In this document: positions 1 to 19,288 of the stretch, in pieces
Layout: each line of letters begins with the position of its first letter
How positions within the stretch are numbered: position 1 is the stretch's first letter
From: a virus
Strand: one strand, 5' to 3'
Length of the DNA: 19,288 nucleotides
UHGV virus genome: UHGV-1843802
Notes under the pieces: model-generated
Databases searched by the model: none
The model's input: only the letters and a program-made list of their open reading frames with translations
What the model was told of the DNA's origin: nothing
Program-made: the position numbers and the translations under genes

Positions 1-260
1 ATCGCAGGCATACCATCAAGTTCTGCCTGTCTGCGAAGCAGCGCCCATACCCGACGATAACCATACGTGGGCAGCTCTCCGATAACATGGTGTATACGGA
101 GAAGCACATCCGTATCATCTGAGTGACGGCTGCGGCGACCATCTTTCCAGTCATCGGTTCGTCTGAGAATTACGTGCAACTGCGCACGCGACACCCGGAG
201 ACAACGGCTGACTAAGCTTACTCCCCATCCCCGGGCAATAAGGGCGCGTGCGCTATCCAC
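1..260 (-). CDS. insD: IS2 transposase OrfB (InsD), N-terminal part only; truncated by the window edge; normally made as an OrfAB fusion by -1 frameshift
   Basis: The reverse complement of 1-260 translates from a GTG at 260 as [32 protein letters not shown]...[27 protein letters not shown], matching recalled InsD. The frame is open to the window edge. Confidence 0.8.
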
Positions 261-583
261 TTTTTTGCACGCCCGTATTCAACGGCTTCTTTAAGGAGTT
301 CATTTTCCATCGTTTTTTTGCCGAGCAGGCGCTGGAGTTCTTTAATCTGCTTCATGGCAGCAGCAAGTTCAGAGGCAGGAACGATCTGCTCTCCTGCGGC
401 CACAGCAGTAAGACTTCCCTCCTGGTATTGCTTGCGCCAGAGAAATAACTGGCTGGCTGCCACACCGTGTTGCCGGGCAACAAGGGAGACCGTCATTCCC
501 GGTTCAAAACTCTGCTGAACAATAGCGATCTTTTCCTGTGTAGTACGCCGTCTGCGTTTCTCCGGTCCTAAGACATCAATCAT
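218..583 (-). CDS. insC: IS2 transposase OrfA (InsC), helix-turn-helix DNA-binding subunit
   Basis: The ATG at 583 (rc of 581-583) gives a 121-aa protein, [24 protein letters not shown]...[18 protein letters not shown], matching recalled InsC. The ORF track begins further upstream at a non-ATG codon, which I do not accept. Confidence 0.9.
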
Positions 584-674
584 CTGCTCTCCAATGACTA
601 GTCTAAAAACTAGTATTAAGACTATCACTTATTTAAGTGATATTGGTTGTCTGGAGATTCATGGGGCCAGTCTA

Positions 675-1296
675 ACTTGACTCCTAGTTGTTCTGTAGGT
701 TTATATGCCAATGAATAGTGCTTACTCTTGTCTCTGGACATTCTAAATAATGGGTTATATGTCCATTTTTCTTCTACGCCATCTGTAATAACATAAACAT
801 CCAGGCTAGAGACTTCTTTTGTTAACTCTCTGGAAAGCAACAATGTCAGAAATAAAGTTTCCTTCTCAATATCAAATGTAACGCTAACAGCTTCATGCTG
901 TTTAGTTTCTACGCCAGAAACAGTTCCTCCAGCAGGAATTACAACACTGTTAATAATTGCCAAAGGTGTTTGGTCATTGGCAAGCAATTCAGCCCCGGCT
1001 GGTAACGTAATATCCCGATCAGTTTTATTGGTTATAGACGTTGTTCCGTATGAAGCACTAACAAATCGCCCTACGTAGCTACGGTCTTCAGCAACCGCTA
1101 AAATACTTGAGCGGCGCGTAGCCGTTGAAATAAGTCCCTCAGTGAGGCCGCGGCTTGCAAATGTACGGGCAATATAAATAAGCTGTGATCCGAATATAGC
1201 GTGCATCTGCACAAACTGACTATTTACAAATCGTGACCACCATGTGTTTTCATTTAACTTGGCATTAAATTTGTCCAGTAATTCTGTAATCGTCAC
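675..1296 (-). pseudogene. Phage virion gene (baseplate-like, function not established) truncated at its 3' end by the IS2 insertion
   Basis: The ORF (ATG at 1296, overlapping the upstream stop in an ATGA arrangement) runs straight into the IS2 terminal repeat at 674. The last 16 codons of the track ORF ([16 protein letters not shown]) are encoded by IS2 DNA, so the native C-terminus is missing. Position after the tape-measure-like gene suggests a baseplate component. Confidence 0.6.
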
Positions 1297-1667
1297 GCGC
1301 CCACCCCACTTGATTTCTGCATAACAATATCCATGCTCCCACCTTTCGCATAAAAACTAATTAATAAAGAATCTTCAGAAATTGATGTGCAACGAATCCC
1401 CTGCACATCCAAACCTGGCAAATCTTGTCGTAGTTTTTTCATCATTCTCCCTTCAATAGCCACTTCAACTATGTGCGAAGTTTCAGAGCCGAATGGTTCA
1501 TGCTTAAATTCTTCCATTGGATTCCCCCAAGAGGGTAAACCATAAACACTCCCTTCAGGGGTTCGTAACCACTCGTCAAGTCGGGCCATCCATGCTGCGG
1601 TACTTCCTTCTGCAATAATGACACCGCTCTCATTCGTTTGAAGTCTTGCGTCTATTTCATAAAGCAT
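1293..1667 (-). CDS. Hypothetical phage virion protein, 124 aa (possibly a small baseplate component by position)
   Basis: ATG at 1667 with a GAGGA ribosome-binding site about 10 nt upstream on the minus strand. It starts 6 nt after the tape-measure stop and overlaps the next gene by 4 nt, indicating an operon. No motif I can assign. Confidence 0.5.
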   Translation of the reverse strand: MLYEIDARLQTNESGVIIAEGSTAAWMARLDEWLRTPEGSVYGLPSWGNPMEEFKHEPFGSETSHIVEVAIEGRMMKKLRQDLPGLDVQGIRCTSISEDSLLISFYAKGGSMDIVMQKSSGVGA

Positions 1668-1672
1668 CTGTA

Positions 1673-4600
1673 TTAATCCTCAAGCAGAGCATCCAGCGAC
1701 GGGTCATTAATAGTTGTGCTAGCACGTGGTCGCGGTTGCGGCTGCGATGTTTTGACAACCTTATCCGGATCGCCTTTTGTATTGTTCTTGTTCACATTCA
1801 GAAGATCGTTCAGGATAGAGCAGATGTTATCCAGCGCCTTCAACATAGCAGGATCGTTATTTATAGTGTCAGTAGTTAATGGTTGTCTTATTCCGCTTCG
1901 TGCGAGATCTGTTACAGTAGGAAGCTGTGGTGGCAAAGCAAGAAAAGGTTCTTGCACGGCTGACGCAGAGCCAAATATGGCATTATTGGCTTCGTTTGAT
2001 ATACCTCTAATGCTATCTGCGGTTTGTTGAATACCATTATTCAGCCAACTACCGGCGCTCCTGGTAAGCGGGCTAATAGCCCTGGCAATTGTTGAGTTCT
2101 GCCCAGTAGCCTGATAAACCAAATCATTAACAATGCCTGTGCCATCTACCCCACCAATAAGTTGTGAAACGTTATCGCCAATTGCAGGTAACACAGCAGA
2201 GCTAATACGTTTCAGACCTGTTAATGACGAGTCAAACAAAGAGCCAAGCACCCCCTTATCTTCACCATCAATTACCTTGTATCCATTGTCATAAACTGGA
2301 ATCCCCCTTGAGTTTACAGAGATTTTTTCACTCTCTCTTGCCGAAGAAACACCGGAGAGAAGATCCACTGAAGGCATATCGCGTTCAGCTTTTGGTCTTT
2401 TTTGTAAAGCGTCTCTTATATCAGTTACCTGGCTTGCTTTTTGAAATCCAAAAGATTTACCGGTTAAGCTGGATATCTTTTCAGTAAGAGCCTGATCCAT
2501 TCCTTTCGCTTTTTCGGAAAGCGAAGATATAGAACCAAACGAAGTCGCCGACGCAAAATCCTTAATCAGGCCAAGGCTTGTACCAGCAAGGCTGGTAGCC
2601 GCACCTCCAAATAAATTACCTACCCCGCTGTCATTTATAGCGATTAATCTCTCAAGCAGACTTGATGGCGAGCCAGTATTAACATCTACATTCTCTGGAT
2701 TAATCGGTTGCGATTGATTGCCTGTTTTTTGTGGCTTTTTGACTGTCTGAGCATGTTGTGCAACCTCAATTGGCTGTTGTGTTGCTGTCGGAACGGCATC
2801 CAAAACTGGTTGAGCTGGAGATTTTCCATTAGCATATTTTACCTTGCGACCAACACTATATTGCGAATCGCGGGCAATTAGCTGACCACCATTTTCTTTC
2901 TGAATTTTATTAATCCGCGCCAATGTTTCGTCAGAGAATTGTCCCTCCCATCGACCAGTGTTTGTGTTAAATGCCCCAAGAGCATTCTTTATGAACTCAT
3001 TGTTAACCGCCGGGTTTCCACCTTCTTTCGTCGCTATTGCACGAACTAATTGCGTCATAACTTCTGGGTTGCTGACGTCTATTTTTTCATTAGGCGAGAC
3101 GCCAAGATATTTGCTGACGTTATCAATATATTGATTAGTATTGTTCTCCTTTGGGGGTGCCCATTTGGAAATAATACTGGATACCGTCTGTAGCTTCTGA
3201 TACCCAGCAGCGGCGCTGGTGCCGTTGTAATAGCTTGACACCTGGTTTGCCAGCGCCCTGATCCCTTCTTCAGGCGTGTTAAATCGCGCAAAACGTTGTT
3301 CACCTTTTGCATTTGGTGCTTCCAGCGTCGCCCCTTCCTGATTAGCGAAAACAAGGTTGCCGAGGTTATTATTCCGGTAATTGCGGTTTTTAGCGTTGCT
3401 GCCACCAATATTCAGATCCGCTGCAATGGTGTTGCTGGTAGGGGCATTAAATTCAGCCGGGGAAGTATACCCGTGCTCACCAACACCATCTTCACCATCA
3501 CGCCCGCCTTGTAGCTGCTCACCTAAAGAATGAATCGCATCGACAGTTTTTTTGGTGCCGTCTTCAACAGCTTTTTTTACTTGTTTTGTGTTTTCGTCAG
3601 TGGATAAAAATGTATCCTTAAGGCTACCAAAAACAGATTTGGTGATATCTACCGCGCCGTTAACACCACGAGCAATATCTCCGGTATCAAAATTCTGAAG
3701 TTTTTCACCTGCTCTTTCAAATCCTAGCGCAGAAATTCCTTTCCCTATCAAGTTTGTTGCGCCCGACACCAAGCCCCCCATATCGAGCACATTAGCTGTT
3801 GCGTAAGCCGTTTTTTGCTGTTCGGATACAGCATCATCGTCACTTAAACCAAAGGCTGCCTTTTGCGCCTCTGTATCTGTGTAACCATCTATGGCGTCAT
3901 ATCCAGCCATTGCCAGCGAACCGATGATAGGGACCGCTCTTGCCGCTGTGGATGCTGCTGATTTAACTCCTATTTTTTCAGCACTTTTGAGGGCTACAGA
4001 TTCAGTTTTTTTCTTTGCAATGGCTTCGCCGGTTTTAATGGTGGCATCTTCAGCCACAACACCAGCTGACTTCACGGCCTTAGCAGTATTTTTTGTTTCC
4101 TTTGCAATCCCCTTTGATGTATCGCTGATAGTGCTTACATCTTTGGGTTTGCTGATCTTATTTTTAACTACTTTTGCTGCTCCGACACCAGTGCCAGCTG
4201 CAGCACTACCGGCAGCAACTTTTTCGCCAACGGAGAGTGCTTTTTTCCCAAGATTGCGGCCTTTCCTTTTCGATTTATTCCGTTTATTTTTTCCCGTTTG
4301 ATCACCAATATTGATTTTATTTCTTCTGCTTGCTCGATTTTTCCAGAGATCACTTAAGCCGAACTTATTTCCAGAAGACACTGATTTCCGAAGCTTAACT
4401 ATCTCGTCAGAAACATTTTCCAGACCATCAATTATTTTGTTGTCATTGGTCTGAAGGATTTTGGTTTGCTCTTCTACTGCTTGTGCGGATTTTGTCTCAA
4501 CAGCGTTATTAAACGCTTTTGCAGATGTTGCTTTTTGAGAATTCACCGCCGCCGGATAAGTAATTACTGGTGATATTGCTTTCGAGGTTGATGTTTCTTT

Positions 4601-5455
4601 TTTCCCCTTTTCTACCCATTCTTTAAGAGATTCTGCTTTACCTGTGATCTCTTTAGTTATGTCGTACATGCCACGAGCCGCCATCCATAACGGCCCACCA
4701 GCACCGACACCAGCTGCATTTGTTAAAGACTCTTCACTGGAAGACTGATTGCCATCTACCCCCATAATGGAACCTAGCTTTCTGAGAAAGCCAGCTTGTA
4801 ATTTTGCGTCGGCTTTACATGCGTTCTGCAGTTCTTTTTTTCTGGCTACATCCTCATTGCTTTTCTGGGATACAAAACGTCCATTACTATCCCGCAGCGG
4901 GCCTTTTAGACTTTGGGGGGGTTGTGGTTCAAGAGGGGCTGAATTAGCAGCTACCGGTATAAAACCTTCTGATTTTCGGATGGTCTGACGTGATTGCACG
5001 GAGCGAACACTTTCTGGTGTGTTCGTTGCAACGATAGCGCGGTCCACGGTTTGGTTTATCGGTGCCCTTTCCTTTTTAGCAGGGAGACGTTTTTTATATG
5101 GGTTAGTTTGGACATCTCTAACGCTATCAGATGTACTTTGCTCGTAGTCTTTACGCCTGCGTGATAGTCTGTTGCTAACTCTGCCTTGCCTTTCGTCCTG
5201 TTGAGTTATGGTGCTTGCCCCAGAAAGAATGGCGTCTTTTACCTCAGCAAGAGCTTTTAGTTCGTTTGTGCTCGCCTCCTGAATAGCGTCAATTATTGCG
5301 ATACGGTCTTTATTCTCTTTCAAAATAACCTCTCTTTTACCAGCGCGATCAACGTTTCCCGGCTTGAGCTTTGTATTTTTCTTCCAGGGCTTTTGACATA
5401 TGGAGTGCTCGCCATTGCGGTAATTGTTCAACGTCGCTAACGGGCTGATATCCAT
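1673..5455 (-). CDS. Tail tape-measure-like protein, 1260 aa
   Basis: Uninterrupted 3.8-kb ORF with tape-measure composition: long Ala/Gly/Lys/Ser-rich helical low-complexity stretches and hydrophobic Gly-rich segments (AVPIIGSLAMAGYDAIDGY, GGLVSGATNLIGKGISALG). It lies between tail and baseplate-like genes. ATG at 5455; no clear ribosome-binding site, lying 14 nt after the upstream stop. Confidence 0.65.
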   Translation of the reverse strand: MDISPLATLNNYRNGEHSICQKPWKKNTKLKPGNVDRAGKREVILKENKDRIAIIDAIQEASTNELKALAEVKDAILSGASTITQQDERQGRVSNRLSRRRKDYEQSTSDSVRDVQTNPYKKRLPAKKERAPINQTVDRAIVATNTPESVRSVQSRQTIRKSEGFIPVAANSAPLEPQPPQSLKGPLRDSNGRFVSQKSNEDVARKKELQNACKADAKLQAGFLRKLGSIMGVDGNQSSSEESLTNAAGVGAGGPLWMAARGMYDITKEITGKAESLKEWVEKGKKETSTSKAISPVITYPAAVNSQKATSAKAFNNAVETKSAQAVEEQTKILQTNDNKIIDGLENVSDEIVKLRKSVSSGNKFGLSDLWKNRASRRNKINIGDQTGKNKRNKSKRKGRNLGKKALSVGEKVAAGSAAAGTGVGAAKVVKNKISKPKDVSTISDTSKGIAKETKNTAKAVKSAGVVAEDATIKTGEAIAKKKTESVALKSAEKIGVKSAASTAARAVPIIGSLAMAGYDAIDGYTDTEAQKAAFGLSDDDAVSEQQKTAYATANVLDMGGLVSGATNLIGKGISALGFERAGEKLQNFDTGDIARGVNGAVDITKSVFGSLKDTFLSTDENTKQVKKAVEDGTKKTVDAIHSLGEQLQGGRDGEDGVGEHGYTSPAEFNAPTSNTIAADLNIGGSNAKNRNYRNNNLGNLVFANQEGATLEAPNAKGEQRFARFNTPEEGIRALANQVSSYYNGTSAAAGYQKLQTVSSIISKWAPPKENNTNQYIDNVSKYLGVSPNEKIDVSNPEVMTQLVRAIATKEGGNPAVNNEFIKNALGAFNTNTGRWEGQFSDETLARINKIQKENGGQLIARDSQYSVGRKVKYANGKSPAQPVLDAVPTATQQPIEVAQHAQTVKKPQKTGNQSQPINPENVDVNTGSPSSLLERLIAINDSGVGNLFGGAATSLAGTSLGLIKDFASATSFGSISSLSEKAKGMDQALTEKISSLTGKSFGFQKASQVTDIRDALQKRPKAERDMPSVDLLSGVSSARESEKISVNSRGIPVYDNGYKVIDGEDKGVLGSLFDSSLTGLKRISSAVLPAIGDNVSQLIGGVDGTGIVNDLVYQATGQNSTIARAISPLTRSAGSWLNNGIQQTADSIRGISNEANNAIFGSASAVQEPFLALPPQLPTVTDLARSGIRQPLTTDTINNDPAMLKALDNICSILNDLLNVNKNNTKGDPDKVVKTSQPQPRPRASTTINDPSLDALLED

Positions 5456-5469
5456 ATAGAGTCAGGTTG

Positions 5470-6291
5470 TTAATAATGGTTAGCCATCCATTCAGATCTA
5501 ATTGATGGGATAAACTCTCTATTGAGAAAGGGGACGTACAGTGTGGTTGTCACATCTGCACCCTCCTTAGCGTTTTTGCAATGTTGCGGAGGCAGGATCA
5601 GTCGGCTTGAGCCTCTCTCAATAGACATTTTCAGGCCGTGGCGTAGGTCTTTTTGCATAAGCTGTATGCGAGCCACAAGCGGTGTAAACTCGGTTTCAAG
5701 CGCCATGCTTTCAATAATGTCAAAGCGTCGGTTAGCGGCCTGCGTGAAGTCCTCCGGATCGTCTTCAAGCGCCGTGCATAAAGCGAGTTCAGCAATCCGC
5801 ATCCGTGCCACGCCAGCACTGTATTCGGGGCTTTTCATATCAGGAAGTGACGCTCGCATTCGTTCAAGGAGTTCCGCGCCTTTCCCGGTTAATGGTTTAA
5901 GTATCCAGTCAGTTGGTACTCCATTTACTGGTACGTTGGTTTTCACGTAAGGAGGTACAGTGAGTATTTCTACTGTTTGGGCCAGGTCGCTCAGGTTAAT
6001 ATCTGCATGATGCGTATTACCGCAGTGACTGCACTCATAGGAGTAGGTCATTACTGCATCGGGGCGCGAATTAACAAATATCCACCAAAGAGCAGTTCTG
6101 CGATCCTGAACTGTCCAGTTAGCACTGTCGTTAATTTCACCATCCTGCATAGAGTTAAGGTACTCTGTAGTAGTTGCCTCATCTTCTGCCGGGTTCAGGT
6201 CAGAATATTTCAGCGCATCCTTCACGGTAGGGGCGTGGAACTGAATTTCTGTCTCAGGACGGGAAGGCAATGGGAATTTTGGAATGTTCAA
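5470..6291 (-). CDS. Hypothetical phage protein, 273 aa, with a Cys/His cluster (YECSHCGNTHH); first gene of the operon that contains the tape-measure-like gene
   Basis: TTG start at 6291 preceded by a strong ribosome-binding site (GGAGG, 5-nt spacer) on the minus strand; the next in-frame Met is 47 codons downstream. Function unknown. Confidence 0.5.
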   Translation of the reverse strand: MNIPKFPLPSRPETEIQFHAPTVKDALKYSDLNPAEDEATTTEYLNSMQDGEINDSANWTVQDRRTALWWIFVNSRPDAVMTYSYECSHCGNTHHADINLSDLAQTVEILTVPPYVKTNVPVNGVPTDWILKPLTGKGAELLERMRASLPDMKSPEYSAGVARMRIAELALCTALEDDPEDFTQAANRRFDIIESMALETEFTPLVARIQLMQKDLRHGLKMSIERGSSRLILPPQHCKNAKEGADVTTTLYVPFLNREFIPSIRSEWMANHY

Positions 6292-6395
6292 TTATTCCTC
6301 CGAAAAGCAGGTATCTGTTCATTTTCCAGAGGATAGGGAGTGTGTGATTTGCGATGGGGATTGAATGAAGATCTTTGCCGGTCGAGAAGCGATTA

Positions 6396-6537
6396 TTGAG
6401 GGTGATTTTTACACCTTAAGTGACGCTACTCACATATCCACAGAGTATTTTTATAAACCTTTTTCCATTTTTAATCCTTTTTAGATCCTTTTTAGGCGTC
6501 GCTGGAGCCAGTAGTGGCGCGGGCTGTAGAGGAGGCT
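6396..6537 (+). promoter_or_regulatory. Replication origin core: one inverted iteron, a DnaA-box-like 9-mer, and an AT-rich region likely to be the unwinding element
   Basis: Inverted iteron TTGAGGGTGATTTTTACACC at 6396-6415. ATATCCACA at 6434-6442 matches the DnaA box TTATCCACA at 8 of 9 positions. The AT-rich stretch 6445-6500 (tttttataaacctttttccatttttaatcctttttagatcctttttagg) contains repeated CCTTTTT motifs and a GATC. Confidence 0.6.
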
Positions 6538-6658
6538 GGTGTAAGAATTGCCCTCAATTAAATACGATCGGTGTAATATTTGCCCTCAAAAGGTGTAAGA
6601 TTTGCCCTCAAAAGGTGTAGTAATTGCCCTCAAAGTGATGTAAAAATTGCCCTCACCA
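6538..6658 (+). repeat. Five direct iterons (about 20 bp, mostly 22-bp spacing) immediately upstream of the initiator gene
   Basis: GGTGTAAGAATTGCCCTCAA (6538-6557), GGTGTAATATTTGCCCTCAA (6570-6589), GGTGTAAGATTTGCCCTCAA (6592-6611), GGTGTAGTAATTGCCCTCAA (6614-6633), and a degenerate GTGATGTAAAAATTGCCCTCAC (about 6635-6658). Consensus GGTGTAAnAATTGCCCTCAA. Confidence 0.85.
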
Positions 6659-6679
6659 TTCGAAGGATCACACAGGGTT

Positions 6680-7435
6680 ATGAACAGAGCGGAATTAACA
6701 GCAAAAGCCGTCAGCCTGATTGAGTCAGCGACACCTATTAGTCGTAGTTTGGCACAAGCCAATGAGATCACGGAGGCTGCTTATCACCTGACTCGCGACC
6801 AAAAGCGACTGTTGTTTATTGTGGTGGGAAGACTTCGCTATGCTTCTAAGGATGGCGTTCTTGGTTCAGGTGCCTGTGAGTTGACGGTCAACGAATATGC
6901 AGAGATGTATAATTTGCCCTCTGCTGAAGCCAGCAAGGATATTCGTAAGGCCATTTCAGGGCTTAGCGAGAAGAAAGTTACGATATATAACCCTGATGAA
7001 TCGACCGAATCAGAAGACAGTTATGAGTCTTATCCTTGGATGATTAAGGATGCCTATTCACCACGGCGCGGGACTTACATTATTCATCTTAATCCATATC
7101 TCATGCCGTTTTTTACTCTGCTTGATAAGAGATTCACAAGGCTGAATTTTACCGAAGTATCTCGCCTTACAAATCCTTATTCTATGCGGCTTTATGAGTC
7201 CTTATGCCAGTACAGGAAGGATGATGGAAGCGGCTTTGCCATACTTGGCGTCGAATGGATGCGGGAGCGTTATGGGTTACCAAAAAGCTATCAGCGGTAT
7301 GCCGAATTTAAGAGAAGTTTTTTAACGAAGGCTGTAGCAGAGATTGAAAAAAATACAAAAATGAAAATAGTCTTCTCAGAGGTGACGGAAGGCGGCAAAG
7401 TTACCAGGATAAAATTTACTTATCAGCAGTCTTAA
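6680..7435 (+). CDS. repE: Iteron-binding replication initiator, 251 aa, resembling F-plasmid RepE (RepFIA)
   Basis: ATG at 6680; the track's upstream TTG at 6647 lies inside the fifth iteron. Motifs shared with recalled F RepE: EAAYHLTRDQKRLLF, SAEASKDIRKA, YESYPWMIKDAYSPRRGTYIIHLNPYLMPFF, NPYSMRLYESLCQYRKDDGSG. Same length as RepE and flanked by iterons on both sides. Confidence 0.85.
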   Translation: MNRAELTAKAVSLIESATPISRSLAQANEITEAAYHLTRDQKRLLFIVVGRLRYASKDGVLGSGACELTVNEYAEMYNLPSAEASKDIRKAISGLSEKKVTIYNPDESTESEDSYESYPWMIKDAYSPRRGTYIIHLNPYLMPFFTLLDKRFTRLNFTEVSRLTNPYSMRLYESLCQYRKDDGSGFAILGVEWMRERYGLPKSYQRYAEFKRSFLTKAVAEIEKNTKMKIVFSEVTEGGKVTRIKFTYQQS

Positions 7436-7770
7436 GGGCAATTTTTACACCCTTCTCAAGGTGTAGAATTTGCCCTTAACGATCGGCAATTGAGGGCAAT
7501 TTTTACATCTTAATTGCATGTATCTTGTTATTAGCAAGTTGTGTTTTTATATAACGTATTGATATGTAAGGGATTATGTAAAAATCACCCTCAACCAATA
7601 TCGTGCGTATCGTGCATTCTTATTGCGCTTTTTTATTATCATTCACTGTGTTAACTGATTGATATTATTGAAATGTGTAAAGAATGCCTTCATTACAGAT
7701 GAATTGATGATGTAAAAAATGCCCTCAAAATTGCGCTACCTTCCCTACCCGCTATCGTTGAGGGCGTGGG
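7436..7770. repeat. Downstream iteron cluster in mixed orientations (copy-number control locus, analogous to incC), in AT-rich non-coding DNA
   Basis: GGGCAATTTTTACACC (inverted, about 7436-7451), GGTGTAGAATTTGCCCTTAA (7460-7479), TTGAGGGCAATTTTTACATC (inverted, 7490-7509), GTAAAAATCACCCTCAA (about 7578-7594), a degenerate TGTAAAGAATGCCTTCA (about 7676-7692), GATGTAAAAAATGCCCTCAA (about 7708-7727), and a half site GTTGAGGGCG (about 7757-7766). No ORF of any length. Confidence 0.75.
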
Positions 7771-7817
7771 TGCTGACGGGAAATGAGCAACCCTCCAGCA
7801 CACATAATTAAAGCTAT

Positions 7818-8525
7818 TCAGAATTTGATCACTCCACTGATAGCCCCCTTTAACGCACTTGTAGCCATGCCAGCGGCACCGTTGACCAAAGCAGAAACAC
7901 CTGAGCCTGCGGATGTGTATTTCTGGAAAGTGATTGGGTATGACAAGAACTCTGACACCTGATCACGTGAGCGAGTGATTTCCCCAAGTTGTGTAGGAAA
8001 TACGCGCATTTCTTCTTCCAGTTCTTTTCCGCCGTCCTGAGTCACCCGGTAGACACGGATTTTCATCAGATATTCAGGAGGAAGGTTTATTGTTCCATCA
8101 GGGTTTGTTACACGAGAACGACGCTCTTTGAACCAGTCCATGATCTTGCCATCTTCGGTATCCCTCACGGTCATAGTGACCGGTCCGGCGCTAACATAGG
8201 TTGGCTTGCTGAATTCTACGCTGCCGATCACCTTGCTTTCTGTCTCGATGTTCCCACTGCTGTAGGTGATATCCTTCACGAACATATCGAAGCCGTTCAG
8301 ACCATCCACTTCAACGGTCCACTGCCACCCCTGGGCGTAACGGATACGCATAGCAGCAGCAACAATATTTTTCCCGTAGGCAATATCGCTACTGTAATTC
8401 CCGCTTACCCCGCCGCCTGATATGGCTTTATCAAGAATGTCGCTAATGAGGTTGCTGGTGAATGATTTCGTGTTAAATGACAATGCGGTGGTCAACGTTC
8501 TACCAACGCTGCTGAAAATACTCAC
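7818..8525 (-). CDS. Hypothetical phage virion or tail protein, 235 aa
   Basis: GTG start at 8525 with a GGAGG ribosome-binding site 7 nt upstream on the minus strand. Last gene of the tail block before the replicon. No assignable motif. Confidence 0.5.
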   Translation of the reverse strand: MSIFSSVGRTLTTALSFNTKSFTSNLISDILDKAISGGGVSGNYSSDIAYGKNIVAAAMRIRYAQGWQWTVEVDGLNGFDMFVKDITYSSGNIETESKVIGSVEFSKPTYVSAGPVTMTVRDTEDGKIMDWFKERRSRVTNPDGTINLPPEYLMKIRVYRVTQDGGKELEEEMRVFPTQLGEITRSRDQVSEFLSYPITFQKYTSAGSGVSALVNGAAGMATSALKGAISGVIKF

Positions 8526-8540
8526 TCTGCGCCTCCAGCG

Positions 8541-9092
8541 TTAAAAAATGGTAGCCCCCGGAATAATGGCCCGGTTTGAGGACATTTTTTCCTCAATTTC
8601 CTGCACGCGGGCATATAGCGTGGCTTCATCGGGCAGATCGGAGTAGTCAAATTTCCCGTCGATGGACGCTCTACGCTGCCTGGCGACATTTCTTACGTTG
8701 ATAAGCGCCTCCAGATATTCCTCCAGCATTCCAATGATTGCAGGAGGCACTTGCCATTCATCCAGCTTTCTGTCGCGTAGATTAACCAGATACAGCATTC
8801 GAAAAGGCCAGCGTTCTGAACCTGTTAGCTCTAATTCAATAAATCCGGATAATTCATCCGAATAGACCAACAAGCCGTTGTTGTCGGTAACATGAACCAG
8901 AGAGAGATAATCTTCTGGCAACGGGATTGCAGTACCACCAGCTCTTTCAAGTTTTAACGTTTTCACTACCCCTGCCCTGTCCTGATACGTGGTCAGAGCT
9001 TTGATCAGGAAGGCTTTCAACGTTTCTTCTTCACGCACAAGTAGTGGATTAAATCGCTCTTTAACGCTTTCTAATAATTCAATTGGTGTCAT
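8541..9092 (-). CDS. Hypothetical phage virion or tail protein, 183 aa
   Basis: ATG at 9092. Tightly packed in the minus-strand operon, 15 nt upstream of the next gene. Confidence 0.5.
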   Translation of the reverse strand: MTPIELLESVKERFNPLLVREEETLKAFLIKALTTYQDRAGVVKTLKLERAGGTAIPLPEDYLSLVHVTDNNGLLVYSDELSGFIELELTGSERWPFRMLYLVNLRDRKLDEWQVPPAIIGMLEEYLEALINVRNVARQRRASIDGKFDYSDLPDEATLYARVQEIEEKMSSNRAIIPGATIF

Positions 9093-9146
9093 CGTTGCCT
9101 ACAACTCAATAACAAGGATGTTCCCGCCACAAGGGCGGGATAGGGA

Positions 9147-9638
9147 TTATTCCGCCCAGTTGTAAACAATGCGCAGGGAAGGTTTAACGACCGCCGTTAC
9201 GTCTTCGGATGAGAAGTCCACGGCGTCGGAATACACTTTGCAATGAGAATATGTGCGGATCAGACCTTTATGGTTACCGCTATTCGATTCAGCCGCCGCC
9301 TGTAAGGTAATTTCCAGATATTCTTTTCCGTATACCATCTGTTTTACAGCGGCGAGAACTGCGCCTTCGATAGTTTCCGCGCATGTGACCTGAAATTCAC
9401 CAGAGTTGCGTAATGGTCCGTGCTGGTTGAATTTCATGCCACCAGGGGCGTAATCCTCCACATCTTCGCGTGTCATTTCTGGTAACTGAGCTGTACGAAC
9501 TAGTACAGACAGATGTTCGTAACCCTTAATGGTCATCCAATATTCAGAACCAATAAGTTTTTCGCCTGCAGCCAGGTTTTTATTAAACCGGGATTTTAGA
9601 AAGGCCATATCGGCTTTTGTATTTGCAAAACCGGACAT
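9147..9638 (-). CDS. Hypothetical phage tail protein, 163 aa (size and position fit a tail tube protein; not verified)
   Basis: ATG at 9638 with a strong ribosome-binding site (AGGAG, about 7 nt spacer). Follows the sheath-like gene by three genes. Confidence 0.5.
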   Translation of the reverse strand: MSGFANTKADMAFLKSRFNKNLAAGEKLIGSEYWMTIKGYEHLSVLVRTAQLPEMTREDVEDYAPGGMKFNQHGPLRNSGEFQVTCAETIEGAVLAAVKQMVYGKEYLEITLQAAAESNSGNHKGLIRTYSHCKVYSDAVDFSSEDVTAVVKPSLRIVYNWAE

Positions 9639-9646
9639 AAATACTC

Positions 9647-10219
9647 CTACACAAAAACAGATGAGATATTGCTACGGTTGATCGATGTATTACCGCTGCA
9701 TTGCAGGGTTACCGTGTTATGAGTGAAATAGCCTTCCGGTGTGCGCGGGGCGTCCAGTTGGTAACTCACGCTTTTGATAACAACGTCGGTAAGGGCTATG
9801 TTCCTACCTATGTTTAACGTTACTGTCTCCGGGCGACGACCGAATGGCGCTACATTGTTCAGTTCCGGCGATTCCATCTTCAGCAATGCTGTAATGGCTG
9901 CGTTCACTTCAAGTTGCGCGTTCGTTGTCGCCATGAAATCAATTACCAGATTAAATTCAGGCGGTTGCTGACCTTCCCAAACAAGCATTGAGTTGAAGAG
10001 GGTTTTTGTTGTTACGCCGGTTGCGGTCTGAAGTGTATCTGCAAGAGAGCCAGCCGCAGCGCTAATACCGCCAAGTAAACCTCCTACTGACTGGTTTTCA
10101 AATGGTGATTGCCACATTGATGACAGTTCTGCGGTAGATCCTTCACCGATATAACCGACGACCATATCCTCTGAAGAGAGGATATAAACCTTCATTAACG
10201 GACTTATTCCGTCAGGCAT
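9647..10219 (-). CDS. Hypothetical phage virion protein, about 190 aa; start uncertain
   Basis: The ORF is open from a TTG at 10237. The first ATG is at 10219 and another at 10195; none has a convincing ribosome-binding site. The reading frame itself is clear and the stop is 9647-9649. Confidence 0.45.
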   Translation of the reverse strand: MPDGISPLMKVYILSSEDMVVGYIGEGSTAELSSMWQSPFENQSVGGLLGGISAAAGSLADTLQTATGVTTKTLFNSMLVWEGQQPPEFNLVIDFMATTNAQLEVNAAITALLKMESPELNNVAPFGRRPETVTLNIGRNIALTDVVIKSVSYQLDAPRTPEGYFTHNTVTLQCSGNTSINRSNISSVFV

Positions 10220-10286
10220 TATCGCGCCGCAAATCAAACGCTATTTCTCCCAGGTAGAGGCCACCTTTGCAGGCGGCCTATGTCAC

Positions 10287-11021
10287 TTACAAACCGCGTT
10301 TTTTGCGAATGCGCATTGATTTTTTGCGGTTGATATTCGCTACGGATGTATGTGCTTTGCGGCGTGCTTTTTTCAGCGCCTGTTTTTGCAATGACGTCAT
10401 GCGGCGAGGACGCGGGCGTTTACGGATGATGGTAACCTTGCCATCACGAACCACTTTTTTACGTACCGCTTCCAGCATTGCGCTATCACCACCAGCAACG
10501 GTGTAAATGGCAATAGCTGTTTCCATCATGTCGGTGTCGCTTTCGGAAAGAGCGTCATAAACACGTTCGGCAGCTGAGTCATCTTCATCGTCGATCATTT
10601 CGGTTACATCGTCCTGATCAGCGCCAAGCGCGACAGCTGCATCAGCAAGAGCTGCGAGAGCATCGTTATAAGCATCGATTTGCTCATCGGTGAAATCGGT
10701 GTCTTCATCGATATCAGCCAGGCCAGCCATAGTGATTGCTAATGCATCAAATGAGTCAGCCTCCGGATCACCATCTTCAACCCAACCAGCAAGCATGGAC
10801 GCTGCCAGGCTGCGCATATCACCTTGTGCACGGGATTCAACCGCTTCCATCATCGCGGTTTCAATGTCGTCTTTGGGCTTTGGTTGAGTGTCCTTTCCTT
10901 TCTGTCCTGCGCTTTCCAGCATGGCGTTATCATTATTGTCCTGCGTGGATTTATCACCGCTTTCAAAGCAGCCAGAACCGAAAATCGCACGCATAAAAGG
11001 ATCAGCAGTATAATTTTTCAT
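10287..11021 (-). CDS. Highly acidic protein with a strongly basic Arg/Lys-rich C-terminal tail, 244 aa; function unknown
   Basis: ATG at 11021 with a GGAGAGAGG ribosome-binding site about 8 nt upstream; the track's upstream GTG at 11042 is less likely. The N-terminal two-thirds are rich in Asp/Glu/Ala (DGDPEADSFDALAITMAGLADIDEDTDFTDEQIDAYNDALAALADAAVALGADQDDVTEMIDDEDDSAAE). The last 50 residues are basic (RKRPRPRRMTSLQKQALKKARRKAHTSVANINRKKSMRIRKKRGL). Confidence 0.55.
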   Translation of the reverse strand: MKNYTADPFMRAIFGSGCFESGDKSTQDNNDNAMLESAGQKGKDTQPKPKDDIETAMMEAVESRAQGDMRSLAASMLAGWVEDGDPEADSFDALAITMAGLADIDEDTDFTDEQIDAYNDALAALADAAVALGADQDDVTEMIDDEDDSAAERVYDALSESDTDMMETAIAIYTVAGGDSAMLEAVRKKVVRDGKVTIIRKRPRPRRMTSLQKQALKKARRKAHTSVANINRKKSMRIRKKRGL

Positions 11022-11065
11022 ATTCAAACCTCTCTCCCCCACATCATTTAGCGGGGGGTTATAAA

Positions 11066-12724
11066 TCAGCGCATCAGAATTGGCTTACCGACGATTCGGC
11101 GAGCTGTACCGGTCGGACAAACAGACCAGGACACTTCCCACAGATCGATGTCCTTTTGGACAACCTGAACAACATATGGATCTTCGCCCTGGGACTTGTC
11201 ACGTGGAGTAACCAGCGCACCGGCTGCAACGTAACGGTCAAGCAATTCAGTCATTGCTTTCATTAGCGTTTCTTTGGTAATGCCATCCGGTTCGTGCTTA
11301 ATCGCCTGAGCTACTTCATAGAAATCTCTGGCGATGGCGTTCATCAAGGAAGACACATGCTGGAATCGCAGATAGTTGTTTTTGCTGTAAGTTGTTAAAG
11401 AGTCGTCAATGTAAACGGACCCGTCAGCAGCAACTGAAACTGGATTAATGCGCGCAAGAACGAACGCTTCACGATCAACTGCACCGATATTTGGAATTCG
11501 GGCAATGTTCTGTCGATCAATAATCGCGCGTGATATACCTGCCGGTGCGTAATGCCAACCACCAACATCCGGTACCAGCGCTACCCCTTTTGCTTTTGCT
11601 ACGAATGCGTCGCAACTAATGCCATAGACGACATTCATCCCAGTGAAGGTATCTCGGCAGGAGAGCGGGAAGTAGTAACGGCTTGGTTGATGTGAGCCGC
11701 CAAAACTATGGCTTTTCGCTTCTGAAATAGCGTTTTCAGGTGTCTGGTTGCCCTTCAGGTCATAGAACATGTCTACGCGAACGTCTTCAGCCAGCTTTTT
11801 GATTGCGGCTAAGGCGGATGCGTCATAACAGCCCAGTGACAGCAATGCGGTGTAATTAACCTCTGAAGCTTCGAGAACCTTTAATGCTTCCAGATAGTCT
11901 TCAGTGTCAATTTCGGACAGATCTCCATCAGTACCACCTTCAAAAGCTACATCCTCAAAAATGAGTTGAGCAGCGGATGCTTCTGCATTATCTGCCAGCA
12001 CGGCACCAATGCGAGTGGACTGGCTTTCAAGCAGTGTCGGAATCCATGCTGGTTGGCCCATGTCGTTAGTGCCTTCTGGATTGAAAGACACTTGGTGGCT
12101 TTCCAGCACCTCAATGGACCCATCGGTTTGTTTTTCTTTCAGCGTCAGCGTAAAGAGTTCGCTTTCTTCATCATCGCGAGTTAGTGATAACGTGCGATTT
12201 TGAGATGCATCACCATCTTTGATGAAGAATAATGCCTTCTCTTCACCTTTAATCTGGGGCGTCTCTTTGGGTGTGAAGGACACTGATTGAGTCGTTGCAG
12301 TTGAAGCAACACCAACGCTTAATGTGTCACCTGGATTTACTGTGGTTTCAGTAGGTTCAACGGAAAGTTCTTTGCTCGCCTTTGCCGCTTTTGCTTTGCC
12401 CACAACGGAAACAGAAATACCCGGCACCTTCATGTCTTTAGCGCAAACTCGAACGACATATCCGGAGCCGCCTTTTACTGCACGCTCCACGTGGCGGTAT
12501 GGTTCAAATGCCGCTCCCAGACGAGGGTGAATCGGTGAACCTAATACGCTTTGATAAGTCGTATCGTCAACTTTCAGTACCTTACCCGGTGCGCCACGAC
12601 GCGATATTACAAGCCCAGCAAAGACGGATGCGCCACCGCTGGTATTGGTGAGGGTAGCGTCAGCATTTACTGACATTACAGCAACGCCAGCTGCCTGCCC
12701 TACCGAAAAACTAATCTTATTCAT
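11066..12724 (-). CDS. Putative contractile tail sheath protein, 552 aa
   Basis: ATG at 12724. Size and position (first gene after the capsid and decoration genes and an attenuator hairpin) fit a sheath. The C-terminal third (...GVALVPDVGGWHYAPAGISRAIIDRQNIARIPNIGAVDREAFVLARINPVSVAADGSVYIDDSLTTYSKNNYLRFQHVSSLMNAIARDFYEVAQAI...) has the spacing pattern I associate with sheath C-terminal domains such as P2 FI. Unverified. Confidence 0.5.
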   Translation of the reverse strand: MNKISFSVGQAAGVAVMSVNADATLTNTSGGASVFAGLVISRRGAPGKVLKVDDTTYQSVLGSPIHPRLGAAFEPYRHVERAVKGGSGYVVRVCAKDMKVPGISVSVVGKAKAAKASKELSVEPTETTVNPGDTLSVGVASTATTQSVSFTPKETPQIKGEEKALFFIKDGDASQNRTLSLTRDDEESELFTLTLKEKQTDGSIEVLESHQVSFNPEGTNDMGQPAWIPTLLESQSTRIGAVLADNAEASAAQLIFEDVAFEGGTDGDLSEIDTEDYLEALKVLEASEVNYTALLSLGCYDASALAAIKKLAEDVRVDMFYDLKGNQTPENAISEAKSHSFGGSHQPSRYYFPLSCRDTFTGMNVVYGISCDAFVAKAKGVALVPDVGGWHYAPAGISRAIIDRQNIARIPNIGAVDREAFVLARINPVSVAADGSVYIDDSLTTYSKNNYLRFQHVSSLMNAIARDFYEVAQAIKHEPDGITKETLMKAMTELLDRYVAAGALVTPRDKSQGEDPYVVQVVQKDIDLWEVSWSVCPTGTARRIVGKPILMR

Positions 12725-12761
12725 GCTGGTTCTTATCCTCTAAAGCGAGAGAACGAGGCAA

Positions 12762-12786
12762 GGCTACCCACGGTTAATGGGTAGCC
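12762..12786 (-). terminator. Perfect 9-bp GC-rich stem-loop just after the Ig-like gene stop; candidate attenuator or partial terminator
   Basis: GGCTACCCA (12762-12770), loop cggttaa, TGGGTAGCC (12778-12786). On the minus-strand RNA the stem is followed by UUGCCUCGUUCUCUCGCUUU, a pyrimidine and U-rich tract. Confidence 0.4.
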
Positions 12787-12791
12787 TCTGA

Positions 12792-13070
12792 TCAGGATTC
12801 GCTTACCGTGAAGTTGTCGCCTACGGTTACTTCTTTCGTAGTTGGTTCAACACTGACGGCGCTTACGCTTTTAGGTGCCTCCCTAACAGTGACCGTGCAC
12901 TGTGCGGTTTTATTGCCGTCATTAGTTTTGATTGTCAGCACTGCCTGCCCTGCCTTAAGAGCGGTACATGTAGTGCCATCAACCTGGACAATTTCAGGGT
13001 GATCGGACTCAACAGTGAAAGATTTGTCTGTTGCGTCAGATGGCGAGATAGTTACTTGAATGTTTGCCAT
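12792..13070 (-). CDS. Ig-like (Big_2-type) domain protein, 92 aa; likely capsid decoration or accessory virion protein
   Basis: ATG at 13070 with a GGAG ribosome-binding site 7 nt upstream. The alternating beta-strand pattern VTISPSDATDKSFTVESDHPEIVQVDGTTCTALKAGQAVLTIKTNDGNKTAQCTVTV is typical of bacterial Ig-like group 2 domains. Confidence 0.6.
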   Translation of the reverse strand: MANIQVTISPSDATDKSFTVESDHPEIVQVDGTTCTALKAGQAVLTIKTNDGNKTAQCTVTVREAPKSVSAVSVEPTTKEVTVGDNFTVSES

Positions 13071-13081
13071 TCTTTTCTCCT

Positions 13082-13110
13082 GAACACCCCTTATTCAGGG
13101 GCGTGTTTTT
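13082..13110. other. Stem-loop (about 9 bp with one bulge) followed by a T5 run on the plus strand; on the coding minus strand it is a stem-loop without a U tract
   Basis: GAACACCCC, loop ttattca, GGGGcGTGTT, then TTTTT at 13106-13110. Its geometry is that of an intrinsic terminator for plus-strand (antisense) transcription, or a stabilising or processing hairpin in the late mRNA. Confidence 0.35.
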
Positions 13111-13113
13111 GCC

Positions 13114-13218
13114 TTACTTCTGCTTTGTTTTTTTCTGTGCCTTTGAAGTGTTCGCGGCGATAGTTTCACCTTCATCTACGTCAAGTGACGTTGGTGATAC
13201 CGACACGTTCGCCACCAT
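13114..13218 (-). other. 34-codon ORF in the -1 frame, overlapping the capsid-like gene stop; candidate -1 frameshift extension of that protein
   Basis: The capsid-like gene ends ...GAA AAA AAG TGA. The heptamer A AAA AAG is the classic -1 slippery site. The -1 frame continues VMVANVSVSPTSLDVDEGETIAANTSKAQKKTKQK to a TAA at 13114-13116. Confidence 0.25.
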
Positions 13219-14915
13219 CACTTTTTTTCGTTAACCTTGCCTGACAGCATGTCGATAGCACCTTCTTTGGCACGAGTCAGACGCAGGCGGGTGAAGTAGT
13301 TTTCACCGTTGCGAGGATGTACTTCGTTGATGGCACTGCCCCAGAGAGTGGTACGGTTAACGAGAGACGGATTGGTTTCGTGCACGTAAGGGATTGCAGG
13401 GACTGCATCACCAGCAATCAGACCGGCTTTACCGATGCCTTCGCCACGCCCATAGAAGAAGATGTCATCCAGCCCGAAGTCATATCCCTGTGCCTGGAAT
13501 TGCTCACAGACAGGTTGCGGCACTTCGTAAATACGAATCGTGCCAAACAGGGTGCCGATGTACTGTACATACGGCGACTGAACGTAACCTGGTGCGATCT
13601 GGAAGTGCTGTGGAGGCAGAGAGCGCAGGAAGTTCGCGGCGTCACCACCAGCAAAGCCGCCACGAATACCCGTTGTCAGGGTGCGATTTGCCATTTCCTG
13701 AGACAGAGCGTTTACTACGTGACGCAGGAGGCCGACCCAGGACTCATAGTTTTGAGCTTCCGGCAGAGCCACATCAAATTCACGACCATAAACGGTATGG
13801 AATACTAGGGTGCGCAGACGCATGATGTCAGTCTCATGGGAGATCCAGTTACGCATCGCGGAGAACTGAAGTGCCGCTAATTCAAGGCCGTGCTCACGGC
13901 TTAAATCGGATGCGGACATTACCGTGTGTTCGGAGGCAATTACGTACTGGGACGGACGAACTTCGTACTTACGCATAGCCTGGTTGATCACCGGAATCAG
14001 GCTTGGATTGCGCTCGATGTTAATTTCGACCTGAACAGCAATTTCAGTACCTTCTGGCGGAGCCTGGGTAAATGTAATGTCAATGACACCAGTGTCATAG
14101 GCAACTTTGGCAGTCGCTGAGAAAGCATTACCTTTGCTGTCTTTAGCATTGAAATAAAGGTTGCCATCGCCGTCGTCAACTTTGGACGGTTTGCGGTTGA
14201 TCAGCAGTTTGTTATAACCAGCGCGAAGCGGGCAGGATTGTCCCTCAAAATTTTGGATGTCGAACTGGAAGGTTTTGGTGCTGCCATCCCCTTTAGTGGA
14301 AAGGGTATACAGGCGCTTCATTTGAGAATAAACACCAGCTGACTGCATATTCAGTTCGTCACCTTGTTTGAAGGTGCCGAATTTTGTGCCTGCTACGTTG
14401 ACCAGTTCATAAATATTTGACTCGTCACGATCACAAGGAACAAAAGTACAGGCATCACTGGTAGCAGCGCCCAGAGAGGCAGGCAGAATTAGAGCAGCAT
14501 ATTGAGCAACTTTCATTACGCCGTCAGAGCTACGCATTGATTGCGCGACAGACTCAAACATTGCCTTACCCGTGCCTTCATGGGTATCACTGGCACATTC
14601 AGTCATCAGGCGTTCAAGAGCCATGTGTGCGTTCGCCAGGATGTCACTTGCCGGGTAATGACCATGTTGACGTTTATACTCATGCAGAGACATAGCCCAC
14701 CCACCAGTGATCTGACGAGCGACCTCTGGATTTACGCCTTCAAACATAGGCACTTTCTGGATTGCTTTATCCAGGTTTTCCATCATTACTGCCTGGTCAG
14801 CAATCATGTTGCCTGCTGCATCGGTGGTCGGATCGACGGTCATAGCCATGACGCTTGCCGCCCGATTCATAATCTCGCGCTCGCGATCACGAGCTGGCTG
14901 AATGTTTTTATTCAC
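13218..14915 (-). CDS. Putative major capsid protein, 565 aa (large structural protein, first gene of the late operon in this window)
   Basis: 1.7-kb ORF with a GTG start at 14915 (AGGG about 8 nt upstream); the first in-frame ATG is at 14870. It is followed by a possible frameshift extension, a stem-loop, an Ig-like gene and an attenuator hairpin, the layout of a highly expressed capsid and decoration pair. The alternative is another major structural protein. Confidence 0.5.
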   Translation of the reverse strand: MNKNIQPARDREREIMNRAASVMAMTVDPTTDAAGNMIADQAVMMENLDKAIQKVPMFEGVNPEVARQITGGWAMSLHEYKRQHGHYPASDILANAHMALERLMTECASDTHEGTGKAMFESVAQSMRSSDGVMKVAQYAALILPASLGAATSDACTFVPCDRDESNIYELVNVAGTKFGTFKQGDELNMQSAGVYSQMKRLYTLSTKGDGSTKTFQFDIQNFEGQSCPLRAGYNKLLINRKPSKVDDGDGNLYFNAKDSKGNAFSATAKVAYDTGVIDITFTQAPPEGTEIAVQVEINIERNPSLIPVINQAMRKYEVRPSQYVIASEHTVMSASDLSREHGLELAALQFSAMRNWISHETDIMRLRTLVFHTVYGREFDVALPEAQNYESWVGLLRHVVNALSQEMANRTLTTGIRGGFAGGDAANFLRSLPPQHFQIAPGYVQSPYVQYIGTLFGTIRIYEVPQPVCEQFQAQGYDFGLDDIFFYGRGEGIGKAGLIAGDAVPAIPYVHETNPSLVNRTTLWGSAINEVHPRNGENYFTRLRLTRAKEGAIDMLSGKVNEKK

Positions 14916-15073
14916 GGTTAAGCCCTAAATTCGGGCGCGGCGTGAAGGTTCTTTTGACGGGCTAACAATACCTACTTTGTGATTTAGTCAATAGGTTTAG
15001 TAAAATAAAATCTATTAACACGCATGTTGTTATGTGATTTAATTTTAGTTTTCTAACACAAAACATTAGAGTT

Positions 15074-15466
15074 ATGGCGTATCGAATCTTTGTTTCGTAT
15101 AAAAATGGCGCTAAGAGCCACTCTCTGAACACAACAAGTCGCTTTCTTGTTGAGGCGCAGTTGGCATCAATTCTTGCCGAAAGTGAGATACTCTCGCTCG
15201 CTGAACGGATCGTTATCCAGTTTTCTGGTAGAGATATACTCAATGTCCCCGCCCTCACCCCGGCATCCGAAGTTATGGAATCAATTAAATGGCCTGTATG
15301 CGGATGTCCTGCCAGGGTTGAAGAGCCGGTAACTGCAACGCTCTACATGCCGAAAGCTGTAAGAGATTGGCTTGCTATGGTTGGCAATGGGAAAGTCAGT
15401 GCTGGACTTCGCAAGTTAATTGAAATGGCAGATATTCCTGAGTTAAAAAATGCATGGCGACAATGA
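15074..15466 (+). CDS. Hypothetical protein, 130 aa, with a C-terminal ribbon-helix-helix-like DNA-binding motif; first gene of a two-gene accessory operon
   Basis: ATG at 15074 after a 158-bp AT-rich region divergent from the capsid operon. The C-terminal segment PVTATLYMPKAVRDWLAMVGNGKVSAGLRKLIEMA has the strand-helix-helix pattern of Arc/CopG-type RHH domains. The N-terminal 90 residues are unassigned. Confidence 0.55.
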   Translation: MAYRIFVSYKNGAKSHSLNTTSRFLVEAQLASILAESEILSLAERIVIQFSGRDILNVPALTPASEVMESIKWPVCGCPARVEEPVTATLYMPKAVRDWLAMVGNGKVSAGLRKLIEMADIPELKNAWRQ

Positions 15467-15482
15467 GTAAACAAGGGACAAA

Positions 15483-15941
15483 ATGAGTCACGTTAACCCA
15501 TCAAAAACACAATATCGCTTAATGCTGGCGATCGCGTCAGCTATACCAACCAGCCTGAATCCCCCGGCAGGCTATCCCGCTGTTGTTGATGATTGTTTTC
15601 AGTATTACGGAGAAGACATCCTGAGCCAGTCCAAAGCGCTCAAGCAGTTATGTAAGGCAGGTATTCTTCACTGTATCGGAGATCCGGACGATTTTGTTGT
15701 TATGCTGGCGGATCGTGACTCTTTTCTACTGTCCTGGAAAGCCGGTGCGCGCGAAGCACGTTTGGGGAATGGTATTGGTTACATAGACTATAGTGATTTT
15801 CCGCTGGCATTTGCTGGTGGATATATGCATTGGCATGAGCGAAATAGAGGCCGTCAGCGTCAGTATCGCTTGAGTGACTTTAACGTCTGTCACGGTTTCG
15901 AAGAAGCTGACAGCCAGGACATCTGGCTTCAGGAGCCTTGA
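15483..15941 (+). CDS. Hypothetical protein, 152 aa, unknown function; second gene of the accessory operon
   Basis: ATG at 15483 with an AAGGGA ribosome-binding site 4-5 nt upstream, 16 nt after the upstream stop. Its 3' end overlaps the convergent spanin-like gene by 13 bp. No recognisable motif. Confidence 0.55.
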   Translation: MSHVNPSKTQYRLMLAIASAIPTSLNPPAGYPAVVDDCFQYYGEDILSQSKALKQLCKAGILHCIGDPDDFVVMLADRDSFLLSWKAGAREARLGNGIGYIDYSDFPLAFAGGYMHWHERNRGRQRQYRLSDFNVCHGFEEADSQDIWLQEP

Positions 15942-16261
15942 TCCCCCTTCCCTTCCCAAATCTCCCTGTTTCTTTGGTTATTCAGTGCGTTTCGTTGGTT
16001 GCATTCGTCGATCGTGCTGAATAACTGTTCAGCGTATGTCGGATACTTGTTTAACAGCACTGGCGTGTCCTCTGGCACTAAACAAGGGGAGTAATCAATC
16101 AGATTTGCCTGCGGCTTGCTGGTGGCTTCTACGGTAATTTTCACTGGCACGCTGGTTGATGGCTTTTGCCCGTTCCCGCTGCATCCTGATAACGTCATCA
16201 GGCACACGCACATCGTTAATCCCAGCACGGCGTAACGCATTTTCAAGGCGAGTGATTTCAT
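15929..16261 (-). CDS. Putative o-spanin (Rz1-like outer-membrane lipoprotein), 110 aa precursor
   Basis: Lipoprotein signal with lipobox LSGC (MKSLALKMRYAVLGLTMCVCLMTLSG-C) and Ser at +2. The mature part contains Pro and Cys. The gene starts inside the i-spanin-like ORF in a different frame and extends beyond its stop, the overlapped spanin architecture. Start is ATG 16261 (GAGG upstream) or ATG 16240. Confidence 0.5.
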   Translation of the reverse strand: MKSLALKMRYAVLGLTMCVCLMTLSGCSGNGQKPSTSVPVKITVEATSKPQANLIDYSPCLVPEDTPVLLNKYPTYAEQLFSTIDECNQRNALNNQRNREIWEGKGDQGS

Positions 16262-16568
16262 TCTGGCTTTCCTCTCGTTGTTTGATTAGGTTGGCATTCA
16301 GTTCTGCTGTTTTGCGCTGGTACTCCTTTTCCAGTGCTTTAATTCTTTCGTTTTCGGTCAGCATGGCTGAGCGAGCGTTCTCACTTAACTGTAATGCGGT
16401 AGAAAGCGTGTTGTTCGTGCTTTCCAGTTGTGATTTTGAGTCTTCAAGCGATCGGACATACCTGATGTGTTCGATAACTGCCGTCGTTGTTCGGTAAATT
16501 CCAGAAATGGCTAAAAGCGCAATTACAATCAAAATTATCTTTTTCAAAACCATCCTCTCCAGGTTCAT
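16095..16568 (-). CDS. Putative i-spanin (Rz-like), 157 aa: one N-terminal transmembrane helix followed by a coiled coil
   Basis: N-terminal hydrophobic segment KKIILIVIALLAISGIY, then a long charged helical region (LEDSKSQLESTNNTLSTALQLSENARSAMLTENERIKALEKEYQRKTAELNANLIKQREESQNEITRLENALRRAG). The lipoprotein gene is embedded in and overlaps it. No ribosome-binding site at the ATG at 16568. Confidence 0.5.
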   Translation of the reverse strand: MNLERMVLKKIILIVIALLAISGIYRTTTAVIEHIRYVRSLEDSKSQLESTNNTLSTALQLSENARSAMLTENERIKALEKEYQRKTAELNANLIKQREESQNEITRLENALRRAGINDVRVPDDVIRMQRERAKAINQRASENYRRSHQQAAGKSD

Positions 16569-16623
16569 TTTTGGTGTTAAACATGTACCAATTTACATCC
16601 TTTTGTGTGCCTAAGTGGTGTTT

Positions 16624-17430
16624 CTATGGTTCCTTTTTGGTGTTCTTTTGGAGCGCATCGATAACGCCTTGTGGCATGATTAAACTGATTGCCGGACTCA
16701 TTACTGCATCATCCAGTAGAGAACCAGTTAACGTGATGGCGACAGCGTTCTCTAAACCTTTGGTTGCCTGAGTGGTTGACGTTTTAATGCGACCTGTAAG
16801 GGCTACGACACTCTCACTTGCTGAGTTAATTTCGGAGAGTAAAGCTTCGGCGGCTGTCACTGCTTCCCGTAAAGCATCAATTTCATCCTGAGTAATGACT
16901 GGAGCCTGAGCGCCCCCAGCACCACCCTGTCCACCATTGCTTTCACCACCACCAGCACTTCCGGCAGCTTCAATTTTTGCGTTAATGGCGTTCATGGCGG
17001 TTTTCAGAGCATCAAGTTTTAGCGCCGTCAATGCGTCCGTCAGAGATTGCGGAATGGAAACATTCCCCATTCCCTCAACAAGGGCGAAAGCAGGTATGGG
17101 GGTCAGCTCGTTACCTTTTGCGTAGCATTCCCAGCCAATCTTCATCTGTAACAGCTCTGATGGTTTGGTGTATGGGGAAAGAGAATCAGCCAGTAATGAA
17201 GACGCTTTGCTGGCCTCATTGAGCTGTTCAGAAAAGCCAAGCAATTGAGTAGTCCAGGCCGAAACAGAATCAGGATAGGTTTTATCGGCGTGAACTATTC
17301 CCTGTATGGCGCTGGCGAGCGATGAGGCTTTTACAGAAGCTGCCCGGCTTATGGTTATAGATTCTGGTGTAGAGATACCGGCATCTGACAGAATTTTGAA
17401 GGCTTTAACTTCACCTATTGAATCAAGCAT
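16624..17430 (-). CDS. Hypothetical protein, 268 aa, Ala/Ser/Leu-rich and predicted helical with a Gly-rich linker (AAGSAGGGESNGGQGGAGGAQAP); translationally coupled to the upstream PAAR-like gene
   Basis: The ATG at 17430 overlaps the PAAR-like gene stop (TAATG). The track's longer 301-aa version would start inside the PAAR-like gene in another frame. No catalytic motif and no transmembrane segment. Confidence 0.55.
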   Translation of the reverse strand: MLDSIGEVKAFKILSDAGISTPESITISRAASVKASSLASAIQGIVHADKTYPDSVSAWTTQLLGFSEQLNEASKASSLLADSLSPYTKPSELLQMKIGWECYAKGNELTPIPAFALVEGMGNVSIPQSLTDALTALKLDALKTAMNAINAKIEAAGSAGGGESNGGQGGAGGAQAPVITQDEIDALREAVTAAEALLSEINSASESVVALTGRIKTSTTQATKGLENAVAITLTGSLLDDAVMSPAISLIMPQGVIDALQKNTKKEP

Positions 17431-17714
17431 TATGCAACCTGAAAAATATCCTCGCCGTTGGCGATAACAGAACCACAAGAAAGCGGATCGCCTACACAGA
17501 CAACTCCCTTTCCACCTATCGAAAACCATACTCGCGTCGATACAGCTGCCCCTGGATGTGCACTGTTACCGTCAGTGTGACTGGGAAACATGGCACCATC
17601 TACAACAACTGGCTTACCGTTAACGGTGAACCAGGGAACAGTTTCAGCTACCAGTCGCGGCGGAAATCCTCCGTGACCAGAACAAAGGGTGTCGCTGGTG
17701 GCTATTGCGCTCAT
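17430..17714 (-). CDS. PAAR-like domain protein, 94 aa (putative tail-spike tip protein)
   Basis: ATG at 17714 with a near-consensus ribosome-binding site (AGGAGGT, 6-nt spacer) on the minus strand. The sequence CSGHGG...TVNGKPVVVDGAMF...HPGAAVS...SIGGKGVVCVGDPLSCGSVIANG follows the pattern of PAAR-repeat domains (HGG, then NGKP-AAR-GD, repeated, with conserved Cys and Gly). The motifs are divergent, so this is a provisional call. Confidence 0.55.
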   Translation of the reverse strand: MSAIATSDTLCSGHGGFPPRLVAETVPWFTVNGKPVVVDGAMFPSHTDGNSAHPGAAVSTRVWFSIGGKGVVCVGDPLSCGSVIANGEDIFQVA

Positions 17715-17799
17715 TCTTCACCTCCTGGTTATCCTCCTATTGTCATCACTTTGTTATTTCGTCATTCAAACTGAGAGTTAAATTTCGGAATATTTTTGT

Positions 17800-17953
17800 A
17801 TTCTCAATTCATTCTCAAATAAATCTCACTGTCAGACCATCATTCATTGGGTGATTAAGATATTCTCAAAATGAACTCAATAAGCGCTCTTTTTATCTCG
17901 TTTGGTGTGGATTTTTGGGTGCTTCTCTTTTAAAATTACATTTTGATTCTCAA
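17800..17953 (+). promoter_or_regulatory. parC-like centromere and promoter region: repeated ATTCTCAA motifs, three of them in tandem at 11-bp spacing, upstream of parM
   Basis: ATTCTCAA at 17800-17807, 17811-17818, 17862-17869 and 17946-17953; the degenerate AATCTCAC at 17822-17829 continues the 11-bp phase. R1 parC is built of 11-bp direct repeats bound by ParR. The region also serves as the divergent promoter region for the PAAR-like operon. Confidence 0.5.
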
Positions 17954-17979
17954 ATGTGTCTCAGAAGTGGAGCAAGAAG

Positions 17980-18936
17980 ATGCGCATTTTTATCGATGAT
18001 GGTTCAACCAATATCAAAATGCTGTGGGAGCACGACGGGGAAACTCGCACTCACATCAGCCCTAACAGCTTTAAGCGCGGATGGTCAGCAACATTTGGTG
18101 CTGGCAAGCCGTTTAACTATGTCATTGACGACGAAAAGTATTCGTATGATTTGATCTCGCCAGATGTTCTGCCGACGAATAACGTGGAATGGCAATACAG
18201 CCCGCTTAACGTCCTGGCTGTTCACCATGCCCTGCTGACAAGTGGCATTGAGCCGCAGGAAGTAGAAATTGTGGTCACGCTGCCTCTGGCGGAGTTTTAC
18301 GACGTCGACGCGCAATACAATCTCGATAACATCGAGCGCAAGAAAGCCAGCCTTATGCGCCCCGTCACGCTGAATAAAGGCAATGTGTTCACGATTAAGA
18401 AAGTTACGGTACGCCCGGAGTCTATTCCGGCAGGAATTGGCCTGTGCGACAATCTGAACCCTGCCCATTCTGTTCTTATCGTCGATTTGGGTGGAACTAC
18501 CCTTGATGTTTCAATGGTCGCCGGGCAAATGACGGCAGTTTCCCGTGTTTTTGGCGATTCGAATCTTGGTGTATCACTGGTCACCAGGGAAGTAAGGCAA
18601 GCACTTGCCAGAGCCAATACCGAAACGTCAAATTACAATGTCGATCAGCTCATTATTAACCGCCACGATGAAGATTATCTGAACGACAATATCAATGACC
18701 CATCAGCGATTGGTGATGTGAAAAAGGCCATTGCCGCAAGCATTGACCGTCTGCGTACCCGCGTTCTTGATGTGATTGGCGACTTTAAAGGATATACGCA
18801 TGTCATGGTGATCGGTGGTGGCGCACCGCTGGTGGCAGATGCAATTCGCGAGCAAGTTAATATTCGTGATGACCGTTTCTTCGTGGCGGATGACCCGCAA
18901 CTTGCTCTTGTTCATGGCCTGAAAGCAATCGGTTAA
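17980..18936 (+). CDS. parM: ParM, actin-like plasmid segregation ATPase (type II partition), 318 aa
   Basis: ATG at 17980 with a GGAG ribosome-binding site about 8 nt upstream; the track's GTG at 17956 is less likely. The N-terminus MRIFIDDGSTNIKMLW and the motifs HISPNSFKR, NVLAVHHALLTSG, ESIPAG, DLGGTTLDVS, GDSNLGVSLVT and GYTHVMVIGGGA match recalled R1 ParM (StbA). Confidence 0.9.
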   Translation: MRIFIDDGSTNIKMLWEHDGETRTHISPNSFKRGWSATFGAGKPFNYVIDDEKYSYDLISPDVLPTNNVEWQYSPLNVLAVHHALLTSGIEPQEVEIVVTLPLAEFYDVDAQYNLDNIERKKASLMRPVTLNKGNVFTIKKVTVRPESIPAGIGLCDNLNPAHSVLIVDLGGTTLDVSMVAGQMTAVSRVFGDSNLGVSLVTREVRQALARANTETSNYNVDQLIINRHDEDYLNDNINDPSAIGDVKKAIAASIDRLRTRVLDVIGDFKGYTHVMVIGGGAPLVADAIREQVNIRDDRFFVADDPQLALVHGLKAIG

Positions 18937-18949
18937 CGAGGTAATGTCC

Positions 18950-19288
18950 ATGTCTCAGGAACGTAAGAAAGTGATGATTTATCTTCGCCCAGAGGCTTAT
19001 GCCAATGAAAAGGCGGCGAGCGAGAAGATAAAAAAACATAGCGATATGGCAAGAACCGCATTGTTGGCAGGGCTTGCGCTGGGAGAAGTCGATAGCAGGC
19101 TTCCAGGATTACTGGCTTCCCTGCTGACCGAAGACAATAACCCGGAGCTGATCCGAAAAATGCTGGCATCCTTCCTGGAACTACCAGCTGCGGTTGAGGA
19201 GCGCCCTGCCTCCATTGAGCCAGTGAAGGAGCAAGTTGTTGCCAAAAGCGCGTCGGCGCGCAATCTGGCTGACTCTCTACCTGATTGA
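18950..19288 (+). CDS. parR: ParR-like centromere-binding adaptor, about 112 aa; complete, with its stop at the window end
   Basis: Located 8-14 nt after parM. The segment ARTALLAGLALGEVDSRLPGLLASLL resembles recalled R1 ParR (RAALTAGLALYRQDPRTPFLLCELL). ATG at 18950 (GAGG 9 nt upstream) is preferred over ATG at 18944. Confidence 0.7.
   Translation: MSQERKKVMIYLRPEAYANEKAASEKIKKHSDMARTALLAGLALGEVDSRLPGLLASLLTEDNNPELIRKMLASFLELPAAVEERPASIEPVKEQVVAKSASARNLADSLPD

Follow-up and report, generated by a model that had tools for sequence, protein, structure and literature searches.

An IS2 element interrupts bplA, the baseplate gene of a D6-like phage-plasmid, in the 19,288-nucleotide stretch of DNA analysed here (UHGV virus genome UHGV-1843802; hereafter the window). 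The analysis shows that IS2 is inserted, exactly where it lies and what the two partners are, and it shows that the genes next to the insertion are intact. The explanation that we consider probable is a simple copy-out-paste-in insertion of IS2 that knocks out BplA, which would leave a tail-less, non-infectious element still replicating and partitioning as a plasmid.

IS2 is a member of the IS3 family that transposes by a copy-out-paste-in route via a minicircle and makes 5-bp target duplications. Positions 1..674 of the window are the left (IRL) half of an IS2 isoform common in E. coli, lying on the minus strand and running off the window start. Read downward from 674 on that strand, the sequence TAGACTGGCCCCATGAATCTCCAGACAACCAATATCACTTAA corresponds to the left inverted repeat of IS2 except for a single substitution (C13A). 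The preliminary description of this DNA had placed the end of the IS2 terminal repeat at 674, inside an open reading frame, and this proved accurate, with the IRL tip at 674 and homology to phage D6 from 675. The 42-bp IRL (633..674, minus strand; TAGACTGGCCCCATGAATC..., beginning TAGACTGG) was compared with that of a complete chromosomal copy of the isoform (L009, 244-1574; IRL at 1533-1574), which is 1331 bp long, 99.7% identical and flanked on either side by the 5-bp duplication TACGG. The two repeats are alike at 41 of 42 positions; at IRL position 13 (window 662) the window has CCCCAT where the chromosomal copy has CCCCCT, and the same change is seen in both assemblies that carry the junction.

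The gene orfA (InsA/TnpA, 121 aa) occupies 218..583 on the minus strand with its true ATG start at 583, while the mechanically called frame runs upstream to a GTG at 628. Residues 16-136 of that 136-aa frame (218-628) match the NCBIfam model NF006928, 'IS2 repressor TnpA', at 274.7 bits (curated cut-off, 229 bits), and OrfA also matches Pfam HTH_Tnp_1 (2e-19). The first 88 codons of orfB lie in the -1 frame at 3..266 (minus strand), presumably entered at an A6G slippery site that is read from the sequence as AAAAAAG at 261-267, and are cut by the window start. They match profile positions 1-86 of 301 of NF006918, 'IS2 transposase TnpB' (E = 2e-54), the DDE catalytic part lying beyond the window. 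Many E. coli genomes and chromosomes contain IS copies that share 99.7% identity with these 674 nucleotides; most E. coli IS2 copies match them at 95-99%, and the match is at least 99% in 972 of 7440 records. Per E. coli genome, the number of places matching the segment has a median of 3 and reaches 41. Relative to the IS2 of E. coli described by Lewis et al. (PMC3299598), from which the lengths of IRL and IRR were taken, the IRL, OrfA, the OrfB N-terminus and the A6G frameshift site all match; the window copy differs in being an isoform with C13A in its IRL, of which half is present.

It had also been remarked that IS2 can provide an outward promoter. This is inapplicable to the end in view, which is the IRL with its inward promoter PIRL, and no plus-strand promoter-like site was found at or near 674. 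From the Pjunc geometry (PMC3299598), the outward -35 would be expected in the IRR, outside the window.

The open reading frame at 625..1296 on the minus strand is bplA truncated by fusion to IS2, as established by translation, tblastn and PHROG 1369. It joins codons 1-207 of 476 (675-1296) to 16 codons and a stop that come from IS2 (625-674), and translation confirmed both the codon count and the coordinates first given. The resulting 223-aa stub retains 207 residues of D6 BplA at 99.5% identity; tblastn with D6 BplA covers residues 1-208 (99.5%), and the truncated frame aligns with positions 4-207 of the 489 in the profile of PHROG 1369 'baseplate protein'. An intact BplA reading frame is absent from the window, residues 1-207 of 476 being all that is left in frame. 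Loss of the native C-terminus had thus been recognized in kind but underestimated in scale, since 269 of the 476 residues (57%) are displaced and not the C-terminal tip alone. Comparison with intact relatives, proposed at the outset as a check, found an uninterrupted 1431-bp bplA in them, so the gene is split here.

IS2 entered between bplA codons 207 and 208 and is oriented as the late operon pmgB-sit-pmgA-bplA-16-R-S-U. At the insertion point D6 reads CCAAACTTGACTCC, in the wider context ...CACCAAACTTGACTCC..., from which the expected target duplication is ACTTG, the five bases that adjoin the IS tip at 675..679. A simple insertion would have duplicated ACTTG, and its far junction would be expected to read ...CACCAAACTTG|TGGATTTGCCCC, with ACTTG on both sides. 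The predicted second junction CACCAAACTTG|TGGATTTGCC had no matches in JGI metagenome or viral contigs.

The window begins inside IS2, and the other IS end and the 3' part of bplA lie outside it, so that the window by itself is compatible with either a simple insertion or an IS2-bounded deletion. Short-read assemblies normally break inside repeats such as IS2. The left end of the window falls inside orfB and has the appearance of a contig broken within a repeat; at the right end, positions 19286-19288 are the stop codon of a parR/StbB-like gene, as if the sequence had been cut at a gene boundary. IS2 might instead mark the edge of a larger rearrangement, namely an adjacent deletion, an inversion or a cointegrate between two IS2 copies, by which the 3' half of bplA and possibly 16, R, S, U and the lysis and dar genes were removed or relocated. 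The position of the other IS end outside both assemblies would suit such an event, the several IS2-matching places in an E. coli genome offer recombination partners, and in the D6-like plasmid pSO21_75 IS26 stands in place of ~15 kb that included bplA (PMC6799933). Nonetheless, nothing in the window requires a rearrangement, a contig that ends inside IS2 is normal for short-read assembly, and the pristine state of all other genes fits a single recent event. We regard a rearrangement as unlikely and a simple insertion with ACTTG duplication as the probable event.

The interrupted gene was assigned through its intact D6 counterpart, which is annotated 'baseplate protein, similar to P1 gene bplA' (1431 bp, 476 aa) and is flanked in D6 by pmgA, sit and pmgB upstream and by gene 16, R, S and U downstream. 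Intact D6 BplA matches PHROG 1369 'baseplate protein' (2e-196) and PHROG 219 'baseplate wedge subunit' (1.5e-20), and residues 9-475 match the chain 'BplA' of PDB entries 9ay5 and 9vzk (6e-112). With a P1-type BplA it shares 39% identity from end to end; a Pfam Gp6-like_1st match stays below threshold (16 bits against a cut-off of 27). Judged from these similarities, the gene is the D6 homologue of P1 bplA and in its intact form encodes a T4 gp6-like baseplate wedge protein. The original proposal that a baseplate-like structural gene is interrupted is upheld by the D6 annotation and the PHROG and PDB matches, as is its placement in one operon with the tape-measure-like gene, bplA lying in a single minus-strand run with pmgA and sit.

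What the loss of BplA would mean can be gauged from P1. P1 BplA has been detected in virions and assigned as the T4 gp6 orthologue (PMC9024508), and P1 bplA scored as essential when the whole genome was screened by CRISPRi, the efficiency of plating being <2.9e-5 (PMC10695390). In the P1 baseplate, two BplA subunits and one gp16 form the conserved wedge triplex, according to a cryo-EM preprint, and the residues that make contacts in the triplex, Tyr328, Gln292 and Asn366 among them, are located past position 207 (bioRxiv 10.1101/2025.07.21.665459). Given virion presence, CRISPRi essentiality and contacts beyond residue 207, a 207-residue BplA stub is very unlikely to be functional. By the same analogy, to a virion protein that is CRISPRi-essential and a member of the conserved triplex, the element by itself very probably cannot produce infectious particles. 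This essentiality evidence comes from P1, whose BplA is ~39% identical, and from CRISPRi, which is polar within operons.

The element could still be infectious if bplA were dispensable in D6-like phages or if BplA were supplied in trans by a co-resident relative. The P1 bplA result can reflect polarity (PMC10695390), no direct knockout of D6 bplA exists, and co-occurring D6-like haplotypes are hinted at below. Against this, contractile injection systems have a conserved core triplex that includes the gp6-like wedge protein, and P1 virions contain this protein (PMC9024508; bioRxiv 10.1101/2025.07.21.665459). Additionally, D6-type bplA is contiguous in 73 of the 74 PLSDB records that contain it, and the 74th is split only by the record origin. 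We consider retained infectivity barely credible, and loss of infectivity remains the outcome we expect from a knockout of BplA.

Outside the insertion, the D6-like backbone is preserved. From 674/675 to 19288 the window forms a single unbroken colinear alignment with D6 and with D6-like plasmids of E. coli and Salmonella, and over these 18.6 kb it is 99.0% identical to phage D6 and 99.1% to CP088384. By tblastn, 21 of the 22 D6 genes in the block are full length and gapless at 97.9-100% protein identity, the exception being bplA; RepA, PmgC, BplB, gp21, orf50, orf54 and orf55 are 100% identical to D6. Four single-base indels separate the window from D6, every one of them between genes. Next to bplA on the minus strand lie intact homologues of pmgA (1293..1667, 124 aa; 99.2% to D6 PmgA, full length), which in P1 encodes a T4 gp25-like baseplate protein (PMC9024508), and of sit (1673..5455, 1260 aa; 98.5% to D6 Sit, full length; PHROG 7182), a tape measure and injection transglycosylase that is likewise called the tape measure in P1 (PMC9024508). 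These are followed by pmgB (5470..6291, minus strand, 273 aa; 99.3% to D6 PmgB). The remaining virion genes, tub, pmgC, bplB, pmgG, 21, 22 (sheath), an Ig-like gene, 23 (major capsid protein), upfB and upfC, are intact and lie mostly on the minus strand between 7818 and 17714, together with small ORFs of which orf52 and orf53 are on the plus strand; all are full-length and gapless at 97.9-100% to D6. The visible part amounts to 18.6 kb of a ~90-kb element, to which an ENA contig described below contributes ~1.6 kb more. In D6 and most D6-like plasmids glnS (glutaminyl-tRNA synthetase) follows the ParA-like gene; two JGI metagenome contigs (L011, L016) have no glnS downstream of the position of the window end, and the ENA contig ends roughly at the expected glnS start.

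The replicon and the partition system are intact, as had been claimed from the first reading, with RepA 100% identical to D6, iterons present and ParM and ParR full length. The replicon occupies 6395..7732 on the plus strand, with repA (Rep3/RepB family) at 6680-7435; Pfam Rep3_N and Rep3_C were found on the RepA of the ENA copy. Five tandem 22-bp iterons (GGTGTAA.A.TTGCCCTCAA) at 6537-6660 abut the repA start, and further copies in both orientations, making up iteron families D1-D4 with them, lie upstream (6395-6415) and downstream (7432-7732). This layout is P1-like and consistent with an origin and a copy-control array. The partition module (17797..19288, plus strand) comprises parM/stbA (17980-18936) and the parR/StbB-like gene (18944-19288), whose products are 99.4% and 99.1% identical to the D6 proteins; Pfam StbA_N/ParM_N and Plasmid_stab_B matches were obtained on identical proteins elsewhere. 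Four ATTCTCA-containing repeats at 17797-17963, between upfC and parM, are a candidate parC-type centromere for ParM/ParR. Three other D6-like contigs (L021, L025, L027), otherwise 97-99% identical, do not align across the repA region (window 6348-7790) and encode there a different 286-aa protein with only a faint Rep3_N match, which indicates replicon-module swapping within the D6-like family.

The junction between bplA and IS2 is not an assembly accident, since it coincides with the very tip of the IS and recurs unchanged on an independent contig. The exact 223-aa chimeric protein is recorded once, on the ENA metagenome contig ERZ27229820:k119_36796 (L004), a 20,358-bp MEGAHIT assembly that ends 132 nt into IS2 and carries the identical junction. 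Over window positions 543-11296, 28 of 10,754 positions differ between the two, so the contig is distinct from the window; 543 to 2079 are identical, and the differences cluster at 2687-2750, 5683-5716, 7815-7872 and 8667-8724. For most of the 28 sites both alleles are present in other D6-like elements, and the differences look like recombination with co-occurring relatives or strain-mosaic assembly, not new mutation. An exact-protein look-up of the window Sit returned no record, the ENA contig differing from the window within sit, and that of the capsid protein returned complete relatives only, not the ENA contig.

Elsewhere the allele was not encountered. The IS2::bplA junction was found in none of the PLSDB plasmids (0/74 complete plasmids with the gene), complete E. 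coli genomes or the phage collection. Exact-pattern junction scans of viral, GTDB genome and JGI metagenome collections gave nothing or chance matches only, the latter in Vibrio, Chloroflexota, a cyanobacterium and an unrelated phage. A protein search with the missing C-terminal 269 residues of BplA returned only relatives of at most 55% identity (best, Xenorhabdus) and none of D6 type; D6-like proteins are plentiful in the same collection by exact look-up, so this absence does not amount to rarity. NZ_CP027382.1 (36 kb) was considered as a precedent for a truncated derivative and rejected as a linear, error-rich partial assembly in which bplA is intact.

These data are short-read or metagenome assemblies, and the population sampled might also harbour an intact copy. 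In that case the insertion could be short-lived or confined to a minority of a mixed population, or could reflect the path that the assembly took through variant strains, the dominant element being an intact, infectious D6-like phage-plasmid. The sole other instance is a MEGAHIT metagenome contig, the 28 differences fall in D6-like haplotype patches that point to co-occurring strains or recombination, and the complete plasmids with bplA lack the insertion. Yet a junction exactly at the IS tip and identical in two assemblies makes the insertion itself real, and an allele twice assembled into ~20-kb contigs should be reasonably abundant. The chance that the dominant element is intact is in our estimate very slim. 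A related scenario is hinted at by two assemblies that share an identical junction yet differ in haplotype patches of other D6-like elements. The IS2::bplA element might circulate as a tail-less D6 derivative alongside intact D6-like phages, recombining with them and occasionally being packaged and tailed in trans, as a helper-dependent phage-plasmid at the first step of conversion to a plasmid; we give this only a small chance.

We return to the simple knockout of BplA as the probable explanation, under which events would have run as follows. A D6-like phage-plasmid of the P1 family, already resident, would have received by transposition an IS2 isoform common in E. coli, which landed after codon 207 of the 476-codon bplA in the orientation of the late operon. 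The predicted product is the 223-aa stub (207 native and 16 IS residues), devoid of the C-terminal 269 residues, and 16, R, S and U, the tail genes downstream, would likely be expressed at a lower level owing to the 1.3-kb insert. Lacking a working baseplate or tail, the element would yield no infectious virions, while its untouched RepA-iteron replicon and ParM/ParR system would allow vertical inheritance as a low-copy plasmid.

The element was initially described as a defective phage that persists as a plasmid, in the course of becoming a plain plasmid. Non-infectivity, the first part of that view, is very probable in light of the P1 bplA evidence, whereas persistence as a plasmid had been assumed. 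The course toward a plain plasmid is speculation and has nothing in its favour beyond this one insertion: plasmid formation by decay would entail the loss of several phage functions, and here a single gene is disrupted while 21 others are intact at 97.9-100%. Since these 21 genes are full length and free of gaps when compared with D6, a working phage, the insertion has the look of one recent event and not of progressive decay.

Several known systems place the element more precisely. Phage D6 (NC_050154 / MF356679), pF16EC0589-1 (CP088384) and pYU39_89 (CP011430) are colinear with window 675-19288, share the gene order bplA, pmgA, sit, pmgB, repA, tub ... 22, 23 ... parM, parR, and have the same RepA (100%) and the same partition genes; their bplA is an uninterrupted 1431 bp, whereas that of the window is split by IS2 after codon 207. 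The incomplete D6-like prophage pSO21_75 (CP032497) of Salmonella Typhimurium ST213 resembles the window in having lost bplA in association with an IS while the plasmid was kept, and a regional clone of Salmonella carries it in fixed form (PMC6799933). There, IS26 replaces the ~15 kb that held baseplate, tail tube, tail fibre, lysis and antirestriction genes; in the window the IS is IS2 and the split of the gene alone is demonstrable. The P1-like plasmids derived from phage-plasmids (Pfeifer and Rocha 2024, PMC10879196) followed the same route that was first proposed for this element, losing phage functions and keeping replicon and partition, but in them many phage genes are gone and oriT/mob and resistance genes have often been gained, as opposed to one disrupted gene and no acquired cargo in the window.

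Both the conversion of P1-like phage-plasmids to plasmids by gene loss (PMC10879196) and the IS-associated loss of the same region in a D6-like element (PMC6799933) are already published. IS2::bplA adds one more case in which an IS has inactivated a morphogenesis gene in a phage-plasmid of the P1 family, an ordinary type of event that is documented for D6-like elements and, on a large scale, for P1-like ones, and that raises no new question. Its practical value lies mainly in annotation, where the appropriate label is a D6-like phage-plasmid whose bplA is disrupted by IS2 and which is probably non-infectious. That probable non-infectivity bears on whether the cargo of such an element would spread by infection or be passed on vertically only.

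Follow-up and report, generated by a model that had tools for sequence, protein, structure and literature searches.

The region at positions 6397-7765 of the analyzed DNA (hereafter the window, a stretch of 19,288 nucleotides from a virus genome) is very probably the plasmid-prophage replicon of a D6-like phage-plasmid. It would be a low-copy replicon of the theta type, controlled by iterons and homologous to ori2/repE/incC of the F plasmid. The replicon is already known: it is annotated in phage D6 and was described as "repB with iterons" in the D6-like plasmid prophage pYU39_89. [quoted passage not shown]

Identity with the phage D6 replicon

Positions 674-19288 of the window showed 99.0% DNA identity to Escherichia phage D6, a P1-like phage-plasmid. 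For positions 6300-7800 the identity was 99.5%, and the D6 counterpart was NC_050154, 45558-46887. The initiator was 100% identical in amino acid sequence to D6 orf42, which the D6 record labels a putative plasmid replication initiator. All 13 iteron sites of the window were present in D6, where the replicon likewise lies between pmgB and tub. With orf42 and its flanking repeats near-identical and the location the same, the replicon belongs to the D6-type plasmid-prophage replicons (MOB-suite rep_cluster_1704). The D6 and window copies showed no difference of substance. Unlike D6, the element in the window has its bplA gene broken by an IS2 fragment (window 1-677).

Apart from orf42, the annotation of the 91-kb D6 genome lists the lytic repL but no rep gene of the plasmid type. 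In PLSDB, the replicon was found in 111 plasmids, mostly of about 90 kb, and 108 of these were non-mobilizable. Among them are truncated prophage variants that persist as plasmids (PMC6799933).

Elements of the replicon

Iterons were searched over the whole window with the consensus TGTAAnAATTGCCCTCA, allowing up to 3 mismatches, with 200 shuffled sequences as a control. All 13 matches lay within 6397-7727. The shuffled sequences had a mean of 0.21 matches, and none of the 200 reached 13. Iterons elsewhere might have suggested coupling to par or repL; none was found in the rest of the 91-kb D6 genome, where 13 of 13 fell within 1.3 kb. The elements were as follows.

6397-6413, minus strand: lone reverse iteron TGTAAAAATCACCCTCA, left of the DnaA box and the AT-rich region
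6434-6442, plus strand: DnaA-box-like site ATATCCACA, one mismatch to TTATCCACA
6445-6500: AT-rich stretch with ATATTTTTATAA-like and TTTTTAGATC blocks, common to F ori2
6540-6655, plus strand: five direct origin iterons, starting at 6540, 6572, 6594, 6616 and 6639
6639-6647, plus strand: weak candidate extended -10 element (TGtAAAAAT) in iteron 5
6680-7435, plus strand: rep, encoding an iteron-type initiator of 251 amino acids with WH1 and WH2 domains
6906-6922, plus strand: iteron-like site TGTATAATTTGCCCTCT inside rep, codons 75-80 (EMYNLP)
7433-7449 (minus), 7462-7478 (plus) and 7491-7507 (minus): three alternating iterons, the first overlapping the rep stop codon; putative start of an incC-like control cluster
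7552-7564, minus strand: perfect IHF consensus TATCAATACGTTA, a predicted site about 12 nt before the forward iteron at 7577
7577-7593, plus strand: forward iteron TGTAAAAATCACCCTCA
7612-7628, plus strand: terminator-like hairpin followed by a T run; candidate rep terminator by consensus match only
7652-7664, minus strand: perfect IHF consensus TATCAATCAGTTA, a predicted site about 11 nt before the forward iteron at 7676
7676-7692 (degenerate) and 7711-7727, plus strand: two forward iterons
7727-7765, minus strand: putative terminator-like hairpin GCCCUCAA...UUGAGGGC followed by AUUUUUU, on the minus-strand transcript leaving tub

The DnaA-box-like site, the AT-rich region, the five direct iterons and the downstream cluster had all been named in the preliminary description, and the positions it gave were confirmed. 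The site inside rep was absent from its list. Together, the iterons adjoining the gene, the AT-rich region and the DnaA box form an origin of the Rep_3 type, with the binding of proteins to it predicted.

As a single site with one mismatch, the DnaA-box-like ATATCCACA was not significant by itself. We gave it weight because it aligned with the second DnaA box of F ori2; it was also invariant among the variants compared. The AT-rich stretch (33% GC in 6400-6499) was nearly invariant among these variants and is presumably the DNA-unwinding element. The origin iterons were spaced 32, 22, 22 and 23 bp from start to start, similar to the 21, 33 and 22 bp of F ori2.

The initiator gene

The product of rep is a member of the Rep_3 family (Pfam PF01051 and PF21205) with both winged-helix domains: Rep3_N was matched with 102.7 bits (cut-off 22.4; 2.9e-29) and Rep3_C with 58.3 bits (cut-off 21.1; 9e-16). 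A relationship to F RepE had been proposed from the sequence, and pairwise comparison bore it out, with 50% identity over 228 amino acids (E 2e-86). The RepE structure (PDB 1REP) was also matched (E 1.4e-73). When the domains were compared separately, identity to RepE was 51% in WH1 and 41% in WH2, and the WH1 segment SAEASKDIR was identical in the two proteins.

Between lineage L004 and the window, rep was 89.9% identical in nucleotides and 99.6% in amino acids, with 76 nucleotide differences and one amino acid difference. By this sequence comparison, rep is under strong purifying selection. The codons of the iteron-like site at 6906-6922 formed the six-codon window of rep with the highest third-position conservation. 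This site was kept in the D6 cluster and in lineages L014, L016 and L017; it was degenerate in L012 and in F.

No sigma-70 promoter came up in a consensus scan of the DNA upstream of rep. A relaxed scan gave a 9/12 match in the AT-rich region, with a -10 element lacking its final T, and the weak extended -10 in iteron 5, with nothing else promoter-like near the gene. From iteron 5 to the rep ATG there are only 24 nt.

Conservation among D6-like elements

The number, positions and orientations of the iterons were the same in five D6-like plasmids at 84-90% DNA identity, that is, at a divergence of up to 16%. Upstream of rep, 96% of the columns within iterons were invariant, against 67% outside. 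Downstream, the fractions were 84% and 19%. The reverse iteron at 6397-6413 was invariant in six D6-like variants, and lineage L014 had three reverse copies at the same relative place. Relatives of Rep with 57-78% identity were accompanied by the same iteron type and layout.

Position in the genome

The plus-strand rep lies between two minus-strand genes, pmgB (5470-6291) and tub (7818-8525), which agrees with the earlier remark that the replicon is oriented oppositely to the late structural genes around it. In P1, pmgB and tub are adjacent, 14 bp apart, so the replicon can be seen as a module placed between them. Relatives of the replicon, 71-78% identical, were found at different sites in other P1/D6-like elements. 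The unit is a transplantable module, which in the D6 lineage is located between pmgB and tub. The preliminary description had suggested mosaic assembly, for which the relatives at other positions speak. It had also placed the partition genes about 10 kb away and assigned them to ParM rather than SopAB. They were indeed of the ParM/StbA type, with ParM and ParR-like genes that begin at 17956, roughly 10.5 kb from the replicon.

The P1-type late promoter AAGTGACTT-N4-TAnAAT had no match in the window. A different box, AAATCACA, is present at 6343-6350 and may be a separate late promoter for pmgB-sit.

Proposed control and the inverted iterons downstream of rep

By analogy to RepE, the five phased iterons at 6540-6655 would be occupied by Rep monomers, which would act with host DnaA at 6434-6442 to melt the AT-rich stretch next to them and bring in the host helicase. 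Past the end of rep, the six iterons at 7433-7727 may act like F incC or P1 incA: they would titrate Rep and pair with their counterparts at the origin, through looping or handcuffing, and so hold the copy number down. Handcuffing, a monomer/dimer switch and chaperone dependence would all be carried over from F and P1. In F, there are four oriS iterons, inverted repeats bound by dimers serve autoregulation, and incC controls copy number by looping (PMC13028717). No Rfam family was found in the window, which gave no sign of copy control by an antisense RNA.

The two conserved IHF consensus sites could bend the downstream region and aid the pairing. The window had four matches to the IHF consensus where 0.98 were expected, and the core columns were conserved in the variants. 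F itself does not need IHF (PMC4980987).

Two RNA hairpins can be drawn from the downstream iterons. Those at 7433-7449 and 7462-7478 pair as a 20-bp hairpin at the 3' end of the rep mRNA. The hairpin at 7727-7765 consists of a partial reverse iteron (7757-7765) and the iteron at 7711-7727. The fold of the latter region as a whole was marginally better than that of shuffled sequences (z -1.65), and this part of the region was not conserved in L005 and L008.

A tentative reading, which we consider possible yet doubtful, is that the replicon forms an insulated portable cassette. Its iterons would double as DNA that binds Rep in initiation and copy control and as RNA terminator hairpins, for rep at 7433-7478 and for minus-strand tub at 7727-7765 with its U run, and the AAATCACA late promoter (6343-6350) would restart pmgB-sit transcription. 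If so, a low-copy origin would be tolerated inside a late operon under heavy transcription, the two processes not getting in each other's way, and the presence of related cassettes at different positions in P1/D6-like elements would be accounted for. The intragenic iteron, and the reverse one on the far side of the unwinding region, would then be extra control sites, of which F has none.

The inverted iterons at 7460-7509 had been proposed as a dimer-binding operator; lying downstream of rep, they cannot be an operator of the F type. In a wider form, these iterons, together with 7433-7449, would be bound by a dimer and repress transcription. The three sites do alternate, with their orientation kept in all six variants, and dimers of the RepE family bind inverted repeats (PMC13028717). 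However, the sites begin at the rep stop codon, where direct repression of the rep promoter is impossible. They are full 17-nt iterons spanning 50 bp, whereas the half-sites of F have 8 bp and extend over 25 bp. The first incC iteron of F is at the same place, which suggests that the first site is probably the ordinary start of the cluster. The 20-bp RNA hairpin at 7433-7478 offers another reason for the inversion. We consider the operator improbable. Because of their location downstream of rep, the inverted iterons are more probably sites of copy control and may serve as terminator hairpins, too.

Comparison with F and IncFIA

The F sequence used for comparison was NC_002483, and its iterons were taken directly from the record. 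The two initiators are homologous and equal in length (251 amino acids). The origin DNA could be aligned with ori2, through the DnaA box and the AT-rich stretch with TTTTTAGATC to the iterons, which are about 22 bp apart in both. The order of DnaA box, AT-rich region, origin iterons, rep and second iteron cluster is that of RepFIA, and the first incC iteron of F also abuts the repE stop codon. The idea that the organization mirrors F ori2 therefore held for the order of elements and the alignable DNA. It did not hold for the downstream cluster: F incC has five iterons in one direction, whereas the cluster in the window has mixed orientation and two IHF consensus sites.

There were further differences. 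F has two DnaA boxes and the window one; F has four good origin iterons and a degenerate one, and the window five good ones. The reverse iteron left of the origin and the iteron-like site inside rep are extra in the window, the former without a counterpart in F. In F, sopABC is adjacent, while the window has ParMR 10 kb away instead. The F operator, inverted TGTGACAA half-sites over the repE promoter, has no equivalent in the window: the F operator/promoter segment corresponded to a 38-nt gap in the origin alignment.

The iterons themselves are half shared. As had been noted from the sequence, they have a core in common with F ori2, for which the iteron is TGTGACAAATTGCCCTCA: the 11-nt 3' core AATTGCCCTCA was identical in NC_002483. 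Of the 19-bp F iteron TGTGACAAATTGCCCTCAG, only this 3' AATTGCCCTCA was shared. The 5' half is TGTGAC in F but GGTGTA or GATGTA in the window. Alignment of the iterons to F ori2, a check proposed earlier, thus succeeded for the core only; no site in the window was within 4 mismatches of the 18-nt F iteron. In F, WH2 of RepE contacts GTG / GtCA in the TGTGAC half (PMC4980987).

If the replicon were IncFIA (RepFIA) proper, Rep and RepE would cross-recognize their iterons, and incompatibility between D6-like prophages and F-type plasmids would be expected. The identical AATTGCCCTCA core, the identical SAEASKDIR segment and the common origin architecture and DNA blocks would agree with this. Against it, Rep is only 50% identical to RepE, and it scored 280.6 bits with the RepE equivalog model NCBIfam NF010305, below the cut-off of 342, while F RepE scored 537.8. 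The iteron half contacted by WH2 is the one that differs, and WH2 is less conserved than WH1. MOB-suite types the replicon apart from IncFIA, as rep_cluster_1704. Moreover, plasmid pHX138.33gt_1 holds a complete copy of the D6-type replicon and a complete IncFIA ori2/repE/incC. We consider it very unlikely that the replicon is IncFIA proper. As far as these sequences tell, it is a diverged relative of F ori2 and not an IncFIA/RepE equivalog.

Comparison with P1

The P1 replicon (oriR/repA/incA, IncY) does the same job in a related phage, and its iterons also flank the initiator on both sides. The D6 annotation asks whether orf42 is "similar to P1 repA?"; pairwise BLASTP did not support this (E 0.057). 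The P1 iterons have 19 bp and are unrelated to those of the window, which by iterons and initiator falls outside the IncY RepA replicons. The P1 origin has five GATC sites; a cluster like that of P1 oriR was not found in the window, where just one conserved GATC lies in the AT-rich stretch. The P1 replicon adjoins parAB after gene 23 and is not between pmgB and tub.

One arrangement may be similar. As an operator of inverted half-iterons is missing from the DNA between the iterons and rep, autoregulation, if any, would have to use the origin iterons, with Rep bound beside the promoter or covering it, as for P1 repA. In P1, the repA promoter is annotated inside the origin iterons, and the absence of an operator suggests the same for the window.

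It is extremely improbable that the replicon is only a relic, with repL or an unrecognized origin keeping the plasmid state. In favor of this, the scans upstream of rep gave no convincing promoter. Against it, the rep ORF is intact and shows one amino acid change where the nucleotides diverge by about 10%, and conservation is far higher in the iterons than in the sequence around them. The D6 annotation names no second initiator of the plasmid type, and P1 repL is annotated as a C1-repressed lytic replicon.

Significance

E. coli, Shigella and Salmonella commonly carry D6-like phage-plasmids, and invasive S. Typhimurium ST213 is among the hosts (PMC6799933). The rep gene of these elements is reported to be missing from standard plasmid-typing databases (2025 preprint, 10.1101/2025.09.12.675607). 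The D6-type replicon leaves the current understanding of iteron replicons unchanged. It is a tidy case in which one half of the iteron is fixed and the other has diverged, apparently alongside WH2, the domain with which F RepE reads this half. Its description helps the typing of these elements and the prediction of incompatibility, as a diverged relative of F ori2 with its own iteron specificity and no F-type operator, outside IncFIA.

Replicon region and its carrier

Positions 674-19288 of the window are 99.0% identical to 39835-58447 of Escherichia phage D6 (NC_050154), a P1-like temperate phage whose prophage state is a circular plasmid. The replicon region, 6300-7800, is 99.5% identical to D6 45461-46960 and was found in 111 PLSDB plasmids from E. 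coli, Salmonella and Shigella, the majority of about 90 kb. These carriers have the MOB-suite type rep_cluster_1704, and 108 of the 111 are non-mobilizable. In the D6 record, the initiator ORF is already annotated and its neighbours are labelled pmgB and tub. An F-related iteron replicon inside the late-gene block of this element is known in substance already and is widespread; the fine anatomy of the D6-type replicon may add detail to this knowledge. A 2025 preprint (10.1101/2025.09.12.675607) screened for D6 repB as its marker and pointed out that plasmid-typing databases lack D6.

The element carrying the window is probably a defective prophage surviving as a plasmid. Truncated D6-like variants still persist as plasmids after loss of tail genes (PMC6799933). 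Roughly window positions 1-677 consist of a fragment of IS2. It contains an HTH_Tnp_1 ORF (218-628) and shows 99.6% identity to a transposase region of phage phi456. The fragment breaks the baseplate gene bplA (625-1296, minus strand), and D6 homology runs from 674 on.

Iterons and initiator

Allowing up to three mismatches, the 17-nt iteron TGTAAnAATTGCCCTCA had 13 sites in the window, every one within 6397-7727. Shuffled sequences gave a mean of 0.21 sites, and none of 200 shuffles reached 13. A scan of the whole 91-kb D6 genome matched only these same 13 sites. The region is arranged as follows.

Features of the D6-type replicon in the window
6397-6413, minus strand: lone reverse iteron
6434-6442, plus strand: DnaA-box-like ATATCCACA
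about 6445-6500: AT-rich stretch (33% GC in 6400-6499)
6540-6655, plus strand: five direct iterons, spaced 32, 22, 22 and 23 bp
6680-7435, plus strand: initiator gene rep
6906-6922, plus strand: iteron-like site within rep
7433-7507, minus, plus and minus strand: three iterons in alternating orientation, the first overlapping the rep stop codon
7577, 7676 and 7711, plus strand: three forward iterons
7552-7564 and 7652-7664, minus strand: predicted IHF sites, perfect matches to the consensus WATCAANNNNTTR

The 251-aa Rep has both Rep_3 winged-helix domains. It matched solved structures of RepE, the initiator of plasmid F, with E of about 1e-73, and was 50% identical to F RepE across 228 residues. 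Pairwise comparison with P1 RepA gave no significant similarity. The preliminary description had proposed a RepE-related initiator with iterons on both sides, and both points were confirmed. Against the NCBI RepE equivalog model, Rep scored 280.6 bits (cut-off, 342; F RepE, 537.8), a result that accounts for the generic name "RepB family" assigned by PGAP. In PLSDB, 108 records were at least 95% identical to Rep and one was at 60-80%, while RepE proteins were at about 50%, so that a gap separates its own cluster from RepE.

Comparison with F ori2

The window origin can be aligned with ori2 of F (NC_002483) at the DNA level. ATATCCACA aligns with the second DnaA box of F; ATATTTTTATAA and TTTTTAGATC in the AT-rich stretch, a (G/C)TAGAG(G/A)AGG block ahead of the first iteron, and AATTGCCCTCA in the iterons are common to both. 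The 5′ half of the iteron differs, being GGTGTA or GATGTA in the window but TGTGAC in F, and the 18-nt F iteron had no site in the window at up to four mismatches. GTG and GtCA within this half are contact points of the RepE WH2 domain (reviewed in PMC4980987). Identity between Rep and RepE is lower in WH2 (41%) than in WH1 (51%), where the segment SAEASKDIR is identical. In sequence terms, the weaker conservation of WH2 is consistent with divergence of the iteron half contacted by RepE WH2.

Between its iterons and repE, F has an operator/promoter segment with an inverted pair, TGTGACAA...TTGTCACA, the site of autoregulation by RepE dimers (PMC13028717). This segment is absent from the window: it forms a 38-nt gap in the alignment, and iteron 5 is only 24 nt from the ATG. 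Inverted iterons at 7460-7509 had been suggested as an operator, but they lie downstream of rep. A scan for a sigma-70 promoter for rep found none, and an extended -10 within iteron 5 was the sole candidate in the vicinity. P1 PrepA is annotated as autoregulated via origin iterons. The missing operator and the lone -10 candidate suggest that rep, too, may be autoregulated through the origin iterons.

The downstream sites are in mixed orientation, whereas incC of F has five iterons in one direction. Both predicted IHF sites are in this control cluster, each about 11 nt ahead of a forward iteron. The window has four IHF consensus matches against about one expected, and the core columns of the two sites in the cluster are conserved in the divergent variants. 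IHF is not needed for F replication (PMC4980987); these sites, if used, would be a further difference from F. In the rep mRNA, the inverted pair at 7433-7478 is predicted to fold into a 3′-terminal hairpin of 20 bp (folding of 7430-7660, z = -6.1).

Relation to IncFIA

The D6-like plasmid pHX138.33gt_1 (NZ_CP091837.1) was typed as "IncFIA, rep_cluster_1704". It carries both replicon types:

4479-5806: complete D6-type replicon, with 13 of 13 sites
16319-17455: IncFIA unit with complete F-type ori2/repE/incC, its RepE 95% identical to that of F, adjoining IS1 within the tail-fibre region

Co-residence on one molecule is expected of non-interfering replicons, though it is no proof of compatibility. 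With Rep below the RepE equivalog cut-off and no F iteron in the window, the IncFIA membership implied earlier was not upheld. Of the earlier interpretation, the F-related replicon and the mosaic reading stood, and the operator and IncFIA membership did not.

Conservation among D6-like plasmids

In five D6-like plasmids with a replicon region of 84-90% DNA identity, all 13 sites were kept with unchanged positions and orientations. Invariant columns made up 84% of iteron positions and 19% of the remainder in the intergenic region downstream; upstream, the values were 96% and 67%. Among these variants, rep differed by up to 10% of nucleotides, yet only one to four amino acids changed (89.9% nucleotide and 99.6% amino-acid identity between L004, one of the five, and the window). 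The D6 annotation has no second plasmid-type initiator, just the lytic repL. These sequence comparisons (conserved iterons, a near-constant Rep and its place as sole plasmid-type initiator) argue for a functional replicon.

The iteron-like site within rep (codons 75-80) is kept at the DNA level where Rep is only 57-71% identical. It is the stretch of rep with the highest third-codon-position conservation in a small sample of seven sequences, three of them nearly identical. Its counterpart is degenerate in F and in L012, the locus of a related replicon.

Setting in the late-gene block

The P1 genes pmgB and tub belong to a single operon, with 14 bp between them; its promoter, LPsit, lies upstream of pmgC, and repA-parAB follows gene 23. 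In D6, the 1.5-kb replicon parts pmgB from tub. The 8-mer AAATCACA has four minus-strand copies in the window (6343-6350, 14978-14985, 15033-15040 and 16429-16436) and none on the plus strand; D6 has 17, where about 3.5 would be expected. Of the 17, eight directly precede a late gene or operon (orf16, prt, ddrB, R/S, pmgB, gene 23, gene 7 and mat). Seven of these eight have the layout AAATCACA-N7-(T/C)AnnnT; the copy ahead of gene 7 has GAAAAT after it instead. Two of the positions correspond to P1 LPs and LP23. AAATCACA is probably the D6 counterpart of the P1 Lpa-dependent late-promoter box (AAGTGACTT).

The copy at 6343-6350 (box plus layout, 6330-6350, minus strand) precedes the pmgB start codon by 52 nt, which suggests a separate late promoter for pmgB. 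On the other side, in the minus-strand tub transcript, pairing of a partial iteron (7757-7765) with the iteron at 7711-7727 would give a hairpin, and AUUUUUU follows it. This hairpin might be terminator-like for transcription leaving tub; the fold has z = -1.65, and two of the five variants (L005 and L008) do not conserve this stretch. The replicon seems to be flanked by a possible terminator and a transcription restart.

A partition system at 17956-19288 (plus strand) comprises a ParM gene (StbA_N and ParM C-terminal domain) and then a StbB/ParR-like gene (Plasmid_stab_B). It is beside upfB and upfC, near the parAB-repA location of P1. The D6 record lists a ParA-like fragment just past the window end.

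Relatives of the replicon

A protein search found intermediates between Rep and RepE.

Relatives of the window Rep (identity; context)
P0002: 78%; 87-kb contig with darB-like and ddrB genes, adjoining a higB-type toxin gene, away from tail genes
P0003: 71%; 104-kb contig, flanked by an upfB-like gene and by genes for proteins like D6 capsid (46% identity) and sheath (38%), about where P1 keeps repA
P0004: 63%; contig bearing genes for a SIR2-domain protein and a DUF1173 protein
P0006: 57%; ordinary Nissabacter plasmid

All four have the iteron type (A/G)TGTA(A/G)nAATTGCCCTCA; their origin arrays hold five or six copies at 22-bp spacing, and the downstream cluster starts with an iteron at the stop codon. 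In related replicons at L012 and L016, the downstream cluster is expanded: L012 has three tandem units of about 179 bp (5760-6290), with a reverse and a forward iteron per unit, and L016 has at least 10 reverse iterons 43-45 bp apart (5744-6582). These expansions point to a control locus that changes far more rapidly than the origin array. The occurrence of related Rep/iteron units in differing contexts, at other positions in P1/D6-like elements, supports the mosaic assembly proposed earlier and indicates that the replicon is a module placed at different sites in these elements.

What the first reader, a model, noticed from the sequence alone, without database searches (positions are those of the whole stretch)
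10287..11021. Acidic Ala-rich protein with a highly basic C-terminal tail, encoded inside the tail operon
The composition is extreme: a long Asp/Glu/Ala-rich N-terminal region followed by about 50 residues dense in Arg and Lys. Acidic helical proteins in phages are often scaffolds or DNA mimics that counter restriction (Ocr and ArdA types). A basic tail suggests nucleic-acid binding or packaging into the virion. Its position between the sheath-like and tube-sized genes is unusual for a scaffold. It could be an ejected internal protein or an assembly chaperone.
Basis: inference. Interest (0 to 1): 0.4.

Follow-up and report, generated by a model that had tools for sequence, protein, structure and literature searches.

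The report
Misannotated prohead core protein of P1-like phages
This gene, labelled for twenty years as a "baseplate or tail tube" gene of P1-type phages, most likely encodes an internal head-assembly (core) protein that the head-maturation protease cuts into an acidic piece and a very basic piece, like protein gp68 of phage T4.

Summary
Window 10287-11021 (- strand) encodes a 244-aa protein: residues 51-185 have net charge -36 and no Lys, and residues 186-244 have net charge +24. The window is a phage D6 relative, and the ORF is the orthologue of P1 gene 21 ("baseplate or tail tube").

The anti-restriction DNA-mimic idea has no support. No Pfam, PDB or fold match was found.

Three results point to the head instead.
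1. The protein carries three copies of A-M-(L/M)-E|(S/A). This is the motif at which P1 capsid protein gp23 is cut (Edman-determined site). In the whole D6 proteome the motif occurs only in the protease Pro, DarA, the gp23 propeptide and this protein.
2. Across 20 P1-like genomes, the residue before the cut (E or D) in gp21 always matches the capsid protein's site. It switched twice independently.
3. The basic C-terminal module is homologous to that of T4 prohead core protein gp68 (hhalign 88%, E 2.7e-6; above all shuffled controls).

Published P1 proteomics and cryo-EM do not find gp21 in the tail.

Best reading: a gp68-like prohead core protein processed by Pro. It is a new member of a known kind and corrects the annotation.

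The parts
10287..11021 (-). CDS of the 244-aa protein. It is the orthologue of D6 orf47 and P1 gene 21, and is proposed here to be a gp68-like prohead core protein.
   Evidence: PHROG 1053 (unknown function) E 3e-85
11029..11035 (-). Shine-Dalgarno sequence AGAGAGG, 7 nt before the ATG
   Evidence: read from the sequence
10914..11021 (-). Residues 1-36: predicted N-terminal propeptide. It is disordered and ends at the first predicted cut.
   Evidence: AF2 pLDDT below 50 for residues 1-7 and 15-49; E36 is invariant in the family
10911..10925 (-). Predicted protease site 1: A-M-L-E|S (residues 33-37). The 5-mer is identical to the Edman-determined cleavage site of P1 gp23.
10842..10856 (-). Predicted protease site 2: A-M-M-E|A (residues 56-60)
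10494..10874 (-). Residues 50-176: acidic, Ala-rich helical domain made of six predicted helices
10467..10481 (-). Predicted protease site 3: A-M-L-E|A (residues 181-185). It lies in a low-confidence linker directly before the basic module. E184 is invariant.
10290..10466 (-). Residues 186-244: basic module, consisting of a beta-hairpin (KKVVRDGKVTIIRK) and a helix of about 30 residues that ends in ...RKKRGL. It is homologous to the C-terminal module of T4 gp68.
14553..14915 (-). [quoted passage not shown] It carries P-M-F-E|G (14736-14750) and the maturation site A-M-F-E|S (14550-14564). These serve as the reference substrate for the motif.

Best explanation
The gene encodes an internal prohead (core or scaffold-type) protein of P1/D6-like phages, the counterpart of T4 prohead core protein gp68. 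It is made from the late 23-22-21 operon together with the capsid protein. It is built into the prohead interior with the protease Pro, DarA/Hdf and the gp23 propeptide. When Pro is activated, the protein is cut after Glu in A-M-(L/M)-E|(S/A) at E36, E59 and E184. These cuts release a short N-terminal peptide, an acidic helical body (about residues 60-184) and a 60-residue basic module (185-244; beta-hairpin plus long basic helix). The acidic fragments probably leave the head. The basic module is the conserved functional end. It either anchors the protein to the shell or core before cleavage, or stays with the DNA afterwards.

Shown computationally: the motifs, their exclusivity, their co-variation with the capsid protein's site, and the homology to gp68.

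Inferred: the cleavage itself, the location in the prohead, and any role in head size.
For: 1. The mature P1 gp23 N-terminus is SVAAEM by Edman degradation (PMC9024508). The cut is therefore NKAMLE|S. D6 gp23 has KAMFE|S at the homologous place.

2. In the D6 proteome (110 CDS, 26,369 aa), the pattern M-[LFMI]-E-[SAG] occurs 10 times. All 10 are in Pro (4), DarA (1), the gp23 propeptide (2) and this protein (3). The DarA hit is at residue 63. In P1 DarA the looser scan finds LLE|A at residues 66-69, next to the first 69 residues that are invisible by cryo-EM (PMC12810830). Shuffling predicts 2.4 hits in the whole proteome. Shuffling gp21 alone gives P(>=3 hits) = 5e-6. In P1 the same pattern hits only the gp23 cut site and Pro.

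3. E36 and E184 are invariant in 24 family members. Both lie in segments with pLDDT below 50.

4. Co-variation. In 19 genomes (17 distant loci plus D6 and P1), the residue before the cut at the MCP site (12 E, 7 D) equals that at the gp21 sites in every case. The preceding hydrophobic residues (M versus I/V) track as well. A 20th genome, L027, is also concordant (D type). The D type arose in two separate clades of an MCP tree.

5. hhalign of 16 diverse family members against 14 T4-type gp68 sequences gives prob 88.5%, E 2.7e-6 and score 44.1. The alignment covers the whole basic module to the C-terminus. In 100 column shuffles of the gp68 module the maximum score was 29.6.

6. A gp68 HMM searched against 2012 local proteins and ORFs ranks only gp21 homologues at the top (best E 1.4e-5). 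The first decoy appears at E 2.2.

7. gp68 has the same layout: an acidic N-terminal half, then a conserved L-N-E|F directly before IVKHVSxRGE. gp68 is a prohead core protein cut by the T4 protease at L/I-x-E and has been linked to head-size determination (PMC9958956, PMC9026906).

8. gp21 is absent from the P1 virion proteome table, although its neighbours ORF 54, 55, 57 and 58 were detected. It is not named anywhere in the 2026 cryo-EM paper on the P1 virion, whose list of modelled head, connector and baseplate proteins does not include it.
Against: P1 gene 21 carries the classical label 'baseplate or tail tube' (GenBank note). From my memory of Walker & Walker 1983, amber mutants of gene 21 were tail-defective. 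I could not read Lobocka 2004 or Walker 1983, so I do not know how firmly the amber alleles were tied to this ORF.

The gene sits between the sheath gene and the tube-junction gene in every genome examined, not next to the protease and portal genes.

Homology to gp68 covers only about 57 columns of a highly basic segment, and it is weak when only close P1/D6 sequences are used (E 0.004, prob 8%).

No experiment shows cleavage of this protein or its presence in proheads.

The looser motif pattern was shaped with P1 gp21 in view. The stricter pattern used for the statistics was not.
Confidence: 0.68

Rival explanations
1. It is a non-structural tail or baseplate assembly factor (a chaperone for the tape measure, tube or hub). 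This is what the old label 'baseplate or tail tube' combined with absence from the virion would suggest.
For: GenBank notes for P1 gene 21 and D6_47. Conserved position inside the block 22-21-pmgG-bplB-pmgC-tub-pmgB-sit. Not found in virions. The protein is acidic, as many tail chaperones are, and the tape measure Sit is basic (pI 9.4).
Against: There is no sequence or fold match to any tail chaperone, tube or baseplate family. No overlapping frameshift ORF was seen on the - strand at its 3' end. This reading does not explain why the protein carries the head-protease motif three times, why that motif is exclusive to head-maturation substrates, why it co-varies with the capsid protein's cut site, or why the C-terminus matches T4 gp68. 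The adjacent genes pmgG and bplB are bona fide tail genes and could account for a tail-defective allele mapped nearby.
Confidence: 0.12
2. It is a charge-masked precursor of a DNA-binding internal peptide. The acidic domain neutralises the basic module until Pro cuts at E184. The 60-residue peptide (net +24) then stays in the head, binds the packaged DNA, and may be ejected with it. This is a variant of the best explanation that differs on what the product does.
For: The basic module is the best conserved part of the family. In the D6 and P1 clades the AMLE|A-type site aligns 3-6 residues before the module. The same placement is seen in P0252 (MILE|S). Some relatives carry two modules (P0200, P0252). 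Tryptic LC-MS/MS would miss the module, because its peptides are at most 7-10 aa, so published proteomics does not exclude it. P1 heads contain unassigned low-resolution internal density.
Against: There is no direct evidence of retention in virions. T4 reviews describe the gp68 fragments as small peptides that presumably leave the head. A basic helix could equally be a shell- or core-binding anchor, as is known for scaffolding proteins (my general knowledge; not tested here).
Confidence: 0.15
3. It is an Ocr/ArdA-like DNA mimic that blocks type I restriction.
For: The acidic helical domain has net charge -36. P1-like phages do package anti-restriction proteins (the Dar system) in the head, so a head-internal, N-terminally processed protein could in principle be injected.
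Against: No Pfam hit to any family, which includes the Ocr and ArdA families. No Foldseek or PDB sequence match. The acidic region is the least conserved in sequence and length across the family. The gene is fixed in the late structural operon. The homology found is to a T4 core protein.
Confidence: 0.03

Closest known systems
Bacteriophage T4 gp68 (prohead core protein, 141 aa)
   Same: Both have an acidic N-terminal part, then a protease site directly before a beta-hairpin-like 'hVKxVxxxGEh' segment, then a long Lys/Arg-rich helix ending in ...RKxxGL at the C-terminus. The C-terminal modules align at hhalign prob 88.5%, E 2.7e-6, above all shuffled controls. gp68 is a substrate of a Glu-specific prohead protease with an h-x-E motif. 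gp21 carries the matching motif of its own phage's protease.
   Different: The D6 protein is 100 residues longer, with a much larger acidic helical domain that has no detectable similarity to gp68. Its gene lies after the sheath gene, whereas T4 gene 68 lies between portal and protease. gp68's presence in the core and its cleavage are experimentally established; here both are inferred.
T4 gp22 and other separate scaffolding proteins (P22 gp8 type)
   Same: Similar size (244 versus 269 aa), acidic and helical. gp22 is degraded at multiple h-x-E sites by the prohead protease and carries 10 such motifs. gp21 carries three copies of the corresponding motif.
   Different: No detectable homology to gp22 (hhalign prob 0.5%). 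gp22 has no basic C-terminal module.
P1 Dar internal head proteins (DarA, DarB and others)
   Same: They belong to the same phage group. DarA carries the same motif near its N-terminus: AMFE|S at residues 62-66 in D6, LLE|A at 66-69 in P1. DarA is known to be processed during head maturation.
   Different: Dar proteins are large, are retained on the capsid inner surface or in the head, and are detected by proteomics and cryo-EM. gp21 is not. There is no sequence similarity.
Ocr / ArdA DNA-mimic anti-restriction proteins
   Same: Strongly acidic, helical.
   Different: No sequence or fold similarity. A late structural operon rather than an early or leading-region gene. A basic C-terminal module and protease sites are not features of those families.

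Membership tests
T4 gp68-type prohead core protein | Sequence homology to gp68 | tested here: met
   hhalign A2 against A4: prob 88.5%, E 2.7e-6, 57 columns, C-terminal module only. Shuffled controls reach at most 29.6 against the real score of 44.1. A gp68 HMM retrieves only gp21 homologues from 2012 sequences. With close relatives only the match is weak. The Pfam model PF26830 for gp68 is not in the local Pfam copy.
T4 gp68-type prohead core protein | Carries cleavage motifs of the cognate prohead protease, one of them directly before the basic module | tested here: met
   AMLE|S, AMME|A and AMLE|A. The motif matches the Edman-determined gp23 site. It is exclusive to head substrates in D6. 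It co-varies E/D with the MCP site in 20 of 20 genomes.
T4 gp68-type prohead core protein | Physically present in the prohead core and degraded on maturation | not testable with these tools
   Needs prohead preparations. Published virion data are only consistent with absence of the intact protein, and tryptic MS would miss the fragments.
T4 gp68-type prohead core protein | Gene clustered with the portal, protease and scaffold genes | tested here: not met
   The gene lies two genes downstream of the MCP gene, between the sheath gene and pmgG, in all loci. prt and pro are about 27 kb away in D6.
T4 gp68-type prohead core protein | Influences head size or shape | not testable with these tools
   No deletion of gene 21 is reported in the papers read.
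Tail tube / baseplate structural protein (current annotation) | Homology to tube, baseplate or tail-chaperone families | tested here: not met
   Only PHROG 1053 'unknown function'. No Pfam hit. No PDB sequence or fold hit.
Tail tube / baseplate structural protein (current annotation) | Present in the virion tail or baseplate | tested here: not met
   Checked in the literature only. gp21 is not in P1 LC-MS/MS Table 1. It is not named in the P1 cryo-EM paper, whose list of modelled connector, tail-junction and baseplate proteins does not include it.
Ocr / ArdA DNA mimics | Sequence or fold similarity to Ocr or ArdA | tested here: not met
   No Pfam match at E up to 10. Foldseek against PDB and BFVD found nothing with E <= 0.001.
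Ocr / ArdA DNA mimics | Surface charge pattern that imitates B-form DNA | not tested
   The model has pLDDT 72 and pTM 0.44.
T4 gp22-type major scaffold | Homology to gp22 | tested here: not met
   hhalign prob 0.5%.

The most novel reading that the evidence does not exclude
P1-like phages (and, by homology, T4 through gp68) make a 'pro-protamine'. This would be a 60-residue peptide of net charge +24, kept inert by a fused acidic domain. The head protease releases it inside the prohead, and it is then retained on the packaged DNA and possibly co-injected. It would be a conserved DNA-condensing or DNA-escorting peptide class that tryptic proteomics has missed.
Probability: 0.15. Interest if true: 0.6.

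Novelty: new member of a known kind. Interest (0 to 1): 0.5.

Why it matters
P1 is a classic model phage and the prototype of a large group of phage-plasmids. Two recent structural papers state that P1 has no separate scaffold or core protein (PMC9024508, PMC12810830). Meanwhile gene 21 has kept an unverified tail label and is named 'tail tube protein' in databases.

If this protein is a gp68-like core protein, three things follow. The annotation of several hundred homologues changes. P1 head assembly gains a missing component that could bear on its unusual production of normal, small and minute heads. And the motif A-M-(L/M/F)-E|(S/A) becomes a usable predictor of substrates of the P1-type prohead protease, including an E-to-D specificity switch that occurred twice.

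The claim is directly testable with one deletion and one mass-spectrometry experiment.

Tried and rejected
- Pfam on the protein and its neighbours: nothing for the target.
- PHROGs: only family 1053, 'unknown function', also for 16 diverse relatives.
- PDB sequence search with a family profile: 0 hits at E <= 10.
- AlphaFold2 model (pLDDT 72) searched with Foldseek against PDB and BFVD: no hit at E <= 0.001. The best BFVD hit was an uncharacterised Bacillus phage SP-15 protein at E 6e-3.
- Homology to the T4 major scaffold gp22: rejected.
- Lobocka 2004, Walker & Walker 1983 and Gilcrease & Casjens 2018 are not held in the library. The basis of the 'gene 21 = tail' assignment could therefore not be checked.
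- The supplement of PMC9024508 says nothing about gp21.
- The search for related loci with the full-length diverse alignment failed for lack of a conserved stretch. An alignment of the basic module alone worked.
- Pfam PF26830 (the gp68 family) is not in the local Pfam copy.
- The promoter/terminator scan found nothing on the - strand around the gene, which is consistent with co-transcription in the operon.
- PmgS, annotated in D6 as 'putative prohead scaffolding protein', was considered as the real scaffold. It carries none of the protease motifs. Gonzales 2022 reports that the gene block containing it is not needed for morphogenesis.

Full report
**What is there.** The window is a close relative of Escherichia phage D6. 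Window 674-19288 aligns with D6 39835-58447 at 98.96% identity. The finding's coordinates are exact for a - strand ORF. It starts at ATG 11021, stops at 10287-10289 and encodes 244 aa, with an AGAGAGG ribosome-binding site 7 nt upstream. The composition claim holds. Residues 51-185 carry net charge -36 with no lysine. Residues 186-244 carry net charge +24 (pI 12). Alanine makes up 14.8%. The protein is 100% identical to D6 orf47 and about 41% identical to P1/P7 gp21. The GenBank note for P1 gene 21 reads 'baseplate or tail tube'.

The surrounding genes, all on the - strand, are:
- 23 (major capsid protein, 13218-14915)
- a small Ig-domain ORF
- 22 (sheath, 11066-12724)
- this gene
- pmgG, bplB, pmgC and tub
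- a Rep3 replicon on the + strand
- pmgB, sit (tape measure) and pmgA.

**Database searches on the protein itself.** The protein has no Pfam domain and falls in PHROG 1053, 'unknown function'. A family profile finds nothing among PDB sequences. An AlphaFold2 model (pLDDT 72) shows the following:
- a disordered N-terminus (residues 1-49)
- six helices (50-176)
- a low-confidence linker (178-185)
- a beta-hairpin (187-200)
- a long helix (210-241).

Foldseek against PDB and BFVD gives no significant match. There is therefore no support for an Ocr/ArdA-type DNA mimic or for any tail chaperone, tube or baseplate family.

**What the literature says about P1 gp21.** The P1 virion proteome detected the products of the flanking ORFs 54, 55, 57 and 58 (BplB, PmgG, gp22, gp23) but not ORF 56, which is gp21 (PMC9024508). 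The 2026 cryo-EM study of P1 virions built models for Tub, PmgG, gp6, gp5, UpfC, gp26, PmgA, gp16, BplA, gp7 and PmgC, among others. It never mentions gp21 (PMC12810830). Both papers state that P1 has no separate scaffolding protein. The tail label thus has no modern support.

My in-silico digest shows that trypsin would yield almost no detectable peptides from processed gp21. The acidic core is one peptide of 83-102 aa, and the basic tail gives pieces of at most 10 aa. Absence from the proteome is therefore weak evidence about fragments of the protein.

**The key lead: protease motifs.** A family alignment shows two invariant glutamates, E36 and E184, inside A-M-L-E-S and A-M-L-E-A. Edman sequencing of mature P1 gp23 gave SVAAEM, so the capsid protein is cut at NKAMLE|S. 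D6 gp23 has KAMFE|S at the same position.

I scanned whole proteomes with M-[LFMI]-E-[SAG].
- In D6 (110 CDS, 26,369 aa) there are 10 hits, all in four proteins: the prohead protease Pro (4), DarA (1, at residue 63), the gp23 propeptide (2) and this protein (3, at residues 33-37, 56-60 and 181-185).
- Shuffling predicts 2.4 hits for the whole proteome. Shuffling gp21 alone gives P(>=3) = 5e-6.
- In P1 the same pattern hits only the gp23 cut site and Pro.

A looser pattern finds five sites in P1 gp21 and three in gp23, all within the 120-residue propeptide. It also finds two in the first 70 residues of DarA. One of these, LLE|A at residues 66-69, agrees with the first 69 DarA residues being invisible by cryo-EM. 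The predicted sites in the D6 protein at residues 33-37 and 181-185 fall in low-confidence, presumably exposed segments of the model.

**Co-variation test.** I fetched 21 loci of distant P1-like phages from IMG/VR (28-45% identity to D6). Wherever the flanks are complete, the order 23-22-21-pmgG-bplB-pmgC-tub-pmgB-sit-pmgA-bplA is kept. The test uses 19 genomes with both genes, D6 and P1 included. In all of them the residue before the scissile bond at the aligned capsid-protein site equals the residue at the aligned gp21 sites. Twelve genomes are E-type and seven are D-type. An example of the D type is MCP KMLD|S with gp21 AMLD|G, AFFD|G, QMLD|A and MMMD|A. The preceding hydrophobic residues (M versus I/V) also track. 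A further genome, L027, has MCP QLLD|A and a gp21 homologue with seven [ILV]LD|x repeats. On a neighbour-joining tree of the mature capsid protein, the D-type genomes form two separate clades, each sister to E-type genomes. The switch therefore happened at least twice, each time in both proteins together. The simplest explanation is that one protease reads both proteins, and that places gp21 inside the prohead.

**Homology to T4 gp68.** While comparing with the T4 head-core genes, I saw that T4-type gp68 (141 aa, 'prohead core protein') has the same layout. It has an acidic N-terminal half, a conserved L-N-E|F, then IVKHVSxRGEhTRTK, a Lys/Arg-rich helix and a C-terminal ...RKALGLS.
- Profile-profile comparison of 16 diverse gp21-family members with 14 gp68 sequences gives probability 88.5%, E 2.7e-6 and score 44.1. 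It spans D6 residues 188-244 and gp68 residues 71-141, reaching both C-termini.
- One hundred column shuffles of the gp68 basic module scored at most 29.6 (95th percentile 22.5). The reversed alignment scored 17.7.
- A gp68 HMM searched against 2012 local sequences (family members, the D6 and P1 proteomes, and all ORFs of the loci) ranks only gp21 homologues at the top (best E 1.4e-5). The first decoy appears at E 2.2.
- With only close P1/D6 sequences the signal is weak (E 0.004). The homology is limited to the basic module, so I treat it as probable, not certain.
- There is no homology to the T4 major scaffold gp22.

According to two T4 reviews, gp68 is a non-essential core component present in about 240 copies. 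It is cut by the gp21 protease at L/I-x-E and is implicated in head-size determination.

**Mechanism proposed.** The protein is made late, together with the capsid protein, and is built into the prohead interior. Pro then cuts it after E36, E59 and E184. This separates a short N-terminal peptide, an acidic helical body and the conserved basic module. What the module does is open. It may anchor the protein to the shell or core until cleavage. Alternatively it may remain with the DNA as a basic peptide. Relatives with two modules (P0200, P0252) and the conserved placement of a cut site directly before the module favour a function for the released module, but nothing here proves it.

**The main conflict.** The classical genetic label is the main obstacle. 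I could not read the primary papers. The two genes immediately downstream, pmgG and bplB, are genuine tail genes. T4 gp68 is non-essential. A conditional-lethal, tail-defective 'gene 21' allele could therefore lie in a neighbouring gene rather than in this ORF. That is inference, and sequencing the old alleles would settle it.

**Verdict.** The DNA-mimic interpretation is not supported, while 'scaffold/internal protein' is close to the mark. The best-supported reading (confidence about 0.68) is a gp68-like prohead core protein processed by the head protease. This makes it a new member of a known kind and a correction of a long-standing annotation, with clear experiments to test it.

Noticed in passing
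window 1-673 and 625-1296: The first 673 bases do not match D6. They encode an IS3-type transposase OrfA (218-628, - strand; Pfam HTH_Tnp_1, E 2e-19). The baseplate wedge gene bplA is cut short here: 223 aa against 476 aa in D6. This plasmid prophage probably has an IS inserted in an essential tail gene and may be defective.
   Followed up: partly
window 6396-7732: A Rep3-family initiator gene on the + strand (6647-7435; Pfam Rep3_N and Rep3_C) interrupts the tail operon between pmgB and tub. It is flanked by iterons of consensus GGTGTAAnAnTTGCCCTCAA. Five copies at a spacing of about 22 bp lie at 6537-6660, and further copies in both orientations lie at 6396-6415 and 7432-7732.
   Followed up: partly
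window 12792-13218: A 92-aa Big_2 Ig-domain ORF (12792-13070) lies between the capsid and sheath genes. D6 additionally annotates a 34-aa ORF at 13114-13218 in the same gap. P1 has no such genes here. A more distant relative (L027) has a 171-aa gene in the same position. This may be a decoration protein.
   Followed up: no
window 11036-11057 and 10258-10279 (- strand): GC-rich hairpins flank the gene. CCCCC-N12-GGGGG lies just 5' of its ribosome-binding site, and AGGCCGCC-TGCAAA-GGTGGCCT lies just after its stop codon. Neither is followed by a U-run. They were read by eye. The terminator scan lists nothing on the - strand.
   Followed up: no
L004:22494-23492 (D6 pro) and L002:19014-20033 (P1 pro): The prohead protease carries four to five copies of the same cleavage motif. 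In D6 all four lie in the C-terminal part of the protein (residues 169-295). In P1 Pro that part gives weak coiled-coil-type Pfam matches. This looks like a self-cleaved, scaffold-like domain fused to the protease. PHROGs labels this family 'tail fiber protein', and the RefSeq P1 record does the same. This appears to be another misannotation.
   Followed up: partly
L009, L010, L015, L016, L019, L021, L022, L027: In two separate clades of P1-like phages, the residue before the maturation cut changed from Glu to Asp in the capsid protein and in every gp21 site together. This implies two independent changes in protease specificity. The protease genes of these phages were not in the fetched stretches.
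   Followed up: partly
P0200 (408 aa), P0252 (412 aa), P0258 (417 aa), P0164 (351 aa): Some distant homologues carry two copies of the basic module (P0200, P0252). Others carry greatly expanded N-terminal arrays of the cleavage motif: seven [ILV]LD|x repeats in P0258 and several [MLF]FE|S repeats in P0164.
   Followed up: no
L028:1407-1832 (T4-type gene 68): The gp68 alignment shows two conserved candidate protease sites, I-P-E|A (residues 19-22) and L-N-E|F (64-68). The second lies directly before the basic module. If used, these sites would release a 74-residue basic peptide in T4-like phages as well.
   Followed up: no
window 17430-17714 and 16624-17529: A PAAR-motif protein (the UpfC homologue; Pfam E 4.5e-6) lies next to the UpfB homologue. 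This is consistent with the spike-tip and 'tripod' assignments in the P1 cryo-EM paper.
   Followed up: no

Follow-up and report, generated by a model that had tools for sequence, protein, structure and literature searches.

Do all ribosomes that translate the major capsid gene of this virus stop at its TGA codon, or do some slip into the -1 frame and append a further peptide? The question arose from a preliminary description of the window (the whole 19,288-nucleotide stretch of virus genome UHGV-1843802 analyzed here), which had placed a slippery heptamer at the last sense codons of a capsid-like gene. Our computational analysis indicates that the capsid gene of D6-type phage-plasmids very probably ends in a programmed -1 ribosomal frameshift signal, and that slippage there would give rise to a minor capsid species carrying a partial Ig-like domain.

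The capsid gene and its slippery heptamer

The site is defined by the following features.

13218..14915, minus strand: major capsid protein gene (P1 gene 23 homologue; D6 orf51), 565 codons, with its stop TGA at 13220..13218
13221..13227, minus strand: slippery heptamer A_AAA_AAG, comprising the last two sense codons and the third base of GAA, assigned from sequence and phase
13114..13221, minus strand: -1 frame extension (in part 'orf50' of D6), 35 codons at 13221..13117 followed by the stop TAA at 13116..13114

The gene shares 99.3% DNA identity with that of the Escherichia phage D6 major capsid protein, and its product is 44% identical to P1 gp23. A match to the solved P1 Gp23 chain 9ukm_A (E 1e-164) identifies it as a bona fide major capsid gene, and it falls into phrog_1014. 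On the minus strand the reading frame ends ...AAC GAA AAA AAG TGA, with A_AAA_AAG in the zero-frame X_XXY_YYZ phase and its first A at codon position 3. The heptamer is thus present in canonical phase at the last sense codons, as had been described, and the coordinates given for the region, 13114-13230, are exact. The -1 frame beyond it is open, again as described, but the length differs: 35 residues are added, neither 34 nor 36. The post-slip frame reads GTG ATG GTG ... AAG, and the new residues are VMVANVSVSPTSLDVDEGETIAANTSKAQKKTKQK.

A chance origin of the heptamer, which the preliminary description had also considered, is not borne out. Although the bare string AAAAAAG is not rare in the window (10 copies against 7.4 expected), the capsid site lies beyond chance because it is conserved in relatives. 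Only two copies sit in the slippery phase of a long reading frame, namely the capsid site and 260..266. The latter is the orfA/orfB overlap of an IS2 copy, a known frameshift site.

In E. coli, the lysyl-tRNA(UUU) makes A_AAA_AAG highly shift-prone; the sequence is among the most efficient heptamers when a stimulator is given, and E. coli genes contain it in frame markedly less often than expected (PMC4066793). Heptamers tested in reporter assays with no stimulator reached at most about 10 times a background of 0.055% (PMC4066793), and the yield at the capsid site would therefore hinge on the predicted structure downstream. Upstream, no Shine-Dalgarno-like stimulator is conserved: the window has only AAGG 6 nt before the heptamer, and this is absent in the E. 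marmotae type. Such an element is optional in -1 signals, being a feature of dnaX and IS911 rather than an obligatory one.

A predicted hairpin and synonymous-site constraint

Downstream of the heptamer, the minus strand carries a candidate stimulator and two intergenic hairpins.

13154..13215, minus strand: predicted frameshift-stimulating extended hairpin, 62 nt, separated from the heptamer by a 5-nt spacer (UGAUG)
13084..13104, minus strand: GC-rich hairpin ACGCCCC-TGAATAA-GGGGTGT, in the intergenic stretch from the extension stop to the ribosome-binding site of orf49
12761..12787, minus strand: another intergenic hairpin, AGGCTACCCA/TGGGTAGCCT with loop TTAACCG, in the gap that separates orf49 from the tail sheath gene

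The 62-nt hairpin consists of a basal helix, GUGGCGA/UCGCCGC, and a second helix, GGUAUCACC/GGUGAAACU. Its predicted minimum free energy is -23.4 kcal/mol (z -3.4; 0 of 200 shuffles as stable), and its 84-nt context gives a z of -3.9. Across five variants the dG ranges from -18 to -23 kcal/mol; three give z-scores of -3.4, -3.1 and -2.6, and the other two are no more stable than their shuffled sequences (z -1.4 and -0.7). Both helices persist in every variant (93.8% of cells are paired), and three of the four helix-2 substitutions preserve or improve pairing. Compensatory double changes were not found among the variants, and support for the structure comes from conservation and thermodynamics. 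Other lineages have hairpins of their own 9-10 nt downstream of the heptamer. Rfam returned no match in 12600-13400 at E-values up to 1.

The stem-loop that had been noted downstream of the extension does exist, at 13104..13084, but it is not the likely stimulator: it begins 9 nt past the extension stop and 116 nt past the heptamer, which is too distant to promote slippage. In E. marmotae-type relatives it is maintained by compensatory changes (AGCCCC/GGGGCT), and P1 as well as Leclercia and Citrobacter relatives have a similar hairpin 3′ of the capsid gene. Its score is terminator-like on the plus strand only. The stem at 12761..12787 is partly kept in the E. marmotae relative.

Synonymous-site constraint, proposed earlier as a check, is evident here, with divergence in the extension less than half that of its flanks. 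Between the window and L003, pS is 0.29 in the 105-nt extension, which includes the 62-nt hairpin, 0.66 at the capsid 3′ end and 0.67 in orf49; the suppression is significant against both L003 (Fisher p 8e-4) and L021 (1e-3). Among the three frames, dN/dS is lowest in the -1 frame (0.47) and exceeds 1 in the other two. Within the D6 clade, dN in the extension is roughly double the value in its neighboring genes, and with a dN/dS of 0.47 its protein-level constraint is weak.

The extension as the start of an Ig-like domain

The region that follows the extension contains the features below.

12792..13070, minus strand: orf49, encoding a 92-aa Ig-like protein with a Big_2 core from profile position 23 (strand B)
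12795..12875, minus strand: 3′ end of orf49, encoding residues 66-92 (KSVSAVSVEPTTKEVTVGDNFTVSES), another incomplete Big_2 start (strands A/A′) that hhalign shows to be homologous to the capsid extension
11066..12724, minus strand: tail sheath gene (P1 gene 22 homologue), from the D6 annotation; phrog_1036

Judged by profile comparison, the extension supplies the N-terminal quarter of an Ig-like domain of the Big_2 type, and the next gene encodes the remainder. It corresponds to Big_2 profile positions 2-22, about 22 of 79, in every lineage, and encodes strands A/A′ and a conserved G-E-T turn followed by a Lys-rich tail. The extension alone has no Pfam match, and it does not encode a complete Ig-like domain. 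In an artificial splice with orf49, the Pfam Big_2 match covers 2-79 at 40.6 bits, compared with 23-79 at 31.3 bits for orf49 alone. A protein search with the transframe C-terminus returned gene fragments only, and a scan of genome contigs identified a single locus.

Orf49 itself matches Big_2 (PF02368) at 31.3 bits, above the gathering threshold of 22.8 bits, over profile positions 23-79 of 79 only, and belongs to phrog_215, 'structural protein with Ig domain'. Its AlphaFold monomer is of moderate confidence (pLDDT 64), with a core at residues 18-63 (block-mean 73-86 in blocks 21-60), and the fold of the model matches Big_2 and the lambda gpV Ig domain. The gene has a dN/dS of about 0.05. Its C-terminal A/A′ fragment is present in all lineages and is 42% identical to the capsid extension (hhalign). 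With dN 0.068 against dS 0.88, a dN/dS of about 0.08, this fragment is under strong protein-level constraint, and its concatenation with a second orf49 core yields a Big_2 match over 2-79 of 79.

The split at Big_2 position 22/23 is identical in four lineage types (by Pfam, D6, L095, L124 and L096, the last with an in-frame extension). L095, L096 and L124 repeat the D6 pattern, in which orf49 gives a partial Big_2 match and its splice with the extension a full-length one. Hand counting revealed no clear sign that the extension and the orf49 C-terminal fragment of a lineage had co-evolved. In relatives that have no Ig module (P1, Leclercia and Citrobacter), the tail sheath gene directly follows the capsid gene.

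Routes that would join the extension to orf49 in one polypeptide were considered and rejected. Stop-codon readthrough is incompatible with the frames, which differ in the window and whose relation is switched by 1-nt spacer indels in close relatives. For a bypass of the T4 gene 60 kind, ribosomes would have to leave the last extension codon and land on a matching codon upstream of the orf49 ATG; such codons are present in D6 (AAG to AAA) and L095 (GAG to GAG) and absent in L096 and L124; the matches are taken as chance because they lie within the ribosome-binding site or an A-rich spacer.

Conservation among relatives

The heptamer and the open -1 frame, whose presence in relatives had been suggested as a check, are kept wherever the downstream Ig module is present. 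This pattern holds in six frameshift lineages, four within the D6 clade together with Enterobacter and Klebsiella, and extends to capsid proteins of about 80% identity. No change to the heptamer occurs in 11 distinct D6-clade sequence variants or in the Enterobacter and Klebsiella lineages, while stop codon, stop position, linker and extension sequence vary across these lineages. In the D6 clade, GAA AAA AAG is followed by TGA, TAA or TAG. The Enterobacter type (L095, L127) reads GAA AAA AAG TCG GAG TAA and has a 14-residue extra linker upstream, and Klebsiella michiganensis (L124) reads GCA AAA AAG TCC GAG TAA. The extension peptides of the D6-clade, Enterobacter and Klebsiella lineages share only about 30-40% identity, and each of them still aligns as a Big_2 A/A′ fragment.

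Relatives without the heptamer either carry the same peptide in frame or lack the whole module. The in-frame fusion is found in one metagenomic contig only (L096, 74% capsid identity), in which the homologous fragment is fused to the capsid protein in the zero frame, ending ...GQVNGTSGTVVEGVTLSPASITVSAGDEITAGNTKKDS*, with the same hairpin and an orf49 homologue downstream. A further apparent fusion, in L125 (E. coli plasmid NZ_CP031917), was dismissed as an artefact, since homopolymer deletions occur throughout the stretch and orf49 is broken too. The more distant L110 (59% identical) has G_GGA_AAG TAG at the same site, a 72-codon -1 frame and a 9-bp GC-rich hairpin 6 nt past the heptamer (z -3.6). 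Within the group, the terminus of this capsid gene thus seems to be a recurrent site of recoding.

Alternatives to a ribosomal frameshift

The sequence anatomy of the site, its conservation, the synonymous-site constraint and the split of the domain are direct observations. One alternative reading, which we regard as unlikely, is that the -1 frame is untranslated. The 105 nt would then act as an RNA element that terminates the capsid message and serves stability, processing or attenuation, the frame would be an Ig relic, and the heptamer a by-product of Glu-Lys-Lys codons. This would fit the constraint seen at both synonymous and non-synonymous sites, the dN/dS of 0.47 within the D6 clade, and the location of the invariant peptide stretches on helix arms. 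Hairpins also lie 3′ of the capsid gene in all P1-group relatives, and E-K-K with typical E. coli codon usage yields the heptamer about 13% of the time. However, the heptamer survives a preceding GCA (Ala), a stop two codons downstream and near-total replacement of the extension nucleotides. All six extensions (five from frameshift lineages and that of L096) are still recognizable as Big_2 A/A′ despite 60-70% amino-acid divergence, unlike a relic, and L096 carries the fragment in frame.

The -1 frame has also been annotated as a separate small gene, D6 'orf50' of 34 aa, in GenBank MF356679 and NC_050154. It would be translated with no frameshift, by termination-reinitiation at an ATG overlapping the capsid stop, and initiation there would give MVANVSV.... 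The overlap is found in D6-type (TGATG) and L019-type (TAATG) lineages. We consider such a gene highly improbable, as two D6-clade lineages (E. marmotae-type and L021-type) have GCA in place of the ATG and keep both the frame and the heptamer, and the L095/L127 extension contains no ATG, GTG or TTG between its flanking stops. The ATG has no upstream Shine-Dalgarno sequence, PGAP makes no such call in RefSeq plasmids, and the L096 homologue belongs to the capsid protein. A free 34-residue fragment with two Ig strands would, moreover, have no obvious way to fold.

Transcriptional slippage, in which RNA polymerase adds one A in the A7 run and brings the extension in frame to give the same protein, is equally hard to credit: seven consecutive A are present in the window and the Enterobacter type, and a second A7 run, in the extension, has a 1-nt length variant in L015/L045, but the Klebsiella lineage has only A6 followed by G, exactly the ribosomal heptamer, G_GGA_AAG of L110 is not a homopolymer, productive slippage in enterobacteria usually needs runs of at least 9, and a hairpin conserved 5 nt downstream is characteristic of ribosomal signals.

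Proposed mechanism

For the programmed -1 ribosomal frameshift that we favor, ribosomes with two lysyl-tRNAs on AAA-AAG would slip back one base at A_AAA_AAG, probably slowed by the 62-nt hairpin 5 nt downstream. Slipped ribosomes would miss the TGA and add 35 residues, such that most capsid subunits would end ...NEKK and a minority ...NEKK-VMVANVSVSPTSLDVDEGETIAANTSKAQKKTKQK. The extended species is predicted to be about 3.7 kDa heavier, and its transframe tryptic peptide would be VMVANVSVSPTSLDVDEGETIAANTSK. Since the slip signal is conserved, a fraction of capsid proteins should carry the tail; we infer a useful rate of slippage, its stimulation by the hairpin and incorporation of the extended subunit into capsids. 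With 775 subunits in a P1-type capsid, slippage at 1-10% would give about 8-80 extended copies. A literature search, with the D6 genome paper outside its reach, found no virion proteomics for D6.

Strands B to G would be made apart, from orf49, whose product ends with its own A/A′ copy, and the capsid extension is possibly a docking strand for Orf49. We tentatively propose, as a possible if somewhat doubtful model, that the split Ig domain is reassembled from separate chains. The capsid-borne A/A′ donor strand would complete the Orf49 Big_2 core and anchor Orf49 to the head, while the Orf49 C-terminal fragment would cap itself or recruit the next Orf49 into short non-covalent Ig chains; the frameshift rate would set the number of anchors per capsid. 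This model is suggested by the constant split point, by the constraint on the C-terminal fragment and by the restoration of a full Big_2 match when either fragment is added to the core.

Comparison with known systems

In phage T7, the slippery heptamer is G_GUU_UUC and the extension comprises 53 residues. The preliminary description had likened the locus to T7 10A and 10B, in which a minor capsid species is likewise made by a -1 frameshift near the end of the capsid gene. The proposed slip is supported by the comparative tests. The capsid extension here is no arbitrary tail, however: it is Ig-like, whereas that of T7 is not (PMC5009743). This Ig-like character places the case with T3, A2 and MSTV1 rather than with T7.

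Frameshift-derived C-terminal Ig-like capsid extensions are known from T3 10B, Lactobacillus phage A2 gp5B and Listeria phages A118/A500 (PMC5009743), and from MSTV1-like viruses of Methanobrevibacter (PMC11375127). The present locus would share with these systems a -1 slip right at the capsid gene terminus, two capsid species from one gene and an Ig-like addition. Its relatives also alternate between frameshift and direct in-frame fusion, as MSTV1-like viruses do (PMC11375127). In those systems, however, a whole Ig-like domain is added, whereas here the extension stops after about 22 of 79 profile positions and the remaining strands belong to a separate gene product with a second such fragment. 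The slippery sequences differ as well, with A_AAG_GAA in MSTV1 and A_AAA_AAG here.

E. coli dnaX and IS3-family elements (IS911, IS2) use the same A_AAA_AAG with a stem-loop about 5-6 nt downstream. Unlike dnaX and IS911, the capsid site has no conserved upstream Shine-Dalgarno-like enhancer. It also differs from dnaX and IS3 in that it occupies the two final sense codons of a structural gene, and its product would be a short structural tail rather than an enzyme domain or a truncation.

The proposed reassembly resembles, by analogy only, donor-strand complementation in chaperone-usher pili, in which an Ig fold lacks edge strands that a neighboring polypeptide bears on a short extension. In pilins the C-terminal G strand is missing and the donor is N-terminal, whereas here the N-terminal A/A′ strands are missing and the proposed donor is C-terminal.

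Implications for D6-type phage-plasmids

D6-type phage-plasmids are common in Escherichia, Salmonella, Shigella, Enterobacter and Klebsiella, and about 120 PLSDB plasmids carry the capsid-end/orf49 stretch. Their capsid gene appears to be mis-annotated, with 'orf50' called as a separate gene or left uncalled. Recognition of the frameshift would correct this annotation and add a Gram-negative myovirus to the recoded capsid Ig extensions. The conservation of an Ig domain as two pieces on two polypeptides is unusual. If the pieces reassemble, they would represent a new way of attaching a decoration protein to a capsid, in which the donor strand is supplied by recoding and its copy number is tuned by slippage efficiency. 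Such a pair could also provide a compact, natural split-domain tag for phage display.

Probable recoding at the end of the capsid gene

Programmed −1 ribosomal frameshifting probably operates at the end of the major capsid protein gene, and it is the best-supported of the mechanisms weighed here. Ribosomes would slip −1, so that a minority of capsid subunits would gain a C-terminal tail composed of Big_2 strands A/A′ and a basic end. Frameshift efficiency, the role of a downstream hairpin and incorporation into heads are points that we infer. Over 12700-15000 the DNA shares 99.3% identity with the P1-like plasmid prophage Escherichia phage D6, and every gene of interest lies on the minus strand:

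13218..14915, minus: major capsid protein gene (P1 gene 23 homologue; orf51 in the D6 annotation)
between the capsid gene and orf49, minus: 'orf50', 34 codons, a separate hypothetical gene in GenBank
12792..13070, minus: orf49, 'structural protein with Ig domain'
11066..12724, minus: tail sheath gene (P1 gene 22 homologue)
13215..13154, minus: predicted 62-nt extended hairpin, after a 5-nt spacer following the heptamer

Among solved structures, P1 Gp23 (chain 9ukm_A) is a match to the capsid protein at E 1e-164. P1 heads have T=13 geometry with 775 copies of Gp23, whose fold is HK97-like and carries an additional I-domain, and the list of head components includes no separate decoration protein (PMC12810830).

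The capsid ORF ends AAC GAA AAA AAG TGA, with A_AAA_AAG at 13227..13221 in the X_XXY_YYZ phase. From there the −1 frame is open over 35 codons (VMVANVSVSPTSLDVDEGETIAANTSKAQKKTKQK) and closes with a TAA at 13116..13114; the preliminary description had placed this span exactly, at 13114-13230, and its extension of 34 or about 36 residues is corrected to 35. With 10 copies of AAAAAAG in the window and 7.4 expected, the motif by itself says little. Of these ten, just two fall in slippery phase within a long ORF: the capsid copy and one at 260..266 in the orfA/orfB overlap of an IS2 copy (ORF 218..628, minus strand), a classical frameshift site. E. coli genes contain markedly fewer in-frame copies of A_AAA_AAG than expected, and with a stimulator present this heptamer is among the most efficient (PMC4066793).

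The IS2 copy occupies positions 1..~680 at the window's left edge (minus strand; 94-99.6% identity to IS2 in other phage records), and the −1 frame of its orfA stays open past the heptamer up to the window edge. It is inserted in D6 bplA (baseplate J wedge) after ~620 of 1431 nt, so the prophage is probably tail-defective.

Conservation and RNA structure in the D6 clade

Close relatives drawn from viral contigs, plasmids and metagenomes comprise four D6-clade lineages with capsid protein identities of 87-100%. Among their 11 distinct sequence variants the heptamer is invariant, the stop codon 3′ of it varies (TGA, TAA or TAG), and the −1 ORF is open and of equal length, one variant having a 1-nt deletion in a second A7 run, inside the extension. 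In this variant, L015/L045 (IMG/VR 2531839449_000024), A6 replaces the run (CAG AAA AAA ACA; window equivalent 13127..13133) and the basic tail becomes ...KKQSRSKAKTRP*, which could be a genuine variant or a homopolymer error.

The basal helix of the 62-nt hairpin (GUGGCGA/UCGCCGC) and a second helix (GGUAUCACC/GGUGAAACU) belong to each variant's minimum-energy fold, with dG of −18 to −23 kcal/mol and z of −3.4, −3.1, −2.6, −1.4 and −0.7 across variants (−3.9 for the 84-nt context). Substitutions are mostly apical; three of four changes in helix 2 maintain or improve pairing, and the single change in helix 1 is G-C to G-U. Double-sided covariation was absent among the variants compared, so the hairpin is compatible with the data and unproven.

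Substitution rates, window versus relative L003
Capsid gene: dS 1.89, dN 0.072
orf49: dS 1.72, dN 0.081
Extension, −1 frame: dS 0.37, dN 0.175

Synonymous-site constraint, which the preliminary description had proposed looking for, is present in the extension relative to its flanks (Fisher p 8e-4 with L003, 1e-3 with a second relative, L021). Across the extension dN/dS is lowest in the −1 frame (0.47) and above 1 in the other two. These values indicate that the 105 nt are constrained as nucleic acid, as expected of a stimulatory structure; protein-level constraint on the extension within the clade is weak. Between the window and the L019 lineage (L019/L029/L032; window 12792..14915), mosaicism is seen: dS is 0.38 in the capsid gene and 0.59 in its last 300 nt, 0.04 in the extension, 0.015 in orf49 (the last two nearly identical) and 0.21 in the sheath gene, implying a recombination breakpoint near the 3′ end of the capsid gene.

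The stem-loop already mentioned in the preliminary description is found at 13104..13084, 116 nt from the heptamer, and is the counterpart of the GC-rich hairpin that every P1-group relative has 3′ of its capsid gene. A T-run follows it on the plus strand only (CCCCTTATTCAGGGG CGTGTTTTTG), and it resembles an intrinsic terminator acting on antisense transcription, not on the late operon.

Probable frameshift and direct fusion in deeper relatives

Deeper relatives came from a capsid-protein profile scan of metagenomes, one look-up and a plasmid search.

Capsid gene ends in deeper relatives
Enterobacter type (L095; plasmid NZ_CP074151, L127): capsid identity 80%; end ...NSSASNPGETTDEEEKKSE*, GAA AAA AAG TCG GAG TAA; −1 frame peptide VGVTGVSVSSDGQELSEGDSFAIE*; then hairpin, ribosome-binding site, orf49 homologue
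Klebsiella michiganensis (L124): capsid identity ~85% over the C-terminal part; end GCA AAA AAG TCC GAG TAA; −1 frame peptide VRVTGVIAEPAENVEVSVGEKLATTTKPKATRAKRKETPQ*; then hairpin, ribosome-binding site, orf49 homologue
L096, in-frame relative: capsid identity 74%; end ...GQVNGTSGTVVEGVTLSPASITVSAGDEITAGNTKKDS*, homologous fragment in zero frame; then same hairpin and orf49 homologue

The in-phase heptamer of the Enterobacter type lies two codons ahead of the stop, and its −1 extension lacks any ATG, GTG or TTG start codon. The heptamer and −1 ORF, whose retention had been proposed as a check, are kept in the D6 clade (11 of 11 variants), the Enterobacter type and Klebsiella michiganensis, the heptamer persisting despite changes in the preceding codon, stop position, linker and nearly the whole extension sequence. 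In L096 the heptamer is missing and the same peptide is directly in frame. Relatives devoid of the Ig module (P1, Leclercia, Citrobacter, Pantoea and a dozen soil contigs at 65-67% identity) end the capsid gene with a short tail in frame, lack the heptamer, and have the sheath gene right after a hairpin.

Transcriptional slippage at the A-rich run is disfavoured, since the Klebsiella variant is A6G and a G_GGA_AAG variant exists. An RNA-level element alone, with the ORF a relic, is contradicted by the heptamer and the Ig-fragment character outlasting almost complete sequence turnover. A separate 'orf50' gene, as annotated from an ATG overlapping the stop (TGATG, TAATG), is contradicted by start-codon loss in relatives, the ATG being GCA in two D6-clade lineages (GTA GCA GTG GCG), and by the homologue in frame with the capsid in L096.

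The G_GGA_AAG variant belongs to the more distant L110 (metagenome contig Ga0157364_1030525, 2480..2760), whose capsid is 59% identical and ends GGA AAG TAG with the heptamer in phase. A 9-bp GC-rich hairpin (z −3.6) lies 6 nt 3′ of it, and the 72-codon −1 ORF, rich in Ala, Lys, Asp and Glu, lies upstream of the sheath gene. The arrangement looks like a second and independent case of capsid-end frameshifting within the P1/D6 group; with a different signal occupying the equivalent position, recoding where this gene ends recurs in the group. In L107 a comparable low-complexity tail is encoded in frame. A 599-codon RefSeq 'capsid protein' running into the extension on E. coli plasmid NZ_CP031917 (L125; 1500..2400) mimics the frameshift product and was rejected as an assembly artefact, because single-base homopolymer deletions occur all along the stretch and orf49 is broken too.

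A Big_2 domain split between the −1 extension and orf49

Alone, orf49 matches Pfam Big_2 only over profile positions 23-79 (31.3 bits), and with the first 20 extension residues prefixed the match becomes 2-79 (40.6 bits). The Enterobacter, Klebsiella and L096 lineages repeat this, with 23-79 for orf49 and 2-79 for their own extension plus orf49. A complete Ig-like domain was not found in the extension, and in each of the four lineage types tested the split occupies an identical profile position.

The extension aligns with the final 25 residues of orf49 at 42% identity, and this C-terminal piece is a second Big_2 start that yields a 2-79 match when placed before another orf49 core. The six capsid extensions and the four orf49 C-termini can be aligned together, none of the ten needing more than one gap. 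An exhaustive profile search found orf49 residues ~5-89 colinear within giant tandem Big_2 arrays, so orf49 spans a single repeat period, offset by ~22 residues; unsplit, complete relatives of the domain form the C-terminus of siphovirus tail-tube proteins. The C-terminal fragment (12795..12875, minus; residues 66-92) is under strong protein-level constraint (dN 0.068, dS 0.88, dN/dS ~0.08) and is conserved like the core in all lineages. A partial domain under purifying selection needs explanation, by strand complementation in cis or in trans. An AlphaFold model of orf49 alone has a confident core (18-63), a poor N-terminus and linker, and C-terminal strands of moderate confidence, the fold matching Big_2 and the lambda gpV Ig domain.

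The signal resembles those of dnaX and the IS3 family, with the same heptamer and a predicted hairpin at ~5-6 nt. In other viruses, some members gain Ig-like capsid extensions through frameshifting and others through direct fusion (PMC5009743; PMC11375127), and the alternation between the D6 group and L096 follows this pattern. Functionally, the D6-type case belongs with T3, A2, Listeria phages and MSTV1, whose Ig-like capsid extensions derive from frameshifting, but it differs in one defining feature, its extension being an incomplete domain. The new element is the conserved domain split, whose constant position across the four lineage types suggests the capsid tail as a donor strand for Orf49. 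Tentatively, and at somewhat less than even probability on this sequence evidence, the tail may thereby complete the Orf49 domain and anchor it to the capsid.

What the first reader, a model, noticed from the sequence alone, without database searches (positions are those of the whole stretch)
15074..15941. Two-gene accessory operon (RHH-like regulator plus unknown 152-aa protein) wedged between the capsid operon and the lysis genes
These are the only plus-strand genes in an otherwise minus-strand phage block. They sit in a classic accessory-gene position: divergent from the late operon across a 158-bp AT-rich region, and convergent with the spanin-like pair, overlapping it by 13 bp. Gene 1 carries a C-terminal ribbon-helix-helix-like motif behind an unassigned 90-residue N-terminal domain. 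Gene 2 has a good ribosome-binding site 16 nt downstream and no motif I can place. A DNA-binding protein paired with a small effector-sized protein, outside the structural and lysis modules, is the signature of a toxin-antitoxin, superinfection-exclusion or defence/anti-defence pair. I cannot assign either protein to a known family by eye, so this is my strongest candidate for something undescribed.
Basis: partly seen in the sequence, partly recalled or inferred. Interest (0 to 1): 0.65.

Follow-up and report, generated by a model that had tools for sequence, protein, structure and literature searches.

The report
Repressor-controlled early operon, not a toxin pair
The two genes are real, strongly conserved genes of unknown function (orf52 and orf53) in a D6-type P1-like phage-plasmid; they look like a repressor-controlled early operon made of two independently inherited genes, not a toxin-antitoxin or defence cassette.

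Summary
The window is 98.6% identical to Escherichia phage D6. The two ORFs are D6 orf52 (130 aa, PHROG 7830) and orf53 (152 aa, PHROG 8101), both annotated as hypothetical.

The coordinates, the 158-bp AT-rich gap, the 16-nt spacer with its ribosome-binding site, and the 13-bp convergent overlap with a spanin-like pair are all correct. Both genes are under strong purifying selection (dN/dS 0.01-0.15).

They are not a cassette:
- orf52 lies divergent from the major-capsid gene in five genera, with different genes downstream.
- orf53 homologues in sister lineages lie tens of kilobases away, in the cre-c8-...-ref operon.
- About 10% of E. coli D6-like plasmids keep orf52 but replace orf53 with a c4-icd-antirepressor module.
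- Pfam, NCBIfam and PADLOC give no hit.

A motif 11 nt upstream of orf52 (TTTTCTAACACAAA) recurs in D6 almost only in intergenic regions, at places where P1 has C1 operators. It is probably the D6 C1 operator, so the operon is probably silent in the prophage and switched on early.

Orf52 is basic, with a weakly supported C-terminal RHH-like element. Orf53 is acidic, with a winged-helix-like N-terminal domain and an RMF-like hairpin. Their functions remain unknown. Interest is moderate to low.

The parts
14916..15073 (.). Divergent control region between capsid gene 23 (-) and orf52 (+). The capsid-proximal half is conserved across genera. The orf52-proximal half is AT-rich.
   Evidence: The GCCCTAAATTCGGGC hairpin (14922-14936) and TTTTGAC are conserved in the D6-like, Citrobacter and Pantoea elements.
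15015..15043 (+). Candidate sigma-70 promoter for orf52, read by eye: -35 TTAACA at 15015-15020, a 17-nt spacer containing TGn, and -10 TTTAAT at 15038-15043. The scan tool instead lists TTGTGA-18-TAAAAT at 14977-15006.
   Evidence: Sequence and scan. This is inference only, and the scan count does not exceed the shuffles.
15049..15062 (+). Probable C1-repressor operator (TTTTCTAACACAAA), ending 11 nt before the orf52 ATG.
   Evidence: It is the only match in the window. In D6 the motif recurs at c1-upstream, icd-ant/repL, hrdC (an inverted pair), ref/orf88 and dre/orf117: the 18-mer at <=2 mismatches occurs 4 times against 0.0 in shuffles, and all hits listed at <=4 mismatches are intergenic. 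It is conserved in relatives whose Orf52 is only 45-81% identical.
15074..15466 (+). orf52 (D6 orf52; PHROG 7830). A 130-aa basic protein with an N-terminal alpha/beta domain (residues 1-70), a linker carrying a conserved WP..G, and a C-terminal beta-alpha-alpha RHH-like element (residues 85-118).
15472..15477 (+). Ribosome-binding site AAGGGA for orf53.
15483..15941 (+). orf53 (D6 orf53; PHROG 8101). A 152-aa acidic protein with a winged-helix-like N-terminal domain (residues 8-75), an RMF-like helical hairpin (residues 78-121) and an invariant C-H-G tail (residues 136-138).
15929..15941 (.). 13-bp convergent overlap of the orf53 3' end with the stop region of the lipoprotein (o-spanin-like) gene orf54. 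No intrinsic terminator is predicted here.

Best explanation
This is a bicistronic early operon of a D6-type, P1-like phage-plasmid. It is probably repressed in the plasmid prophage by the phage C1 repressor and switched on after induction or infection. It was built from two genes with separate evolutionary histories.

Gene 1 (orf52) is a positionally fixed gene, always transcribed divergently from the major-capsid late operon. In some relatives it is the first gene of a long early operon. It encodes a small basic protein with an N-terminal alpha/beta domain and a C-terminal RHH-like beta-alpha-alpha element. I infer that it is a DNA-binding transcription factor acting on the shared 158-bp control region, either autoregulating or tuning the timing of the neighbouring late capsid/tail operon.

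Gene 2 (orf53) is a mobile but very strongly constrained acidic protein: a winged-helix-like N-terminal domain, an RMF-like helical hairpin and an invariant Cys-His-Gly tail. In sister lineages it sits in the cre-c8-...-ref early operon, and in the D6 lineage it lies next to orf52 instead. I infer that it works by binding a protein or RNA partner early in infection (establishment, recombination, host takeover or anti-defence), not as a toxin.

Shown: gene reality, purifying selection, synteny patterns, motif recurrence and fold-level features. Inferred: C1 binding, early timing, DNA binding by Orf52 and the binding role of Orf53.
For: Identity and reality:
- The window is 98.6% identical to D6, and the genes are D6 orf52 and orf53.
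- dN/dS is 0.01-0.15 for orf52 and 0.02-0.03 for orf53, against 0.03-0.05 for the capsid gene.

Independent inheritance:
- An orf52 homologue lies divergent from the capsid gene in Pantoea pEuc3, Citrobacter, Enterobacter and a Xenorhabdus megaplasmid. Downstream are a convergent 553-aa gene, a ~10-kb operon of ~24 small genes, orf53, or NinX plus RelE/ParE.
- orf53 homologues lie in cre -> c8-like -> orf53h -> orf116-like -> dut, or upstream of Ref, in Citrobacter, Leclercia, Pantoea, Vibrio and two metagenomic P1-like contigs.
- D6 has dre-orf117-orf116-dut without orf53.
- orf53 alone is replaced by a C4 RNA-icd-ORF6N module in E. coli AR_0119.
- 11 of the 101 E. coli genomes that carry the locus cover less than 80% of the query. 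One listed example covers only the intergenic region and orf52.

Regulation:
- The operator-like motif at 15049-15062 recurs in D6 at positions matching P1's C1-controlled genes. Oref and Odmt are annotated in the P1 record. The D6 sites are listed.
- The Citrobacter orf52-upstream region likewise shares a different motif with its ref-upstream region.

Proteins:
- AF2 pLDDT is 93.6 for Orf53 and 83.8 for Orf52.
- pI is about 5 in all 21 Orf53 relatives, and 8-9.8 in 12 of 14 Orf52 relatives.
- hhalign places the Orf52 C-terminus in RHH register.
Against: - No experiment or transcript data were available, so C1 binding to the motif is inferred from position and from a loose resemblance to the P1 operator (CTAA..AAAT).
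- The P1 consensus ATTGCTCTAATAAATTT is absent from the window at <=3 mismatches.
- RHH assignment is weak: no Pfam hit, 19% hhalign probability, and the beta-strand is not formed in the monomer model.
- hhalign against the RMF sequence gives 2% probability.
- Orf53 is acidic and its putative recognition helix is not conserved, so even nucleic-acid binding is uncertain.
- The adjacency of the two genes is maintained across the whole D6/Enterobacter lineage, so a lineage-specific functional link cannot be excluded.
Confidence: 0.5

Rival explanations
1. Toxin-antitoxin, abortive-infection or superinfection-exclusion pair. Orf52 would be an RHH antitoxin or regulator, and Orf53 the toxin or effector expressed from the plasmid prophage.
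For: - The two small genes are adjacent and probably co-transcribed.
- Orf52 has an RHH-like C-terminus behind an alpha/beta domain, which is a HicB-like architecture.
- In Xenorhabdus the same slot holds RelE/ParE and HicB-fragment genes.
Against: - PADLOC, Pfam and NCBIfam give no hit for either protein.
- The pair is split in Citrobacter, Leclercia and Pantoea, and orf52 stands without orf53 downstream in Pantoea and in the ORF6N variants.
- The recombination histories are discordant.
- Orf53 is as constrained as the capsid protein, is acidic, and has no toxin-like fold.
- The operator-like site predicts repression in the lysogen.
- D6-type plasmids already carry phd/doc and RelE/HigA modules.
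Confidence: 0.07
2. Orf53 is an early anti-defence protein, for example an inhibitor of a restriction or other immune system. Orf52 would be merely the neighbouring early regulator.
For: - Orf53 is small and acidic (pI about 5 in all 21 relatives).
- It is probably expressed early.
- It is found on P1-like phage-plasmids and related Vibrio phages in every context examined.
- It can be replaced by another early module.
Against: - Purifying selection is very strong and uniform (dN/dS 0.02-0.03), which is unusual for arms-race proteins.
- Its usual neighbours are recombination and establishment genes (cre, c8, ref, rdgC), which suggests a housekeeping early role.
Confidence: 0.2
3. Orf52 is a head-morphogenesis or capsid-accessory protein kept next to the capsid gene for co-inheritance, not a regulator.
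For: It is adjacent to the major-capsid gene in five genera.
Against: - It is always on the opposite strand, outside the late operon, and behind an operator-like site typical of early genes.
- In Citrobacter it heads a long early-type operon containing ead/Ea22-like, ASCH and HNH genes.
- It evolves much faster than the capsid protein: 45% against 80% identity.
- P1, which has a homologous capsid, lacks it.
Confidence: 0.1
4. Orf52 is a plasmid-maintenance DNA-binding protein, that is, an RHH centromere-binding or copy-control factor like ParG, ParR or omega. It would occupy the slot where P1 carries parS-parB-parA-repA.
For: - In P1 the region between gene 23 and mlp/ppfA holds the par/rep module.
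- RHH centromere-binding proteins are common (established knowledge).
- Orf52 is basic.
Against: - No partner ATPase lies adjacent.
- D6-type plasmids have StbA/StbB and a ParA-like pair nearby, and a Rep3-type repA elsewhere.
- No iterated repeat array occurs in the 158-bp region, only one 9-nt direct repeat pair.
- The operator-like site argues for lytic-phase expression.
Confidence: 0.06

Closest known systems
C1-controlled early operons of phage P1 (ref, uhr-hrdC-dmt, ban, immI)
   Same: A short asymmetric operator-like motif lies between the promoter and the first gene. The same motif occurs in D6 at the counterparts of P1's C1-controlled genes, and one site is an inverted pair like P1 Oban.
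   Different: The operator sequence differs from the P1 consensus, with no match at <=3 mismatches. P1 has no orf52 or orf53 homologue. Binding by C1 was not tested.
Ribbon-helix-helix phage and plasmid regulators (Arc, Mnt, CopG, ParD, NikR N-domain)
   Same: The Orf52 C-terminus has a strand-like segment (TLYMP), helix A, a G-x-x-S turn and helix B. hhalign aligns these in the RHH register. The domain is basic.
   Different: The RHH-like unit is C-terminal, behind a 70-residue alpha/beta domain. Helix A is about 3 residues shorter. No Pfam or PDB sequence match was found, and hhalign probability is only 19%.
HicB-type antitoxins (N-terminal alpha/beta domain plus C-terminal RHH or HTH)
   Same: The overall two-domain architecture and the size (about 130 aa) are the same (established knowledge).
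Ribosome modulation factor (RMF) / Rmf-CrpP fold
   Different: No Pfam or NCBIfam RMF hit. hhalign probability is 2%. In Orf53 the hairpin is embedded between a winged-helix-like domain and a C-H-G tail. Ribosome binding is untested.
Winged-helix proteins (MarR/ArsR/SlyA; Cdc6/ORC winged-helix domains)
   Different: The scores are low. The putative recognition helix is not conserved and the protein is acidic. There is no sequence-family match.

Membership tests
Type II toxin-antitoxin module | The two genes are inherited and conserved as an adjacent pair. | tested here: not met
   The pair is adjacent only in the D6/Enterobacter lineage. It is about 58 kb apart in Pantoea pEuc3 and in separate operons in Citrobacter. 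orf53 is replaced while orf52 is kept in AR_0119. dS values are discordant.
Type II toxin-antitoxin module | One product belongs to a known toxin fold or family. | tested here: not met
Type II toxin-antitoxin module | Expression in the plasmid or prophage state, with autoregulation by the antitoxin. | not testable with these tools
   Indirect evidence only. The operator-like motif shared with c1, immI, ref and hrdC sites suggests repression in the lysogen.
Known anti-phage defence systems (PADLOC) | Match to a defence-system protein model. | tested here: not met
   No families at E<=1 for either protein.
Ribbon-helix-helix (CopG/Arc/MetJ) superfamily (Orf52 C-terminus) | Sequence-profile match to RHH families. 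| tested here: not met
   No RHH model hit at E<=10 for any of 12 family members. No RHH chain was found in the PDB profile search of the C-terminal region.
Ribbon-helix-helix (CopG/Arc/MetJ) superfamily (Orf52 C-terminus) | Beta-strand, helix A, G-x-S/T turn and helix B in the correct register. | tested here: inconclusive
   AF2 predicts helices at 94-103 and 108-118 after an extended segment.
RMF / Rmf-CrpP family (Orf53 residues 78-121) | Sequence membership (Pfam RMF, NCBIfam Rmf/CrpP). | tested here: not met
   No hit.
RMF / Rmf-CrpP family (Orf53 residues 78-121) | Two-helix hairpin fold superposable on RMF. | tested here: inconclusive
Winged-helix DNA-binding domain (Orf53 N-terminus) | H-S-H-H-wing topology, with fold matches. 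| tested here: inconclusive
P1-type C1 regulon (operator-bearing early operon) | Operator motif upstream of the first gene, shared with other C1-controlled loci. | tested here: met
   TTTTCTAACACAAA lies at 15049-15062. The same motif occurs at the c1, icd-ant, hrdC (x2), ref/orf88 and dre/orf117 intergenic regions of D6, 4 times against 0.0 expected for the 18-mer at <=2 mismatches. P1 Oref and Odmt lie at the orthologous places.
P1-type C1 regulon (operator-bearing early operon) | Binding and repression by the C1 repressor. | not testable with these tools
   This needs EMSA or footprinting, or expression data.

The most novel reading that the evidence does not exclude
Orf53 would found a previously undescribed early-protein family, found so far only on P1-like phage-plasmids and related Vibrio phages. 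Its RMF-like hairpin and invariant Cys-His-Gly tail would dock onto a host machine, such as the ribosome or a nucleic-acid-processing or defence complex, to help the element establish or take over the cell. Orf52 would be a new type of C-terminal-RHH regulator that links C1 derepression to the adjacent late capsid operon.
Probability: 0.12. Interest if true: 0.6.

Novelty: new member of a known kind. Interest (0 to 1): 0.3.

Why it matters
D6-type phage-plasmids are common. The locus is on a plasmid in 101 of 5,426 complete E. coli genomes, and it also occurs in Salmonella and Shigella. These elements can carry resistance genes.

Knowing that this locus is a repressor-controlled early operon stops it being mis-scored as a defence or addiction island. 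It also flags two cheap genetic targets:
- a positionally fixed putative regulator beside the capsid late promoter;
- a protein as constrained as the capsid itself, whose function is entirely unknown.

The operator motif also gives a first map of the probable D6 C1 regulon. None of this overturns current views. It is an incremental annotation gain.

Tried and rejected
Searches that found nothing significant:
- Pfam, NCBIfam and PADLOC scans of both proteins and of all family members gave no meaningful hits.
- PHROGs gave only the two unknown-function families.
- PDB sequence-profile searches of both families and of the Orf52 C-terminus gave nothing below E 0.08.
- Foldseek against BFVD gave no hit at E<=0.001.
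- The AFDB library was unavailable.

Hypotheses tested and rejected:
- P1 UpfA, which is also 130 aa and lies in the same region, is unrelated to either protein.
- The small ORFs upstream of orf53 homologues are not RHH-like. They are weak c8/orf117 homologues.
- The P1 C1 operator consensus is not present in the window.

Resources that were not usable:
- The genome-contig scan found no relatives.
- The D6 genome paper (Gilcrease & Casjens 2018) and Sauer & McDermott 2004 are not held in the library.
- A literature search on phage-plasmid hotspots and anti-defence found nothing about these families.

Other negative results:
- GC content does not mark the genes as foreign: 46.6% and 48.8% against 46.8% for the window.
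- The window has no Rfam match at gathering score.

Full report
**What is there.**
The window is a D6-type P1-like phage-plasmid. The segment 14900-16000 is 98.6% identical to Escherichia phage D6. The two ORFs are D6 orf52 and orf53, both annotated 'hypothetical'.

The convergent neighbours are a lipobox lipoprotein ORF overlapping a membrane-anchored coiled-coil ORF. They are homologues of P1 mlp/ppfA, and RefSeq calls mlp 'Rz-like spanin', so 'spanin-like pair' is reasonable.

The statement that these are the only plus-strand genes is wrong. A repA-like gene (6647-7435) and stbA/stbB (17956-19288) are also on the plus strand.

**Are they real genes?**
Yes. Each matches one PHROG of unknown function over its full length (phrog_7830 and phrog_8101).

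Against diverged relatives, dN/dS is 0.01-0.15 for orf52 and 0.02-0.03 for orf53. Capsid gene 23 gives 0.03-0.05 in the same comparisons. GC content equals that of the window.

The locus is on a plasmid, never on a chromosome and always in single copy, in 101 of 5,426 complete E. coli genomes. It is also in about 140 PLSDB plasmids, mostly of 85-95 kb.

**Known families.**
Neither protein hits Pfam, NCBIfam or PADLOC, even when all family members are scanned at permissive thresholds. PDB sequence-profile searches give nothing.

The orf53 family is small: 23 representatives among 1.84 billion clustered proteins, one of which is a spurious repeat translation.

**The pair is not a cassette.**
This is the main result.

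orf52 homologues (26-81% identical) lie immediately divergent from the major-capsid gene in several lineages, with different genes downstream:
- D6-like plasmids and an Enterobacter hormaechei plasmid have orf53 downstream.
- Citrobacter portucalensis has a ~10-kb operon of about 24 small genes, including ead/Ea22-like, ASCH and HNH genes.
- Pantoea eucalypti pEuc3 has a convergent 553-aa gene.
- A Xenorhabdus bovienii megaplasmid has NinX plus RelE/ParE.

orf53 homologues (28-39% identical) in Citrobacter, Leclercia, Pantoea and two metagenomic P1-like contigs lie elsewhere. The order there is pacB | c1 | cre -> c8-like -> orf53h -> orf116-like -> dut-like ... ref. In Vibrio plasmids the homologue sits just upstream of PadR and Ref. 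In Vibrio phage douglas 12A4 it is among genes that include RdgC and oligoribonuclease.

D6 itself has dre-orf117-orf116-dut without orf53. So the gene occupies different slots in the two lineages.

In E. coli AR_0119 and similar plasmids, orf53 alone is replaced by a complete immI-type module, while orf52 and the spanin-like genes stay 99% identical. That module consists of C4 antisense RNA, its a1b1 targets, icd and an ORF6N antirepressor.

Synonymous divergence is also discordant. In one plasmid pair, dS is 2.4 for orf52 and 0.41 for orf53.

P1 has neither gene. In P1 the same interval holds parS-parB-parA-repA-upfA, and UpfA is unrelated to either protein.

**Regulation.**
The 14-mer TTTTCTAACACAAA ends 11 nt before the orf52 ATG (15049-15062) and is unique in the window.

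In the D6 genome the extended motif AATT(A/G)ATTTTCTAACACAAAT recurs at these sites:
- c1 upstream;
- between icd-ant and repL;
- upstream of hrdC-dcm-dam, as an inverted pair;
- between ref and the long orf88 operon;
- between dre and orf117.

For the 18-mer at <=2 mismatches there are 4 sites against 0.0 in shuffles, and all seven 18-mer hits at <=4 mismatches are intergenic. The looser 13-mer search at <=2 mismatches gives 9 hits against 2.8 expected, one of them inside sit. Site contexts are shown.

These are the places where P1 has C1 operators. Oref and Odmt are annotated in the P1 record. That c1 and immI are also C1-controlled in P1 rests on established knowledge of P1.

The motif loosely resembles the P1 operator ATTGCTCTAATAAATTT. 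It is conserved upstream of orf52 in relatives whose Orf52 is only 45-81% identical.

In the Citrobacter lineage a different motif (AAAATACCATAGATTTGA) is shared between the orf52-upstream and ref-upstream regions. This fits the same regulon logic with a different operator specificity.

I therefore infer that orf52-orf53 is C1-repressed in the prophage and expressed early. That is inference, not demonstration. The P1 consensus itself is absent from the window.

**Proteins.**
Orf53 folds confidently (pLDDT 93.6, pTM 0.89). It has three parts:
- an extended tail with an invariant Cys136-His137-Gly138.

Sequence profiles do not support RMF membership.

All 21 relatives are acidic, with pI 4.8-6.2. 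The most conserved part is the C-terminal half, not the putative recognition helix.

The Orf52 C-terminus aligns in RHH register with a small hand-made RHH profile, but only at 19% probability. The family is mostly basic. So 'RHH-like' is plausible but not established.

**Interpretation.**
The best-supported picture is an early, repressor-controlled operon assembled from two parts:
- a positionally fixed, fast-evolving putative DNA-binding regulator (orf52), which sits head-to-head with the late capsid operon;
- a relocated, very strongly constrained acidic early protein (orf53), which normally belongs to the cre-c8-ref early operon.

A toxin-antitoxin, superinfection-exclusion or prophage-defence cassette is unlikely, for four reasons:
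- the genes are not co-inherited;
- neither product shows a toxin or defence signature;
- the predicted regulation is the reverse of what such systems need;
- D6-type plasmids already carry phd/doc and RelE/HigA modules.

An anti-defence role for Orf53 alone is not excluded.

**Verdict.**
The 'pair' interpretation is not. The genes are already catalogued as hypothetical families, and their functions remain unknown. The new information is the synteny split, the probable C1 operator and regulon, and the domain-level description. Interest is moderate to low.

Noticed in passing
L008 2797-4380 (E. coli AR_0119 plasmid NZ_CP021537), equivalent to window 15467-15928: In some D6-like plasmids orf53 is replaced by an immI-type module on the opposite strand. 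The module holds C4 antisense RNA (RF01695, 71.7 bits), a1b1 targets (RF03163), an icd-like gene and an ORF6N antirepressor. orf52 and the spanin-like genes stay 99% identical. D6 itself already has two icd-antirepressor modules elsewhere (orf18/19 and orf82/83).
   Followed up: partly
window 15049-15062; D6 (MF356679) 194, 21269, 64111/64138, 76639, 89943: A recurrent asymmetric motif, AATT(A/G)ATTTTCTAACACAAAT, occurs in D6 intergenic regions at the counterparts of P1 C1 operators. One site is an inverted pair upstream of hrdC. It is probably the D6 C1 operator and gives a first map of the D6 C1 regulon.
   Followed up: yes
window 14922-14959: The capsid-gene leader contains a hairpin, GCCCTAAATTCGGGC (14922-14936), conserved across the D6-like, Citrobacter and Pantoea elements. 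It also contains a 17-nt element, TGAAGGTTCTTTTGACG (14943-14959), that recurs exactly, in inverted orientation, in the D6 mat/simB intergenic region (D6 72061). In Citrobacter a different exact ~20-nt repeat likewise links the capsid-upstream and mat-upstream regions. These may be late-promoter or leader elements.
   Followed up: partly
window 15929-16568: orf54 and orf55 form an overlapped spanin-like pair related to P1 mlp/ppfA. The longest orf54 ORF (110 aa, ATG at 16261) carries a signal peptide with lipobox LSGC, whereas the D6 GenBank record annotates a shorter 73-aa version. No intrinsic terminator is predicted between the convergent orf53 and orf54, so early transcripts may run antisense into the spanin genes.
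   Followed up: partly
L048 30603-40676 (Citrobacter portucalensis plasmid NZ_CP099368): The orf52 homologue is the first gene of a ~10-kb same-strand run of about 24 small genes, including ead/Ea22-like, ASCH and HNH genes. This resembles D6's orf88-orf105 operon, which in D6 starts next to ref behind the same operator-like motif.
   Followed up: partly
window 16624-17714: The upfB homologue evolves very fast (40-60% identity where the capsid protein is 80-88%). The adjacent upfC homologue, a PAAR-domain protein, is well conserved (78-100%).
   Followed up: no
L007 4393-4848 (Enterobacter hormaechei p60214CZ_1): An intact orf53 homologue (82% identity) is present but not listed in the PLSDB gene table. 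'Gaps' in that table should not be read as gene absence.
   Followed up: yes

Follow-up and report, generated by a model that had tools for sequence, protein, structure and literature searches.

Homologues of P1 UpfC and UpfB in a D6-type phage-plasmid: a probable spike-tip module of the tail

Two overlapping genes of the viral genome UHGV-1843802, encoding a 94-aa PAAR protein and a 268-aa helical partner, are by homology the phage D6 versions of P1 UpfC and UpfB. Together they probably supply the distal end of the cell-puncturing device in the tail of a D6-type, P1-like myovirus phage-plasmid. The whole stretch of DNA that was analysed, 19,288 nucleotides and hereafter called the window, is 98.7% identical to phage D6, a P1-like phage-plasmid whose record annotates the pair as 'similar to P1 upfC' and 'similar to P1 upfB'. 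As the D6 counterparts of P1 UpfC and UpfB, the two proteins would be a virion part that is already known, rather than a toxin and its carrier; the position of UpfC and UpfB in the virion is taken from published work on P1 (PMC12810830, PMC13611949). Both genes are kept in 36 viral contigs and in 121 plasmid records. Since both are conserved and both have dN/dS values well below 1, they are more than chance open reading frames.

Gene organisation and expression signals

Both genes are on the minus strand. The upfC-type gene, defined by its open reading frame, homology and an AF2 model of its product, occupies positions 17430-17714. The upfB-type gene, defined by its open reading frame, phrog_1559, hhalign and AF2, occupies positions 16624-17430 and encodes an all-helical homologue of the P1 UpfB 'tripod'. 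The stop codon of upfC and the start codon of upfB share one base, as can be read directly from the sequence TAATG at positions 17428-17432 on the minus strand (CATTA on the plus strand). In P1, a few bases separate the upfC stop from the upfB start, whereas in the window the two overlap.

The PAAR gene is preceded by the Shine-Dalgarno sequence AGGAGGTGA (positions 17718-17726, minus strand), a 9-nt perfect match to the anti-Shine-Dalgarno and the longest such match among the 24 gene starts checked. The sequence AGGAGGTG occurs a single time in the window, in the upfC Shine-Dalgarno. The original prediction, made from the sequence without database searches, had given this gene the strongest ribosome-binding site and had placed a TAATG overlap at its end; both observations are borne out. 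For upfB there is only a weak AGGT, located 6 nt 5' of the ATG and within the end of upfC, an arrangement that fits translational coupling of the two genes.

Upstream of the PAAR gene, pattern enrichment revealed a candidate late-type promoter-like element, AAATAACAAAG-N4-GACAAT, at positions 17739-17759 on the minus strand. The pattern AAATCACAAAS-N4-TAnnnT occurs three times in the window against an expectation of 0.28, and none of 200 shuffles (0/200) reached three. Each copy lies on the minus strand, 45-70 nt 5' of the start of the pmgB-like gene, the capsid gene or upfC, so that the motif is common to the upfC, capsid and pmgB/sit operons. The block upstream of upfC is also kept in diverged relatives. 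We infer that the element at 17739-17759 is a late-type promoter. Scans of the window for sigma-70 promoters and terminators gave counts at or below chance, and an Rfam search of the window returned no matches. A palindrome upstream of upfC, AACTCTCAGTT, was considered as an activator site and dropped, being present as a single copy in the window and not above chance.

Positions 218-12724 of the window contain the baseplate and tail genes. The upfC-upfB pair lies 5-17 kb away from them, with the capsid gene in between, in agreement with the earlier view of an operon that stands apart from the other tail genes and runs on into a spanin-like pair.

The PAAR protein

The PF05488 (PAAR_motif) profile barely passes on the 94-aa protein, with 27.2 bits against a cut-off of 27.0, and phrog_281 matches with an E-value of 8.4e-29. 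A phmmer search of PDB sequences retrieved P1 UpfC (9vyi_A, 1.4e-35) and T4 gp5.4 (1.4e-5). The AF2 model of the protein has a pLDDT of 95.6 and matches the small conical β fold with pseudo-threefold symmetry. In Foldseek comparisons the TM-score of the model is 0.96 to 9vyi, 0.92 to 9f4b_BA and to 4ku0_D (T4 gp5.4), and 0.88 to 4jiv_D, the PAAR protein VCA0105. The profile and structure comparisons thus uphold the initial description of the 94-aa protein as PAAR-like.

Four residues, His14, His46, His53 and Cys80, are invariant among 35 UpfC homologues. By analogy with published PAAR structures, they may form a metal site near the apex. The protein has the same length as P1 UpfC (94 aa), is 56% identical to it, and shares with it the PAAR cone, the His/His/His/Cys set and the location directly 5' of upfB. 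The structure of P1 UpfC has been solved (PDB 9vyi), and in cryo-EM work UpfC is a monomer seated on the gp5 trimer (PMC12810830; PMC13611949). Homology and predicted structure together identify the 94-aa protein as a PAAR spike tip. The spike of D6 itself, D6_66, is annotated as 'similar to P1 gene 5' and is encoded outside the window; its C-terminus does not contain an HxH motif. Spikes without an HxH motif at their apex need a separate tip protein, according to a rule quoted in PMC12407873, and by this rule the D6 spike would need one.

The helical partner

The 268-aa protein matches phrog_1559 with an E-value of 1.5e-110. Aligned by hhalign to P1 UpfB, its family profile gives a probability of 99.9% and an E-value of 1.4e-32 over 258 columns, end to end, even though the sequence identity to P1 UpfB is 27%. 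The two proteins are of near-equal length and have a Gly/Ser loop in the same place, and in both phages the gene is located between upfC and a spanin pair. The D6-type clade differs from P1 in having conserved blocks of its own, such as QMKIGWECYAKGN where P1 has QLDIGWDVYCRAN.

The AF2 model of the 268-aa protein (mean pLDDT 88.5, pTM 0.80) consists of ten helices and contains no enzyme fold. A flexible loop rich in Gly, Ser and Ala, delimited by AF2 pLDDT and the alignment, spans residues ~158-176 (positions 16903-16959, minus strand). The pLDDT falls below 50 at residues 160-173, and the loop joins helices 140-158 and 181-238. Its position is constant in the family, whereas its length (10-23 residues) and composition (G/S/A/P/T/E) vary. 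The protein had originally been called low-complexity; this description holds for residues ~158-176, but the remainder is predicted to be well ordered and helical. The most conserved block, where column entropy across the family is lowest, comprises residues 91-118 (SELLQMKIGWECYAKGNxLxPxPxFxLV; positions 17077-17160, minus strand). This block could form part of a docking core for the conserved PAAR partner.

UpfB has a net charge of -10. No segment of it is hydrophobic enough to span a membrane, the maximum 19-residue hydropathy being 1.39; a membrane span is conventionally taken at ~1.6. We found neither a signal peptide nor a lipobox in the protein. Searches against Pfam (with the single sequence and with all 27 family members), NCBIfam, PADLOC and PDB sequences gave only sub-threshold or low-complexity matches. 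Foldseek comparison with viral models returned weak matches to DUF7217 phage proteins (E 2e-3, TM 0.5-0.6). None of ten distant members of the UpfB family matches the DUF7217 Pfam family, and we therefore keep this resemblance as a lead only; going by this weak likeness in fold, the UpfB tripod may be remotely related in structure to proteins of other myoviruses.

P1 UpfB was described in a 2026 cryo-EM study as a 'tripod' anchored on the spike tip, the assignment being based on an AlphaFold3 model fitted into a medium-resolution map (PMC12810830). Its description as a helical protein with a flexible loop at one end (PMC13611949) is matched by the AF2 model of UpfB from the window. The two 2026 papers disagree on the copy number of P1 UpfB, giving it as 'three trimeric' or as 'three copies' (PMC12810830, PMC13611949). 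Homology and synteny suggest that the D6-type UpfB, at 27% identity to the P1 protein, likewise binds its UpfC. An unusual spike accessory protein was among the options first considered for the 268-aa protein, and the published account of P1 UpfB agrees with it (PMC12810830).

Conservation and divergence of the pair

A PAAR gene is located directly 5' of a UpfB-type gene in all 36 IMG/VR loci, as well as in D6, P1 and the metagenomic relative L041. Of the 36 related loci, 35 have the overlapping junction, TAATG or TGATG, with UpfB identities as low as 28%. At every locus the UpfB-type gene belongs to one orthologous family with a length of ~245-270 aa. L041 has a contiguous order of gene-6-like hub, gene-5-like spike, PAAR and UpfB-like genes, its spike being 35% identical to D6_66, and in a second relative, L040, the PAAR gene likewise lies directly 3' of the spike gene. 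For two distant members of the UpfB family (P0098 and P0105), tblastn found no match in sequenced phages, and one contig was too short for the gene context to be seen.

The dN/dS of UpfB is 0.15-0.20, compared with ~0.04 for neighbouring genes, and exceeds that of UpfC, the capsid protein and ParM 4-5-fold. Compared with P1, UpfB is the most diverged virion protein of the element (27% identity) and UpfC the most conserved (56%); the 13 other virion proteins are 40-56% identical to their P1 counterparts. The original prediction had proposed a check of whether the partner varies next to a conserved PAAR protein, and it does so, as a matter of degree.

We think it possible, though on balance unlikely, that UpfB is a host-surface sensor or secondary binding device whose divergence tracks the LPS core or outer membrane, rather than a passive piercing aid. 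The tripod is the most distal structure on the P1 tail axis, and loss of the spike tip makes T4 fail on a host with truncated LPS (PMC12407873). The elevated dN/dS of UpfB and its low identity to P1 relative to the 13 other virion proteins point in the same direction. However, the dN/dS is well below 1, relaxed constraint on a helical scaffold accounts equally well for the divergence, and we found no carbohydrate-binding or receptor-binding fold in the UpfB model.

The original prediction had drawn an analogy with secretion systems, in which a PAAR protein is often followed by the cargo that it delivers. On this account the 268-aa protein would be a T6SS-like effector carried on the PAAR tip into the host and acting on a host target. 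The genetic coupling of the two genes would suit such an arrangement, as would the status of UpfB as the fastest-evolving protein of the module. Moreover, according to work on P2 summarised in PMC12407873, contractile phages bring their spike and tip into the periplasm, so that a protein fixed to the tip would be taken physically into the envelope. The PAAR protein also shares its fold with T6SS PAAR proteins of the VCA0105 and c1882 type (TM 0.87-0.88), together with the logic of a tip that carries something. The context here, however, is a P1-like phage-plasmid with no T6SS, and the partner is conserved, with no variable toxin/immunity set. Every relative examined has the same orthologous family of uniform length downstream of the PAAR gene, and no polymorphic set of genes. 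The PAAR protein scores only 34.2 bits against a cut-off of 124 for NF033420, the T6SS PAAR equivalog. UpfB is a plain helical bundle, and searches of Pfam, NCBIfam and PADLOC revealed no toxin, enzyme or defence domain in it. Nor is there an adjacent immunity-like gene, because the next genes encode spanins. We consider delivered cargo improbable. As a homologue of P1 UpfB, the 268-aa protein is essentially a conserved, recognisable baseplate component, which the original prediction had itself named as evidence against its reading. A spike-tip structural protein of the P1 UpfB type is the interpretation that we retain.

The downstream spanin-like genes

The operon continues into two genes on the minus strand. 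The first is an i-spanin-like gene of the Rz type at positions 16095-16568, with a likely start at ATG 16553, which matches the Rz-like spanin family phrog_214 with an E-value of 9.8e-16. In its product, a hydrophobic stretch at the N-terminus precedes a charged helical region. The second, an o-spanin-like lipoprotein gene at positions 15929-16261, overlaps the first out of frame at 16095-16261. Its product contains the lipobox LSG|C after MRYAVLGLTMCVCLMT and matches the Rz-like spanin family phrog_456 (1.2e-5); the Pfam match to O_Spanin_T7 is below the cut-off (E 0.01). The two genes have the features of a two-component (Rz/Rz1) spanin pair and are predicted to be one.

Like ppfA/mlp, the predicted spanins of P1 (PMC9025707), and Rz/Rz1 of phage lambda, the pair is predicted to combine a membrane-anchored helical i-spanin with an overlapping lipoprotein o-spanin. 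Its position is the same as in P1. The i-spanin has no detectable similarity to the P1 protein, and the o-spanin is 31% identical. In 17 of the 36 loci, upfB and the i-spanin gene overlap or are no more than 9 nt apart. In the window, no terminator-like site was found between upfB and the spanin pair.

The shared operon, with its tight junction in those 17 loci, might suggest a non-virion envelope or lysis accessory working with the spanins, as might the P1 virion mass-spectrometry paper, whose main text does not name UpfB (PMC9024508). We regard this as very unlikely. UpfB lacks a signal peptide and a lipobox and has no segment that would span a membrane, and it is coupled to the PAAR gene more tightly, and in more relatives, than it is linked to the spanins. 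In L041 its gene belongs to the hub-spike-PAAR block, with a 110-aa gene and no recognised spanin pair after it. In addition, P1 UpfB fits density at the tail tip in the cryo-EM map (PMC12810830).

Proposed mechanism

With UpfC and UpfB as the distal end of the puncturing device, we envisage the following. UpfC would be a single-copy PAAR cone that caps and sharpens the blunt β-helix of the gp5-like spike trimer. UpfB, an acidic all-helical protein, would dock on the three pseudo-equivalent faces of the cone to give a 'tripod' as on the P1 tip, with its flexible loops, rich in Gly, Ser and Pro, directed away from the virion. upfC and upfB would be expressed late, on a single transcript that runs on into the spanin genes, and translation of upfB would be tied to that of upfC through the overlapping stop and start codons. 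During infection, the legs formed by UpfB would reach the outer membrane before any other part of the central spike, and they would be carried into the envelope along with the spike, or shed at it.

Laboratory knock-downs of P1 upfB and upfC and deletion of upfC had no plaque defect. Given that P1 still forms plaques under these conditions, the role of the two proteins is likely accessory, presumably improving the efficiency of penetration on particular envelopes.

Implications

Escherichia, Salmonella and Shigella commonly carry phage-plasmids of the P1-like and D6-like types, and the region studied here matched the 121 plasmid records mentioned above. The assignment of the pair to UpfC and UpfB corrects widespread annotations as 'hypothetical protein' and 'alanine racemase'. 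It also draws attention to a contrast in the tail: the spike tip is among the most conserved parts of contractile tail machines, yet here it carries the least conserved virion protein as its partner. The obligate coupling to the PAAR gene, the linkage to spike genes in distant relatives and the elevated dN/dS offer handles for experiments, as do the conserved blocks of UpfB that are candidates for docking, next to variable helices and a variable loop.

A more speculative proposal, to which we give a low likelihood, is that the tripod is a fast-evolving, envelope-interacting tip module, sensing the outer membrane or LPS core or delivered to the periplasm, that tunes which hosts a phage-plasmid of the P1/D6 type can penetrate. 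If this were true, the UpfB tripod would be a spike-tip appendage of a class new to contractile injection systems.

Organisation of the locus

The window region shares 98.7% identity with Escherichia phage D6, which is a myovirus of the P1 type and has a plasmid as its prophage state; among plasmids of Escherichia, Salmonella and Shigella, 121 records match the region as well. In the D6 record the 94-aa gene is labelled 'similar to P1 gene upfC' and the 268-aa one 'similar to P1 gene upfB'. The upfC-type ORF (94 aa; 17430..17714) and the upfB-type ORF (268 aa; 16624..17430) lie on the minus strand and have one base in common, within the TAATG stop/start overlap read at 17428-17432 (CATTA on the plus strand). 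upfC is preceded by a perfect Shine-Dalgarno sequence of nine bases, AGGAGGTGA, the longest match in 24 gene starts; AGGAGGTG occurs only once in the window, ahead of this gene. The original prediction had described both features correctly, naming the upfC ribosome-binding site the strongest in the window. The ribosome site of upfB is a weak AGGT inside the 3' end of upfC, which fits translational coupling of the two genes.

An i-spanin-like gene (157 aa; 16095..16568, likely start 16553, minus strand), whose product has an N-terminal hydrophobic anchor, starts 55 bases past upfB. It is overlapped, out of frame, by an ORF for an o-spanin-like lipoprotein (110 aa; 15929..16261, minus strand) with the lipobox LSG|C. 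Both products match Rz-like spanin families and no terminator-like site was found between the four genes, in agreement with the proposal that the operon continues into a spanin-like pair. The P1 gene order is upfC, upfB, ppfA, mlp, upfA, and ppfA and mlp are predicted spanins (PMC9025707); the operon layout in the window is therefore that of P1. The D6 record starts its o-spanin gene, D6_54 (73 aa; L001 18030-18251), at an internal GTG, which removes the lipoprotein signal MRYAVLGLTMCVCLMTLSG|C present in the longer ORF (15929-16261, minus strand). PHROG families 17138 and 17671 are likewise confined to the C-terminal portions of both spanins.

The motif AAATCACAAAS-N4-TAnnnT has three copies in the window against 0.28 expected, a number reached in none of 200 shuffles. 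The copies, all on the minus strand, sit 45-70 nt upstream of the pmgB/sit operon (6330-6350), the capsid gene (14965-14985) and upfC (17739-17759), and the last is conserved in diverged relatives. That upfC has this motif in common with the capsid gene and the pmgB/sit operon suggests co-regulation with virion genes, and we regard the motif as a candidate D6-type late promoter element. The capsid copy falls within a stretch of overlapping ORFs on opposite strands (14962-15466): a minus-strand ORF of 98 aa (14962-15258) matches phrog_30037 (1.2e-52) and is unannotated in D6, where the plus-strand ORF 15074-15466 is annotated instead.

Two plasmid features were also seen. A RepA-like replication gene (D6_42; 6647-7435, plus strand) lies inside the tail-gene block, between the pmgB-like and tub-like genes, and P1 has no counterpart at the same place. 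ATTCTCA(A) is directly repeated four to five times within 17797-17963, in the intergenic region from the upfC promoter area to the ParM/StbA gene (ATG at 17980); these repeats probably belong to the parC-like centromere of a ParM-type partition system.

The 94-aa protein is a predicted spike tip

The 94-aa protein scores just over the Pfam PAAR_motif cut-off (27.2 bits versus 27) and matches the phage PAAR family phrog_281 strongly (8e-29). Sequence matches were obtained with the solved chain of P1 UpfC (1.4e-35) and with T4 gp5.4 (1.4e-5). An AlphaFold2 model built from 35 homologues (pLDDT 95.6) superimposes on UpfC in the P1 baseplate structure 9vyi with a TM score of 0.96, on T4 gp5.4 with 0.92, and on the PAAR protein VCA0105 of the Vibrio type VI secretion system (T6SS) with 0.88. 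The PAAR assignment thus holds in both profile and predicted fold. In the NCBIfam T6SS PAAR family the protein scores 34 bits, far under the cut-off of 124. His14, His46, His53 and Cys80 are invariant throughout the UpfC family; going by published PAAR structures, we take them to be the predicted metal site. Judged by sequence and model, the protein is a predicted phage spike-tip protein. Many NCBI/UniRef copies of this tip (17430-17714; homologues P0109, P0131, P0135 and P0140) bear the name 'alanine racemase', which is a spread annotation error.

The 268-aa protein is a fast-evolving orthologue of P1 UpfB

The 268-aa protein falls in phrog_1559 (1.5e-110), a family of unknown function; Pfam, NCBIfam, PADLOC and PDB sequence searches gave no match above noise. 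A profile of 27 homologues aligns with P1 UpfB from end to end (hhalign probability 99.9%, E 1.4e-32, 27% identity), and the Gly/Ser-rich loops of the two coincide in the alignment. The AlphaFold2 model is confident (pLDDT 88.5, pTM 0.80) and comprises ten helices, the sole disordered loop being residues 160-173 between two long helices. The original description of the protein as low-complexity applies to residues about 158-176, and not to the remainder. The protein is acidic (net charge -10) and no membrane-spanning segment was found in it. When 1.84 billion representative proteins were searched exhaustively with a profile, only 72 relatives were returned, the full-length ones nearly all of 240-265 aa. 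The UpfB model (m007038ca24bd; 16624-17430) weakly resembles DUF7217 folds from Pectobacterium phage Wc4, Serratia phage vB_SmaA_3M and one further entry (Foldseek E 2e-3 to 4e-2, TM 0.44-0.64); the DUF7217 protein of Escherichia phage FEC14 is a still weaker match (E 0.33, TM 0.32-0.40), and no link between UpfB and DUF7217 was found at the sequence level.

UpfB evolves much faster than the UpfC tip. Among 15 proteins shared with P1, UpfC shows the highest conservation (56%); UpfB, at 27%, has the lowest of any virion protein, and the remaining virion proteins range from 40% to 55%. A varying partner beside a conserved PAAR protein, which the original prediction proposed to look for, is thus seen as a matter of degree. 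Within one clade of the D6 group the values are 89% for UpfC, 59% for UpfB, 88% for the capsid protein and 93% for ParM. The dN/dS ratio of UpfB is 0.15-0.20, compared with 0.03-0.06 for UpfC, the capsid protein and ParM, and purifying selection on UpfB is therefore four to five times weaker. Variation is centred on the N-terminal helices, the hairpin helices and the loop, which ranges from 10 to 23 residues across the family. Hardly any change is seen in residues 91-118 and in the C-terminal 45 residues, which may form the docking part for the conserved PAAR cone.

Function of the pair

The PAAR gene lies directly 5' of the upfB-type gene in all 36 IMG/VR loci as well as in D6 and P1, and a spanin pair follows in most of them. 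The TAATG/TGATG overlap persists in 35 of these 36 loci and holds at a UpfB identity as low as 28%; the junction of upfB and the i-spanin gene is overlapping or at most 9 nt apart in 17. Two distant metagenomic relatives have the PAAR gene directly after gene-24/6/5-like hub and spike genes: in L041 (3236-6750) a gene-6-like hub gene, a gene-5-like spike gene (product with 35% identity to the gene-5 protein of D6), the PAAR gene and a UpfB-like gene are contiguous in this order, and L040 (1175-6522) has a spike gene and then the PAAR gene. Given this linkage, the distance between the pair and the other tail genes of P1 and D6 looks like a rearrangement rather than a sign of separate function. 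The two relatives suggest that hub and spike followed by PAAR is the ancestral order, broken later in P1 and D6. [quoted passage not shown]

P1 UpfC was predicted by HHpred in 2022 to be a gp5.4-like spike tip, and its deletion is harmless to plaquing (PMC9024508); CRISPRi knock-down of upfB or upfC likewise gives no plaque phenotype (PMC10695390). P1 baseplate maps have since allowed UpfC to be built on the gp5 trimer (10.1101/2025.07.21.665459, a 2025 preprint; PMC12810830, January 2026). An extra 'tripod' density is anchored at the tip; it was assigned to UpfB from the fit of an AlphaFold3 model to a map of medium resolution, and gp5, UpfC and UpfB were speculated to form a membrane-piercing apparatus (PMC12810830). 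A later 2026 paper repeats the placement and calls the role of the tripod unclear (PMC13611949); the two 2026 papers differ in UpfB copy number (three copies versus three trimers). The location of UpfB in the virion goes back to one medium-resolution assignment, made in P1. An unusual spike accessory protein, the second option of the original prediction, is the field's current view of P1 UpfB (PMC12810830).

The first option was a cargo delivered by the spike. In T6SS, a PAAR gene typically has as its neighbour a variable toxin gene accompanied by an immunity gene. By family membership the analogy is not supported here: every relative carries, next to the PAAR gene, a member of one orthologous family of constant size, and neither an enzyme or toxin signature in UpfB (Pfam, NCBIfam and PADLOC searches) nor an immunity candidate beside it was found. 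UpfB could physically enter the envelope with the spike, as P2 work indicates spike translocation into the periplasm (PMC12407873), but it is unlikely to be a genuine effector. A role for UpfB outside the virion, as a lysis accessory to the spanins, is very improbable: the genes are in the same operon and UpfB goes unmentioned in the main text of the proteome study of P1 virions (PMC9024508), but UpfB has no export signal, is linked more tightly to the PAAR gene, has a hub-spike-PAAR context in L041, and has been assigned to density at the P1 tip.

The observation behind the original prediction was real and well read; what it describes is the D6-type counterpart, by orthology, of two genes known as a pair from earlier work on P1.
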